The translations under genes and the position numbers were made by a program. The notes below the pieces were generated by a model. That model saw only the letters and a list, made by a program, of their open reading frames with translations, ran no database searches and had not been told where the DNA came from. Shown piece after piece: positions 1 to 64,000 of a stretch of 64,000 nt of DNA (its first letter is position 1; the number at the start of each line of letters is the position of its first letter). The DNA comes from Hamiltosporidium tvaerminnensis FI-OER-3-3 (taxonomy: Eukaryota; Fungi; Microsporidia), in the NCBI GenBank assembly GCA_022605425.2, contig CM061246.1, forward strand, positions 806,001-870,000, written 5' to 3'.

Positions 1-365
1 CATGTATTTCCAATATTGAGTATAAAAGTCTTTGGAAAGATTCCTATTCTATATTTAACAAAGAACAACCTTATCTCGTGGATTTATATTCAGTTTTTTT
101 TAGCAATTTTTAAAAATAAACAACATTTCTTTCATCATTATATTTAAATTACAGTTTTGAATACAATTTGATGTTTTTCTATCTCTTTCTATATGAAACA
201 CAGTAATTTGAATTTTTTATACACTTTTCCAACAATATTCTTATATATTCTATATTTAAAATTAAGAAAGCAATTACGATTACAAAAGTAATTATCTTTT
301 TTGATGTTTAGTTGCAACATTAGAAAATATTTATTTTATGAAAAAAGCGCTTCAGCCTTGGAAAA

Positions 366-1295
366 ATGACGATTCTAGAATATAAAATATATGTTAAAAA
401 TAAAGAAAATATTGAAAAAATGCTGTCCTATTCGGTAACAAATAGCATGAAAATACTTTTAATAATTCAATTCGATTGTGAAAAACATCATATTATAAGA
501 AAATATTACCATCTAATATTTCTATTGAAGAAAAAAAATAAATCGAAATCTGTTATATTTATAGGATTTGATGAGAATAAAGAAACTGATAAATTAAAAC
601 TTTTAGATATTTCAAATATAGAAGACTATATTAATTACAATATAAGTGAATATTATAATAGTGAATGTGAGGATGATGAATGTGAGGATAACAGTACTGC
701 TAATTATATTGATTATAAACATGATGCTGCAATAGTTAATATCGCTAAAATTGATGCAAATAATATAACTTCATGTGATACTACAAATATATTTGAATCC
801 AATATATTTAGAAAGGCAAATATAGATTGTAAATTATATAACGATGAAAAATATTCCAGTGTAGTTGTAGGAGGTACATTTGATAGAATTCACGAAGGTC
901 ATTTTTTATTATTATCTACCGCCTTTTTATTAGTAAAAGAAAAATTAACTATAGGACTGACAACAGAAGTATTACACATAAAAAAAGCATACAAAGAAAT
1001 TATTCAAACGTACAAAGAAAGGAAAGAAATAGTAATTTTTTTTTGTAAAATATTTGGAATAAAAAAAGCTGTGATTTCTCCATTATCTGATTTTATTGGA
1101 TTGACCGATAAAGAAAATTTTGATTGTGTTGTTGTATCTGAAGAAACTTACAAAGTGTCATTGCTTTTGAATGAAATTAGACGCAAAAAGAATCTTGCCC
1201 TCATGAAAATTGTTGTAACACCTATGATTTCTACCAAAACATACCGTATAAGTTCTTCAGAACTAAGAAGAAAGGAACTATCTAATATTTTCTAA
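366..1295 (+). CDS. CAB4: Phosphopantetheine adenylyltransferase (cytidylyltransferase-like, eukaryotic CAB4/PPAT type)
   Basis: VVVGGTFDRIHEGH (HxGH nucleotidyltransferase motif), VVVSEET and C-terminal RISSSELRR, typical of eukaryotic/archaeal PPAT. Confidence 0.85.
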   Translation: MTILEYKIYVKNKENIEKMLSYSVTNSMKILLIIQFDCEKHHIIRKYYHLIFLLKKKNKSKSVIFIGFDENKETDKLKLLDISNIEDYINYNISEYYNSECEDDECEDNSTANYIDYKHDAAIVNIAKIDANNITSCDTTNIFESNIFRKANIDCKLYNDEKYSSVVVGGTFDRIHEGHFLLLSTAFLLVKEKLTIGLTTEVLHIKKAYKEIIQTYKERKEIVIFFCKIFGIKKAVISPLSDFIGLTDKENFDCVVVSEETYKVSLLLNEIRRKKNLALMKIVVTPMISTKTYRISSSELRRKELSNIF

Positions 1296-1549
1296 GGCTA
1301 CTCATACGAAATGGTATTTCTTTGACTATTTAAATTATAATTTGCATATTCCCTATTATATTACAGTTTCTATATTAAAAATAAGAAAAATAATAGAATG
1401 TTGATAGATCATCAATAGGTTCTAAATTATAAATGCATCAGATTAAAAATTATTTAATACTTTGTAATTTTCTTTCTTGCTTTTGTTTGCTTTATTTTAC
1501 ATCTTTTCTTGTTTTATTTGGCTCGTTCCTTAATATTTTGAGTCGGTAT

Positions 1550-4500
1550 TTGTATTTCGAAGAAGAGAGAGAATAACTGCATGGAAAACTATCTGCTTAG
1601 AAATAAGCGTAATTTGTGTGTAAATCATTGTCTAAATTTGAGTAGAATATCAACTACATTTAATCTACAGGCTAATTCCTTATAATCCTGAATTACAATA
1701 AATTAAAGAAACGAATGGAAAAATAAAGGACTGTCTCAAACCGATTGACCCGGTGTGCAATCAGACCATGAATTATGGAACAAAAAAGTATGAGGTTATT
1801 GATGGAGACAATAGAGGAACCTGTGAATGTTGAAATGGGTGGATCTCTTAAACCGGCTTTTTGTGAAAGCGATCAAGCCCGGGAAATGCTAAACTGTGAC
1901 CAGCTTGAGAATATTTTGCCCTTCGTTTTTTCATCTTTAACAACAGAAATAGAAGAGAACCGGAATAGCAAATTAAGGTTTTGATTTCGATCATTTTATC
2001 TACATCTTGGGTGAATGATTTTGGTATTTATCAGCCTGGTCCATTCTTCCTTATTTGCGCCTATGTGTATTGAGTATATTGTTTTTCGTATCTCTATGCT
2101 TCTTGTATGACTTCCATTGATGCCTTTTCTCAATTCTAATTGACAATTTGTAAAGATTCAATTTTCTTTGTCAATAAAAATAAATACCATAACCTTTTCT
2201 TTGAGTTTCTTGATTAAATGTAAGATTTTATTCTTATTAATATATGGAGTGCCACATGTCTATCTTATGCTATTAATTACAATAACATCTATAGGTTATT
2301 AAAAAGGAAATAATCTTACCAAAAAGTCTATAAATAATATGCAATTTGTTCAGAAAATATGTTATACTTACTTGGTTTTTTCGCATAACAATTTTAACTA
2401 ATCTTGTGAAGAAATTCAAACCCGAATAGATGGCAAATTATTAAATTTACCTTTCAAACTAAGCATTTTGATCTACTTTTTCTAACTTAAGAATGAATTT
2501 TATCTTTGTACGGCATTCTGATTTCCGTAGACACTTTTACAAAATTTTCTTTAAAAAAATGCATCTTAAAGGTTTTGGTTTTAAAAGCTAATTTAAAGTA
2601 AGTAGATATCGAGATCAGATGGCTTTTTTATGGCTTTTAGTATAATCATATTTGGGTATTGTTTCTATTCATTTTTGAGTACTTGACAAACGCACTGGAG
2701 ATTGAACAATTATGGCATATTCCTTCTAATTAAAATAGATTTTCATCTTATATATAATAGAAAGCACCTTTTCCAAGTGGCTTAATGTTCTTTCTTATAT
2801 GATTTGACGAGGAATTACTATCATACGCTAACCAAGTTTTTCTAACCTTATAAGCTTGAATGCAATTTTCTGTTTTCGATTATATTAATATTATATATAA
2901 AATATTCTTCAGTAAATTCTCAAGTGTCTCTTTCAAAACCTCTCTTTGTGAGATAAATTTATCTTGATAAATTCTTTTATCAGTTCAAAGCCCGTTTAAA
3001 AGTGGTTTTTAATCGTAAAATTGCACCCACTAGTAATTTTTCTTTATCTATTTCCAGATTATTCCGGAGTTGCAAAGACATATATACCTTCGAAATTATA
3101 CACATTTTAGGCCTCTTTCAAATCTAAATGTTTGCGCTTAGATTCTTTCCTTACAGCTTATTATGTAAGTCTTGTTTTTTTATCAACATTGCACGTATCC
3201 CACAATTGAATCAGATACATTAGCCGGTTCGGGCCGAAAACTTCTCAAGATTGTTGACTAACATATCTCATGTTCCTCAATTAGATAAACTAAATTTTAT
3301 GAATTTAATTTGGCGTAACAAAGTTTCACAAGTCTGTGTATAACCTTCTCTTGGTCCATAAATAAACCGTCTGTTGTATTCTTTGCCATCTTATTTTCCT
3401 CAAAAATCTGTAGAAAACAATCTTCTAAACGTAGAAGCTCCTACACAAAACGTATCGTTTTTATATTTTTCTTTTTTCTTATTTCGTGCTGCCTATCATC
3501 AAGAAATATTACATTTTGTGGGCTATTAAGGCTAAAGTAGCACATACTGACTACAAGAAGCAAGAAATACAAATATAAGGGGGGATCGATTTGGGCAATT
3601 CTTATCTACATCTATTTCTTCCTTTGTACATTGGTATTTAAGTTCGCTGCTTAAAGAATCTATATATGCACAAAAATGCGAAAATATTTTTTTTGGAATA
3701 ACTCATATTTTAATCTTCTTGTTCCAATTTTTTTCTACTGATATAACATTCTTTGTTTTGATATTCTTGCCAAGAAATTTCAGGATCGAGCCAGAAGGTG
3801 CAGTTTTTATTGCATTCTATCAAATAAGCAAGGAAAATCATACCAAAGGCTTTCCAACATAAATAAATAGTGATTCCGGGAGGTTTATGTACTATCTGTA
3901 AGAGCCCGTAAATTTTTACCTATTTTTTGGTCCTTGCATCCCTGTCACTACTCATATTGGACTTTCGGTGAGTAACTTATGTATTTTCTGCTTCAAGTCA
4001 AACAATTATTACATAATTGTCACTGAACAATAGATGCCGTATTATATGCCGATCAATTCTATGTAAACCCTCTTTTTGCATTTTTATTTGACTCAAAGGC
4101 GTAGGTTTATAGTGATACTGATTATCGTAAGAGGTTTTTTTTAAGCCCTAACAAAAAAATGAAGATATTTGTGAAGTGCTATAAGTCTCTTGATTAGAAA
4201 AATAAATGCTATCTATTCCAGCAGCTATACAATCATAAAGCTGATAAATGATATTTATAGACAAATAAATATATTTAAATTACCAGAAAGGATTCTTGTT
4301 GAAAATACATTAAGTATGTCTCATTTGTAATTGTTTTATTGCTTTTACATAGCAAAGCATAAAGTTCTCGGCTTAATAATGATCGGTTGTATTCCTGATT
4401 GCACGAACTCATATAACATTAAGTAAAATTGTTCGCAAAATAGCTCAAATGATTGAATCTCTGCTCGTACTTACTTCCTATAGTTTTGAATCGTATGTAT

Positions 4501-5700
4501 TTTTTTAAAATACTTCTAAGTCATTCTTCCCATGTAAAACAGATATATGTTTTTTTGTTTTATCATTATTTAAACTCACGCAAAATTTCATGCAATTTAT
4601 TTGAGTAAACGCAATCTATCTCTTAGCTATACGCTTGTGTAAAGAAATTATTAAAAAGTAGAACTTAAAGATTTCACATTCTATGTTTTCTTTTTGTGCA
4701 AATCTGGATTTCTTTTTACTCAAACTTCGTAAAAAATACAACCAATTCCTTTCTGATATTCAGCGTGCCTATATCGGATCAGGATAACTGATAATCAAAG
4801 CATTAGAGGCTATATAATTGATAAAATTATGGTTTTCTTATTTCTAACCAATTTATTTGGAAGTTGTCTAGTTCGAACCAATATTTTTTCAATTTCCTTG
4901 TCCTAGATTTCTTTGATTTTGCATTACTAATTATATCTCAGGGTAATTTTGTGGAAGTGCTTAAGCCAGTAAACGTGGCTTAGTGGAAAACTGGCGATTC
5001 TAAGCTACACTTGGCTTTCATCTTAATTTCTTTTCTTTGGCTATTAGATTCAGAAATAAGTTTTTAAAGACATAGAGAGTTACAGAACACCGAATTTCTC
5101 ATTCTTGTACTTATGAAATTTTGTTGAATTCTTTCAGCTCGTTCTTTCAAACCCTGTATGTACTGCAAAAAAAGCCAAACATATTCCTGCTAATCAGATT
5201 TTACTGAGTCGAGTATTGCAAAAAATGCTAAATCAGTTTTCCTCTTTATAGTCAAACAATCTACTTAGAAGTATTCGAGTTCGAAAAATACAATACCGAT
5301 TTTCTTCTCATGAATTTATTCGATTTTACAAATCACTTTTCACTCCAGTATATAAAGTGGGGTGTTATTTAGGGAATATGGCTAATTGCAGCCTAATTTT
5401 TCACAAATTGTTGGTAACAGAAGGGTCAAATTTCTTGTTGCAATAAATATAAGCATTCTCTATCTCTTTCAAAGACCTTTCTAGACCTTAGCTGTACTGG
5501 AAAAAAACAATATAAAGCTATTTTTTCTCTGGCTTTAGAGTGGTTTGTATGGAATACAGAATTATAAGTCTATTTTCTTTCGGAATAGTTCGGTATTAAG
5601 GGCGAAATAGAATTGGCAGGTTCGCATATAGAGTTCGAAAGCGAAGAAGTTTAAAAATTTACGCTCACGAGAAATTATGTCATTCTATAAATTGAAGCAG
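1550..5700 (-). mobile_element. Heavily degraded mobile-element relic, possibly LTR-retrotransposon-derived
   Basis: About 4 kb with higher GC than its flanks and no long ORF. Only weak minus-strand motif echoes (F-D-T-G-like near 5345, YPxP-like near 4780, FTIKxH-like near 3010). Family not established. Confidence 0.25.
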
Positions 5701-6337
5701 TATTTTTTCTTAGCTGTCGAAAGTATATTATAATTGTTTTATATTCAAAAATGATAATCCTTATAGATGAGATCGCTATTGGTTTTTAAATGTTTCCTCG
5801 CGCTCATTAATCTACTCCATATACTTGTAGTTTTTTTTTTAATTTTTGAATTTTCACCGTGAATATATTCATTATACAGATTCCTATTTTATATTATAGT
5901 CAATTAATCAGATTCAAGAAATGTGAGGAACAAATATTAAAAAGAATGAATATAGATTCACTTATTTTTCAAATAAAAAACAAAAAGATGTGTTTACCCA
6001 ACAAATGATTCCTTATAATACAATATCACTAAAATTCCTTTGAAAAATAAAAGATAGATTTAATAAACAAACTAAACGAATAAAATTCAGTATTCTAGTT
6101 TTATAGTCGTAAAACAGAAAAAATGAATTATTTGAGTTCAAATAAAAAATTTAATTCCGTTTATTTTTACAGTGTTAGGTTTTTAAATGCTTTGTGTTTC
6201 TAGATTTAATATAATAAGTTGTTAGCAAACAAAGAAAAACTTTCAGATTCAAAATTATTCGAAAACCAAACAAATTAAGAGCAAAATTTAATGTTACGTT
6301 TTGAGAATAGTATAAATGAATTTAGATTAATAAATTT

Positions 6338-6492
6338 AATCCCTGGTTTTTTAGACAAATCGATTGTGTCTTTATGATATATATGAATTTATACGAATTT
6401 AGGATTTATGAAATACAATCCCAGGTTTTTTAGACAATTTGATTGTGTCTTTATGATATATATGAATTTTTACGAATTGAGGATTTATAAAA
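6338..6492. repeat. Tandem duplication, ~80-bp unit x2
   Basis: ATCCCTGGTTTTTTAGACAAATCGATTGTGTCTTTATGATATATATGAATT recurs ~80 nt later with few mismatches. Confidence 0.9.
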
Positions 6493-7106
6493 ATTCAAAA
6501 TAATATTTCTACTTCCTTAATTGTATTTGTTCTTTTTAAAGAATATAATAAAAATTAAAAGTTAATTATTATATTTAATCTACTTCAAATTTTGTCTAAT
6601 ACATATTAATATTTAATTTAAGATATTGGCATCAATTTATTTGTATTATTACTCCATAATATTTAAATAAAAGTAGGTTTCACCTAATAAATTTGATTCT
6701 AATCACTTGAAAACTCTAAAATAAATTTAAAAGTATATTTATAATTTTTAAATATCTAATATTTTATTTAAATTACAATTTAAATAACTGAAAAATATTT
6801 TATAACAATGATTGGAATTGAATTATATTCTACGAAACAATTCTATAAACTAAAACAATTAAATAATTTATGGACTAATTTCGCTTATAATAAAAGGAAA
6901 TAGCGTATTTTAAAATATAATTAGTCGTTACAAAATCAAACAATTTAATTTGTTATTTTACTTACATATTACTTAAATTAAAATGATTCTAAGAATAATT
7001 ATCTTTATAAGTACAATCTACATTTTACTTGTAACAATTATTAGAATTTAAAAAGTTCTTAAAACAAAATTTTTATTAATTTTAATAATTTAATTTATCA
7101 AATAAA

Positions 7107-7844
7107 ATGTATAAAAATGTTAGAGATATAGATTTTATGTTAAGAAAATTGAATATATTCCCATCTTTAGTACGATATTTATTAATATTAATATCAATTT
7201 ATATCTTATTGGCTTTTACAGTAACTTATAGGACTCATAATTATTTATTGAAGAATATTGAAAAGTTTGTACAAACCGAAAAAGGTAAATATGCGATGAG
7301 TGTTTTAAGTACGAATTTATTAATTTTATTATTCAAGAAGGAAGATAAAGATATAAACGGAACGATAAGATATCCATCAGAAGAAGCTACGGTTACAGAA
7401 GAATGTTATACAAAAATTCATAATTCTTTATCACGAAAAGGTGTGCCTATGTATTTTATAAGAGATATGGATATATTTGAAAATGAGTGTAGCAACACAT
7501 TGGAGCTTAAAAACTTTTTTAAATTGACGAATTCAATGTTTTTTAAAGCATTTAGACTATTGGGATTATCACGTGTTCCCAAATACTTGTGTGTGTCTAA
7601 ATTTCTGAAACTTTATAATTTTATTTGTTCAAATTCTGTGCCAAAAACGAATCAAGAGGAACGAAACATTGTATTTTATACGGGTGATGAAGAACTAAAA
7701 TCTCTTTGCTTTGATTTAAAATTTGATCTGGAGGGTGTGCCACCTATTAATCAAAAGGATTTTTCAATAAGCTTTTCCGAATTTGGTGATTCAAAAATTC
7801 TTATGAACAAAATATTGGCTTATATGATTTTCTCCCAAATCTAA
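7107..7844 (+). CDS. Hypothetical protein with N-terminal transmembrane anchor
   Basis: 245-aa ORF with coding-like composition inside very AT-rich DNA; hydrophobic LVRYLLILISIYILLAFTV segment; no family recognised. Confidence 0.7.
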   Translation: MYKNVRDIDFMLRKLNIFPSLVRYLLILISIYILLAFTVTYRTHNYLLKNIEKFVQTEKGKYAMSVLSTNLLILLFKKEDKDINGTIRYPSEEATVTEECYTKIHNSLSRKGVPMYFIRDMDIFENECSNTLELKNFFKLTNSMFFKAFRLLGLSRVPKYLCVSKFLKLYNFICSNSVPKTNQEERNIVFYTGDEELKSLCFDLKFDLEGVPPINQKDFSISFSEFGDSKILMNKILAYMIFSQI

Positions 7845-8675
7845 TGTCGTTATTAAAGTAAAAGTAGGTTTAAATTGTTTTTTTGTAAATTTTTCTTTTC
7901 ATTTTTTAAAAACTAAATTATATTTTCGTTTCATGAAAAAAAAATTTAAATTGAACATCTATTCAATACTATATTAAGCACAAAGGCTCGACGAATATAC
8001 TACAAATAGATCTATTCTAGTAATTTATTGCAAGTTTTTAAATACTTAACAAATTTACATAAAATTCTTATAAATTGATTTATAATATCTTAGACTTTCT
8101 ATAAAACGTCCAATTTTTTGCTTAAAAAGCTACAGATATGTTAATCAATCAGAATTTAGTCTAAATTTCTTATTTCTTGAACTAATAATACATCTTTAAT
8201 TATTTTTTTCTTGAATTTTACCAAATTATTTTTTTGAGTTTAAAAATATTTTTATTTTTTAAACAGAAAACTATAACATTAATGTAAATATCTAGTATAT
8301 ATGTTTAAAGTTTTTTTGATTTACTTTATATAGTATTCAAGTACCAATTATTAGTAAAATATAAGAAAAAATAAATGAAAATTTTCTTCTGTATCTTATT
8401 GCATAAACAATATATTTTTAATTTATCAAATATATTTTTTTCAGATTTGTTTTTACATTTACTTTTAAAATTAGAAGTTTTTAGTTTCACGCTAAACATT
8501 TTTATACTAAAAATTTACAGAAAATTTATATCCTAACCAAACTTTTTATCATAAAAACCATCTTATTATAAAAAAAATATTTTGTAAAAAAATTATATTA
8601 TTCTGATAATCTTCTTAGGAAAATACAGATTTTAAACAAATATTTAATTTACATTCTATTGCAGGATTAATAAAA

Positions 8676-8681
8676 CCACCC
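8676..8681 (+). promoter_or_regulatory. Microsporidian CCC-like motif immediately 5' of the start codon (example: RRS1)
   Basis: CCACCC-ATG. Similar CCC motifs lie within ~30 nt of the ATG of SF3B6 (14675-14677), RPC2 (23563-23566, minus), PRP8 (47156-47159), AMD1, ATM1, EAF6 and the DDT gene. Confidence 0.65.
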
Positions 8682-9071
8682 ATGTATATTGATCTTCACA
8701 ATTTAGTTATAACAGATAACGACAAAGTAGAAGAAGAAGATATAAATTCTAAAGTATCAAAACTTCTTAGAACTGCATTTAATTTAATTAAACGAATTCC
8801 TCCAACTGGAAGTGGTAAAGATTTTCTTTGGGAACATTCAACAAAAAGAATAATACATCCTCGTATGTATCCCAAAGAAGAAAAAAAACGAACGAGGTGG
8901 GAATTATTTGCAGAAAAGAAAGGTATTAATAGAAAGAAAAGCCGTAATAAAAAATATGAAGATGACTTACAGGATTATGTTCCTAAGTATGGAAAAAACA
9001 GTAAAAAAAATCTTGAAAAATCTGTTGGTATTTATGAAATAAAAAGTACATTAAAAAAGAAAGCGAAGTAA
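8682..9071 (+). CDS. RRS1: Ribosome biogenesis regulatory protein Rrs1
   Basis: PRMYPKEEKKRTRWELFAEKKGI...YEDDLQDYVPKYG matches the Rrs1 core (PREKP..K..TKWE.FA..KGI....W.PRWG). Confidence 0.88.
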   Translation: MYIDLHNLVITDNDKVEEEDINSKVSKLLRTAFNLIKRIPPTGSGKDFLWEHSTKRIIHPRMYPKEEKKRTRWELFAEKKGINRKKSRNKKYEDDLQDYVPKYGKNSKKNLEKSVGIYEIKSTLKKKAK

Positions 9072-9413
9072 ATATTTCTAAATTTATATTAAAATAAATA
9101 TTTTGTTATAAAAATACTATTTCCTTCCTATTTCCACATTTAAAATTGTAATAAATAATTTTTGTTGTTTAAGAAACTAGAAATTTCAAAAATTTTCGTA
9201 AAAATGAATTATTTTTAAAAAATGTATTATTCTTAAAAAAATGTAAAAAAACTATACAAAACATAAGTTATAATATTAAATAAAAAAAATCGGCAATAAA
9301 ACATGGAATCATTCAAAAAAAAGAAATTTAAAAAGATTTTTACATTCTAAATCTGAATAGAAAAATGAAATTGTGCAAGAATAGAAGAAAAAACATTTTC
9401 TTTATTTTCTAAG

Positions 9414-10952
9414 TCAATTTTCTTTTGCCAACAGAAGAACTTCTTGAATATGTCTTAGCCCAGAAGAAAGTATGGTTTCCGTTCTGTTTCCTGGCTTTAT
9501 TCTTCTTAAAAACATAGATAAGCCAGCGTAATCAAGTAAATAATAAGTCGATTCATAAAAATAAAAAATCTTTTTTTCTATTCTGTAAAACTTTGCTCCT
9601 TTATAGGAACCCAAATCGGCTCTATATCTTGTTTCAAGTATTTCTACATCAAGGTCTTTAAGTCTTTCGGAAATCTCGTCAATCTTTTCTGTCATTTTAA
9701 TTTTTTCTTCTTCTGTTTTTATTTCTTTAAAGTCGTTTCTATGTTTTCTTACATTGACACTTAATTCATATTTTTCTTTTTCCAATGACTTCAATTTATC
9801 CAAGACTTTTGAAACGATATCTCTCACGGTATTTGAGAATATTACACATTCAATTAAAAATTTTACGAATAAAAGTCTGTCTTTTACAGAAAATTCCATT
9901 GATTGTGATTTTCTTCTTTTTTCAAGTGAAAATTCTTTAAAACTCATTATTTTTTGCAATCCGTACACCTCGTTGACATCAAAGATGAAACTTTTAATGT
10001 AAGTTTTCCAATTCGAATGTGTCATATCCCCAGAAAACCATTGAATTCTTTTAAATCCCCCACTATTTGGTGCTGCTGCGTCTGTTTCAATTTTACATAT
10101 ATCCAATGCTCCTTCAATATACGTTTTTATACAATCTCTACCATGTTTTTTTCTTTCATTCACCAAAATCTTTAAGAGTTTTGAATGAATCAAAAAAATT
10201 ATTTTTGATTCGTATTCTGCTTCCGAGAATGAACTTGCAAGTTCCTCGATAGTAAAACTGGGAACTGAAATTTGGTCGCCAAAAAAATTAAAAAATGAAA
10301 AAATTTCTAATAAAAGTCCAACATTTTCTCCTTTGAAACCGCAGATATCCAATTCTTTGCCATTTAAAGATTTAAAAAAACTATCGGTATTATTCATAAG
10401 ATCAACCAAAATTCTTTTGGGTTTCTCGATTTTAAGTTGTTCAACAACCTGTGGAGCCGGAATCGGTGACTTTTTATTGATTGCTTGTTTGGGAAATCTA
10501 ATTCGAGATTGATGCTTTTTTATCTGCTCACGATATTCTGTAGTCTGAGGTGTCTTCTTTAAATTATTAGTGTTTGATTTATTTCTTTGACTCAAATCAG
10601 ATAAAATATTTGGTTTAAGAATTCGTCCGAACGGTGTTTCATTTGTAATATTTTGTAAATAATTCATAACTTCATTCTTAGTAATTTGATCTCTTCTCAT
10701 TAAATCCTTATATAATATTTTATCAGTCTCCATTTTATTTTCATAATGAAGTCCTACAATATATGTTCCTTGATAAGAACTTAATATTCTACCCGTCATT
10801 TCTTTGCTTTTAACAAAAACAGTCTCATCATTAATAAAATTAGCAGAAAGTGTCTGAACAATTTGATTAACTGTCTCTGTTATTGGTTGAACACTATTTT
10901 CTAAAAAATATTGTGCTATATATTTCTTAATTGAAATACTTTCAATCATCAA
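9414..10952 (-). CDS. DDT-domain ISWI chromatin-remodelling accessory subunit (Itc1/ACF1/BAZ1-like)
   Basis: LLLEIFSFFNFFGDQISVPSFTIEELASSF resembles a DDT domain; WHIM-like SVKDRLLFVKFL; coiled coil followed by R..LG..K...FY (WSD-like). Confidence 0.7.
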   Translation of the reverse strand: MMIESISIKKYIAQYFLENSVQPITETVNQIVQTLSANFINDETVFVKSKEMTGRILSSYQGTYIVGLHYENKMETDKILYKDLMRRDQITKNEVMNYLQNITNETPFGRILKPNILSDLSQRNKSNTNNLKKTPQTTEYREQIKKHQSRIRFPKQAINKKSPIPAPQVVEQLKIEKPKRILVDLMNNTDSFFKSLNGKELDICGFKGENVGLLLEIFSFFNFFGDQISVPSFTIEELASSFSEAEYESKIIFLIHSKLLKILVNERKKHGRDCIKTYIEGALDICKIETDAAAPNSGGFKRIQWFSGDMTHSNWKTYIKSFIFDVNEVYGLQKIMSFKEFSLEKRRKSQSMEFSVKDRLLFVKFLIECVIFSNTVRDIVSKVLDKLKSLEKEKYELSVNVRKHRNDFKEIKTEEEKIKMTEKIDEISERLKDLDVEILETRYRADLGSYKGAKFYRIEKKIFYFYESTYYLLDYAGLSMFLRRIKPGNRTETILSSGLRHIQEVLLLAKEN

Positions 10953-11845
10953 GGGTCTCTAATAAATTTCGGAAATTAAAGATAAAGAATCCTATTAAAC
11001 ATAAAAATAATGATCAATAAAATTTTTGTATAATTTATAAAAATTAAATAAAATTTATATTCTATTTTTTAAATTTAATAATTAATATTATAGATGCATG
11101 AATTTAATCGCGATATCTATTATCTTAAAATATATTTTAATAATTTATTATCTATGGAGATATTCTTTATGCAAAAATACTTAACTTAAAATTTATCTCT
11201 AACCATCCAATACAATTAGGGAAGTATAAATACGCAAATTATTAATACAATAAAAATTTATAATTCCAAATATTCATTTCGATATTTTAAACTTATAATG
11301 AATCAAATAAATGTTTTGATGATTGTATAATTTGAAAACAAAATACATCTATAAAAATTCAAACTATTCATCAAAAACTATGCAACTCGCGAAAATTTGA
11401 ATAAATATTTTTACTCATAATATTAAATATTTCCATATCGAGATAAAATTAAACTGTGCGACAAAAAAGTAATTATTTTAATTTATATTATTTTTGAATG
11501 TTATACAAATATATTATTAATCCTATATTATATTTAAGACAAAAAAGAATAATTATATCAGCTATATTACATGCCAAAGATATTTATTCGTTGAAGATAA
11601 AAATAAGTAATTCATAGAAGATTTAAATATATTTTCTATTTCGATTAAAAATCACTTAAAAGATAACTAATATATCAGTTTTGTTAATTAAAATATTTAA
11701 AAATATTAAAAAAAATTAAATGAAATATGGGAATATTGTAATTTGATGAAAGCTATTTGAGTAAAGTTATGAATCGGAATTCGATATTTTATTTGTCAAT
11801 TTATGATAAAAAAGAGTTAGAAAAATTGAAAATAAAAAATGTATT

Positions 11846-12292
11846 TTATTTGTCACCTCTGATACCAAACAATCTTTTCCTATGCATAAATCCAAATTTG
11901 GGAATTATAACGATACATAATGAAAATACACACAGATAAAACATTATTGCATTCCATTCCACAATATGGTTTCCGATTATAAATAATACAACAGGATAAA
12001 CACAAAGAAATATAAGAGATGGAGAGTTTTCTAGTTGTTCGGTCATTTGTTCCCAAAAAGTATGGCCACAATACTGATGATCAAAAGGATCCCCAATAAT
12101 CCAGTGAAAAAATATAAATGAACAGAAATTATATGTTAAAATTGTCAATTGCCAACTCAAATTTGGATTAAATAACTGCGCATATAAAACCTTTACCAGG
12201 ATTGTAACTGTTATATGAGTTATCCAACTACCTTTTTGTAATGTCCATGCTACATTCTGTGATACCCCACTCGGAATAACTGGTTGTTTCAT
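11846..12292 (-). CDS. ORM1: ORMDL/Orm1 family regulator of serine palmitoyltransferase
   Basis: NVAWTLQKGSW, IFFHWIIGDPF, TFWEQM and PKFGFMHRKRLFGI are diagnostic ORMDL motifs. Confidence 0.92.
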   Translation of the reverse strand: MKQPVIPSGVSQNVAWTLQKGSWITHITVTILVKVLYAQLFNPNLSWQLTILTYNFCSFIFFHWIIGDPFDHQYCGHTFWEQMTEQLENSPSLIFLCVYPVVLFIIGNHIVEWNAIMFYLCVFSLCIVIIPKFGFMHRKRLFGIRGDK

Positions 12293-14677
12293 TATTCAAA
12301 ACCCAAGGTATCTATTTATATTATTAGATCCCTTTTCTGATAAAAATGAACAAATCAATTTTTATAATCATTTTTTAATTTATTTAATTTGTCCATTTTA
12401 TTTTAATAAATATGAATCTAAATATGTATTATTGACTACAAATAAAATAGTGGTTATCTATTTGTTAATGTTTTATTACGAAAAAACATTTGATAGTAAA
12501 TTTTATCAAGAAAACAAATATTTTATTCAAATTTCTTATAAATTTATCCAAAATGTTTAATCTTTATACAATTTATAAATTGCTTAGTTAAATTTTATTA
12601 GAGACATATTAAGATAGCTATAAATATTCGGATATATTTATACAACTAATCTATTTAGGTTCAACATATCATAAAGAAAATCAAACCCAACTTATATTTT
12701 AGATTTTTACAGTTTTATTATGATGACTTGTTCACATCTGAAATATGTATTATCTTCTTAAAATTTATTTTTTATATTTCTAAAAACTTTAAATACTGTT
12801 TTTGTATCCAAAGTCGGAGTTTTTCAATTTATGATTCTGATCACTGATACTCTTCAGAATTTAAGTTTTTCCTCCATAAATAATGAATACTGGTTGTTTA
12901 TTTAAGCATATAAACACATTTTATTTCTTAGATCTTACACCTTAACCTTAACCATAAACATAAAATTATTCGATAATGAAAGGTATAATTATAACCTATT
13001 TATGAAATCCAATCACATTTAAAGCTTAGTATTTGATATTTTTTAATCTTTTTTTGAAGATGCATTCTAAATATTTAAGGACACCAACATTGTTAGATTG
13101 TATAACTGGATAATATTTTATGGATTTGTGGTGGAATAATAAACCCATTAATCTATCTGCTTGGTAATGAGTATGTGAAATTTGTGGGAAGATTATTCTT
13201 TAAATCTTTGATAGAATGAAAGTAAAACTAAATTTTCGGTCGTTTTATAGAAATTTGTATGGGAAAGAGGCAGTCTAGATATGGTGAAACTTTTTCTACA
13301 GACATTTTGGTGGTTCTTGATGCAATTATATTTGAAACCATGGCTGAATCATTAGTTAATTGCCGCTTAAAGTATTAAACTTAACCTTGAACACTTGGGT
13401 TAGAAGACTTAACCCACGAGTGATACAAAAAAACACGAGCTTTAAAAAGCAACTAATTAACAAGTTATGTCTGCTAATATGACATTGCAACGTTTAGATG
13501 GACCCTATTTCAGTCGCCGATATATGTATTGCTATAAATTTATCTGTTTTTTAAGGTTTAGAGTAGTGGGAATACACGAGGTCTTGGTAAAGCTCAGGGG
13601 TTGGTTTCGACCTGCAATCTCACACCCGGAAACCCACATTAACGAACTATGGGCAACCATGTCGTGCTTTAAATGAGTTATGTAGATCCTTTAAACAAAG
13701 ACTTTCTTATGTAACTATCAATGGAGATAAAGATAGAGCGACGAGGACAGTTATCTATTTTAAACTTACAACTACAAAAACATCATGAAAAAATTGTAAT
13801 TTTGATATAAATAATATTGTAAGATAAACCATCTTTTACTTGATTTAATAAAGAATAATATTTGCGTAATTTACAAATAAATTAATTTGACAATAATTGT
13901 CTTAAAATAATAGCAAATTCTCGAAAGCGGGTAAAACTATCAATTTGTTTCATTTATTCAGATTTACAGAGTAATTTTTGCTGATATTTAACTTAAATTA
14001 CATATAATTTATCACCAAAGGCAACAAATATGAATTTACAATACAAAGTTAAATATATTAAATAGTTATAGGAAATTCTAAGCTTAATTCGATAGATATT
14101 AAATATAATAAAATATTGTGTAAATCTACATAAATTTCAGGGCTTGTTTATTTCGTTAACTAAATTAAACTTTACTTTTTCATTTATTGCTTCATATTGA
14201 TTAACAGGAAGAAATTCTTGTTTTATTAATAAAAGAGTTTGAAAATATGTGTTTATTAACACTTAATTTCCTTGATTTTGAACATATACGATTCAAAAAA
14301 TCAAAATTAGCTTTTAAATTCATTAAACTACATATCAAACGAATATTATTGAAATTACATAGAGCTTGTAAATTATTTTCTACGCATATTTTTAAAAGTT
14401 TAATCTGTACATTAAAAATTTTTTAAAGAAATATAACGACACGAGAAAGAAAATAAAATTGAATTGCAGTTACAGATTTTTTAAATGTTTAGAATTCCAT
14501 TAGAAATTGTGCTATAAAATATAATATTCTTTCTATTATTTTTATATGAGCTAATAAAAAAATATTATAGAAATACAAAAATTTTCTCTTTTATGAATAT
14601 TAAATTTACTATTTCTATCATCGTTTTCTTAATTTTATATTTTCATATTTCTATCTATAGAAATGTCTTAAATACCC

Positions 14678-14983
14678 ATGAATCAAGAAACACAATTCGT
14701 TATAATAAAAAATATAAAACCAGAAAAAGTTTACGAATTATTTTCGACATATGGAAAAATATTAATTGCTTATATTGGAATTGAAGAAAATAGTGAATCT
14801 GCACTTGTTGCATATGAAAAAATAAAATTTGCTAAAGAAGCGATAAGAATAATGGATGGGTACTTTTGTGATGGAAAGTATTTGGATGTAAAATATTGGC
14901 AATATTTAGAGGAATATAAAAAACGGCAAGAAGAAAAGAGAAAGAATGATTATATAAAACTGAAACGTAAACTTGGTTTTTGA
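14678..14983 (+). CDS. SF3B6: U2 snRNP SF3b p14 (branch-site RRM protein)
   Basis: Single RRM, YELFSTYGKI..IG.......ALVAYEKIKFAKEAIRIMDGYFCDGKYLDVKYW, plus C-terminal KLKRKLGF. This parallels p14 (YDIFGKYGPI..VG...AYVVYEDIFDAKNA..LSGF....YLVVLYY...LLKEKYGI). CCC motif before the ATG. Confidence 0.75.
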   Translation: MNQETQFVIIKNIKPEKVYELFSTYGKILIAYIGIEENSESALVAYEKIKFAKEAIRIMDGYFCDGKYLDVKYWQYLEEYKKRQEEKRKNDYIKLKRKLGF

Positions 14984-15256
14984 AATCTATTCTGCTTAAA
15001 ATTAAAATCAGATATTTATCTAGTTTCTGAAAAAAATAAAATATCTGAAATTAAATGGTTGAATTTACTCGTAAATAAACAAAATTTTAAATTAAAATCT
15101 ACCATTTTAATCAGCGATTGTATTTGGTTTCACATTTTTATATTTTAATATTCTAAATTTAACTTTCTCTGTCTGTTCCTATTTTTTTCTTAGTGAAACA
15201 TTTTGATATTTCTGAAACAATATTCGGATTAAAAGAGAACAAACAAACAATAAATT

Positions 15257-17227
15257 ATGGCAACAAAAATAAATTCAGAGGTAGGAAAATTTATTTCCTT
15301 TTATAGAGAAAAAAAAGGTGTAGAAACAAAAGATCTTTACGAACACCAAAGAAATATATTATTGAAGAGAAAATTGAAAAATGGTGAACCGGGATATGGA
15401 AATCTTATGATTTTATTATTTCTAGCAATTGCAGAAGGCAAATTAGATTATATGGAATTTATTTCTGCATGTGGTTTAAAAAAGTTGGATATTAAGATAA
15501 TTGGATATTTGGGAGCGAATATGGTGAAAGATAATTTCTATAATTTAATGATGGTTAATACTCTTAGAAAAGATTTGGCATCAGAAAATTATAACGATCT
15601 TTCTCTAACATATATATGCAATCTTATTGAAATTGGTGAACAATTTAAAGAATTAAAAGATTTAATTTGCCTAAAAAGTACAAAAGATATAACTTTTTGT
15701 AAAAAACTAATCGCCATATCAAGATTACAAGATAAACCAATTGTTTCTAAATTAATAATGGGAGACAGTAATATTTTACACGTTAAATTACAAATTTTAA
15801 TCGATTATATATTTTGTTTAAAAGAAAAACTTGATTGTGAGAAATCTGTTGTGTACCCATTTTCTAAAAACTCATACCAAAATCTTAAGAATAGTGAAAA
15901 CTCTATTTTTTTAGATTTGTGTGAAAATGATATTTTATATTTGATAAGTTTATATCCAAGAACAACAAATATAAATCTTAAAATTAAGATTTTACAACTA
16001 TTCAGTTCTTTTATTGATAAATTTAATTTTAACGAACTTTATAAACTGAATGAAAATATTGAAGCATCGATTATTGTCACTGGATTTCTCAAAAAAACAA
16101 ATTTAGAAATTTCTTTGTCTATTGAATCTGCAATATTTCTATTTTCGATTGGATATCAAAGTGTGGTAGCAAATTCTTTTGTTTTCAGGTTAATTGAGTC
16201 TAGAATGAGTTTGTGCACATATTATGGTTTATATTTTGCAAGAAAATTTAGAATTTTCAAAGAAGTTGCTATCGAAAGATGTTTTAGCATTGGTCTTCAT
16301 AAATATGAATGTCTTGAGACAGTTTTGGATCTTATTACAAAATCAAACTATTTAGAAATATATAAAAGGAAGGAAGAAGTATTTCTAATAATGGAATCAA
16401 ATTTAGTTAAAAGTGATATTTGTCACGAAAAATGGTCTAAAATCCTGAAAAAGATCTTAAAAATTACAGATCAAGAATTTGTGTTCAAAATTTTTCTTGA
16501 AAATCCCTATATAAATAATTTATCACCTGTGTATGAAAAATTAAATGAAAAATCCTTACCTTTGCTTTTTGAGAAAATAAAAGAACAAGAATCATTGGAA
16601 TATTTTGATCTGATTTATACACTTTTGCCATATCAACAAAACGAGAGCCATGTTTTAAGTCAAATTTTTGAGAAGCACCTTAATATCTTATCGGATTACC
16701 AAAATAAAAATTTCTCAAAAAGAATATACAAAAATATTACGAAAAATTTGATTAATCAGATGTTGAAATATGGAGATTTGGATTATAATAGAGATATAAT
16801 GCTGAAACATATGAATTCCTATAATAATAAAACTTATAATATAACCACAAACATTCTTAGGGAATACATTTTGATATTTAATGTTTTAGTTGATAAGAAA
16901 GTGTTTTGGTTTAATATTGAAAATATATTCGAATATGAAGTACTGAATACAACCAATTTGACAGAAAATAAAAATAATAAATTTAATACAATCAAAAATG
17001 AGCTCAAAAAAGAATTTGATAGCTCTAATAATGATTTAAAATTGATATATCTCACTGGAAAAGAAATTGATAGGTTGAGTTTTTTTTGCGAAGATATTTC
17101 TGTTATAATGAATTTGATTAAAATCAGCGAAGCTGAAATAATTATACAAGTCGAAAAAAACACGAAAGTATTATTTGCAAAACAAAAAAATAACGACATT
17201 ACAACACGTAAGATTTTATTGAACTGA
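15257..17227 (+). CDS. Divergent adaptor-protein (AP) complex large subunit, adaptin N-terminal HEAT region
   Basis: KIIGYLGA....NLMMVNTLRKDLAS resembles the K(R)IGYL...L.N.(I/L)RKDL.S motif of gamma/alpha/delta/epsilon adaptins; subunit type not assignable. Confidence 0.65.
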   Translation: MATKINSEVGKFISFYREKKGVETKDLYEHQRNILLKRKLKNGEPGYGNLMILLFLAIAEGKLDYMEFISACGLKKLDIKIIGYLGANMVKDNFYNLMMVNTLRKDLASENYNDLSLTYICNLIEIGEQFKELKDLICLKSTKDITFCKKLIAISRLQDKPIVSKLIMGDSNILHVKLQILIDYIFCLKEKLDCEKSVVYPFSKNSYQNLKNSENSIFLDLCENDILYLISLYPRTTNINLKIKILQLFSSFIDKFNFNELYKLNENIEASIIVTGFLKKTNLEISLSIESAIFLFSIGYQSVVANSFVFRLIESRMSLCTYYGLYFARKFRIFKEVAIERCFSIGLHKYECLETVLDLITKSNYLEIYKRKEEVFLIMESNLVKSDICHEKWSKILKKILKITDQEFVFKIFLENPYINNLSPVYEKLNEKSLPLLFEKIKEQESLEYFDLIYTLLPYQQNESHVLSQIFEKHLNILSDYQNKNFSKRIYKNITKNLINQMLKYGDLDYNRDIMLKHMNSYNNKTYNITTNILREYILIFNVLVDKKVFWFNIENIFEYEVLNTTNLTENKNNKFNTIKNELKKEFDSSNNDLKLIYLTGKEIDRLSFFCEDISVIMNLIKISEAEIIIQVEKNTKVLFAKQKNNDITTRKILLN

Positions 17228-17599
17228 ATTTATTTGTTATTAAACTATTTAGTATAGTTTTCACCTGTTTTTAAATAAAATTTTAGTCTTCTATAAATAT
17301 CTTAATAAGTAATCTTTGTTAACTATAATGCCATAATAAATTTTAAGTTAAAAAGCTAAAGATTCTAAATAATACTTACATTACCGGTGTTATTAAAAGA
17401 CTTTAATATGCTAATTGCTATGAAGTTTTACAATATATAGCTTAAAACTAAATATTATGGTATTTAAGGCTCGAAAGAGAAATTTACAAGTAAAAAATTA
17501 ATTAGCTAATTTATATAAATAATAGAAAATACCATTCAAAGTTATTTAATGTTAGAAATAATTGGTTGATAAGTGTGTGTATTCTTTCAAATACGTATA

Positions 17600-17870
17600 A
17601 AAAGTAACATAAAGTCTTATTATTGGAATGGGGTTTTTGTTAGATTAATGATAGAAATATATTTTGGGGTACAGAATGAAAGTGCCAACATTGTAAAAAC
17701 GCACACAAAAATTGGTTGAGATTTGTCAACATTGTTTAAAGATGGTCGTTTATGATCATACTCGTAGCCATAATAGAGTGTTTTTGTATCTAACCATATA
17801 TTTGTTGATAAATATAGTTCAAGCCTTTAGTACGAATTAGGAGACACACTGTTCAGTATTTTCTGGAAAT
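17600..17870 (+). mobile_element. Possible Merlin/ISXO2-like transposase relic
   Basis: Frame-broken echoes of WVF..DR, V.NRSA.TL, DG..Y..H..(V)NH and N.(I)EAF; no intact ORF. Confidence 0.3.
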
Positions 17871-18281
17871 AAATGTCCAGAAATAAGTTATAAGACACTG
17901 GGATCTAAAACGATGGCCGAATACTGAATAATAGGCAGGATATATTTATTTTAGATAATAAATAAAAATATTGCACTTATTCATGTCTAAATTCATTCAC
18001 AAGATTGCTTCAAAATGTAAAACGAATATAATAAGGAGTAAGGCATATTTTATAAGTAAAACTCGTCTTATTTACAAGGTTAATATTGAGATATCACATA
18101 CAGTATTTCAAAAAAAATATTTGGATACTCAAAAAATTCTAAAATTTAATATATTTTTAATAGTAAGTTTTAATCCTTATGTAGTAAATAATGAGTTAGA
18201 ATATTTTATGCCTATATTTTTGTTTGATGTGTTTGTTTAAAATCTCTAGTTATATATTTGAATAAATATCTCTTTAAAATA

Positions 18282-19398
18282 TCAAAAAAAATCCGGAATC
18301 TTTATAATTACAGCATATTTTGCGTCATAGATGTGTTTATTGTTTTTTTTCTGTTTTAAATCACCCTGCTATGAGTTGAATTCAATAAGCCGGAAAGAAT
18401 GATGCTATGGTGTAATAGATCCTAAAATTTTATTTTAAAAAGTGAAGTTTCTGAATTGCTTAAAAAAACTAAACTAAAGTCTATGATACTATACAGAGGT
18501 ATATAAATAATGGGGAATAAAAGTCGTAAAAATGGATATGGAAAACCTATTTTTATAGATATTACCATGAGCAATAAAACTACTGATTTTAGAAGAAAAA
18601 ATCCTAAAATTAGTCCGGCAGTAATCCCTAAAAAATTTGTGCATAATGTAATTGTAATGGTAGTATCAAGACTATAAGAAATCATCTAAATACAGTTGGT
18701 ATTTATGCCCGTTCTTCTGCACAAAACCTTTGTTGTCCCCAAAAAAATATGGTTGTTAGATTTAAACTTTACTTTTTTTAATCCAAATCAGATGACGATC
18801 GAAAACGCACAATTTTAGTGATGAGCGTAAATTCAAGTTGTTTAATTATCTGGTGGGATTTGTTTATAAAAGAAGCAGAGAGAACACCTAAATTTAAAAT
18901 ATATGTTCCAACAGTTAATATATTAGTAGAAAATTATGATTTAGGGATGTATGCCCCAAGTGTTAGCGATCTACTACTGTTGATACTATCATGGTCTGAT
19001 TTTAATACATTAGTATGCTTAAAACAAATTTAGAATAATCGGCTAGAAATTTGGGTTTAGATGAGTGTATTTTTCAACAAGATAATAATCCTAAATAACC
19101 ATTAAAACTTGCTGTAAAACATTAGGAATAAAAATAATTGAAATACTTCTTTGTCAAACCAATCACCAGGTTCAAATACAGAAGACCATCTTTGTGCTTC
19201 TATGAAAAAATAATTGTGTTATTTTACTTTTAAAAATAAGAATGAGTTAAACCAAAAACCTAATCGAAATTCCAAATTAAAATTACTATTGCGTTTGTGC
19301 AAAAACTTGTTTTTTATATTAAAAAACGTGTGTTATGAGTCTTACGTCTATTATATGACATAAATAATATTACCTAAAAGTGTCCGGATTTTTTTTGA
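18282..19398 (+). mobile_element. Degenerate Tc1-like DNA transposon with terminal inverted repeats
   Basis: Left TIR TCAAAAAAAATCCGGAATCTTT (18282-18303). Right TIR 19377-19398, reverse complement TCAAAAAAAATCCGGACACTTT (20/22 match). Internal + strand relics FQQDNNPK (~19070) and QSPGSNTEDHL (~19160) correspond to Tc1 FQQDNDPKH and QSPDLNPIEHLW. Confidence 0.8.
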
Positions 19399-20040
19399 CT
19401 ATACTTTTGTAAATTCAATCTTTACTTTTTATACAAACCATATTGTATGAAATAACCTTAGCTATATGTTTAATATATAGTTTTATTAAACATTAGTTTC
19501 GCAATTTTTTTTTGACAGATTTTATTCATTTTTTCTACTACGATAGTGTTAAGATTACTTTTAGAAAATAAAATTCAATTGTATAGCATCTTCAAAAACC
19601 ATATTATAGAATTAAAAAGGTCTTTACACCCAAAATAATAGAGCATATCTAAAGGGCAAGCCACTCAAAAATACAGTTGCAAATATTTCTCTTGATAGAC
19701 ATTTGAGAACTGAATTCAAGACCAAATTATAATAAGAGTCGAGTAAAGATAACTCCAGTGCGATATAAAGAATTAAGAGATATATTCAACAAAAGAGCAA
19801 GCTTTAAGGTATTAAAGTTGCAAACTTTAAAATATAATTTGGTTTGACATAACTGCAGAAAGGATCCTATTAAACATTTTAAAACCAAGTTGGATATGAT
19901 ATAAGAAGATTGGCGATCAAGAAATAGCACTTTATCAAATAAAACCAAGCTAGAATAACACATGAATACTACTTTAAATAAATTATAAATTTTACTAAAA
20001 AAATCATTTAATTATACTTTTATAGATAAATAATTAAAAA

Positions 20041-23000
20041 CTATTCAAACTTAAATTTTGGATAAATATTCATTGCCATTAGCTCTTGAAAAAGCAGCTT
20101 ACATGCGTATGGAATTTGAATACAAACAGGTTCGCCATCACACATTACACACCCATCTTTATGGACTATAATACCACATTCATGACAAATATAAGCCTGA
20201 AAAGCATCAGAAGAAACCATAAGTCGTTCTATCAATAAAGAAGAAGCCCCGTAACCAATTAAACAATCCCTTTCCATTTCTCCAAGTCTTAATCCACCAT
20301 CTCTACTACGACCTTCTGTTGGTTGCCTTGTAAGTACGGCACGAGGACCTCTTGCGCGTGCATGCATCTTGTCAGTTACCATATGTTTAAGTTTTTGGTA
20401 ATAAACAGGACCATAAAATATATATGCTTCTATCTGTCTACCAGAGTTTCCACATGTAAAACAATCTTTTCCAGAATAACTAAATCCATTTTTTACTAAA
20501 TAATCAGATATTTCATCCACTTTGTTTACACAAGTATTTTCAGAATCCGAATCTTCTTTTGATTCAATTTTTATGTTCTCAAGTTTTTTTTCAGCAGATT
20601 TTACTTTGTTCTCTAAATCATCATTGGATTCAATATTCTTACTTCTAAAGGTTTCTTTCTCGGCACCCAAATTCATATTTTTTTCCAAATGTTCTAAATT
20701 TTTATTCAGATCATGAAATTCTTCGTATTTTTTAAAATTGTTAAAAGCCGAAGAATCTACAAATTCACCACTGAGCGTAGCACATTTTCCACTCAGTAAT
20801 TCTATAATCTTTCCTACCGTCATTCTAGAAGGAAATCCATGTGGATTCATAATAATATCTGGGCACATACCAAATTCATTAAATGGCATATCTTGCTGTT
20901 CAAAAATCATTCCTATGACACCCTTTTGTCCGTGTCTGCTGCTAAACTTATCTCCTATCTCCGGCCTTCTTACTTGTCTAAGAAGTGTTTTTACCATTAA
21001 AAGATCTTCACCTGACTTGGTTACAATAACTTTATCTACGACCGAAGGTTCGGAATTTCTATAAACTAAACCAGTAAATTTATATTCTGGTATATTGCTT
21101 TCATTGGAAACAGGTGAATACTTGTTAACATAAATTTGACCATCATTAATTATTTCCCCTGGTTTTGATAATCCATCCAGATCCAAAATAGAATTTTTGT
21201 ATGAATTGTCTCCTTTGGAAAGTACATCATAGGAACCGTTGGCATATCTTTTTAATGAAGATGAAAAACTTCTATAAACTTCGCATCTACCAAATCCACG
21301 ATCCAATGATGATTTGTTAAGTATAAGTGCATCCTCAATGTCATATCCAGAAAACCCCATAACTGCTACCATCGCATTTTGGCCAGCGGGTAATTTTTCA
21401 AAATTAATTAATTCTATTGTCTTAGTACGCGCCAAAGGCTTCTGTGGATAAGTTAAAAGATATAAAAGAGTATCAAATCTTCTATATTGATTATAACCTA
21501 TAACACCCATCGCCTGTTTGCCCATAGCACACTGATACGTGTTTCTAGGACTTTGATTGTGGTGTGGATTCGGTATCAAACCAGCAACATATCCTAAAAT
21601 TGTATATGCTTGTATCTCCAAATGTGTTGTATCACTACACAAATCGGTGTATATAGTTGCTATTAAAGAATCATTTTCTTCATTGGCATCTAGAAACTCT
21701 ATCTTCCCTTCATTTACAAAAGTATCAAATGTCTTATAACCTTCCTTTAAATAACGACCATCTTCTTGTGTAAATAAGACCCTTCCATTTTCTACAATTA
21801 AAAGGGGTCTGCATATTCTACCGTTATCGGTAGAAATATTTACAGTTTTCTGTGGTTCATTTTTATAAATCGAAACAAAACCATTAACACCACCTTTTCT
21901 TCTTATTTTTTTGAAAGTTTTGATAAATGAATCTGGTGATTGTATAACACCAACAACCATACCGTTGAGAAATACAAGATATGTATTTTTCATATAGAAA
22001 AGTTTAGGAACCAGAATATTTATGTCTTCCATTCCCAGTGTAAAAAGTAATTTCAAAACGTCTTCGTATGGAGAATCAGTGGTTATTTCTGCAAGCAGTG
22101 CAAGATTTTTTACTAAACCACACGATTCACCTTCAGGTGTATCTGATGGACACAAATATCCCCAATATGAAGTGTGAAGCGATCTAGGCCCACTAATTTT
22201 TCTTGTTTTTTCAAATTGCGAACAAATACGAGTCATCATCCCCAATGCTGATATATATGATAATCTCGACAATACTTGAGTTATTCCACTTCTTTCCATC
22301 CTAAATCGTTTCAGAGTCCAATTTCCTGTAGAAATCGCCCGTACAAAAGCTGTTGTAATCAAATTTACCTGTAGACTCATAAAAGTAAGTGCATCAAATT
22401 CTTGAGCCCGAGAAATTTTACTTAAAACTTTATCAATCGATTTTTTTAATTCACTGTTGTACCGTTTGAATAAATCTTCAAACATTAAAGATAAAAGTTG
22501 TCCAGCCAATTCAAATCTTTTATTTCCTATAAAATCTCGATCATCCAAACTCAAAATTCCCAATTGCGCTTGTATAAGCCGTCTAGCCATTATAAGAATA
22601 TAAAGTCCTTTTATTTTATAGTTAAGATCTGTAATAATAACATTTGGAAGAATTATTTCATTTAAAATACATTTTGCTTCTTCTATCTTATCTTGATTAT
22701 ATTTAACTCTGATTCTATTACCAATATATTCTATAGCTTGTATTTCTGTAAATATTCCCAAACGATGGCACATTTCAATGCTCGGAGCAAAATATTCTAA
22801 TACTTCTTCTTCACACCCTACCCCCTCTGCTATCTCTTTATCAGTAGAAAGACCCATGGCTCTAACTACAACCACCAATGGAATTTCCTCTATAAACGAA
22901 TTGTGTTTTACATAAAGAGAATGGTTCTTCGTTACAACGACTGTTTTACTCTTTTTATCATGGGTTGAACTTGTAACTGAGGCACATATATTTCCTTTTG

Positions 23001-23556
23001 CATCCAAATCCACAATAATTCTATTCTTTGAGAGTTGTTCCTGTATGAGAATAACTCTTTCAACCCCCTTTACAATAAAATACCCACCCGTGTCCAAAGG
23101 ACACTCCTGTAGTTTTCTATACAAAGTGTTCTCTGTTTCTTTGCTTAAAATGACATTTGTCTTGGTTTTAATAGAAATATAACATCTTTTACTCCGTAAC
23201 ATAATTGGAATTTTACCTATACACACATCTTTTTTAATCACGATCTGTTTGTTTCTAACGTATTCTACATCAACGTATATATTAGCTGCATATGTCATAT
23301 CTCTTAGTCTACATTCATGTGGGTATATTTCATACGCCACCATATTTTCTTCTATTGTAGGCATACCAACTCGTATATCTGTATATTTTAAATAAAATGT
23401 CTGATCTACATCAGAATCTAATATTTCATTCGCTTTCAATATATTTTTTATATCATATTGTATGAAATAATTGAATGAATCTATGTGCTGGCGAACAAGT
23501 CCTTTTTCTTTTAGAAATGATTCGACCAGTTTAGAAGCCGCAGTATTTTTGTCCAT
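20041..23556 (-). CDS. RPC2: DNA-directed RNA polymerase III second-largest subunit (C128)
   Basis: GLVRQHIDSFNYFI, RMERSGITQVLSRLSYISALGMMTRICSQFEKTRK (Pol III-type), GDKFSSRHGQKG, RQPTEGRSRDGGLRLGEMERDCLIGYG, C-terminal Zn ribbon. Confidence 0.96.
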   Translation of the reverse strand: MDKNTAASKLVESFLKEKGLVRQHIDSFNYFIQYDIKNILKANEILDSDVDQTFYLKYTDIRVGMPTIEENMVAYEIYPHECRLRDMTYAANIYVDVEYVRNKQIVIKKDVCIGKIPIMLRSKRCYISIKTKTNVILSKETENTLYRKLQECPLDTGGYFIVKGVERVILIQEQLSKNRIIVDLDAKGNICASVTSSTHDKKSKTVVVTKNHSLYVKHNSFIEEIPLVVVVRAMGLSTDKEIAEGVGCEEEVLEYFAPSIEMCHRLGIFTEIQAIEYIGNRIRVKYNQDKIEEAKCILNEIILPNVIITDLNYKIKGLYILIMARRLIQAQLGILSLDDRDFIGNKRFELAGQLLSLMFEDLFKRYNSELKKSIDKVLSKISRAQEFDALTFMSLQVNLITTAFVRAISTGNWTLKRFRMERSGITQVLSRLSYISALGMMTRICSQFEKTRKISGPRSLHTSYWGYLCPSDTPEGESCGLVKNLALLAEITTDSPYEDVLKLLFTLGMEDINILVPKLFYMKNTYLVFLNGMVVGVIQSPDSFIKTFKKIRRKGGVNGFVSIYKNEPQKTVNISTDNGRICRPLLIVENGRVLFTQEDGRYLKEGYKTFDTFVNEGKIEFLDANEENDSLIATIYTDLCSDTTHLEIQAYTILGYVAGLIPNPHHNQSPRNTYQCAMGKQAMGVIGYNQYRRFDTLLYLLTYPQKPLARTKTIELINFEKLPAGQNAMVAVMGFSGYDIEDALILNKSSLDRGFGRCEVYRSFSSSLKRYANGSYDVLSKGDNSYKNSILDLDGLSKPGEIINDGQIYVNKYSPVSNESNIPEYKFTGLVYRNSEPSVVDKVIVTKSGEDLLMVKTLLRQVRRPEIGDKFSSRHGQKGVIGMIFEQQDMPFNEFGMCPDIIMNPHGFPSRMTVGKIIELLSGKCATLSGEFVDSSAFNNFKKYEEFHDLNKNLEHLEKNMNLGAEKETFRSKNIESNDDLENKVKSAEKKLENIKIESKEDSDSENTCVNKVDEISDYLVKNGFSYSGKDCFTCGNSGRQIEAYIFYGPVYYQKLKHMVTDKMHARARGPRAVLTRQPTEGRSRDGGLRLGEMERDCLIGYGASSLLIERLMVSSDAFQAYICHECGIIVHKDGCVMCDGEPVCIQIPYACKLLFQELMAMNIYPKFKFE

Positions 23557-23749
23557 ATAAATGGGGTGTAAATGATTTTATAAATAACGTAAGAATACTT
23601 ATAAAACGTTAAAATTTGTTATTTTTAAGATATAATATTTGTATCTAAAATTTACATCAGTATTATAATAGGCATTTATGTAATTAAAGTCCATTTTAAT
23701 AATCCAAACGACTTAAAACCATTTTCAACAAATATAAATAATAATTTTC

Positions 23750-26408
23750 ATTAATACCTCCTCCTCCCCACACACCTCCACCCGCCACATGGTAATGAAA
23801 TGTGGGCTTGACACCTACCTTCGCCTATAACAGTTCCTTCGGTTGAGTCTCTGGTGAGCCATCGTCGACATGAGCCCCTGTACGCTTCCGGGTAACGGCT
23901 TGGTTGCGGACGATTTATTTGTAACAGCCGACCCGAAGGAATGGCCTCAATTTTTGCGTACGACAAGGTTTGAGAATGCCAAGAAATGGCTGGACAGCTT
24001 CCAGGTACTATAATGAGAAATTCGGCTGCACTAACTCTCGTGTTAAAAATTGGCGTGATGGGAGGTAAATCGGAGAATGGGAGCGACGTATGCCCTTGTT
24101 CGCTGATACATGCACCTCCACACCACGGAGTACTAAACCTGAGAACTTGTAATCAAATCTCGATGAATTGTGGTGGTCCAACGAACATCCAATGAATTGG
24201 TTGATGTGTTCTGATCTCATATGTGTCGGTGATATGGGAGCTCATGTACCTGGTATTAGCCGCGTATATCTGCGCTGCGCGGGCTTGACGGCAACCGGAA
24301 AGCCTGATCCGCTTGGAACATGGTAGTTGACTGATCTCCAGGCTCGTGCGGCCCCCTACGCCTGAAATCTGGTATTTAACTTGGTGTATTTTCTGAGGCT
24401 TTGTTAGAAGAATGGTCTTTGAATGTTTCAAAAATGATGCATGGTGGGCTTCAAGATCGTTGTTTTTGGTCGTTTATTGGTTCTGGCGTGTGAATCCGGC
24501 TGGGTGTGTGATGAAATGTGTTCTGGAACAAATGATGACACGCACGATGATTTTTGATTCCATTTGTATCGATATTCGACCCGCCCTTGATGAATTTGTA
24601 ATATCATTATTGGCTCATTAGCTGCTGATTTGGTATAATTTTATTAGAAACTTACACTCTTCCAATATATTTATGATATTGTGAGTTTATGTTTAGGAAC
24701 CTAGTGATTTTTACTGCGGGCTTACGTATTTGATACCAATTCCACGCTCTGACTACGGCCATCACTGTATGTCCAACCTCTTAGTTAACGACTGTGTGTA
24801 AAGTCGTTCATTGAGTGGGGGGTTGCTTGGGAATGGGCGGGGGTGTGGCGGAGGGCTCTCTGATATTGCCTTATAAGTATGGATAATTTGGCAACATGGA
24901 TTGATGTTAAAGCTGATTATAGATCATACTTATTTAACTCAATGCATTGAACCATTTACCTGATGGATCCTAATTTATTAGGTATTATATCAATGGAAAT
25001 TGATATATCATTGGGCCTGAAAATCATGCAGTTGATGATCTGGATGTTTGTCACTGTTATTTGTTTGTGTATGGATCCATTAGGCTTTGAAATACAGTGA
25101 CGCAACGATGTGATCTTTTTCAATCATTCTGTTTATTGATGATCTAGCTCCTTGAACGTCCATTGTGCTTGACGGGGATTTAGGGTGATTGGCTTGATTA
25201 CGTCGCCAATGATACGTGTTGTGAAGATACTGCTATTTCTAAAGGTGTTGTGTTTCAATACTGATTTGGATGTGAATCCCAACACGTGCTCATTTGAAGT
25301 ACGCAAACTTATGGTTGGCTTTGTCCACTGATTAACGAATTTTTTTCTGCACATCACATGGATATCGTTATCACTTCCATGAGTACTTCGACTTGAACCG
25401 CGACTTCTAGTTGATGATGGTGGGACGGTGTTGGTAGAATAGAACATCTCGCGGATGTAGAGCGTTTGTAGCTTCTTGACAGAATTGGGGGCCTCTGTGT
25501 TGTTGAAGGAATATGCTTCTGCAACTCTTGGATTGTCTGGAAGTAAAGACCTATCACTGCGGAGCAATCCTCAGGTGGATAATAATAACCCATCTTGCAC
25601 TAATAAAGGCTTTTAGTGTACGGTTGTGTCACTGGTTTAAGCTCACTTGCAAACTTATAACGAAATAAACGAAACTCCATCAATTATATAATGGGAAAAT
25701 GAGCTTGCGTGTGTTGTTACTCTTCTGGCTGGAAATATGCCACGAATGAAGCTGTGTTCTTCGGATGAAATGTATTCTGGGCGATGGTGTGTATTGTAGT
25801 CTGGTAGACTGTGATCATCGCAACTGATGTGAAAATGTGCTGTACACTGCGGCATATGGTGGTTGATGCCACACCTTCTAAATAGATATAGTTTAGTCTT
25901 AAACGAATGGCCACTCGTTCGATTTTGATAATGGTATGCATGACACCGAATTAAACCGATGTTAATTCGGAAACGACCGGACATATTTATTTTGATAAGA
26001 AGAAGATAGATAACACTCATTAGTAGATCACTCCCGATCACTTCAATAGTTGAACTGAAAACTTAAGTAGACCTGTGCCATGTTGGGTCTTTAATAAGTG
26101 TATTGTTGATAATCCCTTGTGATGACCTGGGACGGTAATGTGACAAATACCTAATCTTCTTAAAGACTAAACCCTAATGGGCATGCTATAGAACGTCAAA
26201 CACTTGATCACGGACTTGCACTAATGCAGCTGGTCATGGTGTTATTATAGACATGCTACAAACCCCTTAAAGCAGATGTGAAATTTAAACCAAAAATACC
26301 TTATTTCAAGAGGAACCACTTTAAGGAACCGACCAAAACATAATGAAGAGTCGATTTAGAAAGACAGGGTGTAGAAACTAAAATGTTAAATTTTATTTAT
26401 TAAATAAA
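23750..26408 (+). mobile_element. Non-LTR retrotransposon of R4/Dong type (RT + REL endonuclease), copy A, riddled with microdeletions
   Basis: Frame-broken CGLTYLIP (~24715), (LF)VCMDPL (~25065), (HL)LFIDDL (~25130) and RPDIFI (~25975). Co-linear with copies B and C; shared AT-rich 3' tail AAAATGTTAAA...TTATTAAATAA. Confidence 0.85.
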
Positions 26409-26944
26409 CATTCAATTAAATTAATGGTTTATATCGTTTGTCGTTTTATATTTCTGTTCATTTTTTAGCCCCCATTTATTTGTATTTTATCCTATTTGGG
26501 TACATTTTATACCAAAATAAAAACATATTTTAAAATTTGTAATAATACACTTGATATATACATTTACTAGATAAATAATAGGGATTATACATCAATTAAT
26601 TTATATATAATTGCTGAAGCCTGAAAGTTAAAAAATATGACTTATATTTAATCAATAAAAATTTGTTATAGATGTAATATTTAAATAATTATTTTTGTGA
26701 TCTCCTTAGATTAAACTTGAAGAAATAGTTGGAAACATCTTAAGAAATTATAGGTATATCAGAATAGAAGTCTATATTCCATCTTTTTCAATCAAAAAAA
26801 TATATTTTGTTTGGTTCTTCAGATGAAGAAATTTTGATTTATAGCTTGATATTAACGTTTAAAGAGTCATTAATACGTTTTTATAATTCATATTTGATGA
26901 ATTAAATTAACGACAAGGGTTTTCAATCATAAAAACTTACTTGT

Positions 26945-29285
26945 TTATTTAATAAAATTCTGGGTTAAATATTTTAACATTTTTATATGTTTTTTCTACC
27001 TTTTAACCACTATTGTTTTTTTCAATCCGACTCTATTTATGTTATGGTGTTGTGGTTCCCCTTGTGAATAAGGGGTGTATTATTTTGGTTTAAATTTTAA
27101 ACATTTCTGTTTTTAAAGGGGTATTGTCTCTGACTCTGATCTCTAATAAACCATGAGTCAGTGGATTTAGTCTGACTAGTCCTCTTGTATCAGAAATTGT
27201 TACTGTTAGTACTATATACTGAATGTATGCTCACATTCATGGTATTTAGTTTTTAGATGAGATTTTGGTATTGTCATACCGTCCGGTCATACAAGGGATT
27301 ATCTCAACTACACCTATAAATAGACCCAACTATGGTAGGGTCTACTCTAGTTTCGTACTATTAGTGAATCTTAGTATTCCTACTATAGTGTTATCTTATT
27401 TTCTTATCTAAAATAAATATGTGGTTGTTAATTTAAATCAGTTTTAATTTGGTGTCCACTTATTCTGCTATATTATAATTTTTGAACTGAGTGGTCTTAT
27501 TCGTTTGAAGACTTAAACTTATATCTATAAGAGAGGGTAGGCATCTGACACTTTATGCCGTTAGTGTAATCATGGCCTAGCATTCGCATCTAGTTGTAGA
27601 TGATCCACAGTCTTACCAGACTTCCCGCATGTTACACACCATCTGCTCCCAATACATTCTATCCTGGATATAGAGAACACAGCTTCATTGGGCCTAATAT
27701 TTCCTCTCTTAGACCTTAAGTACTAACTAAGTTTTTTGATTATATAACTTTGAATGGGTTTCGTTTATTCTTATATGTTTGAGTTAGTTTTTAATTTTTT
27801 GTACTTTTACACCTGTACTTTTTTAGCTTTTATTAGTGAGATGGGTTTATTATTATTTCACTTGGTTGTGTGTTTGATATTTTTTACTAAATCAGTTGGG
27901 CATATGTTGCTTCACCAACACTATGTGGCCTCTTCAGTTCTGTTCTGAAGATACAACCGCTCTTACATCCTGGGCGGAGATGTATCTTATTAACAACACC
28001 GCACGCACTGCATCATCTAACAGAAGTCAGCCGGTTCGTAGTACTCCTATGTGGTAGTTGATTAACGATATCGCATGTTGATTGATTGCGAAATAAATTT
28101 TGCGTTTAATCTGTGTGACAAGTCTTTCACTCTTGATATAAGTTTGTCTGTACTTTTAATGAGCTACGTGTTGGGATTCCTCTGCTATCTTTATTATTCC
28201 TAAATATTTGTAAACACTAACACCTTCTGAAGAGTAGGTATTTAACGTATCATTTGTGGCTGACTCTCTTTGTTAATCTCTAAGCCAATCACCTCTAAAA
28301 TCCTTTGCCTCGCCTGTCATAGACTCATGTGGAGCTGTCTTTGAGAGCTTAGATCATCAATAAACAAGAGATGATTAGTGAATGGGATTCGCATTGTTTG
28401 TACTGTCACTTTGTGTATTTTTCATTAAGCTTTCGGCTAATGGATCCATACACACACAATAACAAGGTGACAGACTATCTCCTTGCGGATCCCTCTATAT
28501 CTTCTTGTATGTTTTTGGCCTACTGATATATATTTTCCATTTGATATAATTACTTAATAAATTTCGGATCCAATCAGGTAATTGGTTAGCATTGAGTTAA
28601 ATAAGATGATCTATTGAATCATAGTTTTTAACATAATCCATGTTGCCTTAGATTGTTTCCGTACTCTTTATTTAAGGCATATTCGTGAGCCTGCTCTTTC
28701 TCCTGCCTCTTACCCTGTTGTTTTGCCCTGCCTTCCCTGTTGACATTTCGTTACCTTTGTCGTTACTTTGTTTTATTGGCCTTTGCCTTTCGTTTTTATA
28801 CGTGCCCGCGTAAACTGCTTGGTTTCCTTCTAATTACTTTCCTTCTAGATATTTGTGTTGTAGTTTCTTATATTGTATACCTATTCCGCGCTTTATTGCA
28901 TTATGATATTCATTCTCGTTGGTCTTTTTGTATGGATTATCTGTCGTACTGTGTTTTTTTTCCCATTTACCACTTTCTCCTACTGCTCATTCCCCGCTCT
29001 ACCCATAATCACCTGTCATCTCTTTTGCTCCCTGCTCGTTTTTTGTAATTCGACTTTTTTTACTGCTGATCGTTTGTTTATTATTTTTTTGGCTTTTTTG
29101 TGTTTTCCTGCTTCGCTGATCTTTGTACTACTTTTTTCTCTTGTTCGCTCTGCTTTTTTGTGTTGCCTCTCGCTCCTGGCGTGCTTTCGCGCTTCCGTAT
29201 TGACTCGCATGTCCTGCATTTCCCACTTTTATCATTTACTATCTTCTTTGTTTTTGTCCCCCTTTCCTTCTTCCTTTCTTTTTTA
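26945..29285 (-). mobile_element. Same R4/Dong-type element, copy B, 5'-truncated, with 23-bp target-site duplication
   Basis: Minus strand reads (frame-broken) QGDSLSP..CMDP..RKLNEKYT..TNHLLFIDDL (28500-28345). Flanked by the perfect direct repeat TTCAATCATAAAAACTTACTTGT at 26922-26944 and 29286-29308; the 3' tail matches copy A. Confidence 0.88.
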
Positions 29286-29545
29286 TTCAATCATAAAAAC
29301 TTACTTGTAATAATCTTAAGAAAGATATTTATAAATTTTTTATTTTATAAAGAATGATTGTAAATATATATAGATGGAAGATTTAACAAATAATCCAGCT
29401 TGAGGAAAATTTTACGGGTTTTCATAATGTGTCTCAATCATAGAATCAATTTTCGTCACATAAAATTAGTTTCAACTTAATATTTTTTTAAGCTTTTTAT
29501 AGTTAAAGCATTGTAAAGAAATTGTAAAATATATCAAAAAAGTTT

Positions 29546-30794
29546 TTAATCAAAATCTTTAATGATTGAATCGAATATTTCTTGTAAAGATTCCATACTT
29601 GAATACTTCTGTTGTTCAATTAGCTTGTATTGTAAATATTTCTTGTAAGAAAAACTCACCAATTGATATCTATTAAATCTAAATACCATTGATACATTGC
29701 AATCTTTAAAATTAGGAATGGAAATTTTAAAAACTAACTTTTTAATGAGCCTTTCTGTTGGAAGAATCTTCGGTTTATAAAATTCAATCGATGACATCAA
29801 CACGTAAATCTGGTAAAATCCATTCATTGAATATTTGCGGATTTAAATTGGCAAAATGATTTCTTAAATTTGAAATATTATAATGCAAAGGTAATTTTGA
29901 AGATTCATCACTCTTAAAAATTTCAGTTTTAACCAGATCAATTGTTAAATTTTTATTGTCATTGTTTTGGACGTTTTCAGTTTGACTGTAGTTTAAATTT
30001 GAAGGGGGCTGGAAATAGTAACCAAATACTGATATTAACGATGGTTCATTATTTTTAGGTTTAAAAATATTTTGAAAATTTTTTAAGATTGAATTTGTAT
30101 TTTCGACTGAAACAAAAAGAGTGGTATCACCACATAATTCAAATATTTTATAAAAATCGAAGCAAAAATATACAATCAATCTTTCATAACTCTTCAAAAT
30201 GTCAGTAAAAAGAAAATAGAAATACTTTAAATTTGTTTTTTTTGAAGAAGGATTCCATTTTTGTTCTTTTTTTAAAAATTCAAATAAATCCTTAGCTGAT
30301 TTTATTGATTTCAATCTATACAAGGCACTTTCCTTTTTATAAATTTTTTGGTATTTTATTGATGCAAAATTCTTCTTTTTAGCAATATTTTTTCTCTCAA
30401 AACGTGATATTTCGAGATAACAACGGGCATATTGTTCCGAAATAATATTTATCATAGAGCTTTTATTGATACTTTTTTTTAATGTTATATTAAAAAGATA
30501 TATCGAATCATTCTTGGAATATGTGTCAATCATTGATTGAAACATTAGATTTTTATCTTCAAAAGCGCACAAATTACCAGAAAAAACCAAAAACCCTCTT
30601 TTGTAGTAACGTTCATGATTTGAAAGTCGTTTCTCAATCATCTTATTACATAAATCCGATAAGGCTGTAACTATATCTTTATCACAAGTCTTTCTATCTG
30701 TAAGATCAGTGTTCCGGTCAGAAATTAATTTTTTATACCGAAAAGAACAATAAACCAACGATTTAAGAATAATAATCAAACATTTCGGTCTCAT
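29546..30794 (-). CDS. Hypothetical secreted protein; 336-aa ORF probably continued by the 29546-29827 ORF across a 1-nt frameshift
   Basis: Signal-peptide-like MRPKCLIIILKSLVYCS. Removing one T in GTC ATC GAT TGA ATT TTA fuses ...VID to EFYKPKILP... in the downstream frame. Confidence 0.6.
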
Positions 30795-30999
30795 CTATAA
30801 AATCTAGGATTCAATAATTTGATTTTTTGAAAATAATAGAAAAATTAACTAAAATAAAAAAAGATACAAGAAAAAAGTGGGTGGCGAAAAAGAGAAAATC
30901 TAAAACAAAGGCAGCAAACAATTAATATATTATATAAATTTAAAAACTTGCAGCATTATGAAGCAAATTATATTAACGGATTCACCGACTTTCTTTTTC

Positions 31000-33900
31000 C
31001 ATATAAAGACAACACATCTATCAGGAGACTAAATCTTTAATAACACTCAAAATAGTGCGCTTGATACCTATCGTTGCAAAATACATAACTTTCAGCTTTA
31101 TTTAAAATCTTTATAGGCAAGCCATCATGCATCATGATAAACCACAGTACTCTAGCTATTCCCACTGATAACAGGTTAATGTCACTGCATACAATATTCG
31201 ACTTTGTAACAGCCAATTAACAGTAAAGGATTTGAATCGTTAGCAGTGCAGATAAGGGTTTAAAGAATGTCCAGAAAATGCTTCACGGAACCTCAAAGAC
31301 ACTATAATTAGAAATTCGGCTGCGCTAAAACTTTCGATGTGTTTAAAATTAGCATATAATGAGGTGAAAAGCGGGGTAGTCAGTAAAAGATGGAGTGCGA
31401 CATAGAGTCATCACTTGTCTTTGATCTGGGCTTTCTAATCGACACTCCTGAGTTCAGAAATCTGAGAGATAAAATTTTGAGTAAAATCTAAGAAATTTTC
31501 GAGAAGGAAATTTAAAAAGTAGTTTTACGAAGTCGAAAACATTCAATGAATAGGTTGATAGTAAATTTCTGGACATCATTTATACAATAGTCGGTGTATT
31601 TGCTGAGACTCTTGTATCGGAGTCAATGGCGAACGCAGCGCATATCATACAGGCTGTGCAAGTATAACATGACGAGGTAATAGTACAAGAGAAGCTTAGA
31701 TCAGCTTGGATTAAAAAGAGCTAGAATCCCTTCAGTTATTACTCTTTAAAGATATCTTCAATAAAATTCATAGAAAAAAATCTCACCGCTTTATAAACGA
31801 AAAGCCTCAAAAAAATCATGCGAGAGTTTACTTAAAACTTAAATCATATAAATTATCTCTCCTAGGCTTTAGTTAAGTCGAATGAGTCATAATTGTTTAC
31901 TATCAAAAATCCCAATACATGATTGTAGAAAAGCTTTTCAAAAAAAAACATTTTATGCTTGATGTGTTCCATGGTCGGTTTTTTCGTAGGTTTTCCGAGA
32001 TTCCTATATTAAAACATGCACTTTGCCGCAATCAAACTATGACATTTTCTCCACAATTTGGGAAAAAAAATAAAACAATCACGTATTCAGATTATTTATG
32101 ATATTTGTATCGGATAATCATACGATTATATTACCTTCAGTTTATGAATTTCAAAGTATTATCAATTAACTTCTTACTGAAAAATCTCTGAAATGGTATA
32201 ACTTATAATACAAATATCAAGAAATGCTCAACTTTTCAGAACTAATTTTATGATATTATAAAAGTTACAGGTTTAGAAGGTACGGCTCAAGCTGAATGGT
32301 TCTAGTGCGGGCTTACGTATTTGATTCCAAAACGAAATCCAAAAATAGTGTTTAACTACATTTCATTGCCTGTAAGTATAACCTCTGTGTTAACCACTAA
32401 TTTTTTAGACAAAGTCGTTCTAACTGAAGTATAAAGGCAAAAGTCGGGCAGAAAGTCAAATGGAACCTGTAAGAGATATGCAAAAAGCATAGAAACATGT
32501 CGATTGAATTTTTCTGTTGATAATGAGACGAAAAATTATTTCAAAGCAATGAGATTAGGTTTCATAAAAGCGCTTGATTCAATAAATCATGTTTACTTGA
32601 GTATATGCTTTGAAAATTTTAATTTATCGGATATATTCTTAAATTTATTAAGAAAAGAATATTAAATACAAAATAGATATTTCAGTAGATCCAGAAAAAA
32701 GAATGAACAATAAAATTGAAGGAGAAATACTACAAAAGAAAAGTTTGTCATCTTTGTTTCTTTGTTTTATATGAATTTGTTGAGCCGAAAACTTAATGAG
32801 AAATACACAGAGTAAAAATACATACTGATCCTTATTGCTATGCTTACAATTGTCTCTTATTTAGGTATAATCTTAAGCTTTTGTAGTATAAAGTTCCATA
32901 TTGAGAACTATAACAAGTAAGGCTGAAGAATGTAAACAAATTATTGTGGTAGAGATAAACAAAGCAAAGCCAGTTTCGGACTAATAATTTGTGCTACCGA
33001 AATACTTCTAATCTTTTAAAAGGGTCTAGTGGTACTAAATATTAAGGAATAATGAAAGATAGCAGAAAGAACCCGGCAAGTAGCTCATTTAAACTAAGCG
33101 CAAAATTGATATAAAGAAACCAAAAATTTTTCTATACTAGATTAATTGCAAAAAAATTATTTTCTGCAATTAACAGCATGCGATATCTCTTTCAACTATC
33201 ACATTGAAGGGCTTCGACTTGAACCGGCTGATTTCCCTAAATTGATGATGTAATGATTATGGTGTTAAAAAAACGAGATACAGTCCATGCAGGGTTGTAA
33301 AGAGCGTTTGAAAGTTTTTAGAATGGAGCTTCAAAGAGGCTTACATAGTGTTGATTTGCAAAGCGGACATTTGCATCAGAACCTTATGTTTTCATGCAAA
33401 AAAAAGAAATATCATATTGAAAAGCAGCAAATCTCCAAATTGAATACTAATAAAACACATCTAGTATCAATGAAATGCTTCGAAATCGTAAAATTTTGAT
33501 TTGAAGGAGAATTCACTAAAAAAATTTTTAAAGAATCTATCTTGTAAAATTATAGCCAAATAGAAAAACGAAAACTTCACTGAAAGTTATATGAAGTAAA
33601 AAAATGAGTTGTAGGGTTTGGGAACTCTTCTATATGGCCAGAAAAGAGAACATTTTGCCACAATAAGAAATGGCTTTCTGCTATATCTAAGATAGAAGTG
33701 TTTCTGGTGAGGAGAAAGCTTGTACCAACACTGCAACAAGTCTAGTAACAAATGAAATAATTTAGCGAGTTTATGTGATAAAATACTCTGACATTACAAT
33801 ACTAACTGGCAAAGTGAAACTGTTAGATCTCAACACATAAAAGTGTAAATTGGTACAAATTTAAGTTGAAAGAAGCAAGAGTCAATTAGTTAAGAAATAT

Positions 33901-34540
33901 TGAATAGGGTATGCTGAGATAAGTGTAGAATAAAATTCAAATCAATGTATAAATTCGGGAAAATAGACCTGATATATCTGTTTTAAATGAGAGTATAACA
34001 ATGATAACACTTATAAAATAGAATTTGCATTTTAATATTTACTTCAAATAGCTGAAACCTTCTAGAGAGTATAACTACTGGTCAATAAGTCTTGGCTTAT
34101 CTATATGTGTCGCATTGAGTTAATTCGGTGCGTAATGGCCTGAGATAGTATTCTGACAAAGAACTATAAGACATAACTTAAAAAACTAAAAATACCCATG
34201 AATATAGAGCCAAACTTTAAATAAATATTATCAAAGAAGAGAGTCAAAAATATTCTTTGGTTGACGAATGTGCCTTTAAATCAGATCAAATTTCAAGAAA
34301 ATCGGGAAAGAATGTTAATTGTGTTATTAAAAAAGCCTTAATGTCTATGTATCAATACCGATTTAAAACAAGCAAGTAATGGGAATTATGATGTCGAATA
34401 TACAAGAAACAAAGGATTTCCTCCTCCTTTCTTTTTTAGATGGAGGAATCACAATAAACATAAAAGATAGACTGGTTTAGAAAATGAATGTAGATGCTTT
34501 AAAAACCGGTGGTAAATTTATAAAAAATTAAAATACATTT
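31000..34540 (+). mobile_element. Same R4/Dong-type element, copy C, old and substitution-decayed
   Basis: QAEWF*CGLTYLIPK (32285-32335), SRKLNEKYT (~32785) and RPDI (~33965). Shares the anchors AAATTCGGCTGC and CTTCGACTTGAACCG with copy A. Confidence 0.8.
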
Positions 34541-35829
34541 TATTCTTGAAGGTATTTAAATGAATTGCTAAAAATCATTCTTTTAATACTCTTTCCTATA
34601 TAGATTAACACACTCATCAATGAATTAAGGTTTCTCCTCATATTTTTTAAGCGTTTCTAAATAAATTTCTTTTTGAAAAGTTAAGAAGTCGGTCTAGACT
34701 AAAAATTTCGTGCTTAAACTAAAAATATCACCTGGAAATTGAATTTAGCGTACGCAAAGAATCAATCTCCATTTCGAATTATTTTTAAAATACTTCAAAT
34801 ATTGTAAAATATATATGATTTTTCGTCAAATTTGGCTCAAACAATAATGTTGTTCAAGAAAAATGCAAGAATATTTTTTTAAAGCTCGACTAAATATATT
34901 TATACCCTTTACAGTTGTATGTTATTCATTCTTTGTTTTCGCAAACCAGGTTCTTCATTTTAAATGTTAATTTACTTTTTAAGAAAATAGACCGTTTTCG
35001 ATTGCCTCAACTACAATTATAGACTTAGTAATTTAAATATTAATTGCTTAAGACTTTTAATATCGCAGGTATTTATTGCATTTGATACATTTCGGATTTT
35101 ATAAAATATCTCTACATGCCTGTTCTCGAATCTACTCGGTATTCGGTCTACAATTCAAACCTCTTCGTTAATACAAAAATCAGTTTTAAAATTTTACTAT
35201 GAGAAATATCGAGTGAATATATCCTCCTATTTTTATTGCTGATTTTACCTTTTTAGGATACATTGTGTGGTATTTAGTACAATCCATCTTAACTCATCAC
35301 AAAAATGATTAAATTTACAATAAATTTAAAAAGACTCAACTTATTGGCTATTATACCTTTATTTCCGTGTTTATTCGATTTAAAATATTGTAAGGAAATT
35401 CTGTCGAGAATTTTGACTTCGATAAGTCTAATTTGCATTCTTTAAAAAATTAATATAGTCTACAATTCCGAATCTTAAATCCGGGTTTTTTTTGATATCT
35501 AATTTTGATTCTCCATATTAATTCTAAAGAATTTCTTGAACAAAGTGAAACTAGCTCGATTTCTTAATTTGAAATAATAAATATTTTGAAGATGTAGGTA
35601 TTTTAACACATCAATTGCGTTTATTGTAGTGATTGTTTCAGCATTTTCTCATATCGACTTGCTAAATTTATGCTCACACCCTCTCAAAACCAACTTAAAT
35701 ATTTCATTCCACCCTCTAAAAATACATTTTATTCTGAATGTAACAGAAAATCTTTTTACCAAATGAGCTATTGCCTCTCATTCTATATTTTTAGAAATTA
35801 TCTTTAAATAAATATTTTTGACAAAAAAC

Positions 35830-35955
35830 TTTAGAGTAACCGACCATAAACATAAATGAAGAGTCGGATTTGGAAGAAGAGACAGTAGGAGTTAAAGAGG
35901 TAGAAGAAAACATATAAAAATGTTAAAAATATTTTAACCAAGAATTTTATTTGAC
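35830..35955 (+). mobile_element. Detached 3'-end fragment of the R4/Dong-type element
   Basis: ACCGACCATAAACATAAATGAAGAGTCG...AAAATGTTAAAAATATTTTAACCAAGAATTTTATT matches the 3' ends of copy A (26325-26408) and copy B. Confidence 0.7.
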
Positions 35956-35997
35956 AAAAAAATTAAAATATAAACAAAATTACAGTTATTAATATAA

Positions 35998-37752
35998 TTA
36001 TTCTTGTGTAAGTATCTTTTGCATATAAAAATTATAATATTCGCCTTTTCGTTCTAAAAGTTCAGAATGAGAACCAACTTCAATACCAAAGTTAGGCGAA
36101 AGAAATACAACCTTATCAAAACTCTTTAATAATCCAATATTATGAATAATCATTATAAGTGTTTTATCGCTATATTGACTCAACAAAACATTTAATATAT
36201 CCGTTTCTGATTCTTTGTCCAAACTGGCAGTTGGTTCATCAAGAATAAGAATATCTGGATTTTTAAGGACAGCTCGTACCAATGCAACTTTTTGTTTTTC
36301 ACCCCCACTCAATTTTTCTCCTCGCTCACCAGCAACTGCCAAATAACTATTATCAATTTTCATTATAGAATCATAAATATGAAAATCATCGCTAACTTCT
36401 ACTATTCTATCATTTTTAGCTTCAAAATCTCCATATTGCATATTATATTTTATAGACTCGTTTAAAATATTCCCATCTTGAGGAACATAACCAATTATCT
36501 TTCTTAAAGAATTTATATTAATGGAATTGAAATCTATATTGTCTATAAATATTTTACCTTGGAATTCATGAAATCCCAAAAGTATTTTTATCAATGTGGA
36601 TTTTCCAGACCCATTTTTACCTGCAATAGCAACTTTTTCACCTTTGAAAATCGTAAAAGAAATATTATTTAAAATCATTCTTGAACCTCTAAAGAAATTT
36701 ATTTCTTTAAATTTTATTTCATTTTCGAATTTTCCCAAATCGTATTTTAAAGCTTTTTGTGAAGAAATTTCAAAAAAATTTTCATGTGTCATTTTCGCAT
36801 CCGTGATTGCTTGTGTATATCTGTGATAAATATAACCAAGTTTACTCAAATTAGAAGAAAGAGTTTTACTGATAGTAATATAAAGAATAAGACTATCTGA
36901 TGTTATTTTATCCATTAATATTCCATTTATACCGCAGTAAATGACAAGTACATTTATAAAAGAAAATACCATTCTTTGTACAAAGTTTAAAATGTGTAAA
37001 GCCTTCATAAGACGAGTTGAATGTGTCTGTATCGGTTTCAAAGAATCATCGTATTTTTGAAGTTCTAATTCTTGATTATTATAAGCCAAAATAATATCAA
37101 AATTAATGAGTCTATCGTAAAGTAAATTAGAAGAATCATTTACAGAAATATTAAGAAGTTTCCTAATTTTATTTCTATATTTTGTTATTCTGATTGTTAT
37201 TAAAGCGTATAAAACAAGAGCTACAAATAACATGATTGCTGGAAATTTTCCAAGTGAAAAAAATATTTTAAATCCAGAAAATACAATTATAGACACAACA
37301 GGAAATATATGAAGAACTATAACATCTAAAATATCTGCAACTGCTTTACTTTTTCTTTCAATACTACTATGTATTTCACCCGAACCCAAAGCATGAAAAT
37401 TTGTATGAGAAAGCGACATATATTTTTTAAAAGTACTTTTTGCTGCCAATCTAAACGATTTCTGTATAGGACCAGCAAATATATATCCTTGAAGTAAAGA
37501 AAACATATTAAGAAAACACATTGTAATCATAAATCTTAACAACAAAAAATTAAAACTTGTTTCTTCAAGATTTCCAGCCATTTTTTTAGAAAAATCTTGT
37601 AATGATTCTCCAAGATGAACTTCTAAAAATTTGGATATCAAAACACATGCAAATGTTGGTATAATCATTAACTTTATTGTAGGAATAGCTAAAACATATT
37701 TTTGAAAAACTTCTTTGATAACTTGCCAATCACTTTTTTCTTCCTTTTGCAT
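35998..37752 (-). CDS. ATM1: ATM1/ABCB7-like ABC half-transporter
   Basis: TMD followed by NBD; Walker A GKNGSGKST, Q-loop YVPQD, signature LSGGEKQ, Walker B ILILDEPTASLD. FHALGSGEI...IERK and YNNQELELQKYD are ATM1-like. May be one of several paralogues. Confidence 0.85.
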   Translation of the reverse strand: MQKEEKSDWQVIKEVFQKYVLAIPTIKLMIIPTFACVLISKFLEVHLGESLQDFSKKMAGNLEETSFNFLLLRFMITMCFLNMFSLLQGYIFAGPIQKSFRLAAKSTFKKYMSLSHTNFHALGSGEIHSSIERKSKAVADILDVIVLHIFPVVSIIVFSGFKIFFSLGKFPAIMLFVALVLYALITIRITKYRNKIRKLLNISVNDSSNLLYDRLINFDIILAYNNQELELQKYDDSLKPIQTHSTRLMKALHILNFVQRMVFSFINVLVIYCGINGILMDKITSDSLILYITISKTLSSNLSKLGYIYHRYTQAITDAKMTHENFFEISSQKALKYDLGKFENEIKFKEINFFRGSRMILNNISFTIFKGEKVAIAGKNGSGKSTLIKILLGFHEFQGKIFIDNIDFNSININSLRKIIGYVPQDGNILNESIKYNMQYGDFEAKNDRIVEVSDDFHIYDSIMKIDNSYLAVAGERGEKLSGGEKQKVALVRAVLKNPDILILDEPTASLDKESETDILNVLLSQYSDKTLIMIIHNIGLLKSFDKVVFLSPNFGIEVGSHSELLERKGEYYNFYMQKILTQE

Positions 37753-37875
37753 TAAATTATTTTTTTAAAAAAATTGGGTGGATTTTTTATAAATATTTTT
37801 TTTTGGACAAAAAAAGAAAAAAAAAACAAATTGTTTATTTCTCTTATAAATTTATCATTAATCTTTTAATCTATT

Positions 37876-38073
37876 ATATTGTTATTTTTATATATATTCT
37901 GAAATCAATATTTTGAAATCAATATGTGAATTATTATTAGATATTATTATTAGATATTATTCTTAGATATTATTTGTAAGTATATTGTTATTTTTATATA
38001 TATTTTGAAATCAATATGTGAATTATTATTAGATATTATTATTAAATATTATTATTAGAATCATTTGTAAATA
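37876..38073. repeat. Imperfect tandem duplication (~100-bp unit) containing TATTATTAGA microrepeats
   Basis: TATATTGTTATTTTTATATATATT..GAAATCAATATGTGAATTATTATTAGATATT occurs twice. Confidence 0.85.
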
Positions 38074-38860
38074 TATTTACTTATTATATATATTTCAGTG
38101 TCAAAATGTCAAATATCTCTTATTCTCATTTATTGTTCGATCAATAAAAATATATTTTTTAAAAATTTAAATTTTATTGAGAAGAATACCCTGTTCTAAA
38201 TTTTTCAATGAAGAATAATTTGGGACAGTATTGTAACTAAATATCATAAGATTTATCTTAAAAACTTCCAAGTACCAGTAAGAATAGAGGCATATATTCA
38301 ATCCATAGTATTAAAAAACAAAAATATTTTTATTTTGTGCGGAATGGCTATTTATATTTTTGATCGAACGAAGACAAGATTTGGAAATAAGCATATAAAA
38401 TTTCACTTTGCGAGCCTAGATTCACTACTAGACCCTAATACTTTATTAGATACATCTAAGTTAAAATACTGTTAGCAGACAAAAAAAATACAAATCTTAT
38501 TTCAAAGAAAATATCAAATTGCTAGTTTTTAACATAATAGAAATTCAAGTTAAAAAATGAAGTTCGAGTCACATATTGTTATTTAGAATACATATATCCA
38601 ATAAAACATCTAGTATTGTATTTAAATAAGTATAACAAAGTCTATAAAATATTTTGAAACAATAATTAAGTCGTAATTTGTATTTACTTTTATCACTTCA
38701 TTTACTCTTAAAATGATTATTTAGATAGAAATTAAAACAAGATCATCTGATTCTTAACCAATGTGTATTTATAGAACATCTTTCTATTAAAACGATAATT
38801 ATAATTTAGTAGAAAGTTTATTACGATACTTAAACACGGTAAGCAATAATTTAAAAAACA

Positions 38861-39015
38861 ATGAAAACTTTTATATGTTTTGATATAAAAAATATTTTAA
38901 GAATATATTTGAACCAAATTTAAGTTAATTTATTTTAAAAAAGATGAAAACTTTTATATATTTTGATATAAAAAGTGATTGTAATAAGATATTTGAACTA
39001 TGTTTAAGTTAATTT
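38861..39015. repeat. Imperfect tandem duplication, ~83-bp unit
   Basis: ATGAAAACTTTTATAT.TTTTGATATAAAAA...ATATTTGAAC...TTTAAGTTAATTTATT occurs twice. Confidence 0.8.
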
Positions 39016-42000
39016 ATTCATAATTACTGTTTAGTTTAAATTTTGAAATAAATTCTTAAATAACTTGTATGTTATTGAAATCAAAGGATGTAAGATCTGA
39101 TTACAAAGATAAAAAAATATGTTTTTTTAATGTAATATAGCTCACAGAGATTTACTAGATTATTGGTTGATAATATTGTGTTCTCCATTTTTAATCCCAT
39201 ATTTCTCATCGTTTGTGTAATACATGTATGAAGATAATTTGTTAAATATTCAGAGTTATTACTTAAATATTATAAGATAACTTTTCAGTACAACATAGGT
39301 TGAGAAGCTGTTTTGGGTAATTCTAATAATTTATTTTCAACTATTATTTTTAATACTTCTGTATATACAGTTGTTTGATTTTTTTATAGATAAATCATAA
39401 AAAAGAGTGTTTTTTCAAAAAAAACGAGTAAGACTGTTTATGAAATTACAATTCTTGGTTTATCTCCTGATTAAACTAATACTGCCTTAAAATGGTATTT
39501 ATAGTTGTATAGAACAACTTCAAATGTCTTTAAAGAAGTTAACCATATGTTTGAGAGATGTAAGGAATAATTATAAGCTCAAAGTATACAATATATATTA
39601 TGTAAACGTAATTTCATCGTAAAATTCTGATTTCTATACTAATATTTCTCTTGGTTGATAAAAAAACGATATAAAATTTTTTTGATGCTTTAGGCATTAC
39701 TTAGACGAAGTAAAATTGTTTTAAACTACTATCGATTAACTTAATGAGAAATTAATGTGAATGGTATTTGAAATATAAACATTAATTTTTACAATAAAAA
39801 AACCCCAAGAGTTCTAATGAATCAAATTAAGAATAAAAATTAAAATAAATACAATTAAAGAACATATCTGAAAAAGGTTTTCTGTATATTGCAATAAAGC
39901 CAAACAATATTACAAAAATAAGCTACAAAGTAATACATTTTATTATTATACAATTAATATCGAAAGACATGTAATAATGTACTAAAGAATTTATGGATAA
40001 AAAGGGGATAGACATATATATTTATGACACAACAGAAATAATAATATTTTAATAAATTTCTCACTTCTATATATTACTGACAATCGATAGTTTATACTTC
40101 ACTTGTTAGGGGACTTTTTAAGATATCTGAAAATAGGTATATTGGATCACGTGAAGAAACAGTATTCTGTTATATCCAGGATAGAAATTTATCACAGAAA
40201 TAGAACCTTCGTCTCAGCACCATAATAAACCAGGTAATATGTTAGTGCATTTAGCAAGTTTAAGTGAGAAAATGCTGACTCAGAACTAAATCAGACAAAA
40301 TCGTGAATTAGTAACACCTCTACGTTTTTCTCGTAAAAGATTTAAGTTTAATGCATCAAAATGAATAAAGAGCCACCCAGTTCAAAAAATTCTTGGTAAC
40401 AAGTATTCGGTTCATATAACAGACATCAGAATAAAAACTGATGTCAAAACTTGCAAAAAATACTTACTTACTTATTCCATTCCTCTTTTGCCTCTCGGTT
40501 TCGAAGATGAACAAATGGGAGTTTTTTAATTGTTTCTTCTAATCTTAGACTCGGAATTATAGGGAGTAGGCCTATAGATTCCGTGGGTTTATATTCCACC
40601 AAAATGTCTACAATGATTTTCACATCAATTCTATACACTTATTGCCAAGCAGGTAGTTTTTAATGTGGTTATCCTCCTTCCAGCTTTGGGAAAACTGATA
40701 AGATATATTGATTTTAAACGCAGCAGAATAAGATAACCTTCATCGAAGTAGAATTTACGTCCTAAGACACAATTCTATTTGTAAAAACTCAAAAAGTCAG
40801 GAATATATTCTATTAATCAATGAATCAGTCTTATTTTTAGATGTTTTGTTGAGATAATTCCTTGTGTGAGATAGTCTTGGACAGTATTGTGACAAAATAT
40901 AATAAGAAGCACCTTAAAAGATCAACAATAACCATGAATATAGAGGCATATATTCTGTTGATGACGCGCAAGAAAACATATCAAACAATTTCTTTTGAAA
41001 GAAAAAGAGGACTCAATTATGAACCGAATTCCAATAAGAGTTGAGAAGGAGAGTCATTAACAGGTATTAAAGACGCCGAAAGACATTAAAATTTACCATT
41101 AAAAACCAAGAGTGAAAGGAAGGTAGAGAATAGTGAGGATAAGTAAAGACGAAAAATAGTTATCTTATAAATTAAATGGCACAAGAAAAGCTGAGGAACT
41201 GACAATAAAGGCAAGTGGAGTTTAGAATTTAGGTAGTATAATGAAGGAAGTATAATGATGGAAGTAAGTATTTAAATAACGAAATTGTTATCAAGCCAGA
41301 TTGTAATTCAATATTCAGTTTTAAACATATTTTAGAATATTTAAAAGGTCTTATCATTTTTTAGAGTAATGTTATATATAATAAGGAAAATGTTTTTATA
41401 GTTCAAATATTTCTTCTAATTATATTATTGAAGGTTATACAAATGTTTTGATAGCTTCCACCGTCTAATTTATTTTACTGCAATTAAATAATATTTATCA
41501 GAAAAATATAAACATGATTAAGGTCATATTCATATACAAGATAATTAAAACTAAGGAATATCATACTTAATATTTTAAGCAAATAATCCCTGTCAAAAAC
41601 CAAGCATATAAATTTGAATAACTACTATGTTTTTTTCTAATGTTTAACATCGTAATCTTATGAATAATTTTAACTCGTAAAAATATAGATTCATGTTTGT
41701 AAATTGTCAAAACCAATTCTGCCTTCAATCATTTTTGGCGACATTAATGATAGGAATTCCAAGTAAAATAAAAATTAGAGTATAGATACGTATATTGAAT
41801 AAATAATGTTTTACGAGCAGTTAAACAGCTCATAATAAAATATACCAAATATGTTGCGTAGCTCATTCAACACTAAATTAGAGTAGAAAACACCTATAAG
41901 GTAATAGTATATAAGATTATAAATACATTAGCAATATTTAAATAATATACCAATGATTAGCGAAAAATCATAAGATAATTATCATTAAAATTCAAAAATA

Positions 42001-42234
42001 TTCTTTTTTTAGTTACGTAAAAATAATCATAATTATTAGGGATAATATATGGCAGAGGAAATATCTTATTGCACGTAGATATAGCAAAATAAGGTAAATT
42101 ATAAATACATAACAAAATTATAGAAGAATTTAATTTTATACTTCTATAAAATATAAAAGATACATAGTCAAGATTATTTTAATCAATCAAATAAAAAAAT
42201 AAATCGGGAAAGATGTAAGAATATAAACCAGATT

Positions 42235-44010
42235 TCATGGATAAAGATTCATATGCTTAAGTTCTTCCTGTAATATTTTATATCTATAATATATTCTCAT
42301 ATCAGGAACATTCGTTTTACTAAAATCATTTGATTCCACTTCTTTGAGATAATATTTATCACCGATCCAATCTTTTTTTAACTCATGTTCATAATTTGAT
42401 TGTAAAACACTATTTCTTGACAGTTCACATTGATCGGTGCTACTCATTTTCCATATTTGACAAGCCACACTATATTCTTCCATGAGCGGTTCCTTAGTAA
42501 AATGAAATTGTAATGGATCATCGGTTGAAAGGGATACCAAAAGTCCCTTTTTAAAAAAGTCCGGAAATGGATTATTTTCAATTGAGATAAAAAGAGAATT
42601 ATTTGAAAGAGGAGACATTGCTAGACCAATTTGTGCTAGATAATATAAATATTGCAAAATTAATGACTTTCGTAATTGAACACCATGTGAAATACTTTGT
42701 GCTGTAAAGAATGTATAAACTAGGTGCTCAACTTCTCCGCATTCACCAGAATGTGGTCTAAAACTAAAAATGTTTTTATTTTTCGAAAGTCTAAAATGAT
42801 TCAAAGATGAAATATTTGCATATAAAAAATATATGTAATATGAATACGGCGGATTTTCTTTGTGACACCAAAGATCAGGCAAAGGAAATTTTCTATGATA
42901 TCTTCGTTCTTTTAAGCTTTCATCATCAACAGAATCGAATCCTACCACTTTTTCTAAAAATTTAGCCAATTTTGGATTTCTTTCTGGAAACTGTGTAATC
43001 TCAAAAACCGGTTCAAATATATTTTGAAGCATGTCTCCAAATGAATTGACCAAATTTGATCCTTTAAAAATCATGAACAACCTTGGAATCTGTATAATCC
43101 ATCTAACGTGTTCATTGTCTAAATTATTATCTATAATCCATGATGCTAATATATCCCATTCCAATTTAGATTTTCCATATATGGAAAGCCTATATTCCAT
43201 ATAATGATATTTACTATCATCTAATAAATTGAAAACTTCTTTAGTTAATTCAGATAAATACTTTCCACGAATATAATTATCATATTTTAAAAATATTTCT
43301 CTTAGAATTGGTTGACCATATGGATTATATTTAAAATTAAACCTATCAAATCTATGAAATGTTTCGGTATGTGCATGAGTATCTAAAGTATCGATACAAA
43401 GATTTTCTAAGGAAATATTTAATTCTTTGAATATTTCAGAAAGTGTGTAAATTTTATCATCTTTTTGATAGACATCATCACATGGAGAAGTCAAAAGTTT
43501 GTTTTTAATAAATTTAAGTAAATGTTTAGAATTCATAGACGCACTGTGATGAACATGAGTGTCTACTTTAATTACTTTATAGAAATCACGTTTAGAAGAA
43601 AGCTTTTGCTCTTTTTTTTCTTTTTCGGCCGCCAAATTTTGATACATTACGAAGCTATGTTTAAGATTTTCCAATCTTCTAAAACAAAGTGATTTAGCAG
43701 GACGGTAATACATCAAATTTATTAAGAAATCGCAATCGGTATAAAATTTTTCTATGGTTGGTGAAAAAATCACTTCTTCATCATCTTTGAGCAAAGCAAA
43801 TAGACCATCTTTTGTGTAAACAAACCCTTCGTATTTGTTATTTACATATTGTCCAATATTTATATTTCCATATTCATCATATCCATACGATTGTAGTCCC
43901 ATTTCTTGATAGAACTTTCTTGTTTTCATGCAGTGTGCCAATTTAGAATATATGATGTGATTATCCTCATTTGATTCAAAATTTCTCCATGAAAATATTT
44001 GTTCCATCAT
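42235..44010 (-). CDS. AMD1: AMP deaminase
   Basis: KVDTHVHHSASMN (metal-binding HxH), FHRFDRFNFKYNPYG, GFDSVDDES, FRPHSGECG, SLSTDDPLQFHFTKEPLMEEYS. Confidence 0.96.
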   Translation of the reverse strand: MMEQIFSWRNFESNEDNHIIYSKLAHCMKTRKFYQEMGLQSYGYDEYGNINIGQYVNNKYEGFVYTKDGLFALLKDDEEVIFSPTIEKFYTDCDFLINLMYYRPAKSLCFRRLENLKHSFVMYQNLAAEKEKKEQKLSSKRDFYKVIKVDTHVHHSASMNSKHLLKFIKNKLLTSPCDDVYQKDDKIYTLSEIFKELNISLENLCIDTLDTHAHTETFHRFDRFNFKYNPYGQPILREIFLKYDNYIRGKYLSELTKEVFNLLDDSKYHYMEYRLSIYGKSKLEWDILASWIIDNNLDNEHVRWIIQIPRLFMIFKGSNLVNSFGDMLQNIFEPVFEITQFPERNPKLAKFLEKVVGFDSVDDESLKERRYHRKFPLPDLWCHKENPPYSYYIYFLYANISSLNHFRLSKNKNIFSFRPHSGECGEVEHLVYTFFTAQSISHGVQLRKSLILQYLYYLAQIGLAMSPLSNNSLFISIENNPFPDFFKKGLLVSLSTDDPLQFHFTKEPLMEEYSVACQIWKMSSTDQCELSRNSVLQSNYEHELKKDWIGDKYYLKEVESNDFSKTNVPDMRIYYRYKILQEELKHMNLYP

Positions 44011-44656
44011 TTTATGGGATAACGGAAATATTTATTTTAAATGTTTCATTTCCGTTATCTTATTTTATTACAAAACATATTCCTATAAATTTATTGTTCA
44101 ATTTTAAAACAGAATTTTTAGATTCCAAACCGAATTCTTTTTGTTTTTTTTAAATTAAAATAATTTGTTTTCAAAAAAAACTTCTTCGAATTAAAAATCA
44201 TTATAAATACTATTTTACTATTTATTCCCAATACCAAGTAAATTTTCTTTTTATTTAAAATCCATCATAAATTTATAACAAGAAATTTTATTTTTAAACA
44301 TAGTTGTGGTAATTACCTTTCTTGAATTAATACATTTGAATTTCTACTTGTATTTATTTATTAATCACAAATTTTTTTTCGTAAAAACCATTATAAAGAC
44401 TAAATATAAAATTTCTAGGTATAAATAGAAAGAAATTATAAAAAAACATAACAGAAATTAAAAAAATTTGAATGTAAATTTATTGAAATTAAATTTCTTG
44501 ATTAAATTTTAATTATTTTCTAATATATTCTACACTTGTAATGAGTTATAATCTCTTTGTAAGAAATTGTGTTTTTTGAGTTAATTTTAATTGTTTTTCT
44601 GATTATTCAACGTTTTCAATAATTTAGAATCATTCTGACAAAAATCATGTTTCTTC

Positions 44657-44812
44657 TATTTACTTTAACTACTCTTCTAATGATTCAAAACTTTTTTCAA
44701 AAATTTGAGATTTAAGTTGAGAAAAATCTTTTTTCCTTATTTACTTTAACTACTCTTCTAATGATTCAACACTTCTTTAAAAAATTTGAGATTTAAGTTG
44801 AGAAAAATCTTT
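44657..44812. repeat. Tandem duplication, ~81-bp unit x2
   Basis: TATTTACTTTAACTACTCTTCTAATGATTCAA...AATTTGAGATTTAAGTTGAGAAAAATCTTT occurs twice. Confidence 0.9.
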
Positions 44813-46049
44813 AATTTAGCAAAAATCACTAAATTTGTAAAAACTGGCAATTTTTTTAATTAGATAAGCCATTTATAGATTTAAAAGTTTTTAATCGTTA
44901 AGTAATTTACATAATTACCTGCAGAAATACCAAATTACTTATAAAACAGCAAATTAGAAATTTATTAGTTAACATAATTTGTTTCCATATTAGATATTTC
45001 ATTTAAAATACTATTACAGTTGTATATTTTTTTATCGTTATTAGTGTTTGTAAAGCATTACAGCCTCTCATGATACTTACCAAAGATCTTTTTCATGAAT
45101 AATTCATTAGATAACTTGCAGCAAACCAGGTATGAAAGTGTCTGACTATTTTCAAAATCGGTACGACTAATTTCTTTATTAAAAAAAACGAAGATTTTAT
45201 AGAAGTATTGTATATAAATACAGAACTTAAAATCATTAAAATAATTTTTGAACACAACAGGTTTAGTTTCTGAAATAATATTTGATATTGATTACTTTGG
45301 AAAATAATGATTTAAATGTTTGTAATTTGTTATGATTAGAAAAATAATGAATTTTTGTATCGTTAATCGATACATGAATAGTGATGGAATTATTTCAGCA
45401 ATTATATGTTTTAAGATTTGTGTTATCTGTTTAATTAATCTAATTTCATATCATTTAAAAAAATTCTAAAAAAGTTTTACAACCCAAACTTATTTTGAAA
45501 CAACCTAGTTATTGAAACAATGATTATTTTGTTTTAGAAACAAAGTTTAAAATCATCTCCATGTTTATCTTATATTTAATATTTCCCCAATATAATACAA
45601 ATATCTATCAAATTACTTATGCCTCATATTAATTTAATCAAACTTTACAATATATATTATCTGAATTAACAAGGACTTAATTATCGACTATAAAAATAAA
45701 CTAAAAATATTTTCAAAACATTCAGTGATGCAATCAACTTTTAATTCATTGATAGTATATTAAAGCACCAATAAACTAAGACAAAGCAATTCTAAGTTAA
45801 ACTTATACAGATAAATATACACGTAACTTAAAATTTACTTTTAATCACTAAATAAATACGTCATATTCTTAAAAATACTCCTTTTAAAGTATATTTTTTA
45901 ACTTAAACACATTCTAATTGATATATCTAAGCTGTGACAAATTGTAATATAGCTGATTTATAAGAATTTCTACTAATTGGTTCTTTTTCTCCCAAACAAC
46001 TGGAAACCAACATATTTTTATACAAAAAAAAGTTTCGATAAAGTTTTCT

Positions 46050-46793
46050 ATGTACCAAGAAGAGCCATTTGGCTGCACACATTATAAAAGAAATTGTTTA
46101 ATCGTTGCAGACTGCTGCAAAAGAACTTACCCATGTAGATTCTGTCACGATGATAATGAAGACCATTCTATAAATCGGTACAAAATCAGAGAAATGCTTT
46201 GTTTATACTGTGGTTTGATACAAGAGGTGAGTAATCAGTGCTGCAAATGCAACAAAAAAATGGCCGAATATTTTTGTGCGCAGTGCAAGTTTTGGTCAAA
46301 TTCTACCGAAGAAATATTTCACTGCGCCAAATGCAAAATGTGCCGTATCGGACCACAGAACCGAACATTTCATTGCACTGACTGCAATGCATGTATGAAC
46401 AAAGACCTACACAACAACCACATACACATAGAAAACACTCTTAAAAGTAATTGTCCAATCTGTGCAGAATATATGTTCACCAGTATAAAGAATCTCACTC
46501 TTCTTAACTGTGGACACTCTATACACACAGAATGCTTAGAATATTACATCAAAGGTAGCCATCAGTGCCCAATATGCCTTAAATCTATAGGAGATATGAA
46601 CCTATACAATCAAAAAATAGACTTTATCTTATCAAACAATCTAAAACTTTACAAAGACACAGACATTTGGATGTGTGAGATATCCTGTTTCGATTGCAAA
46701 GAAACATCAAAAAGCTTTTATAGATTTCTTTTCAACAAATGTCAAATTTGCAAGTCTTACAACACACGAACAGGTGATGTTTATAAAGAATAA
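46050..46793 (+). CDS. RCHY1: CHY/CTCHY zinc finger + RING-H2 E3 ubiquitin ligase (Pirh2-like)
   Basis: GCTHYKRNC..ADCC...YPCRFCHD (CHY), FHCAKCKMCRIG, NCPICAEYMF..CGHSIH..C...CPIC (RING-H2), C-terminal C..C...KC..CKSYNT. Confidence 0.92.
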   Translation: MYQEEPFGCTHYKRNCLIVADCCKRTYPCRFCHDDNEDHSINRYKIREMLCLYCGLIQEVSNQCCKCNKKMAEYFCAQCKFWSNSTEEIFHCAKCKMCRIGPQNRTFHCTDCNACMNKDLHNNHIHIENTLKSNCPICAEYMFTSIKNLTLLNCGHSIHTECLEYYIKGSHQCPICLKSIGDMNLYNQKIDFILSNNLKLYKDTDIWMCEISCFDCKETSKSFYRFLFNKCQICKSYNTRTGDVYKE

Positions 46794-47042
46794 TAAACTC
46801 AGACATTTTTTGCTATTTTTAAGTATTCCTCAATCTTTCTTAATACCTTCTAATCATTATCTTAGTACATCATTCTATTCTTTTAAAATATTATTCTCTT
46901 GGTATATTATTCTCTTAGTAGATCATTATCATACCACATCATTCTATTCTCTTAGTATATTATCTTCTTAAAATATTATTCTCTTAACATATTATTATTT
47001 TTAAAATACCTAACCTTAAATTAGTCGATAAAATCCCCTATT

Positions 47043-47088
47043 CTAACCCTAGATATAACCCTAGATATAACCCTAGATATAACCCTAA
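47043..47088. repeat. 12-bp tandem repeat (AACCCTAGATAT)x3.5 upstream of PRP8
   Basis: Seen directly; contains the telomere-like TAACCCTA core. Confidence 0.85.
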
Positions 47089-47174
47089 TAATTCCATATA
47101 TTTAACACCCCCTTTAAAATACTACAATTTACAAAAAAAATACATTTAATTTAAACCCCTCCAAGAAAAAATCA

Positions 47175-50100
47175 ATGCCCAACAAAAACCACCCACTTCC
47201 TCCAGAACATTACCGAAGACTAATAAACCTACCACTTTCATCAAAACACACACTTCCTTCTCTAAAATACCTACCACACTCACTTCTATACCTCTTTAAA
47301 AGTATACCGTTTCCATGGGAAAATATTAAATACGTTAAAGTTCGTTACCACCATAAAAATATATTAACGTTTGTCCAAGACAAAACACGTGTTACTGATT
47401 ATCAAAATAAATGGAAATTTATTTTTAATGAAATTTCTACCAAACAAACCCATATTCTCTCTTTTCCTATTTATGATGATAACCACCCGTTAATCAACTA
47501 TGAAGATATTGTTAACTATCCTTTACCAACACCCTTTAATATCAGTACTAATACAGACAGTAATTATAAGGGTGTTAATGAAAGGGATATAAAGAAGGGT
47601 GTTAACGATAAGAAGATAGTAGAGGGTGTTAACGAAAGGGATATAAAGAAGGGTGTTAATGAAAGGGATATAGAGAAAGGTGTTAATAAGTATAGTAGTT
47701 TAGAGGGTGTTAACGAAAGGGATATAAAGAAGGGTGTTAACGATAAGAAGATAGTAGAGGGTGTTAATAAGTATAGTAATTATAAGGGTGTTAATGATAA
47801 GGATATAGAGAAAGGTGTTAATAACAGTACTAATAAACAACACCATGTTAATAAGACCAACTCTAACCCCACCCTAACCCTAAAAACATGCATAAACAAC
47901 AATACTTCTTACAAATTACAGGGTCATAACTTCCTAAGAAGTAAGAATTCTCTCTTAACAGTAAGAAAACTAAACCTACTAATACCTAACACCCCCTATA
48001 CAAAAAACCCATCCCTTTCCACATATAATTCTCTTCCTATTCAAACTATAAATACTCTTACACACTCATATCATAAAATTGTATATCCATACCTCTACAA
48101 TAATATTTTACCAAATACAAACATTCCACTTGAAAAAATACATCCACAACTCACACACAATACTTGTAATTATAATAACAGTAATAAAGAATATAATTAT
48201 AACTGTAATAATAAAGATAATTATAAAGATAATAAAGATAATTATAACTGTAATGATAAAGAGTTTGAACAGGAAAATAAAAGAATTAAATACAATAATA
48301 ACACTTCATCTGATAAAGAAATTAAATATTTACAACAGCATAAACGCATAAACAGAAATAATACAAAAGAAGAAATAAACAGAGAATGCATAAACAGAAA
48401 TAATATAAAAGAAGAAATAAACAGAGAATGCATAAACAGAGAAGAAATAAAAACCCGCAACCCTCCTAACACATCCAACACATCCAATTCTACTAACACA
48501 TCCAATTCTCCTAACACATCCAATTCTCCTAACACATCCAATTCTCCTAACACATCCAACATATCTAATATTCCCTCTGAAACACCCCTTTTAAAACACC
48601 TCTACACTTACACTACAAACCCCTTAATAACACCTATCTCCCTATCCTTAATAAAACACACCTTAAAAAATAAAAAAGGTAAAAAATCAAATAAAAAAAC
48701 AATAAAACAAATCCTAAAAACAAAATATTTTCACACAACAACACTAGACTGGTTAGAAGTATCACTTTCTACCTTACAACAGTCAAAAAAAATTCTTACA
48801 AATATTTTACGCATAAAAAATATTTCTTACCTTTGCATTGACAATAATTTTAATATAAAACCAACTCGTACATTAACAACAAAAGAACGTAAAAAAAGTA
48901 GACTTGGTTCTTCTTTTCATTTACTTAGAGAAATACTTAAATTACTTAAACATGTCACTGATTTGTTTACTTTATATAGAAGTAATACTATTACATGGTT
49001 AACACTTACTTGTAATATTTATTATGTTTTTAGTCATGTTGGTACACTTACAGGTATTTATAGGTATAAGTATAAAGCTATGAGACAAATAAGAAGATGT
49101 AAGTATTTAAATGCAATAATAAAGGGTATGGTAGGGGGTAGTGTGGTATGGGGTGGGGATAGTAGTAGTGTGGTAGGGGTGGGGATAGTAGTAGTGTGGT
49201 AGGGGGTGTTAGTGATAGTAGTAGTGTGTTAGGGGGTGGTGGGGATAGTAGTAGTAAACAACACCCCTTTAATGACAGTAATAGTAAACAACACCCTGTT
49301 AATAATAATACTAATAATTATCACCCCTTTAATGACAGTAATAGTAAACAACACCCCTTTAATACCGCACCTAATAATTATCACCCTGTTAATAATACAC
49401 CTATTAATTATAACCCTCTTAATACTACTACACCCTCTTTATGGTCTCCTTTGTGGAGAGTATGGTTAGCATTTCTACGTGGTCATACTTCCTTATTATC
49501 CACATACTTATCTAACCTATCCTTACGTATGATAAATGGTAGGAAATATAATAAAAAGAAAATAACAAAACAAAGAATAGAAAGTAATTATGATATTATA
49601 TTACGTAACAGTATTAGAGATACAGTACGTAGATATGTACCACCTGATGTATATACAGAATGTGTTAAGAGTGTATTGTCTTATTATAGTGAAGGATGGA
49701 GGTGTTATAAGAGTAATATTGGGTTTTGTTTAGGGTTAGGTGTTGATAGTATTGTATCTAACCCTAGCCTAACCCTAAATAAATGCATAAACAACTATGA
49801 TAATAGTAAATGCATAAACAACTATGATAATAGTAAATGCATAAACAACTATGATAATAGTAAATACACCTTAACAACTCTATCACCCCCTTTAATAACC
49901 CTGTTATAGATACACACCTTAACAATACTATCACTTCCTTTAACAACTCTATCACCTCCTCTAATAACCCCCTTTATTCTATTATAAATCACTTCTTATC
50001 ACTTAAAGCTATAAATTATTATAATTCAACAGTTAAAACCTATAAAAGAATACTTAACAATAAAAAAGTAGATAAAACAGATATTAAGAAGAATAAAGGT

Positions 50101-53100
50101 AAAATAACAAGGCTTTACCTTAAAAAGGAATTTAACAGACAAAAAATGTATTTAGAAAAAGGACCCTTTATTACAGAAGAAGAGGGTGTTAAGATATACA
50201 AGTTAATGTATGAGTATGTAAGGGGTGTTAATAATAGTAGGGGTTTATGGGGTGTTAATAATAGTAGTAGTGTATTAGAGGGTGTTAGTGATAGTAGGGG
50301 GGTAGAGGGTGTTAATAATAGTACTAATAAACAACAGGGTGTTAACATTAGTACTAATAAACAACACCCCTTTACCGACCCTAACACTAACACTAACACT
50401 AACACTACCACTAACACTACTACTAACACTAACACTACCACTAACACTACCACTAATACTAACCCTAACCCTAACACTAATACTAACACTAATATCCCCT
50501 TCCCTACCTTTAACACTGATACTGACTACAAACTACTATCACTAACACTATCATACATTAAAAACAACTACCCTTTAAACAATAAAGACCAATTATTTAT
50601 ACAAGAATGTATTAACACCCCTGTTAATACACTATCATTAATAAAAAAATCTTTTCTTTTAAAAAGAACATTTACAGATATAAAAATACAATTAACTGAT
50701 ACTTTAACACCCTTTTATACTATAGATTCTATAGATCTTATAACAGATACCTTTTTAGAATATTATTTATGGTATAAAGGGTGTTATTATATACCTGTAT
50801 ATTATAAACCTAGTGATAGTGAAATAATGGGTGTTACAGTACAAAGATACAGTAACACGATAAGTAGCATAGTGTATGGTAATAACGTTAGTGGTAGTGG
50901 TAGTGGTAAGGAATACATAAACAATCTTAGTAAAGACAATTGCATAAACAATCTTAGTAGAGACAAATGCATAAACAATCTTAGTAGAGACAAATGCATA
51001 AACAATCTTAGTAAAGACAAAAGCATAAACAACCTTAGTACAGACAAATGCATAAACAGTGAATGCATAAACAATCTTAGTAGAGACAAATGCATAAACA
51101 ACCTTAGTAGAGACAAATGCATAAACAATCTTAGTACAGACAAATGCATAAACAGTGAATGCATAAACACCAATGACAATACCAATAACAACACTACAAA
51201 TACAAATAACACCAACAACAATAACACCAATACCTATAACTATATCCTTGTTACTTCTACTGTCTCTAATCTTTATAAAAATATAGACTTAACACTTCTT
51301 TATAAATTACTGTTACTTATAATAGATGAAACTCTATGTGATTATATAATAAGTAGGTTAAGATGTACGTTAATATATAAGGATATTAAAGTAGGTGTTA
51401 ATTATGGTGTTATTAAAGGAATACCTTTTAGTTGTTATATTTGTTGTTATTATAGTGTTATTGTTGATATAATGCTTATAGGAATAGAGGGTGTTAATAG
51501 TATGTGTAAGGATAGGGGTATTAGTAATAGAGGTAGTGTTGTAGGGGGTGTTAGTAATAGGGAGTGTATGTTAGAGGGTGTTAGTAATACTAGTGGATTA
51601 GAGGGTGTTAGTAATACTAGTGGAGTAGGGTGTTTAGATGTATTGGTGTTAATATATTAAGGATAGTGTTAGTAATACTAGTGGAGTAGAGGGTGTTAAT
51701 AATAGGGAGTGTATGTTAGAGGGTGTTAATAGTATGTGTAAGGATAGGGGTGTTAGTAATACTAGTGGATTAGAGGGTGTTGGTAAGAGGGATAGTAAGT
51801 TAGAGGGTGTTGGTAGGAGGGATAGTAAGTTAGAGGGTGTTAGTAATACTAGTGGATTAGGGGTTAGTATAATGTAGGTGTTATAGTATGTAAGGATAGG
51901 GTGTTAGTAATACTAGTGGATTAGAGGGTGTTAGTAATAGAGATATTAATGAAGGTGTTAGTAATACATTAGATAAACAACAGGGTGTTAGTAATAATAC
52001 TAATAGCTATCACCCTCTATACAATAATACTAATAGCTATCACCCTCTTAACAACAGTACTACTTATCACCCTCTTAACAACAGTACTACTTATCACCCT
52101 CTTAACAACAGTACTACTTATCACCCTCTTAACAACTATACCAATAGCTATCACCCTCTTAACACTACTAACAACAATACAAACAACAATACCCTTGCTC
52201 ACTACTTAAGATACTTAGATACCTCTTATATATTATTAAGACTATCTGATAATAACATTATAGATTTATTAAGTAATTTAAAAATAAGAAGAAGAATATT
52301 TAAAAATAAATATAATAAAGAATATATCATTAAAGATAAAATATTAACAGCACTTTATATGGAATACAGTAGTAGAGTGTTAAGTAGTGTTTGTAGTATT
52401 AAGAGTAAGGATTTTAGTGTTAGTAAAGGAGAATCATTATATTTCTCAATGGGAGGGTTTAATTGTAAGATAGTAAGGGGTGTTAGTAATAAGGATATGT
52501 TAGAGGGTGTTAATGCTAGTAGGTATATATTAGAGGGTGTTAATGATACGAGTAGAGGACTAGAGGGTGTTAGTAATATGAGTAGTAGGTTAGGTGATAT
52601 AAAGGGTGTTAATGATAAGGGTAGGGGATTAGAGGGTGTTAGTAATAAGGATATGTTAGAGGGTGTTAGTAATACTACTACTGATCAACACCCTTATAGT
52701 ACTAGTACTTATAACCCTCTTAACACCAACACCTACAATCAACACCCTCTTAATCCTAACAATATTAACACCTACAATCAACACCCTCTTAATCCTAACC
52801 CTCTTAATCCTAATAATCAACACCCTCTTAATCCTAACAATATTAACACCTACAATCAACACCCTCTTAATCCTAACAATATTAACACCTACAATCAACA
52901 CCCTGTTAACACCAACACCTACAATCAACACCCTCTTAATCCTAACAATATTAACACCTATAATCCACACCCTCTTAATCCTAATAACTCTAACAATATT
53001 AACAATAATACAGTTATTCTTCCTTCTGGTAATACTCTTGTCTTAACTGTTAGTACTTCTTCTATAAATCTATTAAAATTACAAGTAAACAGACTTTGTA

Positions 53101-56100
53101 TAAGAAGTATAGGAAGTACCTTTATAAAAACAATAAGTAAATGGAATAAAATATTAATTTCATTCCTATGTTATTATAGAGAAGCAGTCACTTGTATTGA
53201 TATTATAAATAAATTAGAAAATAAAATAAAAAGTGTTATTAAGAAAGGAATTAACAGTAAAATGCCTAATAGATTTCCACCTGTTATTTTTTATTCTCCT
53301 TTATATTGTGGAGGTCTTAATATGTATAGTTGTAGTGGATGTGGTGTTAATATACTTAAGTATATTAATTCTTGGAATAAAGAGATTAAAGAAGGAGAAG
53401 AGGCATATAAGGAGATGGAAGGTATAATAAGTAGAAGTGTAAAGGGTTATAATGATATAGGGTATGTAGGGGGTGTTACGTATAAGGAGATAGTAGGGGG
53501 TGTTAATGAAAGGGAGATGGTAGGGGGTGTTAGTAAAAGGGAGGTAGTAGGGGGTGTTAGTAAAAGGGAGATGGTAGGGGGTGTTAGTAAAAGGGAGGTA
53601 GTAGGGGGTGTTAGTAAAAGGGAGATGGTAGGGGGTGTTAATGAAAGGGAGATGGTAGGGGGTGTTAGTAAAAGGGAGGTAGTAGGGGGTGTTAGTAAAA
53701 GGGAGATGGTAGGGGGTGTTAATGAAAGGGAGGTAGTAGGGGGTTATAATGAAAGGGAGATGGTAGGGGGTGTTAGTAAAAGGGAGGTAGTAGGGGGTGT
53801 TAGCAAGGAATATTATAGTAAGGATAGTAGAGGGGGTGTTAATGAAAGGGAGATAGTAGGGGGTGTTAGTAAGGGATATTATAGTAAGGATAGTAGAGGG
53901 GGTGTTAGTAAAAGGGAGGTAGTAGGGGGTGTTAGTAAGGAATATGATACTAGAATTTATAAAGATATAAAAGGTGTTAACATAAGTATTAATGAACAAC
54001 AGGGTGTTAACAACAATACTAATAGATACCCTCTTAACAATACTACTAATACTTATCACCCTCTTAACAATACTACTACTACTTATCACCCTCTTAACAA
54101 CAATACTTATACTTATCACCCTCTTAGTAACACTACTTATACTTATCACCCTCTTAACAATACTAATACTTATCACCCTCTTAGTAACACTACTAATACT
54201 TATCACCCTCTTACCACCTCCCTAACTACCCCTAACCTTCTTAAGTTTAGAGGTAAGTTATCACACCTTTTAAATAAAGGATTACCACGTATTAACACTA
54301 TTTATAACAAAGATAAAGATATAAGGTGTTATGATAAAGGTTATAGAATAAGAGGTATTTATAAGAAATATAATTGTAAATATGATTATTTATATTTTAC
54401 TGATATAAGACATGATGGTAAGATATATGATGTTAGTAGTTATAGTAGTGAATGTGTTATTAAGTTAGGAGGATATAAAGAGATATACAAGCATACCTTA
54501 TACAGTTGTATATTTGGTAGAGATGATAGTAGGGGGTGATAGTGATAGAGGTAGGGATGTAGGGGGTGTTAGAGGTAGGGATGTAGGGGGTGTTAGTAAC
54601 AGAGGTAGTGAGGTAGGGGGTGTTAGTAATAGAGGTAGTGCGGTAGAGGGTGTTAGTAACAGAGGTAGTGAGGTAGGGGGTGATAGTAATAAGGATTTGT
54701 TAGAGGGTGTTAGTAATAGGTATAGTAATATAAAGGGTGTTAGTAATAGTGTAGATGATTATAACCCTGTTAGTAGTAGTACTAGTAATTATAACCCTGT
54801 TAGTAGTAGTACTTGTAATATAAAGGGTGTTAGTAACAGTGTAGATAATTATAACCCTGTTAATAGTATCACTAGTAATTATAACCCTGTTAATAGTAGT
54901 ACTAGTAATATAAAGGGTGTTAGTAATAGTGTAGATGATTATAACCCTGTTAGTAGAATTACGAATAATTATAACCCTGTTAGTAGTAGTACTAGTAATT
55001 ATAACCCTGTTAGTAGTAGTACTAGTAATTATCACCCTGTTAGTAACTGTACTAGTAATTATCACCCTCTTACTACTACTACAAACACCACCCATACTAA
55101 CACCAACAACCATACTATCACCCCCCATACTACCATACCACTTATCTCTTTACATACGTTATCTGCCTTTGAAGAAAGTATGAAATATAAAAAACTAACA
55201 CTAGCACAACAACAAGGTATTAACATATTACCAAATAAAAGATTTATATTCTGGTGGTCACCTACACTTAATAGAAGTAATGTTTACATAGGTTATTGTA
55301 TAGAATTAGAACAAACAGAAATTAAAATGTATGGTAAATTAAATACACTTAAGACATGTTATTTACAAGTATTTAGAAATAGTTTATGGAGTAAAATACA
55401 AAGAAGTATAACAAGAGAAGTAAGTAGATATATGATGGAGGGGTGTGATATGGTGGGGGGTGATGTAGAGGGGGGTGATATGTTGGAAGATATGGTGGGT
55501 TATAATATGGTGGGTGGTAATATGTTGGAGGGTTATAGTAATAGTAATAGTGGTTTTAGTTATAAGAGTAATAGTAATACTAGTAATAGTGGTGTTAGTT
55601 ATAAGAGTAGTAATAGTAACAGTAACACTAGTAATAGTAATAGTAATAACCCTAGTTATACTAGTAACAACACTACTAACAACAATCCTACTAATAATAA
55701 CCCTTCTATTACTATTATTGATAATGACTCTTGTATTGTTGTTAAAAGGGTGTTAAAAGACTTAGAAATAGGATATTATGATACAATAGGGAATAGTGTT
55801 AAGGATAGTGTTAGTAGGGTTAGTAATAAGGATGGTGTTAATGATGGTGTTATTAGTAGGGATAGTGTTAGTAGTAGGGATAATAAGGATTATAAGGATT
55901 ATAAGGATTATAAGGATAATAACGATATTAAGGATAGTGTTATGAATAACCCTAATATACAACCAACACCTAACCATAACCTTATAGATACTAGTAGTAG
56001 TGATACTGTTACTAGTGATACCAACCCTAGTGATAACCTTATAGATACTAACCCTAACCCTAATATATATACAGCTAACCCTAACCCTAATATATATACA

Positions 56101-59100
56101 GCTAACCCTACCCCTAATATATATACAGCTAACCCTAACCCTATAAATACTATTACCTGTAATACCCTTTTAATTAAAGTATTCTTACTATGGGGTGACT
56201 ATGATAATTCTAACATACGTAATTATACATACTATAAGTATAAGACACTAGAGAATAGTGGTATAGGGGGTAGTAGGGGTAGTAGGATAGGGGGTAGGGA
56301 TAAAGGTAATACCAGTAATACTAATAACACATATACTACCACATATACTAACCACACATATACAAACAACACACTAAATAATAACACCCTTTGTCTTGTC
56401 TTGGCTGTTGACTTGTTGTATAACACCTTCTCTTCTTATGGTTATACTAACATTTATATAAAAAATATTTTAAAAAATATAAAAACTATTATTAATAATA
56501 ACAGGTGTATACGTATAATGAAAGAAAGAATAAAAAAGGTGTTAAATATAGGGTTAGAAGTAGAGGAAGGAGTAAAGGGTGTTAATAATATAGAAATATA
56601 TAAATGTGATGTTATTGTTGATGATGAGGGTGTTAATAGGAAAGGTAAAGGGTATGTTGTTATATATATTGTTGGTAAAGGGGTGTTATATGTTATGTGG
56701 GTTAATGGGTGTTATGAGGGTGATATAGGAGAGTATATAGCAAGGGGTGTTATAGGTATAATAGAGAGGGAGTATAATATGTTGGGGGGTGATAGTGAAG
56801 GTATGGATGTTAGTATAGAGGGTAATATAAAGGGTGTTAGTGAAGGGATGGGTAGTGGAAAGCTGGGGGGTGTTAGTAGGTTGGAGGGTAATATAAAGGG
56901 TGTTAGTAGGTTGGAGGGTAATATAAAGGGTGTTAGTAGGTTGGATGGTAATATAAAGGGTGTTAGTAGGTTGGATGGTAATAGTACTAATACCTTACAC
57001 CCTGTTAGTAACAGTACTTATGAACAACCCCCCTTTAGTAATAGTACTAGTATACACCCTGTTAGTAACAGTACTAATACCTTACACCCCTTTAGTAACA
57101 TGTATGCTAATACCTTACACCCTGTTAGTAACAGTACTAATACCTTATCACCCCTTTAGTAACAGTACTAATGAACTACACCCTGTTAGTAACAGTACTT
57201 ATTAACTTACACCCTGTTAGTAATACCAATCCAATACCTAATCATAACCCTATACCTAACCCTAACCCCAACAGTAATAATATTCTTATCTGCTCACTTC
57301 GTAAATCCTTTATGGAGTATTTAAGTGTTATTTGTATGGAAAAAGAAAGATTAGAAATAACAGGGTGTTATAATAATATAAATATACCTTTTAAAATATT
57401 TATAAAAGAATATTTAAAAGAATATTTAAAAGGTGTTAATAAAGAAGGAATATGGAAATGTAATTTATATGACGGATGGGGTGTTATTAGTAAGTATACA
57501 TCATTTTGTAGGTTAATGGTTATTCTTAGAGGAATGCATGTTAATTACAAGGAGAGTAAGAGGGTAATGTATAGTGGTGGTAGAGGGGAGGGTGATAGGG
57601 ATAGTGGTGATATGGATAGTGGTAGAGGGGAGGTGATAGGGATAGTGGTAGAGGGGAGGGTAATATGTAATGGTGGTAGAGGGGAGGGTGATAGGGATAT
57701 GTTAGTAGGTAGTAATAAGGATATAAGTAGTAATAGGGGTAATAAGGGTATAGTGTTACCAAAACCTAACCCTTTATTTAATAGTAGTATTACTAACCCT
57801 TTATTTAATAGTAGTATTACTAACCCTTTATCTAATAGTAGTATTACTAACACCCTATCTACTAACACCCTATCTACTAGTATTATTACTAACACCCTAT
57901 CTACTAACCCTTTATCTACTAACCCTAACCCTAACCCTAATACTACCCCATACCCTTTATCTACTAACATTACATATGTTAATAATATATTTCCTATTCT
58001 TAGTGATTCTGAGTGGATAAAAGTAGAAAAAGAATTAAAAGATATAATTATTAACGATTATAGTGTTAAGAATAGAATAGAAAGTAGTAAATTAACACAT
58101 GGAGAGATAAGGGATATTATATTTGGTATAGAGTTAATTAAAAGGGAGGAAATAATGAAGTGTGGTGATATGGAGATGGGGGGTGGTATTATGGAGGGAG
58201 GTGATAAGAGTATGGGGGAGGGTGGGTATATGGGTGGTGATATAGAGGGGGGTGATCTGGTTGTTAGGGTTAATAATCCTTTTATAGAGACTAACCCTAA
58301 CCCTAACCCTACTGTTTGCATAAATAGAAATGACTTTAATCCTTTTATAGAGACTAACCCTTTAGATAACACTAATCTTTGCATAAATAGAAATGACTTT
58401 AATCCTTTTACAGAGACTGACCCTAACCCTAACCCTAACCCTAACACTAATGTTTGCATAAATAGAAATGACTTTAATCCTTTTACAGAGACTAACCCTT
58501 TAGATAACCCTTTAGATAAGACTAATGTTTGCATAAATAGAAATGACTTTAATCCTTTTATAGAGACTAACCCTTTAGATAACACTAATGTTTGCATAAA
58601 TAGAAATGACTTTAATCCTTTAGATTACACTAATATTTGCATAAATAGAAATGACTTTAATCCTTTAGATAACACTAATAACAATATAAGTACTAACACC
58701 CTTTATACTAACACCCTTTATACTACTAACACCCTCAATACCCTTTATACTAACACCCTTTATACTGTTTTAAGGCTTTGTAATATATATAATAACTATA
58801 GACATGTTATAAGTAAAGAATTACTAATATCATTTATACGTATGACAGATTTGACAGGTGTATTTTATGGGGTGTTAATAGATAATAAGTATGGTAGAGG
58901 TATAGGGGTGTTACCACAGTACTATAATAATAAAAGGCTTTATACTGTAAAAAGTATTAATTTAAAGGGTATTGAGGGTGTTATTGGTGTTAGGGGTGTT
59001 GTTTTTTTTAATGGGTCTTTAGAAGATATTAGGGGTGTTGTTTTAAAGGTGGGTGGGGGTGTTAGAAGTGTGTGGGTTGTTAATGTTATGAAGGATAGGA

Positions 59101-59564
59101 TAGAGTGTTATGAAAGTGAAGGGAGTAATAAGGGGGTAGAGTGCTATGAGAGTGAAGGGAGTAATAAGGGGGTAGAGTGTTATGAGAGTGAAGGGAGTAA
59201 TAAGGGGGTAGAGTGCTATGAGAGTGAAGGGAGTAATAAGGGGGTAGAGGGTGGTGGATTAGAGGGTGGTGGGGATAGTAGGGGTATGTTAGAGGGTGTT
59301 GGGGATAGAGGTAGTAATATAAAGGGTATTAGTAATAGAGGTAGTAATATAAAGGGTGTTAGTAATAGTACCGATAATACTAATAAACAACACCCTGTTA
59401 ATAACATACCATATGAACAACACCCTGTTAATTTAAAGGGTTATTTTCTTGTTTGTGAAATGTGGAATTTTTATTTTAAAAGGGAATGGTTTGATGAAGA
59501 TATGAGTTATAGTCTTAAGATAGGATACCCTTTAAATTTCTATGATATAAGTTTTAGAGAGTAA
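47175..59564 (+). CDS. PRP8: Pre-mRNA splicing factor Prp8, inflated by ~17 low-complexity repeat insertions and split across 6 ORFs by frame breaks inside repeats
   Basis: Co-linear Prp8 motifs: LPPEHYRRLI; LKYLPH..IPFPWE; LDWLEV; KPTRTLTTKERKKSRLG; HVGTLTGIYRYKYKAMRQIR; WRVWLAFLRG; TKQRIESNYD; VDKTDIKKNKGKITRLYLK (unannotated frame ~50065-50125); [93 protein letters not shown]; Jab1/MPN region; C-terminal WNFYF..YSLKIGYPLNFYD. Confidence 0.95.
53484..54210 (+). repeat. Largest PRP8 insert: 27-nt G-arm repeat (REMVGGVSK) followed by ~30-nt C-arm repeat (TYHPLNNTT)
   Basis: AGGGAG(A/G)T(G/A)GTAGGGGGTGTTA(G/A)T(A/G)AA about 12 times, then ACTTATCACCCTCTTA(AC/GT)AA about 6 times. Confidence 0.95.
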
Positions 59565-59713
59565 AGGGGTGTTAATTATAGTCTTAAGATAGGATACCCT
59601 TTAAATTTCTATGATATAAGTTTTAGAGAGTAAAGGGGTGTTATTTATAGTTTTAAGATAGGATACCCTTTAAATTTCTATGATATAAGTTTTAAAGAGT
59701 AAAGGGGTGTTAA
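59507..59713 (+). repeat. Triplication (69-nt period) of the PRP8 C-terminal codons plus stop
   Basis: GT(C/T)TTAAGATAGGATACCCTTTAAATTTCTATGATATAAGTTTTA(G/A)AGAGTAAAGGGGTGTTA starts at 59512, 59581 and 59650. Confidence 0.95.
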
Positions 59714-59799
59714 TTATAATAAAGAATATTTAATTTAAATTTCTATGAAGTTCTTGTATTTTTCAGTGTTATTCTTTCAATTTGATATGTATTTATAGA

Positions 59800-60580
59800 A
59801 TTAAAACCCTTTAATTACTAGCAGTATGTTTAAACCCTTTAATTACTAAAGTACTGTATTTTTATTAAACCCCTTTTATTACTAGCCCTATAGTATAACA
59901 CCCATAAAATTCAAGTAGAATGTTTAAAACCCTTTAATTATTAGTACTATAGTATAACACCCTTTAATTACTAGAAGTTTGTTTAAACCCTTTAATTATT
60001 AGTACTATAGTATAACACCCTTTAATTACTACCACTATAGTTTAACACCCTTTAATTACTAGTAGTATGTTTATCACTCTAATTATTAGTACTATAGTAT
60101 AACACCCTTTAATTACTAGTAGTATGTTTATCACTCTAATTATTAGTACTATAGTATAACACCCATAAAATCCAAGTAGTATGTTTATCACCCTTTAATT
60201 ATTAGTACTATAGTATAACACCCTTTAATTACTAGAAGTTTGTTTAAACCCTTTAATTACTACTACTATAGTTTAACACCCTTTAATTACTAGTAGTATG
60301 TTTATCACACTCTAATATTTATATCCCTCTATAACTCTAACCCTTATACCCCTTTATTAACACCTATTACATTTTTATATCCCTAACACCCTTATATCCC
60401 CTAACACTATAACTCCTATATCCTATCACCCTTTATCCCTTATTATACCCCTGTTACATTTTTATATCTCTAACACCCTTTATATCCTCTAACACCCTCT
60501 ATATCACTATCACCCTTATATCTCCTTAACACCCTCTATATCCCCTTTATCCATTCTATATCCCACTATCACCCTTTTAC
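59800..60580. repeat. C-rich minisatellite array 5' of EAF6
   Basis: Repeated AGTACTATAGTATAACACCC / (AA/AC)ACCCTTTAATTAC units, grading into CCCTT(T)ATATCCC units. Confidence 0.9.
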
Positions 60581-60583
60581 TAA

Positions 60584-60835
60584 ATGGAGAACAGAAGAGA
60601 CAACATGAAACAACTACAACAGTACATACGTAAAAGAAAGGAATTACAAAGAAGTGTATGTAATTATGAGAAAGAGATATTTAGATTAGAAACATTATTT
60701 TTAGATATGACACAAGGATTCCCAGTTACTAAGAATTTAGATTATTATTTAAATTTTAAAGTAGAAAAGAAGAAAGGATATAATAAAGATAAAGATAGGA
60801 TATTTAGTAGGAATATACCTAGGATTAACGAGTAG
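60584..60835 (+). CDS. EAF6: NuA4/MOZ histone acetyltransferase complex subunit Eaf6
   Basis: LQQYIRKRKELQRSVCNYEKEIFRLETLFLDMT....KNLDYYL......DKDRIFS matches Eaf6 (L..RK..L...L..LE.QIY..E..YL..T..GN...G.D.YL....DRLFS). Confidence 0.85.
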   Translation: MENRRDNMKQLQQYIRKRKELQRSVCNYEKEIFRLETLFLDMTQGFPVTKNLDYYLNFKVEKKKGYNKDKDRIFSRNIPRINE

Positions 60836-62000
60836 GGGATATGGGGGTGGGGGGGTAGTGAGTAGAGGGATATAGTAAGTAGTTATAGTAAGTAGAGGAT
60901 ATAGTAACGGGTTATAGTAAGTAGTTATAGTAAGTAGAGGGATAGTAAGTAGAGGTTATAGTAAGTAGTTATAGTAAGTAGTTATAGTAAGTAGAGGGAT
61001 AGTAAGTAGAGGTTATAGTAAGTAGTTATAGTAAGTAGTTATAGTAAGTAGAGGGATAGTAAGTAGAGGGATAGTAAGTAGAGGTTATAGTATTTAAAGG
61101 GTGTAATTTAAAGGGTTTTTATTCATCGGTTTTAAAGGTATTTTATTGTAATTAAAGGCTTTAGTATTTTATTGTAATTAAAGGGGTGTAATTTAAAGGG
61201 TTATTATAATATGAGTTTTAAAGGTATTTTATTGTAATTAAAGGGGTGTAATTTAAAGGCTTTAGTATTTTATTGTAATTAAAGGGTGTAATTTAAAGGG
61301 TTATTATAATATGGGTTTTAAAGGTATTTTATTGTAATTAAAGGGGTGTAATTTAAAGGGTTTAGTTTTTTATTGTAATTAAAGGGTTTGGTATTTTATT
61401 GTAATTAAAGGGGTGTAATTTAAAGGGTTATTATAATATGGGTTTTAAAGGTTATTATAATTAAAGGGGTGTAATTTAAAGGGTTTAGTATTTTATTGTA
61501 ATTAAAGGGTTTGGTATTTTAATGTAATTAAAGGGTGTAATTTAAAGGGTTATTATAATATGAGTTTTAAAGGTATTTTATTGTAATTAAAGGGTGTAAT
61601 TTAAGGGTTTAGTATTTTATTGTAATTAAAGGGTTTGGTATTTTAATGTAATTAAAGGGTGTAATTTAAAGGGTTATTATAATATGGGTTTTAAAGGTAT
61701 TTTAAGTTTGTGTAAATATTATAAACCTTGTGTGTTTTAAAGTGAGATTTATAAGTTGTATTAATAGAATTAAGAGAGTGTTATAGATATATAGTGTGTT
61801 ATAGATATAGAGAGTGTATTATAAATAATAAGGTGATTAAAGAAAGAATATATTTATAAGTTGTTGTATTATAATATAGAGAGTGTGTTATAAACCTGGT
61901 GTTTTAAGTTAAGTGTTTACTTTTATAGATAGAGAGTGTGTTATAAATATATAGTGTGTTATAGATAATAAGAGTGTGTTATAGTTATAAGAGTGTGTTA
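60836..62000. repeat. G-rich minisatellite arrays 3' of EAF6
   Basis: TAGTAAGTAG(TTA/AGGGA/AGGTTA) units (60870-61090), then GTAATTAAAGGG(G)TGTAATTTAAAGGGTT units (61090-61700), then AGAGTGTGTTATAG units. Confidence 0.9.
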
Positions 62001-62249
62001 TAGATATTTTGAAGAAGAAAATGGTTTTATTGGAAATAACAGTTTATTTTTAAGTGGAATATGTGGAGTTTTAAGAATATTATTGATAAGTCAAGCATTT
62101 AAAAGTGAATGTATTTTAAGATTTAATTTTATTTAGATGTTTTTATTAGGAGTTTTGAAGGGGGTGGATTTTTTTTAGAAGTATCTATGTGGAGCATAGT
62201 ATGTCAAAGTTATTATTATTTACTTCTCGTTTAGTCGGATTTTGTTTTT

Positions 62250-63550
62250 GCTTTTGAGCACTATGATTTTTTAACTTCTAGATAAGAATTCGCTCGAGAA
62301 ATAACCATCAGTATTTCCACAAATAATAAGATTGAAGCTATATTTGAACGGTTTCAAACCACAACTGTGGGGGGGGCAATTTGCGAATCTGTTCATAAAA
62401 ATTATTCCTTCGCAGAACAGTTCTATTTTTTTTCGTTATTTAAAATATTTTCAGAATAATTTTCGTCTATATAAAAATCTTCTAGTAAATACTTTTCACT
62501 AGTGTTCTTTTATCGACGGGTTGCTGAGCAGTTTCTCTATAAAGAACGATTATTTTATTTTAAGCTCTTTTTGAACTTATAAAATGAACTTTTGCTTTTC
62601 AGGCAAATTTTCGAAAGTGGCAAGATATTATTTTAGTTGAGTTTGGCTGAAGCGAAACGCCAATGGCGTGGTTTTTCTTTCTTCGTGATTACATCAAATT
62701 TGAGAAAATAGTTTTCTTGCGACTTTTGCTAATCTAAACTACTAAAAAAAGACTCCTTCTTTACTATGAACTTATCATAACCCGTCACGATGTGTGAATT
62801 ATTTTTTCACAGTGAATTTAACCGTTACATAACTTCTTTACCTTTACATATGAATGAAATGAAGACTTATTGAAGTCTATTAGGGTAGATTTTCTTCTGT
62901 TTTATTGTCTAATTTGCTGATGTATAGAGGTTTCACCCTCTACTAAATGTAAATCAGCGTTTCTAGGTTAAGTTGTTCTGTTAGAAGGCTCGAAAGAAGC
63001 AATTAGTTTTGTAGCGAGTTTACAGCCCGGATTAAGTTATTTAAAGAAGCAAGCGATTATAACACGAAAAATTATTTTTTCTCTTTTAGATGTAGAAAAT
63101 AAGCTTTCAAAAGAACAATTGTCTTGAAGTTGCCTATCTTAGCAGTGATATTAGAGAGTGAGCTGTTACGAAAAAAAACTACGAAACAGAGAAGCCACAA
63201 ATTAAAGTGCGCGGTGGCGTTTTTTTTAACAACTAATTATCGATCTATCTTATCTAAACACTGCAATAATCATTAAATCTAATATTGCGTTTTTTTCTTT
63301 TAAGAGTTAGCTTATAGTTTCTTATGTATGTTTATACCGAAATCCATCGGAATTTGTTTATTATCTAGTATATATTATAGCAGTAATGCATTGTTTTTAT
63401 ATTGTTTTAATTTTGTTTGCTTAATTGCCGATAGTGCTTTCGAAGTATCTACATATTTTAAGTTAAGTTTACATTTTTTGCTTCTTCTGTATTTATATTC
63501 GTGATGGCCAAATATTTCATTTTTGATGAAAATCTTACGAAGTTGCCTTT
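62250..63550 (-). mobile_element. Possible IS630/Tc1-mariner-superfamily transposase relic
   Basis: Minus strand near 62380-62345 reads PPHSCGLKPF, resembling LPPY(S/H)(P/C)ELNPIE; otherwise stop-ridden. Confidence 0.3.
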
Positions 63551-64000
63551 TTTGTACTAATAGTTTCATTGCGAATTAAACTTAACATTATTTAATATTT
63601 CGGTAAATAAAAAACATTGTAAAGTACTTATATCCGGAGTTTTGTGAGTAATTTTATTTTTTACGCTATCACTATACATGATCATGTAGATTTATACAAG
63701 AACATAAAATTTTATGTATTTCTTTTCAAATTTTAAAAAAAAACTACAATAACATTGAATCTTAAGGAAAAAACTTCAAAAAAGTTGCTGCCAAAGCACT
63801 TTAAAACACTATTTAATATATAACTTTAAGAGATAAATAGCGATAGAAAAAGGTGAAAAATATTATATACAAAAGATTTTACCATAATTTATTTATAAAA
63901 ACCGAGAGAGCACAAAATTAGTTGATAATTGCAAGTAGGAGATTAGTTATACGGACAAAAATTCGCGCTATTACATGCTATATACTATTCTAGTCTATGG

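What the first reader, a model, noticed from the sequence alone, without database searches (positions are those of the whole stretch)
46800..62000. A bounded ~15-kb domain with oscillating GC skew (~0.7-kb period) that overrides coding constraint
Seen: from the end of RCHY1 to ~62000 the + strand cycles C/A-rich, then T-rich, then G-rich, then C-rich again, roughly once per insert. The wave runs through the conserved Prp8 blocks too (e.g. 48590-48780 C/A-rich, 48900-49070 T-rich, then G-rich), through EAF6 and through intergenic DNA. Amino-acid usage follows it (P/T/H/N versus G/V/R/E). Genes outside the domain (RPC2, AMD1, ATM1) show nothing comparable. Inference: the inserts are a property of the chromosomal region rather than of PRP8. 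Candidates are a distinct chromatin, replication or repair compartment (e.g. phased break or origin sites with strand-asymmetric mutation).
Basis: partly seen in the sequence, partly recalled or inferred. Interest (0 to 1): 0.82.

Follow-up and report, generated by a model that had tools for sequence, protein, structure and literature searches.

The report
Sawtooth strand-bias domains in microsporidian genes
In a fungus-like parasite of water fleas, patches of essential genes carry a repeating G-rich/C-rich wave built on the organism's own promoter word; the wave more than doubles the length of the splicing gene PRP8 and rewrites its conserved sequence, pointing to an undescribed local mutation process.

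Summary
Real, not an assembly artefact. The window is Hamiltosporidium tvaerminnensis (G000:C1). From ~46.0k to 62.2k the G-C skew is a sawtooth: 18 G-to-C switches, all but the last (intergenic) inside a low-complexity PRP8 insert, with C-to-G ramps across the conserved blocks between. Spacing is quasi-regular (median 622 bp, CV 0.40), not a true period. The ramp survives repeat masking and holds at synonymous sites (OR 6.5, p 3e-11), fading 100-150 bp from insert edges. The oriented word GGTGTT/AACACC is about threefold enriched inside conserved blocks, so it arises by substitution as well as insertion. Its C form matches the ACCC element upstream of ordinary genes here. Similar domains occur on all 17 contigs (~15 on C1), at housekeeping genes, and mostly start C-rich and end G-rich. 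PRP8 is single-copy, under purifying selection, with inserts still changing length in multiples of three. Best reading (0.4): runaway back-to-back promoter-element arrays with initiation-linked strand-biased mutation, an extreme intragenic form of the known fungal 5'-C/3'-G skew; replication and break models remain open. The scan noted this before on other DNA of this genome; I found no paper describing the skew.

The parts
46050..62200 (.). Whole sawtooth GC-skew domain; starts C-rich, ends G-rich; GC 31% vs 27.5% outside
46050..46793 (+). RCHY1-like CHY/RING gene; no inserts but C-biased third positions throughout (G3/C3 14/69), so inside the field
46800..47174 (+). C-rich upstream arm of PRP8 with short TAACCC-type tandem and an ACCC element ~20 nt before the ATG; no G arm partner
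47175..59564 (+). PRP8, only copy in the genome; about 5.07 kb of conserved blocks (PRO8NT, PROCN, RRM_4, U5, U6, domain IV, PROCT) and about 59% insert; five frame breaks in the assembly, all inside inserts
47535..59435 (+). 17 in-frame low-complexity inserts (129-804 bp), mostly a G arm (GGGTGTTA core, 27/30-bp tandem units) followed by a C arm (ACACCC core); G-to-C switches at about 47828, 48448, 49256, 49755, 50348, 50913, 52000, 52671, 54008, 55024, 55646, 55946, 56308, 56985, 57756, 58280, 59369
54184..54637 (+). Frame break near 54536; contigs of three other runs differ here by net 8, 16 and 8 nt, which would keep the frame open, so probably an assembly error
59565..60583 (.). Intergenic junction: G-biased triplicated PRP8 end (69-bp unit), switch near 59800, then a C arm of 30/57-bp units up to the EAF6 promoter
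60584..60835 (+). EAF6 (NuA4 subunit), forms one C-to-G ramp
60836..62200 (.). Terminal G arm (13-, 26-, 124-, 18-bp tandem units), fades out with no C partner

Best explanation
A self-reinforcing, non-adaptive mutational regime confined to 3-16 kb patches of housekeeping genes. Shown: (a) G-arm/C-arm arrays built on one core word sit in protein loops and intergenic gaps and keep changing copy number; (b) next to each arm, substitutions are strand-biased for about 100-150 bp and create new copies of the word in the same orientation, even in conserved coding sequence; (c) the C form of the word is the element found just upstream of ordinary genes. Inferred: each G|C array is a back-to-back cluster of promoter elements that opens chromatin and starts transcription both ways; initiation-linked damage or repair makes the sense strand C/A-rich near each start (as known for fungal 5' ends), which makes more elements; slippage and hairpin template switching (GGG/CCC flips) amplify them where protein or intergenic space tolerates it. 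Each conserved block then looks like a small gene with a C-rich start and a G-rich end, and the 300-bp block length is about twice the reach of the bias. Weak selection in this mixed-transmission parasite lets it fix in Prp8.
For: Synonymous ramp p 3e-11 decaying with distance from inserts. Oriented hexamer in conserved blocks 32 vs 9.5 expected (PRP8/EAF6) and 21 vs 7.3 (RPA2), controls 5 vs 2.7. CCC within 30 nt of the ATG in 11 of 41 non-domain ORFs vs 0 in a control window further upstream, RPC2 included; microsporidian CCC/ACCC promoter element in PMC2803860 and PMC11592040. Fungal genes are C-biased at 5' and G-biased at 3' ends, affecting amino acids and flanks (PMC3315797). Intergenic gaps in L026 show G arm then C arm whatever the gene orientation; outer edges are one-armed. 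Block lengths more regular than random (CV 0.37, p about 5e-5 against an exponential with a 60-bp floor). GGG/CCC switch en bloc: 116/88/1 mixed. In-domain indels between strains 27, 12, 27, 138, 9, 6, 60, 72, 63 nt vs only 1-nt indels outside.
Against: No RNA evidence: no RNA run held the stretch, so internal or antisense starts are untested. Ordinary genes here show no 5'-C/3'-G gradient, and many housekeeping genes with the element (RPC2, ATM1, AMD1) are untouched; the trigger is unexplained. RCHY1 has no G-rich 3' end, and some flanking genes (forkhead gene, L026 gene at 1892, L027 kinase) are G-rich from their 5' ends, which fits a region-centred C-left/G-right field better than a gene-centred one. 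Polarised SNP counts were too few to show the mutation spectrum.
Confidence: 0.4

Rival explanations
1. Replication-linked: domains are initiation or stalling zones; arrays act as origins (yeast polarity, leading strand C/A-rich) or as polar fork barriers (bacterial polarity with dispersed starts), and strand-biased errors plus fork-restart duplications build the wave.
For: Sharp G-to-C jump with a linear ramp is the shape of yeast inter-origin skew (PMC3459929). About 15 domains per 2 Mb is origin-like spacing. Region-centred C-left/G-right tilt regardless of gene strand. MCM genes are duplicated (11 matches).
Against: Known origin skew jumps are about 9% and decay over about 20 kb; here the amplitude is about 150 points and reach 0.1-1 kb. 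Origins every 0.6 kb are implausible. Outer arms are missing.
Confidence: 0.22
2. Recombination or break hot domains: breaks at the open arrays, with single-strand deamination, error-prone gap filling and biased conversion giving the skew, raised GC and duplications.
For: G/T-left, C/A-right at a switch is what 3' overhang deamination gives (established knowledge); both A-to-G gain and C loss are seen; GC is raised; a Y-family polymerase, MutS homologues and a weak Spo11-like match exist.
Against: Symmetric resection predicts G-rich left and C-rich right outer edges; observed edges are opposite. SNP density in unmasked domain DNA is not raised.
Confidence: 0.15
3. Dispersed centromere units (poly- or holocentric), each with a Candida-like C-to-G skew dipole.
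For: Candida centromeres show a large (74%) negative-to-positive skew limited to about 3 kb with raised GC, not due to replication (PMC2924309, PMC3459929). No centromere has been found in these genomes and holocentricity was suggested (PMC12449221).
Against: Domains lie on essential transcribed genes; internal resets at every insert have no centromeric precedent.
Confidence: 0.09
4. Plain minisatellite or mobile-element invasion; flanking skew is only decayed repeat sequence or local conversion from the arrays.
For: Shared core and 27/30-bp units; inserts 65-71% alike over hundreds of bp; one C arm is 81% complementary to a stretch inside a conserved block, hinting at templated conversion.
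Against: No terminal repeats or long identity (longest shared exact word 28 nt); bias present in insert-free RCHY1 and at synonymous sites of alignable blocks; no reason for fixed G-then-C order (297 vs 69 pattern hits, about a third of the former being an unrelated retroelement word).
Confidence: 0.09
5. Telomerase adds TTAGGG-type repeats at internal breaks, followed by end joining.
For: Telomere is TTAGGG, TERT present, polarity matches head-to-head fusion, a few literal CCCTAA runs.
Against: The enriched word is GGGTGTTA; telomere words GGTT and TTAGG are not enriched (o/e 0.6-1.2 and 0.7-1.7); does not explain synonymous ramps.
Confidence: 0.05

Closest known systems
Opposite GC skews at 5' and 3' gene ends in unicellular fungi (McLean and Tirosh 2011, PMC3315797)
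   Same: C-rich start, G-rich end on the coding strand; affects fourfold sites, amino-acid use and flanks; mechanism unknown, probably transcription-linked.
   Different: There one ramp per gene, modest, in many genes; here near-saturating, reset about 17 times inside one gene, confined to a minority of loci, absent from ordinary genes, and tied to expanding arrays and one core word.
Microsporidian CCC/ACCC core promoter element (PMC2803860, PMC11592040)
   Same: C-arm core equals the word found just upstream of ordinary start codons in this genome.
   Different: Normally a single copy per gene; here hundreds of oriented copies inside coding and intergenic DNA, on both strands.
Asn-rich in-frame expansions in Hamiltosporidium MCM proteins (Haag et al. 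2020, PMC6944219)
   Same: Probably the same inserts, noted at protein level.
   Different: Reported for MCM only and suggested to be inteins or variable loops; no skew, polarity, core word, domain structure or effect on conserved blocks described.
Candida albicans centromeric skew dipole (PMC2924309, PMC3459929)
   Same: Large C-to-G skew over a few kb, raised GC, not explained by ordinary replication.
   Different: One per chromosome, gene-free, no internal sawtooth.
Replication-associated skew in yeasts and human N-domains (PMC3459929)
   Same: Sawtooth shape; yeast sign of the jump matches.
   Different: Tens to hundreds of kb wavelength and about 9% amplitude versus 0.6 kb and near-complete bias.
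Interstitial telomeric sequences (PMC8537989, abstract only)
   Same: G-strand polarity, a few TAACCC runs.
   Different: Core word is not the telomere repeat.

Membership tests
Fungal 5'-C/3'-G gene skew | Coding strand C-biased at 5' end, G-biased at 3' end, including third positions and flanks | tested here: met
   PRP8, EAF6, RPA2, IleRS, PI4K, UBA1, RPL7A
Fungal 5'-C/3'-G gene skew | One ramp per transcription unit, general across genes | tested here: not met
   About 18 ramps in PRP8; non-domain ORFs flat
Microsporidian CCC promoter element | CCC word within about 30 nt of the ATG | tested here: met
   11 of 41 non-domain ORFs vs 0 further upstream; also PRP8, EAF6, RPA2
Microsporidian CCC promoter element | Array copies direct transcription starts | not testable with these tools
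   No RNA run held the stretch
Replication origin skew | Jump of about 10% decaying over tens of kb | tested here: not met
   Amplitude -0.79 to +0.76, reach 0.1-1 kb
Replication origin skew | ORC/MCM binding, fork-direction switch | not testable with these tools
   needs experiment
Regional centromere with skew | One per chromosome, gene-free | tested here: not met
   About 15 clusters on C1, on essential genes
Regional centromere with skew | CENP-A occupancy | not testable with these tools
   needs experiment
Interstitial telomeric sequence | Arrays of the species' telomere repeat | tested here: not met
   GGTT and TTAGG not enriched; only a few short runs
MITE or other mobile element | Terminal inverted repeats and near-identical dispersed copies | tested here: not met
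   Inverted arms at most 56 nt at 70-83%; inserts 65-71% alike
Intein | Hint domain and splice-junction residues | tested here: not met
   No Hint family in the Pfam scan of six Prp8 pieces; inserts are low-complexity and length-variable
Spliceosomal intron | Removed from RNA; GT-AG ends | tested here: inconclusive
   Inserts keep frame and vary in multiples of three, confirmed introns here average 28 bp; no RNA laid

The most novel reading that the evidence does not exclude
A self-organising mutational pattern: a cis element (the core promoter word, or a fork or kinetochore signal) biases mutation around itself so as to create more oriented copies, producing about 150 domains with a 300-bp constrained-block wavelength that rewrites essential proteins against selection; the arrays would mark the so far unmapped initiation sites, origins or centromere units of a microsporidian.
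Probability: 0.3. Interest if true: 0.88.

Novelty: new variant of a known kind. Interest (0 to 1): 0.7.

Why it matters
The cause of the fungal 5'-C/3'-G skew is unresolved; this genome offers an extreme, sharply mapped version with affected and unaffected housekeeping genes side by side and many resequenced isolates, so the mutation spectrum, TSS, origin, break and CENP-A maps can be tested against predicted coordinates. It shows mutation pressure strong enough to give a single-copy Prp8 gene that is about 59% insert and to plant a DNA word in conserved codons, a concrete mechanism for non-adaptive genome growth in large microsporidian genomes. Practically, it explains false introns, fragmented gene models, frame errors and composition-biased phylogenetic signal in Hamiltosporidium annotations.

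Tried and rejected
Assembly artefact: rejected, contigs of four short-read runs cover blocks and insert edges, and independent assemblies of other strains show the same architecture at RPA2. True periodicity: rejected. Protein-level cause: rejected by synonymous sites and intergenic arms. PRP8 pseudogene: unlikely (single copy; 8 of 14 listed block SNPs synonymous; frame break near 54536 probably an assembly error; the other four breaks were not resolved). Telomerase templating, MITE, intein: see membership tests. Relatives outside Hamiltosporidium: word search with an insert-rich Prp8 piece returned only Hamiltosporidium proteins (length window and top-8000 limits apply); RPA2 of other microsporidia is 1027-1197 aa with no such grammar; metagenome scan and Atlas search with insert peptides blank; these blanks do not prove absence. 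Rfam blank. Polarised mutation spectrum inconclusive. C arm as inversion versus direct G/C swap of the G arm: tie (106 vs 106 shared 7-mers). The joined, read-through Prp8 was not searched; pieces were searched apart. The large representative-protein search was not used.
Full report
Identity. The genome has 21,638,905 bases in 17 contigs and the window is C1:806001-870000. This matches the Hamiltosporidium tvaerminnensis assembly of Angst et al. 2023 (21.64 Mb, 17 contigs, TTAGGG telomeres; PMC10542269), and all proteins sharing the insert peptides are labelled Hamiltosporidium. The domain lies mid-contig; the right telomere is at 1.97 Mb.

Observation. Between about 46.0k and 62.2k the G-C profile swings with SD 0.233 versus 0.06-0.08 elsewhere, and 400-1200 bp power is 40 times background versus 1.5. 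There are 18 G-to-C switches, spaced 300-1337 bp, median 622, CV 0.40; there is no sharp spectral line, so quasi-regular is the right word. With tandem repeats masked, the remaining bases still ramp from skew -0.79 to +0.76 between switches. An A excess follows each switch; a separate T phase is weak. A crude test of transition sharpness was not significant.

Anatomy. PRP8 spans 47175-59564 in six overlapping frames that carry the Prp8 Pfam domains in order. About 5.07 kb is conserved blocks (boundaries set by hand) and 59% is 17 inserts. Most inserts are a G arm of 27/30-bp units with core GGGTGTTA followed by a C arm with core ACACCC; the central triplet is GGG or CCC, almost never mixed (116/88/1), as expected from hairpin-loop inversion (inference). 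Arms are not long inverted duplications and inserts share only 65-71% identity, so this is a shared grammar, not a transposon. EAF6 forms one more ramp; the domain starts with an unpaired C arm and ends with an unpaired G arm.

The bias acts on conserved sequence. Synonymous C,G counts are 86,33 in the first 40% of blocks and 33,82 in the last 40% (p 3e-11), through both gain of G at twofold sites and loss of C, and mirror-wise. The effect fades 100-150 bp from insert edges. The hexamer GGTGTT or its complement occurs 32 times inside blocks against 9.5 in synonymous shuffles that keep position-specific codon pools, mostly G form late and C form early; RPA2 gives 21 versus 7.3, control genes 5 versus 2.7. 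So the word is created in place by substitution. Block lengths (mean 300 bp, CV 0.37) are more even than random, though protein structure also limits them: several RPA2 insert sites coincide with variable loops of other microsporidia.

It is real and alive. Contigs of four short-read runs cover blocks and insert edges with few differences, and show length differences in the arrays. Across the frame break near 54536 three runs differ by net 8, 16 and 8 nt, which would keep the frame open, so that break is probably an assembly error; the other four were not resolved. PRP8 is single-copy, introns are spliced in this species, and 8 of 14 listed block SNPs are synonymous. At the RPA2 locus, strains differ inside the domain by 27, 12, 27, 138, 9, 6, 60, 72 and 63 nt and outside only by single bases, while SNP density in unmasked DNA is not raised.

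Genome-wide. A 12-letter core pattern has 1184 hits against 4 for its reversed control, in about 15 clusters on C1; clusters occur on all 17 contigs, so roughly 150 domains (extrapolation). In an unbiased 200 kb there are three domains, about 8% of the DNA, on IleRS/CEF1, a forkhead gene and PI4-kinase. Other affected genes seen here: RPA2, a WD40 gene, Sec7, UBA1, importin alpha, RPL7A, a sugar transporter, and at protein level midasin-like AAA ATPase, TAF2, Vps13 and a helicase. Intergenic gaps inside domains show G arm then C arm whatever the gene orientation. Where an outer edge was seen, the left was C-rich and the right G-rich.

Mechanism. The edge polarity argues against symmetric break resection. 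Amplitude and reach argue against ordinary origin skew (PMC3459929). The telomere repeat is not the enriched word. The C-arm core matches the ACCC element just upstream of ordinary genes here and in other microsporidia (PMC2803860, PMC11592040), and fungi have a known C-rich 5' and G-rich 3' gene skew (PMC3315797). I was led to these two by an earlier scan note (s1-599502) and tested them. I therefore favour back-to-back promoter-element arrays that start transcription or open chromatin both ways, bias nearby mutation toward more elements, and expand by slippage where tolerated (0.4). Every step from array to initiation to mutation is inferred. Against it: ordinary genes lack the gradient, the trigger is unknown, and several flanking genes fit a region-centred C-left/G-right field better, which keeps replication (0.22), break/recombination (0.15) and centromere-unit (0.09) readings open.

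Prior knowledge and novelty. Haag et al. 2020 noted Asn-rich in-frame expansions in MCM proteins only; the 2023 and 2025 genome papers report no skew in the parts read or term-searched, and paper searches found nothing on it; the library lacks most subscription journals. The scan itself has noted the pattern at many other loci of this genome. RPA2 orthologues of other microsporidia lack this grammar. Verdict: real, new variant of a known kind, mechanism open, interest 0.7.

Limits. The joined Prp8 was not searched. No RNA data could be laid.

Noticed in passing
window 59507-59718: The last codons and stop of PRP8 are triplicated as a 69-bp unit at 97% identity: a very recent expansion.
   Followed up: no
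window 58710-58762 and 58948-59000: A C-arm array is 81% complementary to 53 nt inside the next conserved block, hinting at templated conversion between array and coding sequence.
   Followed up: no
window 48345-48450, 49780-49865, 50912-51170, 58300-58680: A second, skew-neutral repeated word (peptide CIN) recurs in several inserts.
   Followed up: no
G000:C4:420294-420659: The TERT gene lies next to core-motif hits at C4:421.7k-431k, so it may itself sit in a domain.
   Followed up: partly
G000 C3:471k/502k and C13:512k/530k/548k: MCM-family genes occur as duplicate and triplicate copies with identical scores (11 matches in all).
   Followed up: no
many places, e.g. G000:C1:1054336: A multi-copy element, probably a retroelement, contains both forms of the core word 28 nt apart; likely coincidence, but it makes up about a third of the G-then-C pattern hits.
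   Followed up: no
window 24000-29500: GC-rich (up to 47%) and T-skewed stretch with only short ORFs; probably decayed transposable-element DNA.
   Followed up: partly
L010, G000:C1:1144146-1145900: A gene outside any motif cluster has C-biased third positions (56 G, 107 C); possible early or relic domain.
   Followed up: no
L021 13980-14500 (WD40 gene): A 72-bp unit that holds one G-form and one C-form core is tandemly amplified and differs in copy number between strains.
   Followed up: partly
proteins P0046, P0048, P0064: RPA2 of Conglomerata, Binucleata and Edhazardia have their own Asn-rich inserts at some of the same loops, without the G-arm/C-arm grammar.
   Followed up: partly

What the first reader, a model, noticed from the sequence alone, without database searches (positions are those of the whole stretch)
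47175..59564. PRP8 colonised by ~17 stereotyped in-frame repeat insertions (over half of a 12.4-kb gene)
Seen: conserved Prp8 blocks of about 80-550 nt alternate with inserts at approximately 47545-47895, 48160-48580, 49125-49435, 49720-49970, 50220-50495, 50880-51240, 51485-52195, 52475-53010, 53430-54235, 54515-55140, 55440-55710, 55790-56150, 56250-56390, 56780-57280, 57570-57970, 58160-58770 and 59100-59430. By eye these total ~7 kb. Repeat units are multiples of 3 (18, 27, 30, 36, 63 nt), while the non-coding array after EAF6 also uses 13- and 16-nt units; most inserts are stop-free in the Prp8 frame. Known: Prp8 is ~2300 aa and among the most conserved, length-constrained eukaryotic proteins. 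Inference: a recurrent, sequence-stereotyped insertion/expansion process seeds coding DNA here and selection keeps the frame, giving a ~4100-aa Prp8 with many disordered loops. Alternatively the inserts are removed by a non-canonical RNA or protein processing step; no consistent GT..AG ends are visible. This is the best candidate for an undescribed system in the window.
Basis: partly seen in the sequence, partly recalled or inferred. Interest (0 to 1): 0.93.

Follow-up and report, generated by a model that had tools for sequence, protein, structure and literature searches.

The report
Giant insert-swollen Prp8 in a microsporidian
In a fungal parasite of water fleas, the only gene for the core splicing protein Prp8 has doubled in size through 17 repeat loops that are very probably translated, and it lies in a sharply bounded DNA island where a local mutational bias has reshaped even the conserved parts of the protein.

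Summary
The finding is real, but it is a genus-wide feature, not specific to PRP8. The window is Hamiltosporidium tvaerminnensis (Microsporidia). Its single PRP8 (about 4,130 codons, against 1,960-1,990 in relatives) carries 17 inserts totalling 7.3 kb.

Five inserts break the frame in this assembly. Reads and H. magnivora contigs point to consensus errors. The other 12 have 0 stops in 1,613 host-frame codons (63-481 in other frames), are hydrophilic, and map to loops. They are therefore very probably translated, not excised; they are not inteins.

Every insert runs G-rich to C-rich. The conserved blocks run the opposite way, including at synonymous sites, and are evenly spaced (CV 0.38). The 15-kb island lacks GpC, CpG and TpC, and alanine has fallen to 0.6%.

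My best guess at mechanism (inferred, about 45%) is recurrent break repair at module centres, with selection keeping the frame. The literature has one remark on similar MCM expansions (PMC6944219). This scan noted the modules before in other genes (s1-609382, s1-599485).

The parts
47175..59564 (+). PRP8, single copy, about 4,130 codons; five net frame changes in this assembly, all inside inserts
46800..62200 (.). Bounded island (PRP8, EAF6 and flanks) with sawtooth GC skew and depletion of GpC, CpG, TpC and GpA; sharp edges
46800..47174 (.). C-rich repeat arm upstream of the start codon, ending in a CCC-type motif; no matching G arm
   Evidence: CCC motif per PMC2803860
47545..47895 (+). Insert 1, G-to-C switch near 47817
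48160..48580 (+). Insert 2, CIN-word type, no GGG core
49125..49435 (+). Insert 3, switch near 49254; assembly lacks one G at 49175
49720..49970 (+). Insert 4; assembly has 2 extra nt at 49869
50220..50495 (+). Insert 5; holds the 33-nt imperfect palindromic core (peptide GVNNSTNKQ then HP), whose 29-mer occurs 21 times on 13 contigs
50880..51240 (+). Insert 6, CIN-word 27-nt repeats
51485..52195 (+). Insert 7, switch near 51991; two garbled frame changes that are absent in H. magnivora
52475..53010 (+). Insert 8, switch near 52669
53430..54235 (+). Insert 9, the longest (806 nt), switch near 54006
54515..55140 (+). Insert 10, about 200 aa; splits the U6-binding Pfam domain at human 1492-1505 / yeast 1564-1577, just before the 1585 loop
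55440..55710 (+). Insert 11
55790..56150 (+). Insert 12, with telomere-hexamer runs in the C arm
56250..56390 (+). Insert 13, the shortest
56780..57280 (+). Insert 14; frame change here, in frame in H. magnivora
57570..57970 (+). Insert 15
58160..58770 (+). Insert 16, CIN-word units and telomere-hexamer runs
59100..59430 (+). Insert 17
59507..59718 (+). 69-nt triplication of the last codons and the stop, each copy ending at the G core
59565..60583 (.). Intergenic spacer built as one more G-to-C module; here the C core keeps its TAA, which coding copies never have in the stop phase
60584..60835 (+). EAF6 (NuA4 subunit), behaving like one conserved block (C-rich upstream, G-rich downstream)
60836..62200 (.). 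G-rich arm closing the island; no matching C arm

Best explanation
The inserts are translated, disordered, Asn/Ser/Thr/Gly-rich loops made of a Hamiltosporidium-specific minisatellite family. They grow by tandem duplication and by copying between loci, inside discrete gene islands. SHOWN: they are in frame and purged of stops, sit in tolerant loops, vary in unit number between sister species, occur genome-wide in islands, and are centres of a strand-symmetric G-to-C switch whose bias reaches into the conserved exons. INFERRED: each module centre is a site of recurrent DNA breakage or fork collapse; the arms are prone to hairpins and G-quadruplexes, and no Ku was found. Resection leaves the top strand single-stranded on the left and the bottom strand on the right. 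Damage and error-prone refilling (C>T, C>G, A>G on the exposed strand) make the left G-rich and the right C-rich, and slippage or template switching adds units, which reinforces the site. Weak selection in a small, partly vertically transmitted population lets frame-preserving hydrophilic loops and semi-conservative substitutions (loss of Ala) accumulate. I put translation at about 0.85 and the break-repair origin at about 0.45.
For: Stops: 0 against 112 and 481 in the other forward frames; GRAVY -1.1 in the host frame against +1.47 in frame +1. The G core is in one codon phase 65 of 72 times, and the C core TAACACCC is never in the phase that would read TAA as a stop, although 12 intact copies lie in the non-coding spacer. 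Eight short-read contigs of other genes, and P0001, are open for 388-1,178 codons across several modules. Insert sites are in coil in 7 of 8 cases on an AF2 model of the Astathelohania orthologue (P=0.004) and at indel-prone orthologue positions (P=0.004). Species divergence is 0.3% in blocks and 3-5% plus unit indels in inserts. Third-position GC skew in blocks runs from -0.54 to +0.54 (p about 1e-10) and holds for homologue-aligned codons alone (rho 0.31, p 2e-6). The shift is a gain of C to the right and a gain of G to the left of centres. GC and AT skews are anti-correlated in the island (rho -0.24) and positively correlated outside. The direction fits the footprint at human meiotic breaks (ssDNA left of the break on the forward strand, C>N and A>N, excess insertions and repeat expansions; PMC7615360). 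Relaxed G4-type motifs: 64 in the island against 2 in 46.8 kb outside. The genome has a Y-family polymerase and a weak Spo11-like match, and no Ku was detected. Drift is argued in PMC6944219.
Against: No break, resection or mutation-rate data exist for this species. The mean module period (about 0.7 kb) is shorter than human resection tracts. AT skew at four-fold sites is not monotonic. Nothing explains why some conserved genes are hit (PRP8, UBA1, Ski2, VPS13) while RPC2, 24 kb away, is untouched. The regular spacing (CV 0.38 against 0.95; 0.28 against 0.75 when chosen among loops) is not predicted without an added interference rule. Translation is inferred from selection signatures; there are no peptide data.
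Confidence: 0.45

Rival explanations
1. The loops are translated, but the polarity comes from transcription or chromatin signals. Each module is an internal copy of this species' intergenic architecture (G-rich gene-end arm, then C-rich CCC-motif promoter arm), bound by a general DNA-binding factor that phases nucleosomes and may create internal starts and ends.
For: The PRP8-EAF6 spacer has the same G-to-C build, and the island opens with a lone C arm and closes with a lone G arm, so the unit can be read as C arm, block, G arm. A CCC motif precedes microsporidian start codons (PMC2803860). Blocks average about 290 nt and are evenly spaced. The G core also appears inside conserved blocks, 23 times against 3.3 expected.
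Against: It does not by itself explain tandem expansion, the loss of GpC/TpC, or why neighbouring genes lack it. A continuous frame over 12 kb argues against separate transcription units.
Confidence: 0.2
2. Telomerase seeds the modules: both ends of an internal break are extended with G-rich repeats and rejoined head to head, and the tract then diverges.
For: The polarity is that of a head-to-head telomere fusion. The telomere hexamer is the commonest tandem hexamer in PRP8 C arms (34 copies against 8.9 expected). TERT is present and no Ku was found.
Against: Chromosome ends are pure TAACCC with no copy of the octamer core. G arms have no tandem GGGTTA. The hexamer is rare in eight other module genes. 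Most module sequence is not telomeric.
Confidence: 0.1
3. A short mobile palindromic element (like MITEs or Rickettsia palindromic elements) inserted repeatedly into genes and then expanded locally.
For: A 33-nt imperfect palindromic core is shared exactly among many chromosomes. G and C arms share more k-mers as reverse complements than directly.
Against: Lengths run from 141 to 806 nt with no fixed ends. Two inserts lack the core. Copies cluster in islands and were absent from 17 long ORFs in 140 kb of sampled DNA. Insertion alone would not alter synonymous sites 100-150 nt away.
Confidence: 0.12
4. The inserts are removed or skipped at the RNA level (non-canonical splicing of G-arm/C-arm hairpins, or ribosome bypass), giving a normal-sized Prp8.
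For: The arms can pair (MFE to -94 kcal/mol), and 3 of 17 fold clearly better than arm-wise shuffles (z below -3). A 200-aa loop beside the 1585 loop is hard to picture in a spliceosome. No RNA run was positively identified.
Against: Frame, stop and hydrophilicity selection. Most inserts fold no better than their composition predicts (mean z -1.3). Iso-Seq confirmed only 20-68-nt introns. Run X15, probably the cDNA run, has contigs crossing block/insert junctions and one lying inside insert 7; no block-to-block joint is among the 15 of 151 joints shown.
Confidence: 0.06
5. The inserts are inteins removed from the protein.
For: Prp8 is an intein hot spot, and insert 10 lies next to site a (PMC6805012). 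Haag et al. raised the idea for MCM proteins.
Against: No Hint-domain match. No Cys/Ser start or His-Asn end. The composition (20% Asn, GRAVY -1.1) cannot build the HINT fold.
Confidence: 0.02
6. The inserts are long-read assembly artefacts.
For: The assembly does carry indel errors inside inserts.
Against: The same inserts are in short-read contigs of several isolates and of H. magnivora, and 20 DNA runs hold the stretch. There is one PRP8 copy.
Confidence: 0.01

Closest known systems
Asn-rich in-frame expansions in Hamiltosporidium MCM proteins (Haag et al., PMC6944219)
   Same: Same genus, in frame, Asn-rich, splitting conserved domains. Probably the same family, though MCM genes were not examined here.
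   Different: The paper gives two sentences, leaves intein versus expansion open, and reports no DNA architecture, polarity, islands or flank effect.
Low-complexity insertions of Plasmodium and Dictyostelium proteins (own knowledge; e.g. PMC2705789, PMC3140889, seen as search hits only)
   Same: Translated, Asn-rich, hydrophilic, in loops, variable in length, in an AT-rich genome.
   Different: Here the inserts share one DNA vocabulary across loci, have a fixed G-to-C order, are confined to islands, are evenly spaced, and come with directional change in the flanking exons.
Rickettsia palindromic elements (own knowledge)
   Same: Palindromic repeats inserted in frame at surface sites of unrelated proteins in an intracellular parasite.
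   Different: Those have a fixed length (about 150 nt), occur mostly once per gene and show no tandem growth or flank skew. Here there are up to 17 per gene, 141-806 nt long.
Mutational footprint of meiotic break hotspots (PMC7615360)
   Same: Mirror-image strand asymmetry around a centre, C>N and A>N on the exposed strand, excess insertions and repeat expansions, template switching.
   Different: In humans it is a slight excess of rare variants over +/-2 kb at short-lived sites. Here it would be near saturation, at sub-kilobase spacing, inside essential coding sequence. The link is inferred, not shown.
Prp8 inteins (PMC6805012)
   Same: Same host protein; insert 10 adjoins site a at the 1585 loop.
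   Different: No HINT domain or splicing residues; 17 inserts rather than one.
Repeat-induced point mutation (RIP) of filamentous fungi (own knowledge)
   Same: Bounded region with TpA excess that affects coding DNA near repeats.
   Different: The depleted contexts are GpC, CpG and TpC more than CpA, the bias is strand-polar, G and C are gained on opposite sides, and no C5 methyltransferase was detected.

Membership tests
Prp8 orthologue | Ordered PRO8NT, PROCN, RT/RRM, U5/U6-binding, RNase H-like domain IV, PROCT | tested here: met
   single copy
Translated low-complexity coding insertions / coding minisatellites | In frame and stop-free in the host frame only | tested here: met
   0 of 1,613 codons against 63-481 in the other five frames
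Translated low-complexity coding insertions / coding minisatellites | Located in loops or indel-tolerant sites | tested here: met
   7 of 8 in coil; orthologue indel score P=0.004
Translated low-complexity coding insertions / coding minisatellites | Unit number varies between relatives in multiples of 3 | tested here: met
   9 of 11 indels against H. magnivora BE-OM-2 (small compensating 1-nt gap pairs not counted); the two exceptions lie in garbled assembly
Translated low-complexity coding insertions / coding minisatellites | Present in the mature mRNA and protein | tested here: inconclusive
   Run X15 holds the inserts and looks like cDNA, but is labelled DNA by guess; no proteomics
Intein | HINT domain | tested here: not met
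   no Pfam match
Intein | Cys/Ser first residue, terminal (His)-Asn followed by Cys/Ser/Thr | tested here: not met
   insert ends listed; the ends are approximate
Spliceosomal intron | No constraint on frame or stops | tested here: not met
Spliceosomal intron | Size and list of Iso-Seq-confirmed introns in this species | tested here: not met
   17 introns of 20-68 nt, none in PRP8; the list covers well-covered genes only
Spliceosomal intron | GT..AG ends | tested here: inconclusive
   Boundaries are diffuse; no block-to-block joint among those shown
MITE / Rickettsia-type palindromic element | Inverted-repeat core shared among dispersed copies | tested here: met
MITE / Rickettsia-type palindromic element | Uniform length and defined termini | tested here: not met
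   141-806 nt, diffuse ends
MITE / Rickettsia-type palindromic element | Target-site duplication, empty alleles | not tested
   No empty-site orthologue within the genus was available
Telomerase-derived interstitial repeats | Head-to-head G-then-C polarity | tested here: met
Telomerase-derived interstitial repeats | Unit equals the terminal repeat | tested here: not met
   Six chromosome ends have no copy of the octamer; hexamer runs occur only in C arms and mostly in PRP8
RIP | CpA-to-TpA signature without strand polarity | tested here: not met
   TpA is high, but CpA o/e is 0.8-0.9 while GpC is 0.4; the skew is polar
RIP | RID-type C5 methyltransferase | tested here: inconclusive
   PF00145 has no match; a divergent gene could be missed
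Break-hotspot mutational footprint | Mirror-image strand asymmetry in the direction expected from 5' resection | tested here: met
   against PMC7615360; standing composition only, not new mutations
Break-hotspot mutational footprint | Measured breaks or ssDNA at the centre | not testable with these tools
   no data

The most novel reading that the evidence does not exclude
Hamiltosporidium has an undescribed, locus-directed DNA-rewriting process. It marks on the order of 80 or more islands of essential genes, acts at evenly spaced foci about every 100 conserved codons, and writes a shared polar repeat vocabulary at each focus, possibly with a telomerase-related or templated step. It also drives strand-asymmetric substitution strongly enough to strip alanine from some of the most conserved eukaryotic proteins, while the spliceosome works with a doubled Prp8.
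Probability: 0.25. Interest if true: 0.9.

Novelty: new variant of a known kind. Interest (0 to 1): 0.7.

Why it matters
Prp8 is among the most constrained eukaryotic proteins. This species splices its introns (mean 54% efficiency, PMC10542269) with a single PRP8 gene that is twice the length found in its relatives, so the 17 sites map where a working spliceosome tolerates 35-260-residue loops, one of them beside the 1585 loop. The island shows a local mutational bias overriding purifying selection in essential genes, with sharp borders and internal controls next door. That makes the open question of how low-complexity protein insertions arise testable with existing population sequencing of this Daphnia parasite. 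In practice, these genes are fragmented or mis-annotated in current assemblies, and their biased composition can distort phylogenies.

Tried and rejected
Assembly artefact: rejected. A second, insert-free PRP8: none found. Inteins: rejected. Known RNA families in the island: none. Conserved specific hairpins: weak, mean arm-wise z -1.3. Octamer at telomeres: absent; the odd repeats at one chromosome end look like base-calling noise. RIP: wrong context, and no methyltransferase found. Modules outside Hamiltosporidium: all 25 protein hits were from that genus, and 36 long Prp8 homologues, including Astathelohania and Encephalitozoon, lack them.

Limits. No run on record as RNA holds the stretch, and the single read lay covered 48900-54850 only. 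Searches were input slips.
Full report
IDENTITY. A conserved piece of the gene is identical to an H. magnivora Prp8 fragment. The window is G000:C1:806001-870000 in a 21.64-Mb, 17-contig genome. Contig lengths and the 139 telomere repeats at the start of C1 match scaffold_2 of the Hamiltosporidium tvaerminnensis FI-OER-3-3 assembly (PMC10542269). That assembly is a merged Nanopore and PacBio CLR build polished with Illumina reads. PRP8 is single copy.

THE OBSERVATION. Thirty full-length homologues, searched against each ORF piece separately, align as colinear blocks from 47175 to 59558, and Pfam finds the Prp8 domains in order. The 17 inserts total 7,267 of 12,390 nt. Astathelohania contejeani (1,961 aa) and Encephalitozoon intestinalis (1,992 aa) have none. 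In this assembly the frame changes across inserts 3, 4, 7, 10 and 14. Contigs of three H. tvaerminnensis runs add one G at 49175, and two runs drop two bases at 49869; each change restores the frame. H. magnivora reads insert 7 (P0001) and insert 14 (P0182) in frame. The two frame changes in insert 7 lie in garbled 61- and 64-nt stretches, while the other nine net indels are multiples of three. For insert 10 the only support is a 16-letter gap in one H. magnivora contig. The natural gene is therefore very probably one ORF of about 4,130 codons.

TRANSLATED, NOT EXCISED. For the 12 inserts whose flanks share a frame, there are 0 stops in 1,613 host-frame codons, against 112 and 481 in the other forward frames and 63-159 on the reverse strand. 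The host frame is hydrophilic (GRAVY -1.1, 20% Asn) and frame +1 is hydrophobic. The core GGGTGTTA is in the Gly-Val phase 65 of 72 times. Its mirror TAACACCC never sits in the phase that would read TAA as a stop; coding copies in the His-Pro phase carry CAA, TAT or TTA instead, while the non-coding spacer keeps 12 intact copies. On an AF2 model of the Astathelohania orthologue (mean pLDDT 80), 7 of 8 insert midpoints are in coil (P=0.004). The sites are also indel-prone among orthologues (P=0.004). Between the two species, blocks differ by 0.3% and inserts by 3-5% plus unit gains and losses. There is no Hint domain or intein terminus, although insert 10 lies at human 1492-1505, next to the 1585 loop and intein site a. 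Published Iso-Seq confirmed only 17 introns of 20-68 nt, none in PRP8. Most inserts fold no better than their arm composition predicts.

A hint from reads. Runs X14 and X15 come from one sample of 2023, probably that of the assembly study. By my arithmetic on table 2, repeat-rich bins stand at about the same multiple of single-copy depth in X8 and X14 (57 and 51 times at 50293-50491) but 2-6 times higher in X15 (166 times). That suits cDNA rather than DNA, so X15 may be the Iso-Seq run. Its contigs cross block/insert junctions, and one (51899-52061) lies wholly inside insert 7. The tool labels the run 'DNA?' and warns against reading contig depth, so this is a hint only.

ANATOMY. All 17 inserts are more G-skewed at the 5' end than at the 3' end, and in the 15 with both run types nearly all GGG runs precede all CCC runs. 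This order reads the same on both strands. The centre of typical modules is a 33-nt imperfect palindrome, whose 29-mer recurs 21 times on 13 contigs. Two inserts use another word but keep the order. The conserved blocks run the other way: third-position skew goes from -0.54 in the first fifth to +0.54 in the last (p about 1e-10). At two-fold sites C/(C+T) is 0.46 just after an insert and G/(G+A) is 0.55 just before the next, against about 0.14-0.18 in control genes. The trend holds for homologue-aligned codons alone. Block lengths are under-dispersed: mean 293 nt, CV 0.38 against 0.95 for random breakpoints (0 of 20,000), and CV 0.28 against 0.75 when sites are drawn from modelled loops (P=0.004). 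The G core also appears inside blocks, 23 times against 3.3 expected.

THE ISLAND. The pattern starts at about 46800, where the neighbouring CHY-RING gene ends, and stops at about 62200. Inside it, locally corrected o/e values in conserved blocks are GpC 0.40, CpG 0.43 and TpC 0.73; outside they are about 1.05, 0.86 and 1.08. Only 1 of 140 one-kilobase windows sampled elsewhere reached the island's range. Alanine is 0.6% of the PRP8 blocks, against 3.2% in neighbouring genes and 3.3-3.4% in the microsporidian orthologues, and only 3 of 12 conserved alanines remain. The non-module parts of 24 other module proteins average 1.0% alanine. RPC2, the AP adaptor, AMP deaminase and an ABC transporter in the same window (names from their sequences, own knowledge) have no inserts.

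EXTENT. One 15-nt G-arm motif has 537 exact copies, clustered and nearly always in one orientation per cluster. Related motifs occur on 16 of 17 contigs. From C1 and C2 I estimate about four islands per Mb, so roughly 80 or more in all. A protein search with insert 8 returned only Hamiltosporidium proteins, among them Ski2, VPS13, UBA1, USP7, an AAA ATPase and a GPI transferase. Short-read contigs of eight such genes show the same sawtooth, phase lock and, to varying degree, dinucleotide loss.

MECHANISM. A bias that is mirror-symmetric about a point and decays into the flanks points to a DNA process centred there; transcription direction alone cannot produce it. At resected breaks the forward strand is single-stranded left of the break and takes C>N and A>N changes, with excess insertions and repeat expansions (PMC7615360). 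That gives G-left, C-right, as seen here. The arms are rich in relaxed G4-type motifs. The genome has TERT, a Y-family polymerase, UDG and a weak Spo11-like match, with no Ku or C5 methyltransferase detected. I rate self-reinforcing break repair plus drift at 0.45. Rivals: ectopic gene-boundary or chromatin signals (0.2; the spacer and island edges fit this well), a mobile palindrome (0.12), telomerase seeding (0.1; hexamer runs are enriched in PRP8 C arms, but chromosome ends lack the octamer) and RNA excision (0.06). None explains gene choice or the even spacing. These remain open.

PRIOR KNOWLEDGE. Haag et al. (PMC6944219) noted Asn-rich in-frame expansions in MCM proteins and could not decide between inteins and plain expansions. 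I found no paper describing the family, its polarity or the islands. This scan had already noted the modules in other genes and the sawtooth in this stretch; those notes are not independent support.

VERDICT. A real and unusual feature: a new variant of translated low-complexity insertions, with an undescribed domain-level mutational signature. Interest 0.70.

Noticed in passing
window 59507-59718: The last codons and stop of PRP8 are triplicated as a 69-nt unit ending at the G core, so duplications of ordinary coding sequence may be anchored on the motif. P0175 ends in a similar fourfold repeat containing Gly-Val.
   Followed up: partly
window 20041-23556 (-): RPC2 (1,171 aa) is well conserved, with normal codon use and no inserts, although scan notes report RPC1, RPA1 and RPA2 as heavily inserted. 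Subunits of one complex differ in whether they are hit.
   Followed up: partly
window 58160-59564: The C-terminal part of Prp8 (end of the RNase H-like domain and the Jab1/MPN region) aligns poorly and seems eroded; conserved Trp is kept at only 16 of 23 aligned positions across the protein.
   Followed up: no
window 60836-62200: G-rich arm after EAF6 with 13-, 14-, 26- and 124-nt units and GC skew up to 0.92, with no C arm after it.
   Followed up: partly
window 24000-26000: GC-richer (41-42%) stretch unlike its surroundings; not identified.
   Followed up: no
L007:150-1000 (G000:C5 start): The telomeric tract is full of irregular CCCTGG/CCCTAG-type units, most likely long-read base-calling errors left in the assembly.
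   Followed up: partly
G000:C4:420294-420659 (-): The telomerase reverse transcriptase gene lies about 5 kb from a module cluster at C4:425-432 kb.
   Followed up: no
G000 whole genome: No Ku (PF02735) and no C5 DNA methyltransferase (PF00145) were detected, although methylation patterns are reported for this species (PMC12449221).
   Followed up: no
G000:C8:203317-206088: One of the few clusters with module cores on both strands, probably two oppositely oriented affected genes; useful for separating gene-linked from strand-symmetric effects.
   Followed up: no
L027:163-2900 and L028:1377-4775: UBA1 and the GPI transferase are only partly affected (fewer modules, milder dinucleotide loss), and their neighbours are normal. 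They may be younger or weaker islands.
   Followed up: partly
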